Assembly: GCA_027923505.1 (NCBI GenBank)
Contig: BROI01000019.1
Location: 682,001 to 720,860, forward strand
Reading direction: 5' to 3'
DNA length: 38,860 bases
Source of the DNA: Mayamaea pseudoterrestris
Lineage: Eukaryota
Shown: in pieces, positions 1-38,860 of the stretch
Layout of the letters: each line of letters starts with the position of its first letter
Position numbering within the stretch: position 1 is the first letter of the stretch
Made by a program: the position numbers and the translations under genes
The notes under the pieces: model-generated
The model's database searches: none
What the model was told of the DNA's origin: nothing
Seen by the model: only the letters and a program-made list of their open reading frames with translations

Positions 1-2277
1 ACGCAAAATCTTGACCGGTACAATCAATGGATTGCGCATCAAATCGTTATAGACCATACTGTGAAAAACGTGAACAGTGCCATCGTCGGATGCACTTGCC
101 ATAAGTGGGTAACGAGGGTGGAAGCGGCCGCCGCGAATAGCCTTCTCGTGGTACTTCAGCGATTTATAAGGCGACGTGCTCAAATCCAAGTCAAACCAGA
201 CCATGCGTCGATCCAAAGAGCCGACAATCAGATGATCGCCTGACGGATGAATGTCAATGGAAGATATCCAGCGGCATCCCGACATGAGACGCTTAACCAT
301 GTTCTGTTTCACCAAATGATAGATGCGAATATGCTGCTGGCTTGCCACAAACAAAAACGGCTTGTTTGGGTGAAAGCAAGCGACTTGAGCCTCTGCTTTG
401 GATTTGCTAAAAGGTTGCTGAGAGGTGCCTTTGCTAAGCTGATGAATAAGTACGGCTGCAGCCCCTGCCTTCGGGCTGACAGACAAGAAATAATCACCCT
501 TTATCTGCCATCGTACATTAGCAACATCCTTGTTAGTATGGAGAATGCAAACAGGACCAAATGCACTTGCGTGAGCGCTAATCGGTTTGCCGCTATCCGA
601 TGACGGCTGTGCTATCCATTTAACAGCGCTAGCAGCTTTCCCACTCACTGCAGCGCCGCCCGTCGAGCAAGCCACGAGCAAGGCTTCCGTAATTTCGGAA
701 TCAACCTCGCCACCCGTACCAGTCGCAACGACAATCACGCACTTGCCAATAACCGCAAGGAGGCAATGGTGCGAACGATTCGGGTTCCATTCAACACCCA
801 CGACGGGTAGAACAGCATCGCCATCGTCATCTAAATTATCAGTGTTCGTTGACGCAACGATACTGGAAAGGTTCCAGCTTCGAAGCAGCCGACCAGTCTG
901 CACTTCCCAAAGGCGAAGTATACCATCGGACGCACCCGACACCAAGAATTGTCCGTCTGGACTCGGTGAGATGCATCGAATAAGCGGGGATGGTGTCCCA
1001 TCATCATGCGGGGTCTTGTATTCGACACATTTTGCCGTTGGAAACGGCCTCAAGTCTCGCGCCTTTGGCAGTTGTGGCACTAGCGACTCTGGATCGATAT
1101 TCAAGCGCCGCTTCATGACGCGCGGACACAAATACAGATCCAAGCAGCGCTCAAACGCTTCTCGGACCGAGTGATGGTACGCTCCAACCGAACGAAGATT
1201 GGGAAACTTTTTCGGAATCAGGTGCCCATGCGGACGATCCTGTGGTTCCATGTCAGCCCATTTTTTCAAATCCTCATCCGTCGGCAAATACTCGTCCGGA
1301 GGAACATAGCTTTCCGCATGACCTGGCGGGGGCAGCTTCGGTGCGCTAATGTGTTGGGGACCCTTTCGTAGAGCCAGTTCATCCTCTTCATCGCCCTTCC
1401 ACAAAACATACGGCAAATTCGGATCTTTCTTGTTGACGTCATTCATGTCGCGAATCTTGCCCGTCAAATAGTCCATGTTAATCAAGCCCTTATCCAGTCG
1501 ATCAAGTAGCTTCTGCACCTGCATTTGATCCCATTTGCTCGGCTGGAAGCGCGACTTTGGCTCGTAGCGATCAGCATTAAGACCCGAGATTTCTTGGTTA
1601 ACGCCGGAAAAGTAATCTACATAGTCGGGATTTCCGTCATGCTCGGCATGCGCGTATGCACCACTCTGCACGCGGCGAATGAGCTCAAGCTGATGCGGCG
1701 TAAGTTCCACATCTCGATCGTTCAAAGCGTCATGAACAACGTACTTTCCTTGCGCGCGATTGTCCTGGTTTGCCAAGGCTTGATCAATGCGGTCGCCACT
1801 TGTCGTTGACTTTGCCATTTTCTCGCCATGTACATTGTAACCAACATGCTCAAATTCATCGTACCAGTGCAATGGAACCTTTCCAATGCGATTATTCTTG
1901 CCTTCTTCGTCGTCGTCATCCGACGAAAGATCGTCTGTATGCATCCATTCGGCAGCCTTCTTGTCCTTGGTCGCAGTCTTTTTCCATGAGCGCGGTGCCT
2001 GTTCGTATGAAACTAGAACTTCCTCATCCGATTCTTCCTCGTTGGCTTGTTTATCCAAAATGTCCTCGTCTTCATCAGAGGACCCTTGGTCTTCGAAATC
2101 ATCATCATCATCGTCGTCATCTCCATCCTCGAGAGCATTATACTGAGGACCATCATCTGAGTCGTAGACACTGTCGTCGCCTTCTGATTCATCTTCTGCT
2201 TCATCTGAATCGCTATCAGACTTGGCTAGAGCCGGAGAGGCTTCTTCAGGGTCCTTTCTTTCCTTTGAACGTCCCAT
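1..2277 (-). CDS. BOP1: Ribosome biogenesis protein BOP1/ERB1 (WD40, PeBoW complex); 3' end runs off the window
   Basis: Minus-strand frame from ATG 2277 (MGRSKERKDPEE..., acidic N-terminus) to base 1. It is absent from the ORF track because there is no stop in the window. Manual translation gives hallmark segments NRIGKVPLHWYDEFEHVGY, PPPGHAESYVPPDEYLP, FERCLDLYLCPRVMKRRLNIDPESLVPQLPKARDLRPFP and LKYHEKAIR..FHPRYPLMASASDDGTVHVFHSMVYNDLMRNPLIVPVKILR. Confidence 0.96.
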   Translation of the reverse strand, partial: MGRSKERKDPEEASPALAKSDSDSDEAEDESEGDDSVYDSDDGPQYNALEDGDDDDDDDDFEDQGSSDEDEDILDKQANEEESDEEVLVSYEQAPRSWKKTATKDKKAAEWMHTDDLSSDDDDEEGKNNRIGKVPLHWYDEFEHVGYNVHGEKMAKSTTSGDRIDQALANQDNRAQGKYVVHDALNDRDVELTPHQLELIRRVQSGAYAHAEHDGNPDYVDYFSGVNQEISGLNADRYEPKSRFQPSKWDQMQVQKLLDRLDKGLINMDYLTGKIRDMNDVNKKDPNLPYVLWKGDEEDELALRKGPQHISAPKLPPPGHAESYVPPDEYLPTDEDLKKWADMEPQDRPHGHLIPKKFPNLRSVGAYHHSVREAFERCLDLYLCPRVMKRRLNIDPESLVPQLPKARDLRPFPTAKCVEYKTPHDDGTPSPLIRCISPSPDGQFLVSGASDGILRLWEVQTGRLLRSWNLSSIVASTNTDNLDDDGDAVLPVVGVEWNPNRSHHCLLAVIGKCVIVVATGTGGEVDSEITEALLVACSTGGAAVSGKAASAVKWIAQPSSDSGKPISAHASAFGPVCILHTNKDVANVRWQIKGDYFLSVSPKAGAAAVLIHQLSKGTSQQPFSKSKAEAQVACFHPNKPFLFVASQQHIRIYHLVKQNMVKRLMSGCRWISSIDIHPSGDHLIVGSLDRRMVWFDLDLSTSPYKSLKYHEKAIRGGRFHPRYPLMASASDDGTVHVFHSMVYNDLMRNPLIVPVKILR

Positions 2278-2709
2278 GTTGACCATGCAGTGGAAGAAAA
2301 AGTGAGGTTCCAAGGAGAAACGAAAAATCGATGGCTCCGGTGATCCTGTCGCATTGGTCATCTTTTCAGTGCCACTGCGAGGGTCTCCGCATCTTTTAAC
2401 CTTCGTTCTCGTCTGTGCACGTATCATAGTAACACGATTACAAGCAAACACCGCATACTATCTTTTCAATAAAAGAGACTTGCTTATCAATAAAAAAATC
2501 ACACCATGATCTGCAAAGAACCAGAGGTAAGCACTTGTACATACCGTAGTCGTTGTATTGGCACGACCGAGGCAAGTCGAATATGCAATGTCATATTCCT
2601 GGCCGGCGTCCATGATGTTTGGCGATCCCATGGCAGATAACACACCTGGCAATCTTGGAAGGCGATGTCGCAGCTGCCATTAGTTGAATGGTCATAATCA
2701 CCGGTCTTT

Positions 2710-3315
2710 CTACTTGTGATAGTCCGAACCTCTGTTGATTTCGTAGGCTCTGTAAACCTGCTCCACCAGCAAGAGCCTTGCAAATTGATGCGTAAAGGTG
2801 AGCTTGGAGAGACTCATCTTGAGATATGCTGCCTCCAGAATCTGCGACGGAAGACCTTCGGCGCCGCCGATCACAAACACGACGCGACTTCCTCCATCCT
2901 GCATCCACTTGTAAAAGTGATCAGCAAATGCTTCGCTTGTATATTGCGTTCCAATGGTTGGATCAAGTATGACAATCTTGTGCTTCTTGTCAGCGTCGCC
3001 TTGAATGCCTTTTACAAGTGCGTCGTTGGTCTTGTGCCATTCGGTTCGGAGTGCAATGTGTCGCTCCAGTCGCTGCTGATAGAGGGAAACGCCTTGATCC
3101 AACCATGCCGACCCATCACTACTTCCAGGTTTTCGGCCAACGATGCGAATGGTGACCTTCATGACGTGTAGACGAGTGCTTGATCTGCAAGTAAATGGTG
3201 AATTGACAATGTCTTGATCATTCTTCGTCCTCATCCTCGTCGGCGTTTGGTTGTTGCCGACGACAAAAGCTAGCGCATGATCGAGAAGGAAGGCCCAACA
3301 AAAGACTCTTAACAT
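2710..3315 (-). CDS. rlmH: 23S rRNA m3Psi1915 methyltransferase RlmH (SPOUT family), probably plastid-targeted
   Basis: MKVTIRIVGR start of the mature domain, plus ILDPTIGTQYTSEAFA, VFVIGGAEGL, SLSKLTFTHQFARLLLVEQVYRAYEINRGSDYHK. N-terminal signal peptide ending ALA-F followed by a transit-like segment. Confidence 0.93.
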   Translation of the reverse strand: MLRVFCWAFLLDHALAFVVGNNQTPTRMRTKNDQDIVNSPFTCRSSTRLHVMKVTIRIVGRKPGSSDGSAWLDQGVSLYQQRLERHIALRTEWHKTNDALVKGIQGDADKKHKIVILDPTIGTQYTSEAFADHFYKWMQDGGSRVVFVIGGAEGLPSQILEAAYLKMSLSKLTFTHQFARLLLVEQVYRAYEINRGSDYHK

Positions 3316-3742
3316 TATCTTTGGTATTCATCAACTAGGCCTCATCAGCATGCAGGTAAACTATTCTACGGCAAACGGTGAGCGTTGCGAAGATCGTCAT
3401 CATGGTTGTCGAGTTGTCGAATCGAGCCTGGATCATGCGGTTCCGAAGCTGGGTGCCGATACGATTCGTTTTAGTCGCAGCGTTACTCAGCCTTGCGCAG
3501 CAGCTTCACCATGGAAGATCCTTTCGTTCCACTCAAATGAGCAGCGGCCCTGGATAAATTGTTCGATTACAACGATTCGTTTCACTTGCGAATCGAGCGA
3601 ATCGCATTTATGTATCGCAAGTACTTCGCTCGTTGAACCCTTGCATCTAGCGCGCCATATCCCAAGGTCCCGAACGGTTCGCATATTTTTTGTTCGCACA
3701 GCTTTTGCTGCCCTTTCATTAAATTTTGATTTGCTATAGAAC

Positions 3743-6700
3743 ATGAATGATCTTAATGACGAACACGAAGTTGATCACGATGAGGACGATTGGGATGATC
3801 ATGATCACGACGACGACGACGACCGAGACTATACAGCATACACTCGGGCCGACTACGACGACACTCTCGAGGATGACGACCCCGACGCCGAGTTTGACGC
3901 ACCTCCAATGGCGGAGGAAACCGTTGAACCTTCCTACAAGCTTGCCAATAAACTATCCTTCTTCGACTTTGCCAAGAAATTGGAAGACATTTCAGTCATG
4001 CGATCGCGGAGCCAACAGGAGCGATTAGCATATTTGCTTCCGCCGAAACTGTTGCATTACTTCAAGCCTTCCGATGATCCAAGCAAACCGCCCGAATCAA
4101 TATATCCCCTGCTTCGTCTACTAATGCCTGGAAAGGATGGTCATCGGGGAAATTTCAATGTCAAGGAAGCCAAGCTTGCTCGCGCCTACGGCGAAGCATT
4201 CAACCTTCCAGAGACGAGTCGAGAAAAGCTATTGCGGTTTGTAGAGTCGACCATCGTTGGCGAAAAGGGCGGAGTTGGAAAGTTTGATCAGGTTTTGGAA
4301 AAGGAGATTTCGAAACGGTTAAATTCCAGCGAATGGTTTTATAGCAAGTTCAAGGAAGACAGAAGTAAAGGCTTTACCGTTGGGCGCGTCAATGAATTAC
4401 TTGATCAATTAGCTGGTCTGCAGGCCAAGGCACAGGAAATCAACGAAAAACTGGCGGCGAAAGGAGGTGATGTCAAGAAAAAGACGTCAGCGAACAAGCT
4501 TCTCGTGGAATGGGTGCGGAAACTTAATCCATACTACGAGAGTAGCAGCAGCAATGTGTTGGGGCTTTCTCCGTTGGAGCACAAGTGGCTAAACCGAATG
4601 ATTCTCAAGGGAACGTTGAATATTGGTCTTGGAGACGACACTATTCTTCACTGGTACAACCCGTTGGGTCGCTCTTTATGGGATGCTCACAATTCGCTCA
4701 AGGGAGTATGTACCAAACTGGTCGATCCGGCGTTTATTGACAGCCTGCGAAAGCCGCAGGAGGCCACTGGCGATCACCACATTGGCTTGCACAATTTCAT
4801 GACATTGCCGGCGCAACCTGTCGCGTTCGGTGTGCCGTTTGTTCCCATGTGCTCTGCAAAAATTACTCCTGCAACGACCCTGCGGGTAATTTCCGAATCG
4901 CATCGAAAGTTTGATGAGCTGCTTGTGAGTACGTCGCCTTTTAAGCGCGCTCTGCCTTTGCGAAACCCTGCCTTTATTATTGAAACAAAGCTGGATGGGG
5001 AGCGAATGGTTGTGCATTATGGACGGGATGGTGTCACGAAAATTCAATCCAGAAAATCAAATTGGTTTAGCGATTTATACAGTCCAGTCTTGGGTCCTCC
5101 TTTGCGTAAAGCACTTGGCAAGCACGAGTTTGACATCGTACTTGATGGAGAGATTCTTGCATATTGTGGCGAAAAAGACGGCAACCAATTTGGATTGAAT
5201 CGCACGGTAGCAAAGAAGAGGCGAGAATGGATGGAGTCTCGAGGAATGGTCGATGATCGCGATAAAAACGTCCACGGCCACGATAACGAGTACAAAAGCA
5301 TGAACGCACAATCCATCATGAATTTTATTTCACCAACGTTCAATGCCACTGAGCTTGATGATTCGGTGTCTGGCGAAAACGTTTGGCTCACGTATGTAAT
5401 ATTTGATGTCCTATACCTCGAGGGACCATGTGCGGCGGAATTCCTTGATGAGACGGTTTCGAAGTGCGTTTCGCCCCGTCCGGTTCCTGGATCTATAATT
5501 GACTTGTCAGCTATGGAACGAAAGAAGATACTATACCGCCTTGTCGAGATACAAGACAACATGGTTGAGATTGTGGATACTCAGGTCGTTCGGCCAAATG
5601 GCGAGCTTGCAAGCGGTCGCGATTATTTTTGCTTCGACAATCCAATGTTCGATTCCGACTCGTGTCTTCCTTCTACGACGCTGGACGCGCTTGATTGCCT
5701 GTTTGAGGGTGCTGATGATATATTGCAAGCTGTTGTAGCAAAGCGTGACGAACATGCGGACGATGAACTATTAAGCCTGAAGCGCGCCCAGCAGTGCGAT
5801 CATATCTATCGACAAACGGTGGATGAGTTGTGTCTGGAGGGAATAATGTTCAAGAATTTGAGCGCGGCATACATACTCGGTGAGCAAGGGAGGGCATTGC
5901 GTTACTGGTTGAAAATGAAACCGGATTACTCGGAAGGCTCTCTTGTGAGCGATTTGGATCTTGTCATCGTCGGAGGATACTTCGCATCAGGTCTGGCAAA
6001 GGCAGGAACGCCATCTGCATTCCTAGTAGCATGCCGAGATTCGATGGATCCGGGCTATTACATGCCGTTTTGCAAAGTTAATGCAGCGGTGAAGGGCGAC
6101 GTTTACAAACAATTCTATGATCGCACTGGTTGTAAAGAGTACACTGGCAACTCGCAAGAAGAGGGTAATTGCAAATGGTTTAGTAGCATTACGCAGCCGC
6201 CGGACTTCATCTCGACACGGTCATTCCAACGGTCTTGGGAGCAGTCGGACTTTAACGGTTGGAAGTGGGATAAGTCTAGTTATCCGCACATATGGATCAA
6301 CCCCGAGAATTCCGCCATTGTTACAGTCAAAGCTGGAGAAATAATAAGAGCGACAAGCTTCCCTCCTGGTGTTACTTTGCGCCATCCTAGGATTGAACGT
6401 TTTCGCAATCAAGCGTTGGGAGACGAAAAGGATTTGTCGACCATCACATGTGAAAACCAACTCCGAGAGCTTTATCAGGAGTTTCAAGAGTCTCGCTCGA
6501 GAACCTTTAACACTAGCGTCCTCTCGCAAGGTAAACCTCGGGCGTTGAACGCGAATCAACCATGCATGTTCTTGACTGAGCAACAGTTCAATGAAAGCAA
6601 TAAACAGAATCGCAAACGCGTTGGCAAACCGAAGCGATCTCTCGCTGTTGCTACGGTGACTGAGACGAGAAGTAAAGCATTGCGAGGAGTCACTTTTGTA

Positions 6701-7774
6701 ATTCTCGATGGCATTTATAATTTGAATTTGAGTCCAACTGATTGTGATTTGGGCCTCTCGGAAGGCTGGTTCGATGACGCGTCGAAGGTTGCGAAAGCGC
6801 TTGATGTTTCAGCCTTTATAAAACGTCACGGTGGAACTGTCAAGCTGAGCTCGGGCCCTAGCGACCTAGTGTTGGGCGGACGCCGTGAGGACAATAAAGT
6901 TGTGAGTCTCATTCTCGGCGTCAACGAGGCTAGGGAGGCCATCGCGAAGGAGAAGCCTTCTGCTGCTCGGCAAACCCAGAAATCAGCTAAGCAACACGAA
7001 AAGGCGAAACAAAGCGGAGTCATTCGCTGGACATTTGTCTACTCAGCTGTTTATCGTTGGCAGCAAACGGTGCATGATCCCGACGCGTCTATTGTAAATA
7101 CTCGTCCAGAGTTACTGCAGCCGCATTTGTTGGATTACCTAATGCGCCCTCAGGAATCATGCGAGAGCGAACTCGCTGAGCTATGCGGAATGGATATAAC
7201 AAACGAAATCCAGCTTCGCCGCGCGCTGGATGCAGTGGGCATGATTTGCAACAACGGGGATGTCAAGCGGCTGCGCCTGTCATGGCAAGAGGAGGCCATG
7301 ACAGGCCTTGACGAAGATGAGCGCTGGGTGGTCCGAAGCGGGACGGAGGCAAACGACAAAGACATGGTTGTATTTCCAGATATCTTTTCACTCGACGAAA
7401 ATGGCGCGTTTGCGACACGAGAATCGTTAGACGGTGCAATGTCCGCCAATTTTTTGGCGCAACAGCACACACATTTACGACCAAATTCAGACACAGTCAC
7501 GGCTGTCCTTCCACTGGCTCGCACCATGGGCGCTTTCGTGACCCCTCACATTTCCCCACGCGTCACCCACATTGTCTGCGATCTGCTTGAAGACACTGCG
7601 TCGGAAGGTGGCTACGAGTATACGTCGAATCAAGTAAAAGCGGATCAGTTTTGCAACGTTGAAGTCGCGCGAGCTCTACTCGGGCAGGTCCGCGACGTGG
7701 AACGCGAAAACGATGTTACTTTGAAGCTTATATCCGCCAGCTGGATGCGTAGACGTCGGCGAGAATGGCTGTGA
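3743..7774 (+). CDS. LIG4: DNA ligase IV (ATP-dependent, NHEJ) with C-terminal BRCT-like regions
   Basis: Intact 1343-aa ORF with a DNA-binding domain (IYPLLRLLMP, VKEAKLA), adenylation motif ETKLDGER, LDGEI, FDVLY, EGIMFK, WLKMKPDY, DLVIVGGY, TLRHPR. BRCT-like segments LRGVTFVIL..IKRHGG and MGAFV...VTHIV...SWM. Confidence 0.95.
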   Translation: MNDLNDEHEVDHDEDDWDDHDHDDDDDRDYTAYTRADYDDTLEDDDPDAEFDAPPMAEETVEPSYKLANKLSFFDFAKKLEDISVMRSRSQQERLAYLLPPKLLHYFKPSDDPSKPPESIYPLLRLLMPGKDGHRGNFNVKEAKLARAYGEAFNLPETSREKLLRFVESTIVGEKGGVGKFDQVLEKEISKRLNSSEWFYSKFKEDRSKGFTVGRVNELLDQLAGLQAKAQEINEKLAAKGGDVKKKTSANKLLVEWVRKLNPYYESSSSNVLGLSPLEHKWLNRMILKGTLNIGLGDDTILHWYNPLGRSLWDAHNSLKGVCTKLVDPAFIDSLRKPQEATGDHHIGLHNFMTLPAQPVAFGVPFVPMCSAKITPATTLRVISESHRKFDELLVSTSPFKRALPLRNPAFIIETKLDGERMVVHYGRDGVTKIQSRKSNWFSDLYSPVLGPPLRKALGKHEFDIVLDGEILAYCGEKDGNQFGLNRTVAKKRREWMESRGMVDDRDKNVHGHDNEYKSMNAQSIMNFISPTFNATELDDSVSGENVWLTYVIFDVLYLEGPCAAEFLDETVSKCVSPRPVPGSIIDLSAMERKKILYRLVEIQDNMVEIVDTQVVRPNGELASGRDYFCFDNPMFDSDSCLPSTTLDALDCLFEGADDILQAVVAKRDEHADDELLSLKRAQQCDHIYRQTVDELCLEGIMFKNLSAAYILGEQGRALRYWLKMKPDYSEGSLVSDLDLVIVGGYFASGLAKAGTPSAFLVACRDSMDPGYYMPFCKVNAAVKGDVYKQFYDRTGCKEYTGNSQEEGNCKWFSSITQPPDFISTRSFQRSWEQSDFNGWKWDKSSYPHIWINPENSAIVTVKAGEIIRATSFPPGVTLRHPRIERFRNQALGDEKDLSTITCENQLRELYQEFQESRSRTFNTSVLSQGKPRALNANQPCMFLTEQQFNESNKQNRKRVGKPKRSLAVATVTETRSKALRGVTFVILDGIYNLNLSPTDCDLGLSEGWFDDASKVAKALDVSAFIKRHGGTVKLSSGPSDLVLGGRREDNKVVSLILGVNEAREAIAKEKPSAARQTQKSAKQHEKAKQSGVIRWTFVYSAVYRWQQTVHDPDASIVNTRPELLQPHLLDYLMRPQESCESELAELCGMDITNEIQLRRALDAVGMICNNGDVKRLRLSWQEEAMTGLDEDERWVVRSGTEANDKDMVVFPDIFSLDENGAFATRESLDGAMSANFLAQQHTHLRPNSDTVTAVLPLARTMGAFVTPHISPRVTHIVCDLLEDTASEGGYEYTSNQVKADQFCNVEVARALLGQVRDVERENDVTLKLISASWMRRRRREWL

Positions 7775-8119
7775 ACTTCGCTTTCCAGCACAGTTCTTAC
7801 GGTAGGAAATCTATGACTTTGCATTTACTAGTAACTCATGTGTTTACGGCATTAACTTGGACCGCGAATCGCCTACAAGCAGTGATGGACCTGCTTCCTG
7901 TAAAATTAATATCTATATAATTTCATCATTGCTCAGCTTTTGAGTCTGTCATTTCATTTGCAAAGACTTTTGCACGGCTGCTGTTCGAGTGCGGCGCCAA
8001 TTGAACGAACTGTCGTTGGTTGCTGTCGTGATTGATGAAACTCGTACTATGAATCGTCTTTGCCTTGTTTCCGATTGGCATGGTTAACGTCAATGTTTTC
8101 GCAATAAAGAACCAAACTT

Positions 8120-10408
8120 TTATTCGTCTTTATCCATCGGTTGTAACTGATCAAAATATCTCCAGAAGACCAGCAAGGAAAGGACTGATATAGAAGTCAA
8201 GGCAGCGAATATCTGGTTCACCATATTCTCCATTCCATAGGACCCAGACACAGTCAGAAAAATATCTGCCATGGCCCGACCTAACGTTCCAGCTTCCGTT
8301 GCAAGCAAGCCGACGTTAAAGAACCCACTACTCCAAGATTTTGGTATTGTTTTGGACAACAAACTCATGTTGGGACCCTCAAGCGCATTGCTGCTGACAA
8401 AAAGAAGAATCGATCCACAAACATACTGGGTGACAGAGTACTGACCATCACCCTTATCGTCGAAACTGACAATGCATCCAATAAACATGACCACTTGAAA
8501 CATCATTATAAGCTCGCGATCCTCGTAGCTTCGGGCAAGCCGAGCGACGCACCAATTGGCTGGAAGCATTAATGCACCGAGAGTGGCCAGAAATAAACCG
8601 GAGATGCCGGCAGACCATGCAAAGTAGTGAAACGTGATGGTTGAAGATGCGCTTAGTACGCATTCGAGAATTAGCTTCAGGACAAAGTACACCATGAAGG
8701 TAATCATGACAGGCACATTTTTCCACAAAGGTGGTTCATCTGCTTTAGGCGGGCTGTGTCCACTACTTATGCCATTGTTGAAAAGCAGCGGTTGCTTCTC
8801 CGAATCGGTGGCTGCCGCTAAAAGGCCCATCTGCGGTGCAACATGGGGCATTCGTCTCGGTGGATCCTCAAAATAGACAATGAGCATGACCATGTACACT
8901 AGCCAAGCGACCGACATGAACCAACCAGGAGCATTTTCCACCTGCCACCAGAGACTGTCAACATTCGTCGTTGCAAGGTTGAGCAAGGCAGCCACAGCAG
9001 GACCTGCTGCCATGCCCAAGGCGCCCGCCGTAACAAAAGCAGCAGATGCCGCTGTGCGCTCGGCGCGAGAGTAAGAATCAGCAATATATCGTCTATTGAT
9101 ACTTCGGGCCGAGCCAAAACCATTCATCAAACGACCCAATAAAACAATAGTCAACGAATCCACTGGCAACCCGACTCCGTAAAACAAATTTCCTAGCAAG
9201 CTTGCGCAACTCGCAAATACCAGGGCTGCCTTGTAAGAGTGACTCGTCCACCAGGAATATAGCAGCGTACTAATCAAGGCAGCAATCGGTGTCATGCCAA
9301 TGATGATTGCCGCCAGCCCAGCGGAGGACCCAAGCTTCGCCGCGTAACTTCCAGAGGTTGGCGCAACAATGTAATAGTTCATCATGTACAGAAACGTGCT
9401 CAGTAAATTCAATTGATTGGACATCCATCCCGGCCTTGGCCGACTCGTCGTTGCTGCTTGGCCACTCAATGGATCCAAGAGAACTTGCATAATCGAGTCA
9501 TCCTCCTCATCTTCCTCCGGCACTCTGCCGAGCATGGCCGTCGTGGCCAACATGCTGGCATACTCACTAGTGCGTTCCAATCGCCGTCGGGCCGCATAAA
9601 TTTGCTGCAACACGGCATCCGTCGGCGGCTTGCCTGTATCAAAGTCTTGCGCGTGCGACAAGACCCTTCGATGTTGACGACCCTGGTCAACGGAATGCGT
9701 GCCAGGTTCCGTTCTTGCTCGTGTCTGCAGTGCCTGCGGCCGAGGCAAGGAAGGAGCCACGGGCGAGTTACCTTGTCGTCTACTCGCTTCATAAGTTTCC
9801 TTGGCAAACTCCACCTGCTGATCCAGTTCGGCAATGGCCGTCTCCAAAACAAGGCAAACTGCGGCAAGTGGTTCCTGCAGCAGTGGCTTGAGCATGTAGC
9901 TTGATCGCTTATTGCCGCCAAAATATAGTCCACTCGCCACCCAGTGCGTGATCTTGTCGTGCTTTTTCAATATTTTGCGAACGCCAGTAGTATTCAAGTC
10001 AACGTATTGTAGTAAATGCAGTAGCTGTGCGCCGGAAGCGTGATACTTGAGTCGAAGACTGTGAAAAAGTTCCGACGGCGATTGCGACGAAAGCATATTT
10101 TGCTCCCTTCGATGCTCCGCAAGCTGATAAGCTATGCGTCCTTGCTCTTGTAGAAAGAATAGGACAATCTTTTCGACTTGCTGATTAAGCTGAATCAAAA
10201 AGAGTGTTGATCCAGGAGGCTCATCCTGCGTGAATCTGTGAAACTGAAGCAATCCACGATATCGCAGCGGACTAGACGGAAACGCTTCCTCCTCCAAGCT
10301 ATCTTGCTGTGATATTTGATCCAATGTTTCCTTGAGTGAATCGTACTGAATGTAAAAGTGAGCCCATGGCTCGTGCTGAAGCGCCAATAGCCGCTCTCCG
10401 AATTTCAT
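8120..10408 (-). CDS. SPX-MFS domain phosphate transporter (vacuolar VPT1/PHT5-like)
   Basis: N-terminal SPX domain (MKFG..L, YIQYDSLK, LNTTGVRKILKKHDK) followed by a multi-pass MFS domain (LNLLSTFLYMMNYYIVAPT, GRLMNGFGSARSINRRYIAD, GLLATEAGTLGR). Confidence 0.93.
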   Translation of the reverse strand: MKFGERLLALQHEPWAHFYIQYDSLKETLDQISQQDSLEEEAFPSSPLRYRGLLQFHRFTQDEPPGSTLFLIQLNQQVEKIVLFFLQEQGRIAYQLAEHRREQNMLSSQSPSELFHSLRLKYHASGAQLLHLLQYVDLNTTGVRKILKKHDKITHWVASGLYFGGNKRSSYMLKPLLQEPLAAVCLVLETAIAELDQQVEFAKETYEASRRQGNSPVAPSLPRPQALQTRARTEPGTHSVDQGRQHRRVLSHAQDFDTGKPPTDAVLQQIYAARRRLERTSEYASMLATTAMLGRVPEEDEEDDSIMQVLLDPLSGQAATTSRPRPGWMSNQLNLLSTFLYMMNYYIVAPTSGSYAAKLGSSAGLAAIIIGMTPIAALISTLLYSWWTSHSYKAALVFASCASLLGNLFYGVGLPVDSLTIVLLGRLMNGFGSARSINRRYIADSYSRAERTAASAAFVTAGALGMAAGPAVAALLNLATTNVDSLWWQVENAPGWFMSVAWLVYMVMLIVYFEDPPRRMPHVAPQMGLLAAATDSEKQPLLFNNGISSGHSPPKADEPPLWKNVPVMITFMVYFVLKLILECVLSASSTITFHYFAWSAGISGLFLATLGALMLPANWCVARLARSYEDRELIMMFQVVMFIGCIVSFDDKGDGQYSVTQYVCGSILLFVSSNALEGPNMSLLSKTIPKSWSSGFFNVGLLATEAGTLGRAMADIFLTVSGSYGMENMVNQIFAALTSISVLSLLVFWRYFDQLQPMDKDE

Positions 10409-10581
10409 TGCGGCGGCTTGAGAGCTTACAGCTTACAGCTGACAGTTGACAGTGAATGGAGCGATCTGAAGCTCGTCTCGATAGCGACAGTGGTAATGCA
10501 CAAAAGTTTTGAGAGAAAAAGCTATCGTCGACAAGGCCTTGCGCAGAACATGCTCGGCATGTTGGTCGAATTTTCGTTCGG

Positions 10582-10736
10582 CGAATCTCGCTTGGCGTTT
10601 CTCATCAATCGAAAGGTCGAGCGAGGTCGCAGACTTCGAGCAATGTTTTCATTGCCGCTTGCAGTCACCTGTTTCGCAAATCAAATCCCTTTCCGTGGAG
10701 TTGAATCCAAAGATATCATTAGGGTTACTAGATTCG
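10582..10736. promoter_or_regulatory. Two putative PSR (phosphate-starvation Myb) motifs YGAATCTH upstream of the SPX-MFS gene
   Basis: CGAATCTC at 10582-10589 and TAGATTCG (reverse complement CGAATCTA) at 10729-10736, with near-match TGAATCCA at 10702-10709. They lie in the divergent SPX-MFS/hemC intergenic region. The consensus is recalled from Phaeodactylum PtPSR work. Confidence 0.5.
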
Positions 10737-10875
10737 CCTGTTTGTCCGTCGCCCGCTGGAAGTGTCGCGATTTGCACTTCAACATGGTCGTTCATGTTTC
10801 GTGATTTTGCATCCATCGGCTTATCATTCCATCAAACCTTTCCCTATAGCTTCCATTAATACTCTTACAGCGAAA

Positions 10876-12046
10876 ATGATGAAGTTTGTCCTGATATGCA
10901 GCTTGTTATCGTCGGCAGCGGCATTTGCGCCATCAATATCCAACACGCGAAGGGGATCGGTACGTCGAAAACGTCACGCATGCAACATCATAGATTAAAG
11001 TACTTTCAATTCTCATTATACATTCTGCCACTCTTTCCTTACAGTCGCTCTACATGGCAGAAGATACTGCATCGAAACCGCTTCGCATTGGAACTCGAGG
11101 ATCTCCTCTGGCACTCGCACAAGCCTACGAGACTCGCAAGCGTCTCCAGGAACAATTCGAGGAACTTCGCCCCGACGGCATGATTGAGATTTGCGTTCTC
11201 AAGACACAAGGTGACATGATTCTTGACAAGTCGCTCATGGAGCTCGGAGGAAAAGGATTGTTCACAAAGGAACTTGATACTGCCCTGCTTGGAAATGAAG
11301 TTGATATTTGCGTGCATTCCATGAAGGATGTTCCAACATGGTTGCCAGACGGCACGATCCTTCCATGCAACTTGCCACGAGAAGACACCAACGATGCCTT
11401 CATCTCGGGTGATCCAGCCATTAAGCGACCGAGCGATCTGCCAGACAATGCCGTCATTGGAACTGCTAGTCTTCGCCGACAGGCGCAGTTGCTTGCCATC
11501 AACCCCACTTGGAAGTGCGTCAACTTTCGAGGCAACGTGCAGACGCGCCTGCGCAAACTTGATGATGGCGTCGTGGATGCAACGCTCCTAGCCATTGCCG
11601 GCCTCAAGCGCATGGACATGGATGGGTGTGCCACATCCGTCTTGGACTGGGACGAAATGCTTCCTGCCGTTGCCCAGGGCGCCATTGGCATTCAGTGTCG
11701 ATCGGACGATGAGCGCTCGCTAAAGTACATTGACGCGTTGAACCACCCGCCCACCAAGGCGTGCGTCGACTGCGAGCGTGCCTTCTTGGAGGCGCTCGAT
11801 GGAAACTGCAAGACGCCAATCGCCGGCCAGGCTCGCATTGTTGACGACAAGATTCTATTCAAGGGACTCATTGCCATGCCCGATGGATCTGTCAAGTACG
11901 AAACCGAATCTGAAGGTGCCATTGAGGATGCCAAAAAGATTGGAAGAGCAGCGGGTGAGAAGCTAAAGGCGGAGGCGGGAGAAAAGTTCTTTGAAATGAT
12001 GGTGGAAATGAGTCCGCAACAAGTGCTTGGACAAATTACAAAGTAA
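10876..12046 (+). CDS. hemC: Porphobilinogen deaminase (hydroxymethylbilane synthase), plastid-targeted; exons 10876-10959 and 11045-12046
   Basis: Exon 1 MMKFVLICSLLSSAAAFAPSISNTRRGS (ASAFAP-type) splices in frame to SLYMAEDT...; LRIGTRGSPLALAQ, GGKGLFTKELD, VHSMKDVP, GTASLRRQAQL, FRGNVQTRLRKL, LDGNCKTPIAG. Confidence 0.97.
10960..11044 (+). other. Spliceosomal intron (85 nt) in hemC
   Basis: GTACGT...TTCCTTACAG; removal joins the presequence in frame to the enzyme domain. Confidence 0.9.
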
Positions 12047-12411
12047 ATGTCATGTAATAACATATTCTACTGGGTCATTAAGCAATGGAATGTATGACGT
12101 AGTGGGCGCTCAACTACTTTCTTACGATAGATCATAATTTTGAAAGGCGAATCAGAGGCCTTCTGTGTTGCTCCCCACGACGTAGACTACAGCACGCCCG
12201 CTTTTGAACGTATATAAAGGCCTTAAAGACATTTATATATAATCTCAATTTATTCAAATAGTGTAATGACGGGCCTGGAGCCTGCCCGAAGACTGTTTCC
12301 CACTAGACGAAGCATCGATTGTCCCTTTCCGCGATGCCTCCTTCCATCTTGCACGAGAGTGTACCAGTTCTTTTCATGAGCCGTTTCACTGCTCATATTA
12401 TTATCCCCCAT

Positions 12412-13122
12412 TCATTCCAGATCACTTCCATGCAGCAATCCTTCTCTCATTTCATTATAGTATCGACCTGCGTCGTCCTCGTTGCTGCTAAAGAGAATCG
12501 TATTCAAGCCGGCTCCCCCACCTCCCCCACGCGAGCTCCGCCACGGCATTTTGCTCTTGACCCACTCGGTACACTGCGAGAGTCGCAACAAGATGGTTTG
12601 CGTGCACTGCATGCGAATGAAGACGAGCCAAAGTCCCCGACAGAAAAAGTAGATTCGGTAGCGATGGCTCATGATGGCGCCAAACAACAACACACTCAGC
12701 ACCAGCAGAATGCACCAGGCCAGCGTCTTGGCGAGAATGCGCAAAAAGGACAATTCATTCTGCGGCGGAGGTACTGGCGGCAATACCGGCGTTGGAGCCG
12801 TCGTGTACTGCTTGGAGGATGGAGCTTTCGTGGGCGATGCACTTGTAGGAACATGCGAATGGTTCTTGTGGTGATGATGATGGCGCGACGGAGCTTGACT
12901 GGGGGAAACAGTTGATAGACTAAATGGTGCTTCTGTTGCATTGTGATTTCCTGGTGGCGGTGCAACGTTTGGAGGATCCGCCGTTGGATGTATGGAATGC
13001 GGAGGAATCGAATGGATATTGGGAGTCGGTGCTGGCGTCGTCTCATCGGCGACGGCAAACATGCTACTCCAAATTCCTAGCAGCAGCATTATTCGCAGCG
13101 CTGACCTTCTCAAGCAAATCAT
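12412..13122 (-). CDS. Hypothetical type-I membrane protein (signal peptide, Pro/Thr/His-rich ectodomain, one TM helix)
   Basis: 236-aa ORF with a hydrophobic signal (IMLLLGIWSSMFAVA), low-complexity PTP/His run, TM segment LAWCILLVLSVLLFGAIM and C-terminal EMREGLL dileucine-like motif. No family recognised. Confidence 0.75.
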   Translation of the reverse strand: MICLRRSALRIMLLLGIWSSMFAVADETTPAPTPNIHSIPPHSIHPTADPPNVAPPPGNHNATEAPFSLSTVSPSQAPSRHHHHHKNHSHVPTSASPTKAPSSKQYTTAPTPVLPPVPPPQNELSFLRILAKTLAWCILLVLSVLLFGAIMSHRYRIYFFCRGLWLVFIRMQCTQTILLRLSQCTEWVKSKMPWRSSRGGGGGAGLNTILFSSNEDDAGRYYNEMREGLLHGSDLE

Positions 13123-13444
13123 TGTGTAAGTTATGCTGTTGCTGTTATGGAAACGGTATATAGAATTAGCGGAGTAGAATGGTCGGCCGGTCGACCAGTT
13201 CCCTTCGATGTGTGAGCGCGCGCATCCATTCGGATCTTCAGGATGTCGTACCGTGAATAGGCTTCTTTTCAGTCCCGGACGATCTTTCCACGTTGCAGTC
13301 GCGCTGCGTCATGGCATAAGCGACAACCACCATGAGGACACCAAATCGCGCGTCTACGTCGATACGATTGCCTTCATTCGAGGGCAGCAGGTTAAGCAGA
13401 GAGCAGGAGCGACTGTAAGCTTAAAGTAAAATTTTTACTAGCAG

Positions 13445-15371
13445 ATGAGTAGGATGAAGCGTTTCTCCTCGACGGCATCGAATATCATAGTCGTCTCCTG
13501 CTGGTGCTCATTCATGTTGATGAGGACCATGACAGTCCAGGCATTTGCGCCTCTCGCGAATCCTGTTATCATTTCAGGATCCAAGCTAGTTAATCAAAAT
13601 ACGCCATATCAGAAACCGGCTGCGTATACGACAAGGTCACTGCATCAACTATCCATGAGCAGTAGCATTCAAAAGACTATTCAATCCTTTGCCGACAAGC
13701 TACCGTCCACCAAGGTCGTTCAATCTGTTGAGCAACTCCAAAGGAACAGTCAGTCCATCATTGCCAGCGATGTTGCAGCATCCGCCGGAGTGTCTCTTTC
13801 ACAAGCCCGCCGTGACTTGACGACGCTGGCGGCCATTTCGCAGGGCGACATTTCTGTCAGTCGCGACGGCGAGTTGCTCTACAACTTTCCAACCAATCTG
13901 CAAGCGTCATTGGCAAGCAAGTCGGCGCAATACAAGACGCGCGAACTGTTCGAAAAAGCATGGCCTACCTTGTTTTGGGGAGTTCGTGTCACTTTTGGAG
14001 TGGCGCTGCTGGCGAGTGTTGTCGCCATTTTTTCGACAATATTCTTCATTTCCACGGCAAGTAGTAATAGTGATAACGATGACCGACGTCGAGGCAATCG
14101 AAATAGTTTTGGTGGTGGTGGTGGTGGTTTTGGATTCAGCTACTGGTTTGGGCCGTCGCCGTTTGATGTATTCTACTATCGCCCGTACGGATCCTATGGA
14201 GCTTATGGACGTCGATCCATAGAAGATGATGGCGAAATGGGTTTCTTGGAATCGATTTTTAGCTACATCTTTGGAGACGGAGATCCAAATCAACGATTGG
14301 AGGAGCGGCGACTTCAGCTGGCCTCGCAGATGATTCGTCAAAATCAAGGAGCTGTGACCGCGGAGCAGTTGGCGCCGTTTTGCGACGACTTGCCGGATCT
14401 AACGAGGCAGCTGGAAGCGACATTTGTTGATGAGGTGAGTTTTTTTGATTATTGATCGATCGCTGATAGCTTTACTATACAGAAAGCACTGACGGTGCTT
14501 CTTGTTGTTTCTGCACTAGAGCTTTGTCTTGCCGATTGTCACAGCGCTAAACGGAGAACCGCAGGTTACCGAAGAGGGAGAGATTGTATACGTGTTTCCA
14601 GATCTGCAAGTCTCGACAGGTGTGTCTGCACCACAGCCAGTACGGTCATCGGAAGCTTCCGTGTTGAAGCGAGCCGGCATTTCACCTCGAGCAACCAATC
14701 GTGATATCCAGCGACTGCTAGAATACAACGGAATATCCTCCCGCGGAGTCATTGAGCGAGCCGAGCTCATTGCCTTGCTAGAAAAAGCCTTGCCACCGCC
14801 GTCGCCGCGGGAGCGGGCTGCCATGATGGACGACGACCCAGCCGTCTTGCAGGAACAGGAGCTGGAGTTTAGTTTGGCGCCCGACATTAACAAGTTTCTG
14901 GCCGGCGGACTCGGTGTGCTGAATCTTGGAGGTGCATTGTACCTTGGTAACCTGTTTTCGCAAGCCGCGTTATACTCGGTGAAGTTGCCTGGCATTTACG
15001 GAGCTGTCCAAGCTTTTTACCCGGCACTATTGGCCTATGCGGTATTGTTTAACATTATCCCGCTGGTTCGAAACCTTTACATTAAACGAGAAAATGCCAA
15101 GATTCAACTACGCAACCAGCGTCGCAAGCAGTGGAAGGATGCTCTCCAACTTGCCATTGGCAATACGCGCAGTCGGATTGGAAGCAAGATTCAGGCGGCG
15201 CGACGATTTGGACTCAAGGTCAAGCGGCTGGGCAGCAGTCCTAGCGATGTTATTTTCGATACTCGACAGGAGATTGACGTGATTGAAAAGCAGCGCGAAT
15301 CGGATGCCTTGAAGCAGTTCGATCAGCAACTCCGCAAGGCTGAGCAGGAGCAAGACAATTCGTTCCAGTAA
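13445..15371 (+). CDS. At5g03900-like conserved plastid membrane protein; exons 13445-14434 and 14520-15371
   Basis: Signal peptide + VQA-FAP; SDVAASAGVSLSQARRDLTTLA..GDISVSRDGELLYNFP, RVTFGVALLAS, FLESIFSYIFGDGDPN..LEERR..IRQNQGAVTAEQLAPF; splicing gives DE|SFVLPIV..NGEPQVTEEGEIVYVFPDLQ. Confidence 0.85.
14435..14519 (+). other. Spliceosomal intron (85 nt)
   Basis: GTGAGT donor, CACTGAC branch-like site, CACTAG acceptor; restores frame. Confidence 0.88.
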
Positions 15372-15642
15372 AACTTGACTTGGAATGGCTCGGCGCGTCG
15401 AGCTGATGCAGCAGGCGATACAGCTTAGAAGAATATTGTTACATATTTATATTAGAGTCTGAACGTTTGGTTCAGTCGAGTAAGTACTTTTGCTGACCGC
15501 ATTATACAACATTATACAATAGTAACATCGACGAGGTTGTCAGTCGCCAAAAAAATGATGTCACACTCATCACCGCTGCGACTTGCAGGCGCTGCCATGA
15601 AACGCGGCCGAATCGACCATCACAAAAACAACTTGCCAAACC

Positions 15643-17568
15643 ATGTTGAAACAAAGTCATCTCCATTTCACGAGACGACGACTTGGACTGTTTTTCTGTC
15701 TCGTTATAGCATCAGCTGCAGCATTTGCAGTGAATTCGCGAACAAGGTTTCCAGCATTAAATTTTCGATTGTCAGCGACAAATAATAATGATTCAACCTC
15801 GTCGGACGCAGCAATTCAATCCGATCCATCATCCGCATCCAAAGCGTCAATGTATGCCAGCGCTGTCTTGGAGAAGATTGTAACACTTCGAGACGAAGCG
15901 CGAGAATATGCAGAGTCGTTTGGTTTGGGCGAGTTCGAGGCCGAAACGTATGCTCTCTTTCGGGCCATTCGTAAAACGCCAGTGCCGCTAGGTTTAAAGG
16001 GACAACCGTTTGTTTTGCGACACTCCGAGTTGGCGCAAGCGCATGGCAGAAATGAAGCAGATCTATCAACAAGAAACTGGTTCACTATGAAGGATCTGGA
16101 GCAAGCATGCCGCGACGACTTTTTGGATGCCGCACGTGGAAGTACCAACAGTCAAAAGCCTTGGCAGATTTCCGCCGTTTCCATTCCCCGCGCCGACTCG
16201 TTTGAAGCGGCGCGCATGACCTACGAGGACGTATGCACAGCACTAGAGCAGGGGACTGTCATTTTCAATGCGGCTGGTGCGCACATTCCAAAATTAGCTG
16301 GACCGTCCTTGGCCGCGTGTGACGCAACGAGCTTGCCGTGCGCCTTGAATTTGTACGTGACGGCGCCCAAAATGAAGACGAGCGCACCTCCTCATACGGA
16401 CAAGCAGGATGTCATAGTCATGCAAACGAGCGGACGAAAGAGTTGGAAGATCTTTTCGATTCCGAATCCGGCGCACAAACCGCAGGCCGATATTTTTGCT
16501 CGAGGCAAGATGGAAGATAGTTTGCCGCTGCATACACTGACAGCGAACAAAGACAATCTACTGGTTGAGACGACACTGCATCCTGGCGATGTCATGTTTT
16601 GTCCAGCTGGCTTTCCGCACACGACTAGTACTGTCAATGATAATGACGGCGATGCCAGTGCAAAGGATGCCAGCCTACACTTGACACTTGGGCTGGACCA
16701 TCACATTTGGGAGCTCGACTATCTACAATCGAGGCGACTGGCGCTCAAGCGACAAGGCGTGGTTGATGTTGCGCTTGGGCAAACCAAGGATAGCGACAAC
16801 CCGTTTGTCGGCAGAGTGAACGAGCTACCGTTGTGGCTGCTAGCAGACATTCTTGCGGAGCTACCACTGGGGCTGCTGGACGAGGATGAAGAGACTGAAG
16901 ATAGAATTCAATCCATCTCTGCTGAGTTGGAACGTATCAGCCAACAGATTAATTCTGTGACCGCTGGTTTTGTCAACACCACAACCTGGAATGAGACTGT
17001 CCGACGAGTGCGTCAACAAGGAATTGAGATTTACGAGATACATCGGGACATGTACTTGGCAGCACTTGACGAAGGACGGCTACGAGAGGCAGAGCGAGCC
17101 ATGACGGCTCACTTGGATCAAACATCAAGCAGTCACTCCATGACTCCTGAACGGATACAGCGCCTGAGCTTGTTTCGAGTTAAAAAGTATTTCGACAAGA
17201 TTAATGATAGCAAGTCAGCACTGCAGACATGGTCGTGTAGTGGAAACGCTGCCGATGAAAGTATTTTGAACGTAGTTGCGAGTCTTCCGAAAAACTGGCA
17301 GTATACGCTTCCAATTCAAGTCGGCGACGAGGTAGAGGCCGATCTCGGAGGTGCCTTCTTCCCTGCTCGAGTAACCGGAAAGTCTGATGCGACGTACGAC
17401 GTTCGGTTTTTCGACGGCGATAAGGAATACGGTCTCGAACGAAGCATGCTCAAGCTTATGAACCCCCCATCGAGCACTTTGCATGATGGCGTGGACACTT
17501 CTGCTATGACCAAGAAGGAGCTAAAAAAACTGAAAAAGGAGCAAGATAAGTTGCTACGGTCAAAATAA
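15643..17568 (+). CDS. JmjC/Cupin_4 2-oxoglutarate oxygenase (ribosomal oxygenase NO66/MINA/RoxA-like) with C-terminal Tudor-like domain, probably plastid-targeted
   Basis: NLYVTAP...PPHTDKQDVIVMQTSGRKSWKIF (HxD) and LHPGDVMFCPAGFPHT (distal His), SLHLTLG. C-terminal VGDEVEADLGGAFFPARVT..TYDVRFFDGD Tudor-like segment. N-terminal SAAA-FAV presequence. Confidence 0.85.
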   Translation: MLKQSHLHFTRRRLGLFFCLVIASAAAFAVNSRTRFPALNFRLSATNNNDSTSSDAAIQSDPSSASKASMYASAVLEKIVTLRDEAREYAESFGLGEFEAETYALFRAIRKTPVPLGLKGQPFVLRHSELAQAHGRNEADLSTRNWFTMKDLEQACRDDFLDAARGSTNSQKPWQISAVSIPRADSFEAARMTYEDVCTALEQGTVIFNAAGAHIPKLAGPSLAACDATSLPCALNLYVTAPKMKTSAPPHTDKQDVIVMQTSGRKSWKIFSIPNPAHKPQADIFARGKMEDSLPLHTLTANKDNLLVETTLHPGDVMFCPAGFPHTTSTVNDNDGDASAKDASLHLTLGLDHHIWELDYLQSRRLALKRQGVVDVALGQTKDSDNPFVGRVNELPLWLLADILAELPLGLLDEDEETEDRIQSISAELERISQQINSVTAGFVNTTTWNETVRRVRQQGIEIYEIHRDMYLAALDEGRLREAERAMTAHLDQTSSSHSMTPERIQRLSLFRVKKYFDKINDSKSALQTWSCSGNAADESILNVVASLPKNWQYTLPIQVGDEVEADLGGAFFPARVTGKSDATYDVRFFDGDKEYGLERSMLKLMNPPSSTLHDGVDTSAMTKKELKKLKKEQDKLLRSK

Positions 17569-17894
17569 TGCATGCTTACGAAGCCAAGGTATAAGACTTG
17601 AAGCCATTTGTTACAATGAGTGATATGCGGTAGTAAATCTACCGTACCTGCGGTTCAGTATTTGGAGGAAGTAGACTATCGTTACGCTGCGGCACGAACA
17701 TTCGATGCCGTGAAGAAGTAAGTACCGTAGTCATCGCACCGCGTCTCACCTTCGTTTGCAATGACTTCGCCGCGACCCGCTTTCTAATACCACAAGTTTC
17801 CGTCGCTTCTCACCCGACGAAACGGCCGCAGTGCGCAAATCCACTAATAGTAGCTTTTTAACCTTTCCCTTACTCTGCCATTGCCGTCACAAGC

Positions 17895-18536
17895 ATGGAG
17901 GCTGCAACAAGGTTGCCATTCCCGGCGTGGAGCTCCTTCTGCCACCATGGCTACGAGTCAGCGCGCTCAGATGGAACTGATCCCTACAAAGAAGCGACGA
18001 ACGAAGTTGTTCGCTATGTATACCTTCATGGAAGTGATGCTACTTTTGGGGACGTCGTAAAAAGTACGGGTCAATTTTTGGTGACACTATGCGCCGCAAG
18101 ATTATTGCCACTGGACTGAAATGGATCAAGGCGTCGTACGGGAAAGCGGACGAACTTGATTTAGTTTGTGATCGTTTGTATGCCATGACCTTCCTCATCT
18201 CTCTCATTGAATCAAACAAAATACGGGTACGAGAAACAACAGCCAGGGCATATCAATAGGTCAACACTGACGAGTCACCGAAACATTTTCTTGTACTACT
18301 TGGAACGTGCCCCTTGTGATTGTTTCTATCTATTAATGGATTTGACGCGTTCTGTGCAAGAAGTGGAGATGTGCGTTAGAGAAGGCTGCAAAGTTACTTT
18401 GACTGTCACAAGCATGCTGGAATGCACCAAGTGCCGCGTAGCGTCATACTGCTCTGTAGCCTGCCAAGCAAAAGATTGGGCGGAACACAAAACTCATTGC
18501 AAAAATCTGCAAAAGATGCAGCACCTGCATACATAA
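17895..18536 (+). pseudogene. MYND zinc-finger protein gene broken by about two frameshifts (pseudogene or sequencing error)
   Basis: Frame 1 MEAATR..FCHHG.., a middle frame RKIIATGLKWIKASYG..FLISLIE, and a last frame RNIFLYYLERAPCDCF...CVREGC..CTKCRVASYCSVACQAKDWAEHKTHC (MYND). No clear GT-AG intron explains the shifts near 18095 and 18215. Confidence 0.7.
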
Positions 18537-18559
18537 AATTAAAGGGAAGTAACTATAAT

Positions 18560-19165
18560 GTTGTAGTTATGCAAGCAGAATAGATTGGTGCGAGCTTCTT
18601 GCCAGCAGTCTCAGACAGCTGATGCCATGATTTCTAGGAATCAGCATACAGTATGCCTGAATCAAACAAGAACGTGCCAACATTCTAATTTAGGCTTCTC
18701 TACAAGATGTCATGATTGTCCGGTGCATTCAATGCAGCAATGCCATGGGTGAAACTTCACACCAGTCCCAGCAAATGACAACGGCAACTTTCAGCAGCCC
18801 ATTCTCAAAGCCATCCCCATGACCAATAGACACCAGAACGGTGCCAACATTGTTTTTCTGTCTGCGCTACAAGATGGTATGCCTGGTTGGTGTCTCAATA
18901 GACTGCAATGTGATTGGTGAAAAGTTGTCGCCAGTCTCAGCCAGCAGATGTTGTGACATGCAAATGCCCATACATCAAGCCATGTAGACACCCAAATTAC
19001 ACAAGAATGGTGCCAACATCATTATTGAGGTTGCGCTACAATATGTTATGACTAACTGGTGGTTCAGTAGACTGCAATGTGATTAGTGACAAGTTGTCAC
19101 CAGTCTCAACCTGCAGATGCCTTGACATTGAATTGCCCATATAACATGCCATGTATACATCCAAG
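18560..19165. repeat. Satellite family C: about 3.5 diverged copies of a ~168-bp monomer
   Basis: CTACAA(G/T)ATG recurs at 18700, 18867 and 19036. GAA(C/T)(G)GTGCCAACAT and GATT(G/A)GTG...CAGTCTCA recur at the same period. Confidence 0.8.
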
Positions 19166-21525
19166 CCATGGACCTTGTCAAGCACCTTCTGTGGATTGCA
19201 GTAGCAGGTTAAGATTCTTGGTGGCCAGGTTGCATCACTTTACATATCCCATCTGAATCTATGACGTGGTGAAATTACTTGGAGGAACCTACTTGCTATA
19301 TTCATGCATAACCACTGGCTGACTGGCTTCCAAATTGGAACATCTCAACCTTTGACTTTGTCAAACATCTTATCCTGATTGCCACGGCATGCTCAGAATC
19401 GTGCTAGCAAGGCTGGATCATTACATACTCCCAACTGAAACTTTGCTGTGTTTGGCACATGGAACACCCTACTTGTTTCAGTCTCAGTCACACCACAGCC
19501 ACTGCCAGAGCACCTGCTGATTTCAAAGTTCCAAGCCTTGGACCTTGTCAAGCACCTTCTGCGGATTGCAGTAGCAGGTTCAGATTCTTGGTGGCCAGGT
19601 TGCATCACTATACAAATCTTATCTGAAACTTTGATGTGGTAGAACCACTTGGAGGAATCTACTTGCTAAATTCACGCATAACCACTGGCTGACTGGCTTC
19701 CAAATTGGAACATTGCAACCTTTGACTTTTTCATACATCTTATCCTGATTGCCATGGCATGCTCAGAATCATGCTAGCAAGGTTGGATCATTACATAAAT
19801 CCCAACTGAAACTTTGCTGTGTTTGGCGAATGGAACACCCGACTTGTTTCAGTCTCAGTCACACCACAGCCACTGGCAGAATTGCTGCCATTTTCAAGTT
19901 CCAAGCCTTGGACCTTGCCAAGCACCTTCTGTGGATTGCAGTAGCAGGTTCAGAGTCTTGGTGGCCAGGTTGCATCACTACGCAAATCCCATCCGAATCT
20001 ATGATGTGGTGGAACCACTTGGAGGACCCTACTTGTTATATTCACGCATAACCATTGGCTGACTGGCTTCTTAATTAAAACATCTCAACCTTTGACTTTG
20101 TCAAACATCTTATCCTGATTGCCATGGCATGCTCAGAATCATGCTAGCAAGGTTGGATCATTACATAAATCCCAACTGAAACTTTGCTGAGTTTGGCACA
20201 TGGAACACCCTACTTGTTTCAGTCTCAGTCACACCACAGCCACTGCCAGAACTGCTGCTGTTTTCAAAGTTTAAAGCCTTGGACCTTGTCAAGCACCTTC
20301 TATGGATTGCAGTAGCAGGTTCAGATTCTTTGTGGCCAGGTTGCATCACTATGCAAATCCAATCTGAATCTTTGACGTGGTGAAATTACTTGGTGGAACC
20401 ATTTTTCTATATTCACGCATAACCACTGGCTGACTAGCTTCCAAATTGGAACATTTGTCAAACATCTTATCCTGATTGCCATGGCATGCTCAGAGTCATG
20501 CTAGCAAGGTTGGATCATCACATAAATCCCAACTGAAACTTTGCTGTGTTTGGCACATTGAACACTTTTTTTGTTTCAGTCTCAGTCTCAGTCACACCAC
20601 AGCCACTGCCAGAATAGCTGCTGTTATCAAAGTTCCAAGCCTTGGACCTTGTCAAGCACCTTCTGCGGATTGCAGTAGCAGGTTCAGATTCTTGGTGGCC
20701 AGGTTGCATCACTATACAAATCCCATCTGAAACATTGATGTGGCGGAACCACTTGGAGGACCATACTTGCTATATTCACGCAATACCACTGGCAGACTAG
20801 CATCCAAATTGAAACATCGCAACCTTTGACTTTGTCAAACATCTTATCCTGATTGCCATGGCATGCTCAGAATCATGCTAGCAAGGTTGGATCATTACAT
20901 ATATCCCAACTGAAACTTTGCTGTGTTTGGCAAATGGAACACCCTACTTGTTCTAGTCTCAGTCACACCACAGCCACTGCCAGAACAGCTGCTGTTTTCA
21001 AAGTTCCAAGCCTTGGACCTTGTCAAGCACCTTCTGTGGATTGCAGTAGCAGGTTCAGATTCTTGTTGGCCAGGGTGCATCACTATACAAGTCCCATCTG
21101 AAACATTGATGTGGTGGAGTTACTTGGAGGACCCTACTTGCTATATTCATGCATAACCCCTGGCTGACTAGCTTCCAAATTGGAACATCTCAACCTTTTA
21201 CTTTGTCAAACATCTTATTTTAATTGCCATGCCATGCTCAGAATCATGCTAGCAAGGTTGGATCATCACATAAATCCCAACTGAAACTTTGCTGTGTTTG
21301 GCACATAAAACACCCTACATGTTTCAGTCTCAGTCACACTACAGACACTGCCAGAGGAGCTGCAGTTTTTAAAGTTCCAAGCCCAAGCCTTGGACCTTGT
21401 CAAGCACCTTCTGCGGATTGCAGTAGCAGGTTCAGATTCTTGGTGGCCAGGGTGCATCACTATACAAATCCCATCTGAAACATTGATGTGGTGGAACCAC
21501 TTGGAGAAACCTTCTTGCTATATAT
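19161..21525. repeat. Satellite family A: about 6.4 copies of a ~370-bp unit (dimer of ~187+183-bp monomers)
   Basis: CCTGATTGCC anchor at 19374, 19744, 20114, 20471, 20848 and (variant) 21219; high copy-to-copy identity. Confidence 0.97.
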
Positions 21526-21528
21526 CAA

Positions 21529-23448
21529 GCAGACCCCATGTTACAATCAATATGGCCTTGAACAATGAATGGGACTCATAGACTTGTTCATTTGGGCGTG
21601 GAAGCCATCACTATGCCCTGAAACTCCACACAATTAACCAATGGTTGAATGTGCCAGCCCTGCTCCCATATGGATGCAGGGATCATCAGCATTGCCCGCT
21701 GAGCCCTCCAATTTCTTTCAAACATGTTTGTTATCAATGCTGGGCCATAAGTTGGTCAGTTGCACCTCAGCATCCATCACCATGTATGCCACGGTGAGAC
21801 TGGGCAGATGCAACAACTTGTTGGATCTGCTAGCGGTGCACCTCAAGTGGCAAGTGAGACTTCCAAAATGGCCTGCAGACCCCATAATGCAACTAATAGG
21901 GACTTGAACATTGATTGGGACTCATAGACTTGTCCATTTGGGCGTGGAAGCCATCACTATGCCCTGAAACTCCGCACATTCAACCAATGGTTGAATGTGC
22001 CAGCACTGCTCCCTTTTGGCTGCAGGGATCATCAGCATTGCCTGCTGAGCCCTCCAATTTCTTTCAAATCATGTCTGTTGTCAATGATGGGCCATAAGTT
22101 GGTCAGTTGCACCTCAGCATCCATCACCATGTACGCCACGGTGAGACAGAGCAGATTCAACAACTTGTTGGATCTTCTAGTGGTGCACCTGAAGTGGCAA
22201 GTGAGACTTTTAAAATAGCCTGCAGACCCCATAATTCACCCAATATGGACTTGAACAATGATTGGGACTCATAGACTTGTCCATTTGTGCGTGGAAGCCA
22301 TCACTATGCCCTGAGACTCCGCACATTCAACCAATGGTTGAATGTGCCAGCCCTGCTCCCATATGGATGCAGGGATCATCAGCATTGCCCGCTGAGCCCA
22401 CCAATTTTTTCAAATCATGTGTGTTGTGAATGCTGGGCCATAAGTTGGTCAGTTGCACCTCAGCATCCATCACCATGTACGCCACGGTGAGACTGGGCCG
22501 ATCCATCAACTTGTTGGATATGCTAGCGGTGCACCTCAAGTGGCAAGTGAGAATTCCAAAATGGCCTGCAGACCCCATAATGCAACCAATACGGACTTGA
22601 ACAATGAATGGGACTCCTAGACATGTCCATTTGGGTGTGGAAGCCATCACCATGCCCTGAGACTCCGCACATTCAACCAATGGTTGAATGTGCCAGCCCT
22701 GCTCCCTTTTTGGCTGCACGGATCATCAGCATTGCCCGCTGAGCCCTCCAATTTCTTTCAAATTATGTGTGTTGTGAATGCTGGGCCATAAGTTGGTCAG
22801 TTGCACCTCAGCATCCATCACCATGTATGCCACGGTGAGACTGGGCATATCCAACAACTTGTTGGATCTGCTAGCGGTGCACCTCAAGTGGCAAGTGAGA
22901 CTTCCAAAATGGCCTGCAGACCCCATAATACAACTAATAGGGACTTGAACAATGAATGGGACTCATAAACTTGTCCATTTGGGTGTGTAAGCCATCACCT
23001 TGCCCTGAGACTCCGCACATTCAACCAATGTTTGAATGTGCCAGCCCTGCTCCCTTTTTGGCTGCAGGGATCATCAGCATTGCCCACTGAGCCCTCCAAT
23101 TTCTTTCAAATCATGTTTGTTGTCAATGGTGGGCCATAAGTTGGTAAGTTGTACCTCAGCATCCATCACCATCTATGCCATGGTGAGACTGAGCAGATCC
23201 AACAACTTGTTGGATCTGCTAGCGGTGCACCTCAAGTGGCAAGTGAGACTTCCAAAATGGTCTGCAGACCCCATAATTCAATCAATATGGACTTGAACAA
23301 TGAAATTGACTAATAGACTTGTCCATTTGGGTGTGGAAGCCATCGCCATGCCCAGAGACTGCGCACAGCATTGCCCGCTGAGCCCTCTAATTTCTTTCTA
23401 ATCATGTTTGTTGTCAATAATGGGCCATAAGTTGGTCATTCGCACCTA
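21529..23448. repeat. Satellite family B: about 5.5 copies of a ~347-bp unit (dimer of ~177+170-bp monomers, each with a 27-bp palindrome)
   Basis: GCAGACCCC anchor at 21529, 21875, 22222, 22568, 22916 and 23264. Confidence 0.97.
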
Positions 23449-23449
23449 A

Positions 23450-23810
23450 CCTGATTGCCATGGCATGCGCAGAATCATGCTAGCAAGGTTGAATCATTAC
23501 ATAAATCCCAACTGCAACTTTGTGGTGTTTGGCTCATGGAACACTTTACCTGTTTCAGTCTCAGTCACACCACAGCCACTGCCAGAATAGATGCTGTTTT
23601 CAATATTCCAAGCCTTGGACCTTGTCAAGCACCTTCTGCGGATTGCAGTAGCAGGTTCAGATTCTTGCTGGCCAGGTTGCATCACTATACAAATCCCATC
23701 TGAAACTTTGACCTGATGGAACCACTTGGAGGACCCTGCTTGCTATATTCGTGCATAACCACTGGCTGACTGGCTTCCAATTTGGAAAATCTCAACCTTT
23801 AACTTTGTCA
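23450..23810. repeat. Single further copy of satellite A
   Basis: CCTGATTGCCATGGCATGC...ACTTTGTCAA, one full A unit in the same orientation. Confidence 0.95.
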
Positions 23811-23815
23811 ATAAT

Positions 23816-23940
23816 TCCAAAATCATTATCCAGTCTGCCTTACAAGATGGTATGCCTGGTTGGTGTCTCAGTAGACTGCAATGTGATTGGTGACAACTTG
23901 TCACCAGTCTAAGTCTGCAGATGCTGTGACATGCAAATGG
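23816..23940. repeat. Partial copy of satellite C closing the block
   Basis: TACAAGATGGTATGCCTGGTTGGTGTCTCAGTAGACTGCAATGTGATTGGTGA...GTGACATGCAAATG is nearly identical to 18868-18967. Confidence 0.9.
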
Positions 23941-24642
23941 TATTATCTTGGTACACTGGATACTGTGTTAGTTTCTAATAGAAATCACTTTCAGCACTGT
24001 CTATTAAACAACGGCTCTTGGCTGTCAGTGACTGTAAAGATTGTGGATTTGCAATTCTCAGCCGGAGACTTGCCATTTCATCTGAATCCCTGCTAATCCA
24101 AATGCAGGGCTTGCATAGTTGGGGCTTGTAAACTGATTCTTTATTGATTGTACTTAATTCTTTGGATGGGAATAATGGGATATAGTATTCCCACTACATG
24201 CTTCTCTGCAAAGAAAATGTTTTCGCAAGCGCGACTGAAATGTGATTTGACTACCAATACCGGTGCGTCTCTTTCGTTTCGCGACGGATGCTTTTCTTTT
24301 CTCACCATTGTTTGTTGCGTGCAATACAACGACGGTATTATCCTTCGGATCCGCTTTTCTGGCTGCAAATAAAAGAATCGATCTCTAGCAAAGACAGTGA
24401 CAGAGCAAAGTCTTTTGTTTGCACATTTTTTCTTTTTGTTGGCGCGAATTACAAGTACGTTGGCAAATGCACGTTCTGCGCCGAGCTGAGAATCTGGTGA
24501 AGCGAGAGCGACTATCAAACAATGATAGTCCGATTGTTTGTCGCCAGCATCGCCAGCGATGATTGCAATGCATGTTTACAAACGTTTGCTCTATTGGTGT
24601 TTTCGCTCTTTCATGCACCTGATACTAGGGATACAACAACTG

Positions 24643-25680
24643 ATGACCGCCTCACAGTTCCTTCGCCCTTCGCCATCTCCCAGCATGTCCATTAGAAATA
24701 CCATTCACAGGGCTGTCATCGTGCGAAGATTTAATGATTGCAGGGCGAAAAATGTCACTAACCGGCTGGCTTCATCGTCAACTAGCGCCGAGGGACCATC
24801 GCCGACGCCAAAACCGCCATCTGTGGCCGCAATGAAACAGCAGCTATTGGAACGCTCGCTTCATCACGTGCATCAGCATGGATGGACACAGGAGGCGATC
24901 ATACAGGCTATCATGGAGCAACGACAACAACGAGCAAACCTTTCTCTTTCCATGGCTGGCCTTGTGACGCCAAAAGACTTGGTCTGTCATGCCATGGATA
25001 CGTTCCATCGCCGGCTCGAACATGACTTGCAAGGACAAGTCACTGATCCGTCAGAAACACCATCGGATCGAATGACACGTGCCATTCAGCTGCGACTTGG
25101 CTACCAGCGCGAGTTTATGGAGTCGCAAACCTGGCATCAGGCCATGGCGCTGGGCGCGTCGCCCGAGAATGTCATGCACACGCAGCAGCAACTGAAACGA
25201 CTCGTTGAATTGATTTACCAATATGCTTACAGCAAAGGTTCCATGCAGCAAAGCAATCAGTTTGCCAAGCTTACTCTGGGAGGGATTTACATGGCAACGG
25301 AGCTGCACATGCTGACAGACACATCCATCGACTACACTGATACGTGGACGTTTTTAAAGCAACGCATCCAAGAATGGAACCAAGCTGGCGCAACACTGCA
25401 GAATACACTTGGTCCACTGGCATCGACGGACACTCTGTATGTGACATCGGCGGTCGCGTCAGCGTTTGCGTCTGGGTTGGCGAGTTTGTTGCTACCCACG
25501 GCAATGACAGCGAGTAGTGCATTTTCGTCAAGCTTACCCAATATGAGCGCCATGGCAGCGACTCCGAGTCAAGTGCCAAACCAGATGTACGACTCTGTTA
25601 CGCAAACAAAGGCCGCAGACGATAATTTGGATGCGACTGATCCTAGATTCTACAAAGTACACGACGACAAGTTAAGATAA
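24643..25680 (+). CDS. COQ9: Ubiquinone biosynthesis protein COQ9, mitochondrial
   Basis: LLERSLHHVHQHGWTQEAI, AIQLRL, W.QAMALGASPEN, LGGIYMATELHMLTDTSIDYTDTWTFLKQRI; Arg/Ser-rich presequence. Start could be ATG 24643 or 24685. Confidence 0.88.
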   Translation: MTASQFLRPSPSPSMSIRNTIHRAVIVRRFNDCRAKNVTNRLASSSTSAEGPSPTPKPPSVAAMKQQLLERSLHHVHQHGWTQEAIIQAIMEQRQQRANLSLSMAGLVTPKDLVCHAMDTFHRRLEHDLQGQVTDPSETPSDRMTRAIQLRLGYQREFMESQTWHQAMALGASPENVMHTQQQLKRLVELIYQYAYSKGSMQQSNQFAKLTLGGIYMATELHMLTDTSIDYTDTWTFLKQRIQEWNQAGATLQNTLGPLASTDTLYVTSAVASAFASGLASLLLPTAMTASSAFSSSLPNMSAMAATPSQVPNQMYDSVTQTKAADDNLDATDPRFYKVHDDKLR

Positions 25681-25776
25681 AGCAGATTATGCGACACGGT
25701 GCGAATTGTTATAGTAGCGTAGAATGCGAGCTTCACGCATGCATGCAGTACTAGCCTAAAGAACGCGAAAGCACTG

Positions 25777-26970
25777 TTAGCTGACAAACTCCAAGCCAGT
25801 AACGGCAGCGTCCATTAGTTTCGACGAACGCTTATCGGCGACAGCCGGTGTCGCCCGTTGGTTGTGAGCATTGGAGACTTGCAACACGTTGTTGCGCTTG
25901 TCAATGATTGTCTTTTTATTCTTGGCAGAAGCCAAGGGCACTGGCTCAGCATCCTGATTCCTTTTAAAGTCGGCGGCGCTTGTTCGTTTCTTGCCTTGCG
26001 ACCAAATGCCTGTCTTCTTCGCTTGCGCTTTGGCAATCTTCTTTTCCAAAACAATTCGCTTGTCCTGCAGAGGAAGAAGTTGTAGTACTCATGTGAGGCC
26101 AGAACTGCGTTAACGTTGGCCCAATTCGCATCATCAAGTTGCAGCTATGCATCGGTGAACGCTACTTACAAAATACTCGGCTCCGCCACCAGTGTACAGT
26201 TCCGCCAACCCTTCTCGAGCCAGCTCCATGCTCAAATCCTTCTTGCCCAGACCAAACTTCCAAAATGGCGAAACAGTCTCCACTGCGCTTACAGCTCTGC
26301 CATATTGGTCTCGTCGCAAGAAGGTAATCTTAACCATTTGATGCAGCAGCAGATTGCTCGTAAACTCCTTGGCTTCTTCCGCAAACGGCTGTCCCGCCTT
26401 GCCACTCTTGGCAATCTCTGGACAGTCCACTCCATATATACGAATCGACATGGTTTGATCAGCAATCCCTCGCGTCGTGAGTGGCGATGGCTTGCGACCA
26501 GTCAAGCCAAAGAATGGAACATGTCGCACGCGAATGGTATCGCCGTCAATGACGCGCTCCACGAGCGCGTACACGGACCGCTGCTCGACAAAGTAGGACT
26601 TTGGAACGTCTGCGACTGTTTCAAACTGGAATTTGTAAAAGGGAAAGTTGAGAGTTTGTTCGCGGCGGCGAGGCAAGGGAATGCTCGTTGATGAAGCAGC
26701 AGCAGCGTAGACGGAAGGTTGCGAAATAATGGAGGATGTTGCAATGAGTATTGCTGCAGTCGACGCTCGAAGCAGAAAGGACTGACGAGAATGTCTCGAT
26801 GTCAAAGTCGTCCGATGCTGAGTATTGGTGCTTGCGCCTTCCTTTGAATCTGTCGTCGTGGTTGCAGGTTGCTGTGGCGGCAGTTGCTCCTTTCTCGTCG
26901 CTCGAAACAGCTTGCTAAAGTCTCGGCGACTTGCTGACAGCGCAGTCACAACTGCTACCGATAACAGCAT
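25777..26970 (-). CDS. Staphylococcal nuclease (TNase/LCL3-like) with N-terminal targeting sequence; exons 26970-26170 and 26064-25777
   Basis: VIDGDTIRV, IRIYGVDCPE, QPFAEEAKEF, DQYGRAV, LAREGLAELY; splicing gives GAEYF|DKRIVLEKKIAKAQAKKTGIWSQG. Start codon uncertain. Confidence 0.88.
26065..26169 (-). other. Spliceosomal intron (105 nt) in the nuclease gene
   Basis: Minus-strand GTAAGT donor at 26169 and CTGCAG acceptor ending 26065; in-frame join. Confidence 0.85.
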
Positions 26971-27200
26971 GCATAAAACCTTCAATGAAAAGGATCTCTT
27001 GAGACATGATGCTTGGTAGCTACACCGAAGATCGGATAAGCGTCATTCGACATCATTTCACTGGCGACACACATCGATGCCGGCTTCACCTTAATCAAAA
27101 TCATTTTAAGCTCACCTTGTTCCAGCACATGTCCAAGACCGAGCGTGAAAATAAAGCTAGTGCAAGTGCCAAGATAATGCCTGATAGTTGAGCGTCTTTC

Positions 27201-27227
27201 GCCATGGTGCCATGGTGCCATGGTGCC
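27201..27227. repeat. Short tandem repeat (GCCATGGT)x3
   Basis: gccatggt gccatggt gccatggt gcc, seen directly. Confidence 0.9.
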
Positions 27228-27249
27228 GTTGGCGACGATCTGCAATGGG

Positions 27250-27581
27250 GGCACTACTACGAAACGAGTGCCAGTGTCAATTACGTCACAAGGCATTAGT
27301 ACGAAACGAGTGCCAGTGTCAATTACGTCACAAGGCATTAGTACGAAACGAGTGCCAGTGTCAATTACGTCACAAGGCATTAGTACGAAACGAGTGACAG
27401 TGTCAATTACGTCACAAGGCATTAGTAGAAACGAGTGCCAGTGTCAATTACGTCACAAGGCACTAGTACGAAACGAGTGCCAGTGTCAATTACGTCACAA
27501 GGCAATAATATGAAACGAGTGCCAGTGAAAACTACGTCATAAGGCAATACTACGAAACGAGTGCCAGTGAAAACTACGTCA
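27250..27581. repeat. 42-bp minisatellite, 8 copies, in a divergent intergenic region
   Basis: Unit TACGAAACGAGTGCCAGTGTCAATTACGTCACAAGGCATTAG starts at 27258, 27300, 27342, 27384, 27426 (1-nt deletion), 27467, 27509 and 27551. Confidence 0.97.
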
Positions 27582-27683
27582 TGAGTACTGTCACGTACTC
27601 GTGATTGTTATACTCGTGACTCCGCGAGAACCACGGAAGATCATCGCGTAGCGCTCTTTCATTCATCTTGTTCCGTCTCAACA

Positions 27684-28865
27684 ATGGCATCGACTGGCGC
27701 TCCAACAGCAGCGACCTCGTCTCTTCAGACACTGCAACGCCTCGAAGAGACGCTCAAGTCTCTTCCCGACAAGGAATCTGCTCCCAAGCTCTCCCACTAT
27801 CGAGCCATTCCGTCGTCGCTCCAAAATGCATTCGACCTGCTCCAACAGGCAGCATCAAGCATTCACGCTAACAGCACCAAGTTTGCCTTAATGGGCAAGA
27901 TTGATGTTTCTCAAGCTACTGAAATGGCCCGCGATACCTTACTACCAGGATGTCAATGGATATGTACGGGAGCACTGGTGGTGCACCAGGATTCGACGGG
28001 CTGCACCAAGTCGTTGCGGCATGCCATCAAGCGAGCGACGCGAGCAGTACTGCAATCCACGATTCAACTTGTTCAATGCTTTACTGGAGATGCAGCGGCA
28101 TTCACGGAGAATGAACAATTGGCGGCCCAACGAACAGGAGCGGTATGGGAAGCTTGTCAAACAATTTTGAACATGCAAAATGGCCAATCTTCGTCTTTGC
28201 CAATCTCGAATCAATTAGCCATGCGGCGCGAATTCTCCATATACATCAAAGAATGCAATGAAACAATGCAAGAGTTCCAGGAAATGATCGATGCTGGACC
28301 GAGCTTGGACGAGGGTAAGGAGCACGAGAACGGTGATGGCGAAGCAGACGAGATTGACGAAGGCGAGGAACCATCATGGGAACAGTTTCTTGGAGGTGGA
28401 ACTGACCAATACACTCTGCAGGAAACCCCTATCGCAACTTCTGCTTTGGCTCTAGTTAAATGCTCCCGCGGCTGCATCAATGTAGCAATGCAAGCGTGCG
28501 ACGACGTTGGTAAGAGTTTGACAGAGGATGCCACAGGTAACGGCAACGAACTCTCGAATGTAGACGAGGCTCGATTGCAATGGATATTGCGGTTGTTCAA
28601 CTGCGCTCAAGCTGTCGGTGAGGGCATGACGGATTTGGGAGCAGCCATGTATCCGCCAATTAAGAGGCAAGAGCTGGAATGCCAAATTCTGAGACAGTGC
28701 GCTGCGATGGAGGAGTTGCTGGCTTGCCTCTTTGATAGAACTTTGCCAGAGTACGAATCTTTTGATTTGGGACGGAATGTGAGTAATCTAGCGACGAAGC
28801 TTCAGTTGGCGGTGGGTAGACGGAAAGATGAAGCTCTGGAGGCTGTTGCACTGGGTACAGATTAA
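27684..28865 (+). CDS. GCIP / cyclin-D1-binding protein 1-like protein
   Basis: 393-aa helical protein with IHANSTKFAL, AAQRTGAVWEAC, ECNETMQEFQEM + acidic stretch, and GMTDLGAAMYPP, all typical of the GCIP family. Confidence 0.75.
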   Translation: MASTGAPTAATSSLQTLQRLEETLKSLPDKESAPKLSHYRAIPSSLQNAFDLLQQAASSIHANSTKFALMGKIDVSQATEMARDTLLPGCQWICTGALVVHQDSTGCTKSLRHAIKRATRAVLQSTIQLVQCFTGDAAAFTENEQLAAQRTGAVWEACQTILNMQNGQSSSLPISNQLAMRREFSIYIKECNETMQEFQEMIDAGPSLDEGKEHENGDGEADEIDEGEEPSWEQFLGGGTDQYTLQETPIATSALALVKCSRGCINVAMQACDDVGKSLTEDATGNGNELSNVDEARLQWILRLFNCAQAVGEGMTDLGAAMYPPIKRQELECQILRQCAAMEELLACLFDRTLPEYESFDLGRNVSNLATKLQLAVGRRKDEALEAVALGTD

Positions 28866-28930
28866 GACTGCGGGAAACAAGTTTACTCTTATAAACTATC
28901 AAGTTTATGCGATAGGAAATACTATAGTTA

Positions 28931-31900
28931 CTACTGCGAAAATTGCTCGACCAACAAAGTCGCCGCTATTGGTGCCCACCATATTTCTTCCACGCCCTCT
29001 TCTGCGTCGTCATGGGCGATGCGAGCGCAAACCGACAACGAAAAGCGACCCGTCTCGGTAAAGACTGCGCGAGCAGCATGTTTCATAGCCACTTCGTTCA
29101 TTCGAAAGCTCTGTTGCAATTTACCAACCCATACTATTCCGTCGAAACGCTTCGAGGCCTGTGAATTGTGTGTTTCACTGTGACGGAAACAGAAAAATTC
29201 CAACACGAGGTGACAACTTTTAGCCCCCTCGGATGGTACCCAATTGGCAATGGTCACTTGTGAATGAAGGTCAAGAGGGCTCCCAAGCGCGATCAACGTG
29301 GGAGAGCTTGAAGCGTTGCAACCACCAACGTTCAAAGTTATATCGCAAGGTGCCTGGCATATGCGCTGAACGAACGACGGGTTTTCGTGAATTATTTCCT
29401 GAAGCGCTTCTCGTGGAATAAGAAGTCGACCAGTAGCATCCTCAACAGAATCATCAGGATGGCCAGTCGACCAAGTTATGTTAGACCTTGAGATAATCTC
29501 GTTGGCTATATCAACAGGAGTGCCGTCGTCCTTCATGCGAGCGAGGCGAGGAAAAACAACTGGAAGCTTGGCACTCACCCCAGAGTGAACGAGTAGCGTC
29601 TCAATCGGATGATTGTGAAAGCCACCGACTGGACCATTGCTGCGCGAGAGCATGACTTCCGATTTAGTTTCATTCGCCACCGTTAGCAAGAAAATGACAT
29701 CGCCACTTGCGACATGCATGCCACGGTCCAGCCCAACACGGAATATGGTCTCAACTTGAGACATACCGTGCGTTGCTGATTTTATTCGCACATCCGGATT
29801 TTGTCCCACTTGTGTCCGTCGGCGTGCCTTAAACGATTGGCACATTTCCTCGTATGCACTAGCGGTTAATATATCGGGACGAAAATCCATTGACGAAAGC
29901 CTCGGCCCGCAAATACAAGCAACATGATATGTGATGTCAAGACGACGCCAAACTTCAGACCCCTCTGTAGCCATGCCCCGATAGCGAAACCGAAGCCGAA
30001 ATGTGGTGCCATCGGGCAATAATCTATTTAAATTGTTGGCTGCGGCGATTTGAAACGTAATAACATTTCCGCTTAAATTGATGCTCTCGATGGAGATTGC
30101 AGTTGGTAAAAATTTGAGGCGGAGAGGTACAGAACTTTCCTCTTCAGCTTGTTGCTTGAAAAAGGCGTCGTCAGGTTGGTGCCAATTTCCTTCTGTGTCA
30201 AATAGTAACGTCTCAGGCACACCAGGAAGGTCGATAGCGAGAATCTGCAACCGCTTAATTTGTCCACGTAAGGTTGGCCCGGAAAAGTTACGGAGTTCCA
30301 AAGGTGGAAGCGTAAACGTCTCCCCTTCCGCGAGGCTAATTGAAAAGGTGGCTATGGACTCGACCGGAGCGCCTGACTTCTGAAACATAATCTGAAGGCG
30401 CGGCTGAGTCGCACAAGTCTCGAAGCATGGCTTCGCCAGCTCGGCATCGCTCGCCATAGGCTTCGCCGGTAGTTCAAATGGATATACTGACATTGGACTA
30501 GGCGTTTCACAAGTACTTTGTACTTTACTTCTCAAGTTGGACAGTGACGAAAAGACAGGTATAAAATAGACCCTTCCCAAAAAGGTCATTTCAATACCAG
30601 TTACTTCAAAGACAACAACTTCAGCGCTTCGTGAATCGTCTGCAAGAACCGAGAAAGGGAATTGAACGGCGAAGCCTTTCACCTTGGGTGGCATGACGAA
30701 GGACAACGCCGACGCCTTTACTCGACCATCTATATCTCCCCTAAAAACCAATTTGCAACGCTGCACTTCCAGAGGGACAGAAAGGCGGTTTCCAAACTGA
30801 ATTACCATAAAGCGTTCTTCCTCCTCGGCGACAATCACCGGCTTGACTTCCACCTTTGTCTTGTCAAAAGTTTGTAAAACTGCTCTGCGCCCTTGTCCTC
30901 TTGTGCTATAATCTTAGTATTAACACGCTCCAAAGCCAAGTCTCTTCGTTTAAGACCGTCATTCAGATACCGTGTATACGGTGCGTTTCATCCGCATTTT
31001 TAACTCTATAACTCACGGTGGAGGATGTTGGAAGTGAACGACGAAGCATGGCGATTCTCTGCATGCATCCTTCTTGTGCAACTGAGCATCGGCTTTGGTC
31101 TGCCTTTAACCACACGCAGCCAAGGTCCCTTACTGCCCGCGCCGTTTTGGAGGTAGCGGAAAAAGGTACATCAACAGGTGAAATTATTGGCCCGTCCGCC
31201 CGCCCAGTTCCCAGCGTGATTGTCGATTGAGAGTGTAATCGAGGCGAAACTCGCCTTGAGCTGCCGCGCAAGGTGTTAACAGACTACATTTCGGTCTGTT
31301 TCACCTCGCTCTCATCAAAACTTTGACTTTGATTTCTTGGGTCGCCAGTCTCTCGCGATCGAGACCTTACTCTGTCGCTTCGGGCGACTAAACTCCGTCG
31401 GCGGGCCGGAGATTGCTGTCGTCGGGAAGCCTTCGCCGCTGCAGGCTCAATTTCACTAGAAGTACCAGCAAATCTTGGGCAGCAAAGTTTGTTGCCTGTT
31501 GTTTCCCTTGCGTGGCTAAGCGTCCCGGAACAGCTGGGGGCAGCCCGGCCCATTTCCCTCCCCGGTGAAGTGTTTCTTCTTTCGCATATAGTCGATCGCG
31601 GTAACCAAGGTCTCTGGCGCTGCCGTCGCATTGCGCTGTTCTTACGATGTGCTCTCGGCAGCAACAACGCAAAAAAGCCGCTTTTCGAGGCAAGCAAACT
31701 GGTTCGGCCAATCTACCTTTCCATTGGGTAGCCTTTACACCATCTCAACAAAGGCGAGCCATCTGGCGGCAACATCGGCCCGGGTCGTTGGGTTCAAGCC
31801 TCCGACCGAGACAGCCTCTTGAAGTAATTCGCATACCTGGTCTATTAAAGGTGTTAATGTGAATCATGTCACCACTTCCGCCTTTCGTTTTTTGGTTCAG

Positions 31901-33514
31901 AGAAATCCATTTTGTGAATTGACGTCTTTTCCCAGCGAAAGCATCGCCTAGTTCACCAACGCAACCAGTTCTCCCACCTGCAACGCAAATGAGCTTCCGC
32001 AGGATCTGCTACATAGTCAGCAAGTTTTAGCAGCAGCTCGGAATGCAGCGACGCTAGTTTTTCGTGTCTGTTCGTAATGTTTAAAGCTTCTTCACAAAGG
32101 GCAAATACCACTTCCGGCAACACCTGTCGACTGGAGTTACCTTGCTGCCTTGGCTCCGTCGCCAACGCCATGATATCATCCGCTTTTGGAAGGTCTGCTC
32201 GTCATCAACCAAAGCCCCCCCAGCTTCCGCCATGGCAATGTGCGCTTGCTGCAACCTTCAAAGAAGCTGATGCGTACCACAAAGGATCCGGCGTTCCCGT
32301 CCGGCACATGTCCGCCGCTCTCAAGTATCGTTCGTATGCATCCAGCGGCGATCCTGCCATGAGTGATATATCAGCCGCCCACTTTTCGCGCCGAGACAGA
32401 TCGCGGCGCGTCACATCCTCCATATCACGAGGTGACAAGTCACTAATGTCATGAAACTGATCCAGTGGTGTCAGTAGCTTGGGAGTGGCGTCTGGTGCTG
32501 CTTGCTGCGAAAGGCTGTTGCGAAGGTCTGCCGTAAAGCTCGAATTTCGACTGACTCCGCGACTCCTCGACGACTCCTTCGCAAGCTTGCTCTTGGGGCT
32601 CACAAACGTTGCCATGTCAGTGAGACTGACCTTGGTTGGTTGAGTCGGAGCATCTGGTTCCTTCTTGTCGCCTTGTAGTATCTTGGTAAGCGAGCCCTTG
32701 AAGCCTGCTTGGTTGGGTGTTTTGGCGGCAAACTTTTCGCAAATGGCATCCGACGCCACAATTTTTGATTCAAGGCTTCGAAATACGGATACAGCCAAGT
32801 CGTTGACAACAACATTCAAGTGCATATCCATCATTTGCGCATTCTCCAATGGCGGAAACGCGAGAACGGACGTTTTTAGTTTGGAAATGTCTCCGGGTTT
32901 TGCGTGTCTTCCTCGGCGGTCAACCAAAGCGCTCCTGGCTTATCTCGCTCGTACTTCATGAGCCGTGACTTCAAACGGAGGAGTCAGCATATCGGTTCTG
33001 CCCGCCTGAGCTCCTCCTGCGCCGATCCAAATGGCTTGCGTTGAACAGTCGCGCATGTTGGGCTACTCAATACGCGCTGTCGACTCGGACACAAATCAAT
33101 CCAGTCTCGCGTCACGGAATGGTTCATGACGCGATCATGGGCGAGTCGTGAATTTTGTGGGCGACCATCAAAGATTCGAAGCCGCTGACTACCGTGCTGC
33201 CAGTGAAAGGACTTGAGTGGAGTGTCTGGATACTTCCAATCGCCCGGTCGAGTCAGACTAGAGTTAGGCACGACGAGCAAAATATCCACTTCTTTGGTTT
33301 TGCTTTCATTTGATGATGACGCATCGGTCGATAAATCCCCCTGTCCTTGTAGTGCAGCGCAGAGTCGTTGATAGGATTGAACGGAGGAGGTTTTCGTTTC
33401 CTCCCCGAGCTTGTCGGAACTGAGCAAGGGTACTAGCGCGACGCAGTTAACAGCCAAACTGCGAAATGACGGATCTCCCGGCACCTGGGAGAAGGAGAAT
33501 GGAATGTCCGCCAT
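28931..33514 (-). CDS. TRAPPC9: TRAPP II subunit TRAPPC9/Trs120, interrupted by several frameshifts in this sequence
   Basis: ATG 33514 MADIPFSFS...; WIDLCPSR; RREKWAADISLMAGSPLDAYERYLRAADMCRTGTPDPLWYASA (Trs120 signature); C-terminal Ig-like part IQFGNRLSVPLEV. The pieces sit in different frames between ~33070 and ~30860. Confidence 0.75.
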
Positions 33515-34514
33515 GATGTCAGAGCTACCAGCAAGGGACGCGTTAGATACTGATCCTGCCCTCCATCGCCATGGTGAAGCGTGATGGGTGTTTTCGGTCA
33601 TGAAAAGACTGTCGTAGCGGTCATGACGAGATGTTGCACGCCGAGCGAGGGACCCAGCTAAACTCACCACTTTACAACCTACATGCGCGCTAGCTAATGT
33701 AACAGTAAGATAAAGATTCTCTATCAAACCATATAGACAAAGTTTGGTGTGTAGGCTGCGCTCTTAGCATGCCACGCTCACTTCAGGACCTCGTCCGCTT
33801 CGCCATGACCTGTGATGCTTATGGAGTAAGCAATAGAATAAGAGTAACAACTGCGTGACTAATCGCAGACCATAACTTTGCCGGCATTGGACAACACAAA
33901 TCAGTTATCGCTGGCTTCTATAATATTTAGCTACGAACCGGCACCTCGTCTTGCGCCCAGCATCCAGAATCGCATACAAGAATCGGAGTGGCGACGTTCG
34001 CGTGCACTCCGCGCAGTTTAACGGAATCCCCAGAACAAGCACAGCACGTGAGCACCTGGTCTGCGGATAGTGAGCCCTTCCGTCGCCCCGACCGCTGGTA
34101 GAAACCAGAACGCCACGCATGCCAAAATGTCCATGTGCTGTGCAATGTTTGGAAGTAAGACGAGATTTGCTTGGGCCCATTGCGAGTGGCAGTTGTTTCA
34201 GCCGTGACGATCTTCTCGAAGTGATGACAGAGTGCCGCTTCCAGCTCAGGAACAGGCGCTGCCGGCAGCAGCGACGCATCGGCCGGATCGATGTGCACAA
34301 TATAGTAGACGTGCGAAATGCGCGGAACATGAAAAAACAATAAAAGTGGAACGCTCAGAACATGCCACGCTATGAAAACCACCTTCCAAGCACCAGGGCC
34401 GTGTTTCTTTGGTTGGTGGCGCGAATAATGAACCGAACCCCGCTCCGCGATGCCACTCGCCATTGCTCGGACTTTCATTTTCCAAAAATGCGCATCACAA
34501 ACCAAAACATCAAC

Positions 34515-36129
34515 ATGACGGCGAAAGGTGCGCCGAGTCAAACGCATCAAAGGTGCGCAAAGGTCCCCAAGATTCTCGAGTCAGGGAGGAGCTGAGGCTC
34601 AAAAAGAGACGGATGTGATCTGCGGTCGAGGCTCTGGAGTAACTTGTTGGAAAGGCAACATTGAATTCAGGTACGTTTCCAATCTAAACGACAAACGACG
34701 TGTCAGTAGTCGTTGATCACCATGGACTAAACATTTTGCTCCCTTGTGTATAGGTACCTTTGCTACAAGGTCAAGCCACTCTACGTCATGGCCGATCGCA
34801 CCGCCAAGACGGCCATCGCCCTTGATCTCATCAAGGAGATGGCCACATTGGATCCACCAGGTCGGTTCGTCGAACTTATTGAAGGAACCGAGATTGACGA
34901 CAAGCGTTGCCTTCTCGTTCCGCAGGAGCAAGCCATTGAGAAGACCTGCCAAGCTCTTCGCGAAAAGAAGAATGGGTGCCCTCGTCTCTTCCGGCCGTTC
35001 GAAAGCGCCAAGAAGTCAAGGGATGGCGACATCAATTTTGAGGCTCCCAAGTTTTCAAAAGCACACATCACGAACTTACGCAAGTCGCTCGAGCAAAAGT
35101 TCATCACAACGTCTCGAGGCAAGCGCACGAAGAATTTAGACGAGGACTCGGTTGATGCGAGCGAGGACGATGACGAAGTGGCAAAGCCGGAGATCATTGC
35201 TTCCAGCACCCGCAAGATTGCGGAAACTGTCAATCGATCCAGACGCTTGACTGCTCGCCAGGCAGTCATCGAGTCGATCATGGAGTCCAAGCAACCGCCA
35301 ACGAAAAGGAAGGAACCCGAGGCGGAACAGCTTTCGAAGATGACTCCCCAAACGACTAAGAAGCCCAAATTCCAGCTTCGCGGGCCGCCCACGGAAGAAA
35401 TGCCGATAGCTCCACTGAGCAGCATCTACATGCCCAATCTTGGATCTGTCGCTCCGATCAACCTCATTGAAACGTTCAAGCCCATCGAACGCCGCAGCGA
35501 TCCTACACCGATGGCGGCACCACAGCCACAACTGCCATCAACCAAGTCTATAGTTACTAATGCCTTGGACTTCCAGACGAAGCCCATCTCGGCATCGCAA
35601 CTCGACAAGGAAATGGCACTGTTTCCTCCGACCATGACGGCCTTTTGCAGTGGTATTTTCAACGAGATGATGTCGTCCAACGTGGCGCTCGATGTGCCGC
35701 CCCCTCCGCCGCATTTCCTTCGACGCCGCGCGGCCCGGCATGTTGCCGCTGTCGCCTCCACAAAGTCTTTTGGACGATGATGACGATGCAGCGCCCACTC
35801 TGGACCAGACGACGCTCAAAACGTACATTACGCAGGGAAGCAACAGCTCCAGCGATGAACCACCCAAGACATTCTTGGCCTCGTACTTGAGCGATTTCTT
35901 CGACAAGAAGTACTTCCCAGTCAATTCAACGAGCAAGTACTTTAGCGGTAATGACTGCAAGGTGGCGCCACTCCAGACTGATCTCCAGGCTCAAACCAGT
36001 CAGTCGCCTACAACAGTCTTTTGCGACCTCTTCCGCCAGGATTCCATCGTATGCTACAACAATGCTTTATTTGATGACGGTTTGGAGGATGACATTGTTG
36101 CTCCGATTGAGGCGTTTCCGGATCTTTAA
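34515..36129 (+). CDS. DUF6824-domain protein (family expanded in diatoms); intron 34671-34753; apparent frameshifts near 34530-34600 and ~35720
   Basis: Spliced DVICGRGSGVTCWKGNIEFR|YLCYKVKPLY...KTAIALDLIKEM..LDPPGRFVE...AIEKTCQALRE, followed by a long low-complexity tail. Confidence 0.75.
34671..34753 (+). other. Spliceosomal intron (83 nt) in the DUF6824 gene
   Basis: GTACGT donor, ACTAA branch-like site, TATAG acceptor; phase-2 join recreates an Arg codon in frame. Confidence 0.85.
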
Positions 36130-36427
36130 AGCGGCGGGAAGGGCGGGGTGAATGGTAAGGTGGAAGTAGAATCCAATACAATACATTTAAGAAGTATCAA
36201 CAGACCAAATGACAACTAAACAGGAAGTATATTGAGTTTCAGATCACATTTCGAACGCTTCTATACAGCTACTCATATTAGCTAACCGATGTAGCTAAGC
36301 GCCTTCATCGCAACAGGTGGACGGACAAGCAGTTCGTGGTGCGACATCGCCACGACGCGCGCCTCCACCAACCAATCGTCCATCAATCTCATTTCTCGCA
36401 AAAGAACAAACCAACCAACTAGTCGCC

Positions 36428-37519
36428 ATGGCGCCAACGCCGCCAGCAAAAGCAAAGCCATATGGGCACAACAAGTGTCTGGTAGAAAGACTACCGGGCG
36501 TGTTAGCCTGTTTAAAAACGACGGAACCTCAGCTGAAACAACCGACTAAAAACACTTTGCTTTTGAAAGGCATCAAATGCAGCGAAGGCATGGGCAAAGT
36601 CTTGCAGGAGCTCCGAGCCATTTCGGCTCCTCACGTCAAGCTGCTTTCGAAGCGAAATCAAATTGTCGCTTGGGACATGGATGGTCAGACCTCGTTGCAG
36701 TTTTTGACGACCAAGAATGACTGCAGCTTGTTTGCCTTGGCGCATCACAACAAGAAGCGGCCGAATCACTTGACCATTGGACGCACCTTTGATCATCAGA
36801 TTTTAGACTTGGCCGAACTATCGATCCGAAGGTTTAAAAGCATGCAGGATTTTGGTGGCGGAGTTCCCAAGAAGAAGATTGGAAGCAAACCCATGCTACT
36901 CTTTGTCGGCGATTTGTGGGCGCAAGGTGAAACCTTTGTAAATCTACAAAACCTGTTAGTGGACTTTTACCGCGGCGAGATTGTCGACAAGCTCATTTTG
37001 TCGGGACTTGACCATTTGATGGTGTTTACGATTGCCAATTGCCCTGGCATTGAAGCGCCAATGATCCACCAGCGCACGTACTTTTGCAAGCTCAAGAAGA
37101 ATCCATCCGGCGGTGGCGAACATTCCTCGCCGCTTCCCTATTTGATACCTTGTGGACCCGACTTGGACTTTACGCTGCAGCGCACGCAGTGGGCCGAGCC
37201 GGATATCTACAAGGCATCCCGGCGGCAACCGTTGGCAGCCAAGAGCAAAAAGGTCAAGAACCATTCGACCAACTTGTTTGGAGAAACAGTAGGCCGATTG
37301 CACATTGCCAAGCAGCATGTGGACAAGATGCAGGGTAAAAAGGCCAAGGCTTTGCGCAGGGCGGAGAAGTTGGAGAAGCAAGAGGAACAGGCAGCGCTGG
37401 AGAACGAATTGAACCGCGAAAAGAGTGACTTGGATGCGTCGTTCGAGCAAACGTTTGGTTTCAAGGAGGAAGACGATACGAAAAAGGGTCCGCGCGGCAA
37501 GAAGCAGCGAGCGCAGTAG
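36428..37519 (+). CDS. RPF2: Ribosome production factor 2 (Brix domain)
   Basis: KNDCSLFALAHHNKKRPNHLTIGRTFDHQILDLAEL, GSKPMLLF, LQNLLVDFYRG, GPDLDFTLQR, KNHSTNLFGETVGRLHIAKQ. Confidence 0.93.
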   Translation: MAPTPPAKAKPYGHNKCLVERLPGVLACLKTTEPQLKQPTKNTLLLKGIKCSEGMGKVLQELRAISAPHVKLLSKRNQIVAWDMDGQTSLQFLTTKNDCSLFALAHHNKKRPNHLTIGRTFDHQILDLAELSIRRFKSMQDFGGGVPKKKIGSKPMLLFVGDLWAQGETFVNLQNLLVDFYRGEIVDKLILSGLDHLMVFTIANCPGIEAPMIHQRTYFCKLKKNPSGGGEHSSPLPYLIPCGPDLDFTLQRTQWAEPDIYKASRRQPLAAKSKKVKNHSTNLFGETVGRLHIAKQHVDKMQGKKAKALRRAEKLEKQEEQAALENELNREKSDLDASFEQTFGFKEEDDTKKGPRGKKQRAQ

Positions 37520-37610
37520 CAATTGCGTTGGCTATAAAAAACGTCTATGTTACAAATTTGCGCGTAAGTTCGTCATATAATATTTGAACTACGATCATAT
37601 CATTCAACTA

Positions 37611-38680
37611 TTAGGACATGTCAACCTCCGTTCCAATACCCAACTCTCGCGCTCGCTGAACCACGACACTAGCCGTCATGATATCCTGTATACAAGTGCC
37701 AACACTCTTGTAAAAGGTGCAATCAATCATGGGAGACGTTTGCTCGTCACTTTTCCACTTGCTCTTCAACTCTGGATGCAGCAGCAACTCTCCCAGCAGC
37801 ATGACTGGATGATGCTCCGTCAAGTGTTTCAAATCGCCCACGGTTCTTGCTTCATGCGTGTCAATGAGCACGCGGCAGCGATCGACGGTGCGCGCCGCCA
37901 CCTCCTGCATGTGCGGCGTGTACGAGCCAATCCCATTCACGTGACAACCAGGTTTCAGCAGGGTGGTGCCATCCAAGACTGGCGTTGCCGCGTTGGTGCT
38001 GGTGACGACGCAGTCGTATGCTGAAACGCGTCCGCGACGGAGAGACGCTGTCGTTCCAGTAGCACAACGTGCGTGTGCGCACCCAGTCGGTCGGCAACTT
38101 TTGCGCCAGTTCTGGGCCCGTCTTTCGCGATTGACAATGGTTAGTTTCGGAATACTATAGCCAAGTGCAGTGGCAATGGCATGGACATGGAGTTCTGCTT
38201 GAAGGCCCGCGCCAAAGACTACCAAGTGCTGCAAATTGGGTTGCATGATGCTTGTCGCCAGTGCACTGCCGGCTGCCGTTCGCGCTGCCGTCAAGTAGGT
38301 CGCCGCCAAGACGGCATCCACGATTCCAGTGGCTGGATCAATGTTCGCTTAGAACTGGCTGGGTACTGGCGGCAGTCCATGATCAGGATTATGACTGCCA
38401 CGGAGACGACCTTGACACCCATTTGAGTCGTCGATGATGATGAAGGATGATGATGATCCGGCATCATTTACTTCATCTGCTTGCTGCGTAAGGACGCCGC
38501 CTTGACAAGGAGTCCAGTCTGGTACGTCATCATCATTGTCGGCTGGCTCATACGCTAGGCAAGGTCAGTGGAACTCGTAGATTGCTTGGTAAAGATGGAT
38601 TGAAGGGCGACCCTGTTAATGGCCAAGCAGTCGGACATGTTCAAACACTGACGAACGTTCGATTCGGATAGAAACAGCAT
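37611..38680 (-). CDS. Ornithine cyclodeaminase / mu-crystallin family protein, with frameshifts in this sequence
   Basis: ATG 38680 MLFLSESNVRQCLNMSDCLAIN; MGVKVVSV; IDPATGIVDAVLAATYLTAARTAAGSALAT, VFGAGLQAELH, PGCHVNGIGSYTPHMQEV, TFYKSVGTCIQDI. Confidence 0.88.
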
Positions 38681-38860
38681 TTTCTGAAGGTAATGAGTGT
38701 ATATGCGAGAGTGATAGTGCATGCTCGTAGTGGACTTTTGATTTACTATCGGTATGCTTTAGGATGATGCTGTTTGCGTGATCAAGTGAGAGATTGATTT
38801 GGCCTCATCTCGTGATGGCGGATAATGCAACGTAGCATGTCTCACCACTTATCAAATGGA

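What the first reader, a model, noticed from the sequence alone, without database searches (positions are those of the whole stretch)
18560..23940. Nested C-A-B-A-C block of three satellite families, all with monomers of about nucleosome length: candidate diatom centromere or heterochromatin organiser
Seen: a ~5.4-kb non-coding island in otherwise compact gene-dense DNA, made of family C (~168 bp), then A (370 = 187+183), then B (~347 = ~177+170), then one A, then C again. C resumes almost in phase: it stops at ...CATCCAA (19165) and restarts at CCAAAATCATTAT (~23817), about 20 bp further along the C consensus. This looks like A inserted into C and B inserted into A, with short junction microhomologies (TCCAA, GCA, GCACCT). 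Established: monomers of nucleosome length, higher-order dimers, and layered arrays with younger families inside older ones characterise animal and plant satellite centromeres. The mapped Phaeodactylum centromeres are few-kb low-GC regions without such satellites. Inference: this may be a compact satellite-type centromere or chromatin-positioning element of a kind I do not recognise from diatoms.
Basis: partly seen in the sequence, partly recalled or inferred. Interest (0 to 1): 0.8.

Follow-up and report, generated by a model that had tools for sequence, protein, structure and literature searches.

The report
Methylation-scarred nested satellite island in a diatom
A 5.4-kb gene-free island in a compact diatom genome is built from three unrelated tandem-repeat families nested inside one another; the same families appear to be very abundant elsewhere in the genome, which makes them the first candidates for satellite heterochromatin or centromere DNA in a diatom, although nothing shows that this island itself is a centromere.

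Summary
TRF and self-BLAST give the order C (about 169 bp), A (371 bp, a dimer of 183+188), B (348 bp, an old dimer of about 177+170), A, C at 18.56-23.94 kb. Both interrupted families resume nearly in phase.

The organism is most likely the pennate diatom Mayamaea pseudoterrestris.

New evidence:
- Contigs of three sequencing runs from two studies pile up on A and B at roughly 100-500 times flank depth, and on C at thousands of times. Window-specific variants and the B|A junction sit near single-copy depth. The families are therefore genome-wide satellites, while this cassette is unique.
- The island is the only CpG-poor stretch of the window (o/e 0.20 against about 1.1) and has excess TpG/CpA. 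This is the footprint of long-term cytosine methylation.
- Both halves of B keep a perfect 13-bp-arm palindrome through three compensatory changes.
- The island fails the low-GC test of Phaeodactylum-type centromeres. It has no transposon termini.

Best reading: a silenced interstitial satellite island built by nested, microhomology-associated insertions. Centromere function is untested and unlikely here. No whole genome was held, so one-cluster-per-chromosome could not be checked.

The parts
18562..18665 (.). Decayed partial C copy at the left edge of the island
   Evidence: Read by eye (GATTGGTG...CCAGCAGTCTCAG resembles the C consensus). BLAST did not find it. It sits at flank depth.
18666..19164 (.). 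Three C monomers (164, 169 and 166 bp), the outer and oldest layer
   Evidence: Pairwise identity is 74-80%. Bin 18746-19036 has summed word depth 1,466,558 / 216,588 / 155,513 in X1/X2/X3, against flanks of about 110 / 32 / 6.
19160..21531 (.). A array: 6.4 copies of a 371-bp dimer (183+188)
   Evidence: Copies are mostly 89-93% alike. Bin depth is 11,777-80,034 in X1.
21531..23447 (.). B array: 5.5 copies of a 348-bp old dimer. The last copy lacks 54 bp, including its B1 palindrome.
   Evidence: Full copies are 91-94% alike. Bin depth is 51,781-168,026 in X1.
23447..23810 (.). Right-hand remainder of the A array (A positions 212-368, then 1-204)
   Evidence: The B|A junction at 23439-23449 has depth 227 / 20.6 / 13.6 in X1/X2/X3, which is about 1-2 times the flanks (table 3).
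23817..23939 (.). Right-hand remainder of the C array (C positions 15-137), 87% like copy 18830-18998
   Evidence: Contigs bridge from it into the right flank in X1, X2 and X3 (table 8, records 7, 14, 22).
21974..22000 (.). B1 palindrome with 13-bp arms around one central base. The same site lies at 21628, 22321, 22667 and 23015.
   Evidence: perfect in 3 of 5 copies, with 1 and 3 mismatches to the 27-base motif in the other two. 0 of 1000 shuffles reach 13-bp arms.
23193..23219 (.). B2 palindrome at the homologous place of the second half. The same site lies at 21804, 22151, 22497 and 22845.
   Evidence: perfect in 1 of 5 copies. The motif searched, which is the perfect copy at 23193-23219, is the majority sequence of the five by my reading. 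3 of 13 pairs differ from B1 on both sides and still pair.
23888..23906 (.). C palindrome with 9-bp arms. It is decayed in the left copies at 18915 and 19084.
   Evidence: 5 of 1000 shuffles reach 9-bp arms.
18500..24000 (.). CpG-depleted, TpG/CpA-enriched domain that coincides with the island
   Evidence: 55 CpG in 5,381 bp, o/e 0.20, against 1.12 and 1.07 in the flanks. It is the only run of 1-kb windows below 0.6 in the window.
18189..18536 (+). Last exon of the left neighbour, a MYND zinc-finger gene. Its stop codon lies about 25 bp before the island.
   Evidence: Pfam zf-MYND, E 1.3e-09.
24559..25680 (+). Right neighbour, a COQ9 gene. Its start lies about 620 bp after the island.
   Evidence: Pfam COQ9, E 9.6e-11.

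Best explanation
The block is a unique, non-coding, interstitial island of satellite DNA in gene-dense euchromatin of a diatom, most likely Mayamaea pseudoterrestris. It belongs to three unrelated satellite families whose main bulk lies elsewhere in the genome.

Shown:
- A short C array came first.
- A piece of an A array of about 7.5 monomers now sits inside a C monomer. It joins at a 5-bp overlap, and about 17 bp of C are lost.
- A piece of a B array of about 5.5 monomers sits inside an A monomer. It joins at a 3-bp overlap, and 62 bp of A are lost.

Inferred: the donors were arrays elsewhere in the genome. The joining was by microhomology-mediated end joining or replication template switching, possibly through extrachromosomal satellite DNA.

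Shown as a sequence footprint, and inferred as to chromatin state: the families have long been CpG-methylated, as repeats are in other diatoms. The island is therefore probably a small silenced patch between the 3' end of a MYND gene and the COQ9 promoter. It is most likely a by-product of satellite turnover rather than a working centromere.

The palindromes kept in both halves of B suggest that hairpin or cruciform-forming DNA matters to the spread or maintenance of that family. This last point is inference.
For: - Structure and phase.
- The families are unrelated to each other.
- The families are high-copy elsewhere. X1, X2 and X3 laid 17,576, 5,069 and 11,134 contigs on 8.7 kb. Depth at single positions, for example 32,298 at 19641 and 52,778 at 22075 in X1, compares with flanks of 93-123. 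At 19641, 99.6% of that depth reads another base than the window.
- The cassette itself is unique. The B|A junction is at about 1-2 times flank depth. Window-specific pieces are at or below flank depth: X1 record 3 (20274-20435, 0 differences, depth 60.9) and X2 record 11 (18998-19151, depth 22).
- Flank-to-C junctions are bridged by contigs in X1, X2 and X3 (table 8).
- No terminal inverted or direct repeats flank the block, and there are no telomere repeats.
- Non-coding. No RNA family.
- CpG o/e is 0.20 inside against 1.07-1.15 outside, with sharp borders. My majority consensus of the six full A copies has 1 CpG (o/e 0.05) and that of the five full B copies has 5 (o/e 0.23).
- In P. tricornutum, loss of DNMT5a removes methylation globally and young transposable elements are overexpressed (abstract of PMC9998398).
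- Precedent: in Drosophila, Rsp-like satellite arrays inserted into 1.688 arrays at 4-7-bp microhomologies, with small deletions of the host repeat (passages of PMC7403614).
Against: - The circle-reintegration signature described in PMC7403614 is that the first and last truncated monomers add up to one monomer. It is not met. A starts at phase 1 and ends at 204 of 371. B starts at phase 1 and ends at 238 of 348.
- Overlaps of 2-5 bp are weak evidence by themselves.
- The same nested picture could arise by in-place layered expansion.
- Copies show no neighbour gradient, so the order of events rests on topology alone.
- The tool warns that summed contig depth is not a copy number. All abundance figures are orders of magnitude only.
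- No contig shown spans the inner C|A and A|B junctions, and no piece spans the whole block. Long-read confirmation of the internal order is missing.
- The compensatory changes in the B palindromes hint at selection on structure, which a pure by-product reading does not explain.
- Methylation is inferred from sequence and was not measured.
Confidence: 0.55

Rival explanations
1. The island is the functional centromere, or a relic or nascent one, of its chromosome. On this reading it is a compact satellite-type centromere with a layered structure: B youngest in the core, A around it, C outside.
For: - Units of nucleosome length in dimers, arranged in a nested and symmetric order.
- The families are abundant genome-wide, as centromeric satellites are.
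- The only gene-free stretch of the window, with a slight GC dip (45.9% against 49.8%).
- Strong conserved dyad symmetry in B and a weaker one in C. From my own recall, not looked up here, dyad symmetry is reported to be enriched at centromeres of several eukaryotes.
- A methylation footprint typical of centromeric and pericentric repeats.
Against: - Only 5.4 kb long.
- Copies are 87-95% (A, B) and 73-87% (C) alike. B is barely more uniform than A, so there is no young homogenised core.
- The local C copies are diverged members. Abundant C variants part from them at fixed points (loose ends), and the two leftmost copies attract no extra depth.
- 0 windows of 100 bp in the block are at or below 32% GC. 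The lowest 500 bp is 41.4% GC. Mapped P. tricornutum centromeres need under about 33% GC and lack repeats (passages of 10.1101/096016). Putative Fistulifera centromeres are 36-42% GC (passages of 10.1101/2021.11.10.468027).
- No protein-binding, Hi-C or per-chromosome data could be obtained.
Confidence: 0.12
2. The assembled block is a collapsed or partly chimeric picture of a much longer satellite region. The true locus would hold many more A, B or C copies, and the neat C-A-B-A-C order would be partly an assembler's product.
For: - Depth over A, B and C is hundreds to thousands of times the flanks.
- The assembly was made from Nanopore reads with N50 8.6 kb, by merging two assemblers' outputs and purging haplotigs (passages of PMC9724779).
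- No contig shown spans the whole block.
Against: - Window-specific monomer variants are at or below flank depth (X1 record 3, depth 60.9; X2 record 11, depth 22). The B|A junction is at about 1-2 times flank depth.
- Most of the extra depth reads other bases than the window (for example 99.6% at 19641). It therefore comes from other variants, not from extra copies of these monomers.
- Both outer junctions are bridged in X1, X2 and X3, which come from two studies.
- 5.4 kb is within reach of the reported read lengths.
Confidence: 0.15
3. The block is the internal repeat region of a non-autonomous transposon or other mobile cassette.
For: Tandem repeats are common inside some mobile elements, and the block lies as an insertion between two closely spaced genes.
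Against: - No terminal inverted or direct repeats were found at the edges. The best match between the two flanks is a 12-bp inverted word about 280 bp away from both edges (E 0.06).
- No transposase or other Pfam domain.
- The three families have very unequal depths (C far above B, B at or above A), and the B|A junction is near single copy. The cassette as a unit is therefore not dispersed.
Confidence: 0.03

Closest known systems
Euchromatic 1.688 / Rsp-like satellite clusters on the Drosophila simulans-clade X chromosome (PMC7403614, passages read)
   Same: Short arrays of complex satellites lie in gene-rich DNA. One unrelated family is inserted into arrays of another. Junctions sit at short microhomologies, with small deletions of the host repeat. 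The same families are abundant elsewhere in the genome.
   Different: - Here there are three families and two levels of nesting at a single locus.
- The monomers are dimers of nucleosome-length units.
- The circle-reintegration signature (complementary first and last monomers) is absent.
- Whether the same junction types recur at other loci could not be examined.
Satellite DNA spread into gene-rich regions of Tribolium castaneum (PMC11610590, seen only as title and abstract in the listing)
   Same: Major satellites also occur as short arrays inside gene-rich regions.
   Different: An insect with a large satellite load. I did not read the paper's text, so no detailed comparison is made.
Phaeodactylum tricornutum centromeres (preprint 10.1101/096016, passages read) and putative Fistulifera solaris centromeres (preprint 10.1101/2021.11.10.468027, passages read)
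   Same: A few-kb, gene-free, non-coding region in a compact pennate-diatom genome, with GC slightly below its surroundings.
   Different: Those centromeres are defined by low GC (100-bp windows at or below 32%; 500 bp under about 33%; 36-42% in Fistulifera) and are said to lack repeats. This island is 45.9% GC, has no such window, and consists wholly of tandem repeats.
Satellite-type regional centromeres of animals and plants with higher-order repeats and layered expansions
   Same: Units of about 170-190 bp, dimeric higher-order units, older diverged copies outside and more uniform ones inside, dyad symmetries, and CpG decay.
   Different: The scale differs (5.4 kb against tens of kb to Mb). 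Identity is lower (about 90% against over 95% in active cores). No evidence of CENH3 binding or of one array per chromosome.

Membership tests
Satellite DNA | Head-to-tail tandem arrays of a non-coding unit | tested here: met
   TRF and self-BLAST. No long ORF. 0 of 5 block ORFs hit Pfam. No protein homologues for two ORFs.
Satellite DNA | High copy number in the genome | tested here: met
   Summed contig depth over A and B is about 100-500 times the flanks, and over C about 7,000-26,000 times, in X1-X3. This is order of magnitude only; the tool warns it is not a copy number.
Phaeodactylum-type diatom centromere | Cluster of 100-bp windows at or below 32% GC, or 500 bp under about 33% GC | tested here: not met
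   0 such windows in the block, and 1 of 776 in the whole window, at 36151. The lowest 500 bp in the block is 41.4% GC. The criterion is taken from passages of 10.1101/096016.
Phaeodactylum-type diatom centromere | No repeats or conserved sequence features | tested here: not met
   The block is entirely tandem repeats.
Any centromere | CENH3/CENP-A occupancy, kinetochore function, or episome maintenance | not testable with these tools
   No ChIP, Hi-C or functional data were available.
Any monocentric centromere | One such region per chromosome | not testable with these tools
   No whole genome is held for this window. Contig depth shows abundance, not location.
Satellite-type regional centromere | Long, highly homogenised core array | tested here: not met
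   5.4 kb in all. A copies are 87-95% alike and B copies 87-94%, with no neighbour gradient. This holds only if the assembly is not collapsed.
Nested euchromatic satellite insertion (Drosophila 1.688/Rsp-like type) | An unrelated satellite inside another, joined at microhomology, with a small loss of the host repeat | tested here: met
   C is interrupted at position 166 and resumes at 15. A is interrupted at 149 and resumes at 212. Overlaps TCCAA and GCA were read. The families are unrelated.
Nested euchromatic satellite insertion (Drosophila 1.688/Rsp-like type) | Circle-reintegration signature: first and last truncated monomers add up to one monomer | tested here: not met
   The A insert runs from phase 1 to 204 of 371. 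The B insert runs from phase 1 to 238 of 348.
Transposon-borne repeat cassette | Common termini (inverted or long terminal repeats, target-site duplication) and dispersed copies of the whole cassette | tested here: not met
   No terminal repeats at the edges. The B|A junction is near single-copy depth, and family depths are very unequal.
Self-cleaving-ribozyme satellites and other RNA families | Match to an Rfam model | tested here: not met
   0 matches at gathering score in the window. The only match in the block has E 0.9, which is chance.

The most novel reading that the evidence does not exclude
C, A and B are the centromeric or pericentromeric satellites of Mayamaea pseudoterrestris. The diatom would then have satellite-type regional centromeres, unlike the repeat-free low-GC centromeres of Phaeodactylum. 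This island would be a miniature, relic or nascent centromere with layered structure. The conserved palindromes of B, and of C, would act as non-B-DNA signals for centromeric chromatin.
Probability: 0.12. Interest if true: 0.85.

Novelty: new member of a known kind. Interest (0 to 1): 0.5.

Why it matters
The diatom centromeres described in the papers I read are short, repeat-free, low-GC regions. Four full-text searches listed no paper describing nucleosome-length satellite families in a diatom. The genome paper of this species has no word beginning 'centromer' or 'telomer'. The passages I saw report repeats as mainly Copia elements. I did not search that paper for the word 'satellite'.

If the depth figures hold, a 30-Mb diatom genome carries a 169-bp satellite in thousands of copies and two dimeric satellites in hundreds. 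All three bear a methylation footprint.

That would give diatom biology:
- a concrete target for asking whether some diatoms have satellite centromeres or satellite heterochromatin;
- a natural case of nested satellite insertion outside animals and plants;
- possible new sequences to test for episome maintenance.

If the island is only debris of satellite turnover, it is still a clean, datable record of that process in a compact genome.

Tried and rejected
- Whole-genome search for A, B and C: not possible. No genome is held for this window.
- Synteny in relatives: one metagenome scan with the neighbouring JmjC protein gave a single 1.5-kb contig at 32% identity.
- Exact-motif scans: a C 18-mer and the B palindrome gave 0 hits in viral contigs. 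The C 18-mer gave 35 single hits in prokaryote genomes, about the number I estimate by chance for an 18-mer in 596 billion bases. I treated them as chance and did not examine them.
- Protein-level search for ORFs called inside satellite arrays elsewhere: the B ORF (131 aa) and the C ORF (75 aa) found no homologue.
- Ribozyme or other RNA families: none. tRNA: none.
- A common origin for A, B and C: rejected at the sensitivity used. By eye, the A2 stretch and the C stretch around the right junction share about 17 of 22 bases. This was not scored separately. The whole-unit A-C alignments do not exceed shuffles.
- Dyad symmetry in A: 6-bp arms, reached by 510 of 1000 shuffles. Rejected as a feature.
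- Whole-monomer folding of B as single-stranded DNA: z -0.9. Nothing beyond the two hairpins.
- Expression: no RNA holder was listed among the 7 runs.
- Runs X4-X7 hold only small shares. X4 (another organism's run from the same study as X1) shows low-depth C, A and B pieces and one flank piece at depth 2. I read this as carry-over of the same species, not as conservation across species.
- Earlier notes of this scan: nothing on this genome or on these sequences.
- The supplementary tables of PMC9724779 (repeat classes) were not opened. They may list satellite content.

Full report
**1. The observation**

Tandem Repeats Finder reports three arrays in the stated interval:
- period 169 at 18830-19164 (2.0 copies, 79% matches);
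- period 371 at 19160-21531 (6.4 copies, 88%);
- period 348 at 21529-23367 (5.3 copies, 91%).

Self-BLAST of one unit of each family against the window gives the full layout:
- C at 18666-19164;
- A at 19160-21531;
- B at 21531-23447, with 54 bp missing inside the last copy;
- A again at 23447-23810;
- C again at 23817-23939.

A still more decayed partial C copy seems to start near 18562. I read this by eye and did not test it with a tool.

The left C stops at unit position 166 of 169, and the right C resumes at position 15. The left A stops at position 149, and the right A resumes at position 212. Both interrupted families therefore continue a little downstream in the same phase, with losses of about 17 bp and 62 bp. 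I estimate the joint chance of two such near-phase resumptions at a few per cent.

A is a clear dimer of 183+188 bp (z 21, 0 of 200 shuffles). B is an old dimer that shows only under lax scoring (z 6.1, 0 of 300 shuffles; z 1.6 under strict scoring). A, B and C are not detectably related to each other.

The junction overlaps TCCAA and GCA hold when read. The other two junctions are less clean.

**2. Setting**

The window is gene-dense eukaryotic DNA. Pfam finds BOP1, DNA ligase, SPX-MFS, porphobilinogen deaminase, JmjC, COQ9, SNase, GCIP and Brix domains. The porphobilinogen deaminase is 100% identical over all 330 residues to a protein that its source names as Mayamaea pseudoterrestris, on a 720,860-bp contig.

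The genome paper of that species (PMC9724779, passages read) describes:
- a 30.6-Mb assembly in 41 contigs, made from Nanopore reads (N50 8.6 kb) and MiSeq reads;
- 19% repeats, 'mainly' Copia elements;
- 2.97% heterozygosity.
The text has no word beginning 'centromer' or 'telomer'.

The island lies between the stop codon of a MYND zinc-finger gene at 18536 and the COQ9 start at 24559.

It is non-coding:
- The longest stop-free frame is 131 aa.
- 0 of 5 block ORFs hit Pfam.
- Two ORFs have no homologue in the protein collection.
- There is no Rfam family and no tRNA.

**3. The families are abundant elsewhere, but the cassette is unique**

Seven public runs hold part of the stretch. I laid the contigs of four of them on 17000-25700 at 88% likeness.

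Summed word depth in X1 / X2 / X3:

| Region | X1 | X2 | X3 |
|---|---|---|---|
| Flanking genes | 93-123 | 25-44 | 0-12 (one bin uncovered) |
| C bin 18746-19036 | 1,466,558 | 216,588 | 155,513 |
| A bins | 11,777-80,034 | 679-7,288 | 836-4,425 |
| B bins | 51,781-168,026 | 4,703-14,470 | 2,374-7,362 |

- X1, X2 and X3 laid 17,576, 5,069 and 11,134 contigs on 8.7 kb. Most of them are only 90-95% like the window.
- At 19641, 99.6% of a depth of 32,298 in X1 reads another base than the window.
- Abundant C variants part from the window's C copies at fixed points (the loose ends).
- The two leftmost C copies attract no extra depth.

By contrast, some pieces sit near single-copy depth:
- X1 record 3, 20274-20435, no differences, depth 60.9;
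- X2 record 11, 18998-19151, depth 22;
- the B|A junction at 23439-23449, depth 227 / 20.6 / 13.6.

Contigs bridge both outer junctions into the flanking genes in X1, X2 and X3.

The tool states that summed contig depth is not a copy number, so I use these figures only as orders of magnitude. On that basis A and B have hundreds of copies and C has thousands. The cassette in the window is a single locus whose monomers are ordinary, somewhat diverged members of these families.

This speaks against a dispersed mobile cassette. It also speaks against a simple collapse of identical monomers. It does not show where the bulk of the families lies.

**4. Methylation footprint**

- The island has 55 CpG in 5,381 bp (o/e 0.20).
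- The two flanks have o/e 1.12 and 1.07. Other gaps between long ORFs have 1.15.
- TpG and CpA are raised to 1.74 and 1.64, against about 1.15-1.19 in the flanks.
- In 300-bp steps, the ratio falls from 1.2 to 0.3 between 18.3 and 18.6 kb. It rises from 0.08 to 0.85 between 23.7 and 24.0 kb.
- No other 1-kb window of the 38.9 kb is below 0.6.
- My majority consensus of the six full A copies has 1 CpG (o/e 0.05), and that of the five full B copies has 5 (o/e 0.23). The depletion is therefore a property of each family and not of one copied monomer.

Loss of CpG with gain of TpG/CpA is the classic result of deamination of methylated cytosine. That is established knowledge and was not measured here.

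In P. tricornutum, loss of DNMT5a correlates with global loss of DNA methylation and with overexpression of young transposable elements (abstract of PMC9998398).

I infer that these satellites are, or long were, methylated and silenced.

**5. Palindromes**

- Each half of B carries a 27-base palindrome with 13-bp arms. The B1 site is perfect in 3 of 5 copies and the B2 site in 1 of 5. By my reading of the alignment, the majority B2 sequence equals the perfect copy.
- Between B1 and B2, 3 of the 13 arm pairs differ on both sides and still pair (C-G to G-C, T-A to C-G, C-G to A-T).
- 91.3% of cells pair, against 27-40% when the partner is slid by 1-3 columns.
- 0 of 1000 shuffles of a B unit reach 13-bp arms.
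- The halves are otherwise so diverged that strict scoring does not find them. Keeping a perfect dyad through three double changes therefore argues for one of two things: selection on a hairpin or cruciform, or a mutational process that restores palindromes by templating within a strand. The data do not separate these.
- C has a 9-bp-arm palindrome in its right copy (5 of 1000 shuffles). It is decayed in the left copies.
- The dyads in A are not beyond chance (510 of 1000).
- The B unit as a whole does not fold unusually well (z -0.9).

**6. Centromere?**

The test used to find P. tricornutum centromeres looks for clusters of 100-bp windows at or below 32% GC, or 500 bp under about 33% GC (passages of 10.1101/096016). 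The island fails it. No such window lies in the block, and its lowest 500 bp is 41.4% GC. Putative Fistulifera centromeres are 36-42% GC and lack highly repeated elements (passages of 10.1101/2021.11.10.468027).

As a satellite-type centromere the island would be very small. Its copies are only 87-95% (A, B) and 73-87% (C) alike. There is no neighbour gradient, and B is barely more uniform than A.

The features that define a centromere could not be tested: CENH3 binding and one region per chromosome. I put the chance that this island is a working centromere, or a relic or nascent one, at about 0.12. Whether the big arrays of C, A or B elsewhere are centromeric, subtelomeric or something else, such as rDNA spacer repeats, stays open.

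**7. Mechanism proposed**

Shown: the nesting, the near-phase resumption, the short overlaps, the small host deletions, and the abundance of all three families elsewhere.

Inferred: pieces of ectopic A and B arrays were joined into a pre-existing short C array. The joining was by microhomology-mediated end joining or template switching.

The closest described case is the insertion of Rsp-like arrays into 1.688 arrays on the Drosophila X chromosome. Those insertions occur at 4-7-bp microhomologies, with small deletions of the host repeat (passages of PMC7403614).

That paper links circle reintegration to complementary first and last monomers. This signature is not present here, so a circular intermediate is not supported.

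No terminal repeats or telomere repeats were found.

**8. Novelty**

Four full-text searches listed no paper describing nucleosome-length satellite families in a diatom. A text search of the 49-genome diatom annotation paper found no occurrence of 'satellite' or 'tandem'.

The kind of thing (satellite DNA, nested interstitial arrays, CpG decay, dyad symmetry) is well known from animals and plants. I therefore file it as a new member of a known kind. The open and testable question it raises is whether some diatoms have satellite heterochromatin or satellite centromeres.

**9. Limits**

- No whole genome, long reads, methylation data or chromatin data were available.
- All abundance figures come from contigs, not reads.
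- The inner C|A and A|B junctions are not shown to be bridged by independent contigs.
- The supplements of the genome paper were not opened.

Noticed in passing
window 27250-27581: A second tandem array of 7.9 copies of a 42-bp unit (94% matches), with a 167-bp higher-order period. It lies between the SNase-domain gene (26134-26970, minus strand) and the GCIP gene (27684-28865, plus strand). In one minus-strand frame, four units read as a repeated 14-residue peptide inside ORF 26982-27422, which has no Pfam match. Whether it is coding or a promoter repeat is open.
   Followed up: partly
window 17912-18889: Contigs of X1 and X2, from two different studies, each show 12 base differences from the window over 979 and 919 bp of the left flank (table 8), and several of the listed differences (18504-18663, table 3) are shared by both runs. 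This is probably the second haplotype, since the genome paper reports 2.97% heterozygosity. Residual assembly error is the alternative.
   Followed up: no
window 23366-23367: The last B copy lacks 54 bp (B positions 103-156), including part of its B1 palindrome. The ends join at a 2-base overlap. This may be a palindrome-associated deletion.
   Followed up: no
window 18560-23940: GC skew is negative throughout the island (about -0.07 to -0.13), so C exceeds G on the plus strand in all three unrelated families. Among variant positions in the laid contigs, C>T is the commonest change and is about twice as frequent as G>A (42 against 22 in X1). The cause is unexplained.
   Followed up: no
window 34788-35780: An ORF with a weak, sub-threshold match to DUF6824 (E 2e-05, 25.4 bits against a cut-off of 27).
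   Followed up: no

What the first reader, a model, noticed from the sequence alone, without database searches (positions are those of the whole stretch)
21628..23220. Two alternating 27-bp palindromes in satellite B differ only by compensatory base-pair swaps
Seen: P1 GCACATTCAACCA-A-TGGTTGAATGTGC is perfect at 21974, 22321 and 22667 and imperfect at 21628 and 23015. P2 GCAGATCCAACAA-C-TTGTTGGATCTGC is perfect at 23193 (29 bp from 23192) and slightly imperfect at 21804, 22151, 22497 and 22845. They alternate at 176-178 and 170 bp spacing. P1 and P2 match at 20 of 27 positions. The six arm differences form three compensatory pairs (C-G to G-C, T-A to C-G, C-G to A-T), and the seventh is the unpaired centre. 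Both are usually preceded by CCATCAC..ATG..TGAGACT and followed by YAGC. Inference: dyad symmetry rather than primary sequence was preserved while the monomers diverged. That implies a functional cruciform or hairpin, a dimeric-protein site once per nucleosome length, a structured repeat RNA, or arm-to-arm template-switch correction.
Basis: partly seen in the sequence, partly recalled or inferred. Interest (0 to 1): 0.85.

Follow-up and report, generated by a model that had tools for sequence, protein, structure and literature searches.

The report
Alternating palindromes in a diatom satellite
A very abundant tandem repeat of a diatom carries one perfect 27-base palindrome per nucleosome-length unit, and its two unit types keep the mirror symmetry while differing in sequence, which most likely reflects one palindrome arm being copied onto the other during replication rather than a proven function.

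Summary
Satellite B (21529-23447) is a 347/348-bp dimer of two homologous ~174-bp half-units. Each half-unit carries a 13-1-13 palindrome at the same site. P1 and P2 differ at 7 of 27 positions: three complementary pairs plus the centre. Independent substitution cannot explain this (P about 1e-5 to 5e-5).

New context:
- The window is from a diatom; the closest named homologues are from Mayamaea pseudoterrestris.
- Public read sets hold thousands of contig pieces of the repeat, at 1e3 to 1e4 times the single-copy depth. This locus is therefore a small island of a major satellite lying between genes.
- Within the island the palindromes decay as fast as their flanks (11/270 vs 67/1465 cells), and none of the 11 changes is compensated.
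- Primary sequence is no better kept than the flanks (20/27 vs 62%).
- No conserved RNA fold extends beyond the hairpin, and there is no Rfam match.

Best reading (0.45): arm-to-arm template switching kept the symmetry in the lineage that was later amplified, with no detectable constraint on individual copies now. Selection for a cruciform or hairpin remains open (0.27). This is a new member of a known kind, dyad-bearing satellites. Interest is moderate.

The parts
18628..19134 (.). Three C-type 169-bp units on the left edge of the repeat block. Each has a decayed or partial copy of the C-type palindrome, for example the 7-1-7 copy GTGACAAGTTGTCAC around 19093.
19156..21531 (.). Satellite A: 371-bp units, 6.4 copies, each a dimer of A1/A2 half-units of about 185 bp. 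It has no strong dyad at the site that a weak collinear alignment places opposite P1/P2. It has its own 10-1-10 near-palindrome at the unit start.
21529..23447 (.). Satellite B: 347/348-bp units, about 5.3 copies, each a dimer of homologous half-units B1 (with P1) and B2 (with P2).
21628..21654 (.). P1 copy with three uncompensated left-arm changes (edge unit).
21804..21830 (.). P2 copy with one uncompensated change (position 7, C>G).
21974..22000 (.). P1, perfect 13-1-13 palindrome. Single-strand DNA hairpin -12.1 kcal/mol, z -5.8.
22151..22177 (.). P2 copy with two uncompensated changes.
22321..22347 (.). P1, perfect.
22497..22523 (.). P2 copy with three uncompensated changes.
22667..22693 (.). 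P1, perfect.
22845..22871 (.). P2 copy with one uncompensated change (position 4, G>T).
23015..23041 (.). P1 copy with one mismatch (T at 23031). The read sets carry G here in about 97% of summed depth, which restores the perfect palindrome.
23192..23220 (.). P2, perfect, arms extended to 14 nt. Hairpin -12.3 kcal/mol, z -7.5, for the 27-mer.
23264..23447 (.). Truncated last B unit. An internal deletion of about 57 bp begins inside the left arm of its P1 and removes the palindrome.
   Evidence: (family D6), read directly from the sequence
23447..23770 (.). Satellite A resumes (partial unit). The block is nested as C[A[B]A]C.
23770..23938 (.). C-type unit on the right edge. Its palindrome at 23884-23910 has the perfect 9-1-9 core TGGTGACAACTTGTCACCA, with 11 of 13 pairs overall, and shares the 9-nt centre ACAACTTGT with P2.

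Best explanation
The block at 18.6-23.95 kb is a small island of a very abundant diatom satellite superfamily with nucleosome-length units, lying between genes. Satellite B is a two-unit higher-order repeat. Its halves B1 and B2 descend from one ancestral unit that already carried a short-spacer palindrome.

While the halves diverged by about 38%, the two arms of each palindrome were repeatedly made complementary again. The likely route is replication-associated template switching within the hairpin, that is, quasi-palindrome correction. A change in one arm is either erased or copied as its complement into the other arm, several bases at a time. This gives exactly the pattern seen: symmetry kept, primary sequence drifting at about the neutral rate, and pair changes that need no wobble intermediate.

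The dimer carrying two perfect palindromes was then amplified to thousands of copies. Since amplification, individual copies, including those in this window, have decayed neutrally.

Shown here: the anatomy, the homology of the halves, the non-random complementarity, the abundance, and the neutral recent decay. Inferred: the template-switch mechanism and the order of events. No cellular function is required by the data, and none is excluded.
For: 1. B1 and B2 are homologous and the palindromes sit at the same site.
2. Three of 13 pairs changed on both sides, 0 changed on one side only, between the P1 and P2 consensus. P is 2e-6 to 5e-5 under independent change. Without correction, both palindromes staying intact has P about 5e-6.
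3. The pair-level difference (3/13 = 23%) is not lower than the flank site difference (38%; P = 0.22). That fits neutral drift with arm copying, not strong conservation.
4. Two of the three pair swaps (C-G to G-C, C-G to A-T) have no G-T/G-U wobble intermediate. This fits simultaneous copying better than stepwise compensation.
5. Recent changes occur at the flank rate and 0 of 11 are compensated. So there is no detectable constraint on individual copies.
6. Both palindromes are strong single-strand DNA hairpins (-12.1 and -12.3 kcal/mol, 0 of 200 shuffles as good). That is the substrate template switching needs.
7. Template switching is documented to make and maintain perfect stems with multibase compensatory changes (PMC8794818, abstract and introduction read). 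It is also reported to homogenise and expand inverted-repeat arms (PMC8604942 and PMC13100816, abstract openings in the search listing only).
8. A third unit type (C) has its own palindrome sharing only the 9-nt centre with P2. MAFFT places a 7-nt gap in its left arm, while its right arm, aligned without gaps, matches P2 at about 1 of 9 outer positions by my own count on that alignment. Contigs in two read sets join the C-type left flank to the P2 left arm (tables 5 and 5c). This looks like wholesale rebuilding of one arm on the other. It is suggestive only.
Against: - Only two (at most three) independent lineages carry the signal. No ancestral reconstruction was possible, so no template-switch event was actually seen.
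- 0 of 11 recent mismatches were converted. The 95% upper bound is 24% converted, so arm copying is not fast on the time scale of this array.
- Persistence of perfect palindromes in the founders of the three most abundant unit types, set against the lack of a dyad at the corresponding site in the less abundant A type, could equally reflect selection or amplification bias in favour of palindromes.
- The depth figures are summed contig depths, not calibrated copy numbers. In addition, 74 rows of variant letters were not shown.
Confidence: 0.45

Rival explanations
1. The palindrome is a selected DNA structure. The hairpin or cruciform extruded once per nucleosome-length unit is what the cell uses, for example to mark centromeric or heterochromatic chromatin as in the non-B-DNA model of centromere specification. 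Selection on pairing then fixed the compensatory changes, possibly supplied by template switching.
For: - Symmetry was kept through about 38% flank divergence.
- The hairpins are strong.
- There is one palindrome per 170-178 bp.
- The family is extremely abundant.
- The three abundant unit types (C, B1, B2) have a palindrome, while the less abundant A type lacks one at the weakly aligned site.
- Dyad symmetries are enriched in centromeric satellites of many eukaryotes and were proposed to be recognised as cruciforms (PMC5889037, abstract and passages read).
Against: - There is no sign of constraint in the copies seen here: 11/270 vs 67/1465 deviating cells, and 0 of 11 compensated.
- Primary-sequence and pair-level divergence are not below the flanks.
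- No evidence on chromosomal location, CenH3 or structure in vivo could be obtained.
- The two diatoms whose centromeres I read about have short low-GC centromeres without typical satellite arrays (preprint 10.1101/2021.11.10.468027, passages read). This block is 44-49% GC.
Confidence: 0.27
2. The palindrome is a selfish amplification driver. Hairpin-induced fork stalling or breakage promotes unequal exchange or break-induced copying, so units with perfect palindromes out-amplify others. Symmetry then reflects which variants expanded, not a service to the cell.
For: - In the single read-laying run, abundance ranks with palindrome presence: C about 3.1 million, B about 0.8 million and A about 0.1-0.2 million summed depth, against 103 in single-copy DNA in run X1.
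- One B unit in the window has a deletion that starts inside P1 (23264-23447). That fits palindrome fragility.
Against: The ranking rests on three unit types and on uncalibrated depths. There is only one deletion anecdote. Neither the A/B nor the B/A junction of the block lies at a palindrome.
Confidence: 0.1
3. P1 and P2 are binding sites for dimeric sequence-specific proteins, spaced once per nucleosome.
For: They are perfect dyads with a 1-nt centre and conserved flanks. Inverted repeats are typical sites for dimeric factors (general knowledge).
Against: A homodimer selects each half-site separately. Positions that do not matter should then vary independently, yet all differences are symmetric. 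Keeping both P1 and P2 would need two proteins with different half-site preferences, and a third for the C type, whose half-site shares only a few inner bases with them. There is no copy-level constraint.
Confidence: 0.1
4. The hairpin acts in a repeat-derived RNA, as a structured satellite transcript or a small-RNA precursor, and compensatory evolution reflects RNA pairing.
For: The stem shows double changes.
Against: - The consensus fold of the 10 half-units finds the palindrome hairpin plus only one 3-pair helix with no compensated change, so no larger conserved structure.
- There is no Rfam match at gathering score in the window. Only one E = 0.9 match appears in 18500-24000.
- Two of three swaps cannot pass through G-U.
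- A perfect palindrome folds equally on both strands, which points to DNA-level symmetry.
Confidence: 0.05
5. The palindromes are junctions of tandemly inserted miniature transposons, with a right-end inverted repeat abutting a left-end inverted repeat.
For: Head-to-tail copies of an element with terminal inverted repeats would create a palindrome at each junction (inference).
Against: In an alternating B1-B2 array, such junctions would be hybrids of the two elements' ends. Instead each palindrome is internally perfect, P1/P1 and P2/P2. Each unit would then need different ends, which is not a transposable unit. No transposase or Rep/helicase domain was found among the 11 large ORFs scanned.
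Confidence: 0.02

Closest known systems
Dyad-symmetry-bearing (often centromeric) satellite DNAs, as surveyed by Kasinathan and Henikoff 2018 (PMC5889037; abstract and passages read)
   Same: [quoted passage not shown]
   Different: That survey concerns dyads of under 10 bp and centromeres located by CENP-A data. Here the arms are 13 bp and perfect, the organism is a diatom, and no centromere link could be tested. The alternation of two palindromes that differ only by complementary swaps is not described in the passages I read.
Quasi-palindrome template-switch mutation and the maintenance of stems by it (Monttinen and Loytynoja 2022, PMC8794818; abstract and introduction read)
   Same: Multibase complementary changes keep a perfect stem, and arms become homogenised and extended.
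   Different: Those cases are RNA genes, and coding or promoter inverted repeats. Here the substrate is a non-coding satellite unit later amplified thousands of times.
Higher-order repeat organisation of satellites (alpha-satellite dimers and similar; general knowledge, recalled)
   Same: Two diverged units (62% identical flanks) are homogenised together as one 347/348-bp repeat. Newer unit types lie in the middle of the block and older ones at its edges (C[A[B]A]C).
   Different: The array here is small, about 5.3 kb, and lies between genes.
Short satellite-like arrays next to genes in euchromatin, as for TCAST in Tribolium castaneum (PMC3411249; search listing and abstract opening only)
   Same: Copies of a genome's major satellite lie as short arrays between genes.
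   Different: A different organism and an unrelated sequence. No effect on the neighbouring genes was examined here.
Self-cleaving-ribozyme satellites (hammerhead-bearing repeats of newts, schistosomes and cave crickets; recalled)
   Same: Tandem repeats with a conserved stem-loop.
   Different: No ribozyme family matches. No conserved structure extends beyond the simple hairpin.

Membership tests
Satellite DNA (high-copy tandem repeat) | Head-to-tail arrays of a repeat unit | tested here: met
   TRF finds period 348, 5.3 copies, 91% matches. Neighbouring arrays have periods 371 and 169. Contigs in runs X1 and X2 loop back by 340-346 bp, showing the same tandem dimer elsewhere (table 5).
Satellite DNA (high-copy tandem repeat) | High copy number across the genome | tested here: met
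   9505 (X1) and 2980 (X2) contig pieces were laid on 1.65 kb. Summed depth at the P1/P2 bins is about 0.78-0.81 million against 103 in the single-copy flank in X1, and about 71-81 thousand against 28-33 in X2. These depths are not calibrated copy numbers.
Higher-order (dimeric) repeat | The unit is made of two homologous but diverged sub-units that are homogenised together | tested here: met
   B1 vs B2 gives Smith-Waterman score 60 against a null of 19 +/- 2.8. Flank identity is 86/138. Copies of the whole dimer are 91% alike.
Dyad-bearing centromeric satellites (non-B-DNA model) | Dyad symmetry or hairpin potential above composition-matched shuffles | tested here: met
   P1 z = -5.8 and P2 z = -7.5, with 0 of 200 shuffles as stable. 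92.3% of cells are paired against 24-36% when partners are slid.
Dyad-bearing centromeric satellites (non-B-DNA model) | Location at centromeres or association with CenH3 | not testable with these tools
   No whole genome is held. No ChIP data are available. This copy lies between a MYND-finger ORF and a COQ9 gene.
Quasi-palindrome template-switch product | Inverted repeat with a short spacer able to fold back | tested here: met
   13-nt arms with a 1-nt centre and stable hairpins.
Quasi-palindrome template-switch product | Clustered changes that make one arm the exact reverse complement of the other in one event on a reconstructed lineage | tested here: inconclusive
   Three complementary double changes and no single ones separate P1 and P2. 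With two lineages and no outgroup, the number of events cannot be counted. The C-type arm replacement is only suggestive.
Structured RNA family or ribozyme satellite | Match to a curated RNA family, or a conserved multi-helix fold | tested here: not met
   0 matches at gathering score. One chance-level match at E = 0.9. RNAalifold finds the palindrome hairpin plus only one 3-pair helix without a compensated change.
Tandem transposon (TIR-TIR junction) array | Each unit is bounded by the same inverted repeat at both ends | tested here: not met
   With alternating perfect P1 and P2, each unit would carry half of P1 at one end and half of P2 at the other.

The most novel reading that the evidence does not exclude
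The palindromes are the functional element of a diatom's major satellite. On this reading, a cruciform or hairpin once per nucleosome specifies centromeric or heterochromatic chromatin, and selection acts on DNA shape rather than sequence. The compensatory swaps between P1, P2 and the C-type palindrome would then be sequence-level evidence for structural selection on a satellite, in a lineage where the few centromeres described so far are short, low-GC and lack typical satellite arrays.
Probability: 0.2. Interest if true: 0.75.

Novelty: new member of a known kind. Interest (0 to 1): 0.4.

Why it matters
Whether satellite DNA is shaped by selection on DNA structure or only by mutational and amplification biases is an old open question. 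This family offers a clean natural test. It has thousands of units and at least two, probably three, unit types. Each type has a different perfect palindrome, and hybrid units also exist.

A census of units from long reads could separate template-switch events from stepwise compensation. It could also measure whether unpaired variants are purged.

The family also appears undescribed. The genome paper of the closest named species lists 0 bp under 'Satellites' and 2.26 Mb as unclassified repeats (PMC9724779, supplementary table S3). Its main text contains none of the words satellite, tandem or centromere. For this window alone, the practical message is that the array is an ordinary decaying copy of that family, with no sign of local function.

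Tried and rejected
- **Whole-genome search.** No genome is held for this window.
- **Relatives in public collections.**
  - The 20-position pattern shared by P1 and P2 gave 0 hits in viral contigs.
  - It gave one hit in metagenome contigs, L001. That hit is a chance match inside what reads as unrelated, non-repetitive coding-like sequence.
  - A C-type pattern gave 0 viral hits.
  - A flank pattern gave one unrelated viral hit, L002.
  - No further unit sequences could therefore be collected, and the covariation test across many units could not be run.
- **RNA evidence.** No RNA holder is listed among the 7 runs. This says nothing about expression.
- **Cross-species presence.** Runs X4 and X6 (organisms C and E) hold B- and C-type pieces but have no depth on the single-copy flank.
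  - They come from the same study as X1 and the depths are low, so carry-over cannot be excluded.
  - Their C:B depth ratio (about 30) does differ from that of X1 (about 4).
  - I do not count this as conservation between species.
- **Depth peaks at the palindrome bins.** I considered these as evidence that the palindrome is the best-kept part of the unit. I rejected that because the low bins coincide with the end of the laid stretch and with private changes of the reference copy.
- **Homology of satellite A with B, and of C with B.**
  - A vs B is not significant under two scoring schemes. It is weakly significant under a third (z = 2.76, 2 of 200 shuffles as high).
  - B vs C gives z = 0.6-2.0.
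  - I treat both as tentative.
- **Coding potential.** The longest ORFs through the repeats (130, 100, 88 and 86 aa) have no Pfam match. The unit lengths of 346-348 bp also shift the frame.
- **Transposon-junction model.** Rejected on the arrangement of P1 and P2 (see the rival explanations).
- **Earlier findings of this scan.** Nothing was found by place, sequence or words.
- **Literature.**
  - A search for 'satellite DNA' + compensatory + palindrome + monomer returned 3 papers, none relevant judging by their titles and abstract openings.
  - A search combining 'diatom' with 'satellite DNA', 'tandem repeat' and 'centromere' (at least three of the four terms required) found no described diatom satellite among the 15 papers listed.
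  - These two searches are my only basis for saying the pattern is not in print.
- **Atlas look-up for taxonomy.** Uninformative.
Full report
**What the window is**

The large ORFs encode eukaryotic housekeeping proteins: BOP1, ATP-dependent DNA ligase, an SPX-MFS transporter, porphobilinogen deaminase, a JmjC protein, COQ9, a GCIP-like protein, a Brix protein and a DUF6824 protein. The genes are almost intron-free and GC is 44-54%. The closest named homologues of the DUF6824 protein (34746-35780) are two proteins of the pennate diatom Mayamaea pseudoterrestris. One is 100% identical over 86% of the query and the other 93% identical over 92%. No whole genome is held for the window.

**The repeat block**

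The block lies between a MYND-finger ORF that ends at 18536 and the COQ9 gene that starts at 24538. It is about 5.3 kb of tandem repeats and is nested as C[A[B]A]C:

| Element | Coordinates | Unit |
|---|---|---|
| C-type | 18628-19134 | 169 bp, three units |
| Satellite A | 19156-21531 | 371 bp, itself a dimer of A1/A2 (Smith-Waterman 122 vs null 20 +/- 3) |
| Satellite B | 21529-23447 | 347/348 bp |
| Satellite A again | 23447-23770 | partial unit |
| C-type | 23770-23938 | one unit |

**Checking the observation**

- P1 is perfect at 21974, 22321 and 22667. It has one mismatch at 23015 and three at 21628.
- P2 is perfect at 23193, with 14-nt arms from 23192. It has one to three changes at 21804, 22151, 22497 and 22845.
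- Spacing is 176-178 bp and 170 bp.
- The halves B1 and B2 are homologous (score 60 vs null 19 +/- 2.8), and the two palindromes occupy the same columns.
- P1 and P2 agree at 20 of 27 positions. The six arm differences are three complementary pairs and the seventh is the centre.

On the ten copies, 92.3% of pair cells are complementary, against 24-36% when the partner is slid by 1-3 columns. The probability that six changed arm positions fall into three pairs and are complementary is 4.6e-5. Under independent substitution the observed pattern (10 unchanged, 3 double, 0 single) has probability 2e-6 to 8e-6. Without any correction, two 13+13 palindromes surviving the flank divergence intact has probability about 5e-6. 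So the symmetry was actively kept. The caveat is that the signal comes from two lineages, not ten.

**What was kept and what was not**

Flank identity between B1 and B2 is 62% (86 of 138 aligned positions, on an optimised alignment). The palindrome is 74% identical, and the pair-level difference is 3 of 13. Neither differs significantly from the flanks (P = 0.14 and 0.22). Primary sequence therefore drifted at about the flank rate, and only the complementarity is special. Two of the three swaps (C-G to G-C and C-G to A-T) have no wobble intermediate.

**Recent history**

Within the window, palindrome positions depart from the unit consensus in 11 of 270 cells. Other positions depart in 67 of 1465 cells (Fisher P = 0.87). 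None of the 11 palindrome departures is matched by a change in the partner. If the edge unit is left out, the figures are 7/216 against 56/1172.

**The family is genome-wide**

I laid the Logan contigs of four coded runs on 22950-24600 at 80% likeness. The number of contig pieces laid was 9505 (X1), 2980 (X2), 178 (X4) and 312 (X6).

Summed word depth in run X1:

| Region | Depth |
|---|---|
| P1 bin | 775,099 |
| P2 bin | 812,918 |
| Satellite-A part | 123,000-225,000 |
| C-type palindrome bin | 3,147,232 |
| Single-copy flank | 103 |

X2, from another study, shows the same pattern: 80,743, 71,530 and 477,132, against 28-33 in the flank. The tool warns that these are not copy numbers. They do show a family repeated thousands of times.

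Contigs that loop back by 340-346 bp show the same B dimer in tandem elsewhere (table 5).

At 23031 the window has T, where 97% of the depth in X1 has G. G is also the great majority in X2, X4 and X6. That letter restores a perfect P1. Of the 40 variant rows shown, 10 lie in the B part and only this one lies in a palindrome. A further 74 rows were not shown.

X4 and X6 hold B- and C-type pieces but nothing on the single-copy flank. They share a study with X1 and the depths are low, so I do not treat this as proof of conservation between species.

**Other unit types**

The C type has its own palindrome at 23884-23910. It has a perfect 9-1-9 core, 11 of 13 pairs overall, and a hairpin of -8.4 kcal/mol (z = -3.8). 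It shares the 9-nt centre with P2.

MAFFT aligns its centre with that of P2 and places a 7-nt gap in the left arm. The right arm aligns without gaps but matches P2 at about 1 of 9 outer positions by my own count on that alignment. Contigs in X1 and X2 join the C-type left flank to the left arm of P2 (tables 5 and 5c). This looks like one arm being rebuilt on the other after a deletion. However, B-C homology is not statistically secure (z = 0.6-2.0).

Satellite A aligns collinearly with B only weakly (z = 2.76 in one of three scoring schemes). At the aligned sites it has no dyad (z about -0.1). It does have a separate 10-1-10 near-palindrome at the unit start.

**What it is not**
- There is no Rfam match at gathering score in the window. 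Only one chance-level match (E = 0.9) appears in 18500-24000.
- The consensus fold of the ten half-units contains the palindrome hairpin plus only one 3-pair helix with no compensated change.
- The longest ORFs through the repeats have no Pfam match.
- A tandem-transposon origin does not fit, because alternating perfect P1 and P2 would give each unit two different ends.
- A single homodimeric protein does not explain symmetric changes at positions that differ between coexisting P1, P2 and C.

**Mechanism**

The best-supported account is arm-to-arm copying by template switching in a fold-back, acting in the lineage that led to the amplified B dimer.
- It explains complementary multi-base changes without intermediates.
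- It explains drift at the neutral rate per pair.
- It explains the extension of the dyad by one pair in two P2 copies (23192 and 22150).
- It explains the apparent rebuilding of the C-type arm.
- The process is documented for stems in RNA genes (PMC8794818, abstract and introduction read). It is also documented for inverted repeats in yeast genes and promoters (abstract openings in the listing only).

After amplification the copies decayed neutrally.

I cannot exclude that perfect palindromes were favoured. They may be a DNA structure used by the cell, as in the non-B-DNA model of centromeres (PMC5889037). Or they may promote their own amplification. The rank order of abundance (C > B > A) parallels palindrome presence, but that rests on three points and uncalibrated depths.

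**Novelty**

Dyad-bearing satellites and template-switch maintenance of stems are both known, so this is a new member of a known kind.

The family itself seems undescribed. The genome paper of the closest named species reports 0 bp of satellites and 2.26 Mb of unclassified repeats (supplementary table S3). Its text has no occurrence of satellite, tandem or centromere.

Two literature searches found no report of compensatory palindrome evolution between satellite sub-units, and no described diatom satellite among the papers listed. Supplements of bioRxiv preprints were closed, and most subscription journals are not in the library, so older satellite papers may hold similar cases.

**Verdict**

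Interest is moderate (0.4). The value lies in the test this family makes possible once all its units can be read.

Noticed in passing
window 27250-27581 (and 27201-27227): A separate 42-bp tandem repeat, 7.9 copies and 94% matches, lies just upstream of the GCIP-like gene that starts at 27684. Each unit contains TTACGTCA and a 6-nt dyad (GGCACT...AGTGCC in the best copies). It is preceded by GCCATGGT x3.4. It may be a promoter-proximal array of factor sites.
   Followed up: partly
window 19526-19546, 19895-19917, 20630-20650, 21372-21398: Satellite A has its own near-palindrome at the start of each unit (AAGTTCCAAG, a C centre, then CTTGGACCTT; 9 of 10 pairs). Its arms resemble the TCCAA/TTGGA part of P2. 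Whether it is related to P1/P2 is open.
   Followed up: partly
window 21658-21681, 22351-22374 and the matching sites in other B1 halves: A second, weaker dyad lies directly after P1 (CCCTGC...GCAGGG). It comes in two loop variants (ATATGGAT and TTTTGGCT) that alternate between units. B2 has GGTGCACC at the corresponding place.
   Followed up: no
window 23264-23447: The last B unit has an internal deletion of about 57 bp that starts inside the left arm of P1 and ends at CAGCATTGCC. This is one example of a rearrangement beginning in the palindrome.
   Followed up: partly
tables 5 and 5c (runs X1, X2): Hybrid units exist elsewhere in the genome in which a C-type left flank runs into the P2 left arm. 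The unit types are therefore mosaics and not clean families.
   Followed up: no
window 34746-35780: The DUF6824 protein has two close named relatives on different contigs of Mayamaea pseudoterrestris, one 100% and one 93% identical. This suggests a recent duplicate or a diverged second haplotype.
   Followed up: no
window 12212-12238: An isolated AT-rich 13-1-13 quasi-palindrome with 2 mismatches lies in the spacer after the porphobilinogen deaminase gene. It is unrelated to the satellite palindromes.
   Followed up: no
window 13445-14455 and 28931-30853: Two long ORFs (336 and 640 aa) have no Pfam match.
   Followed up: no
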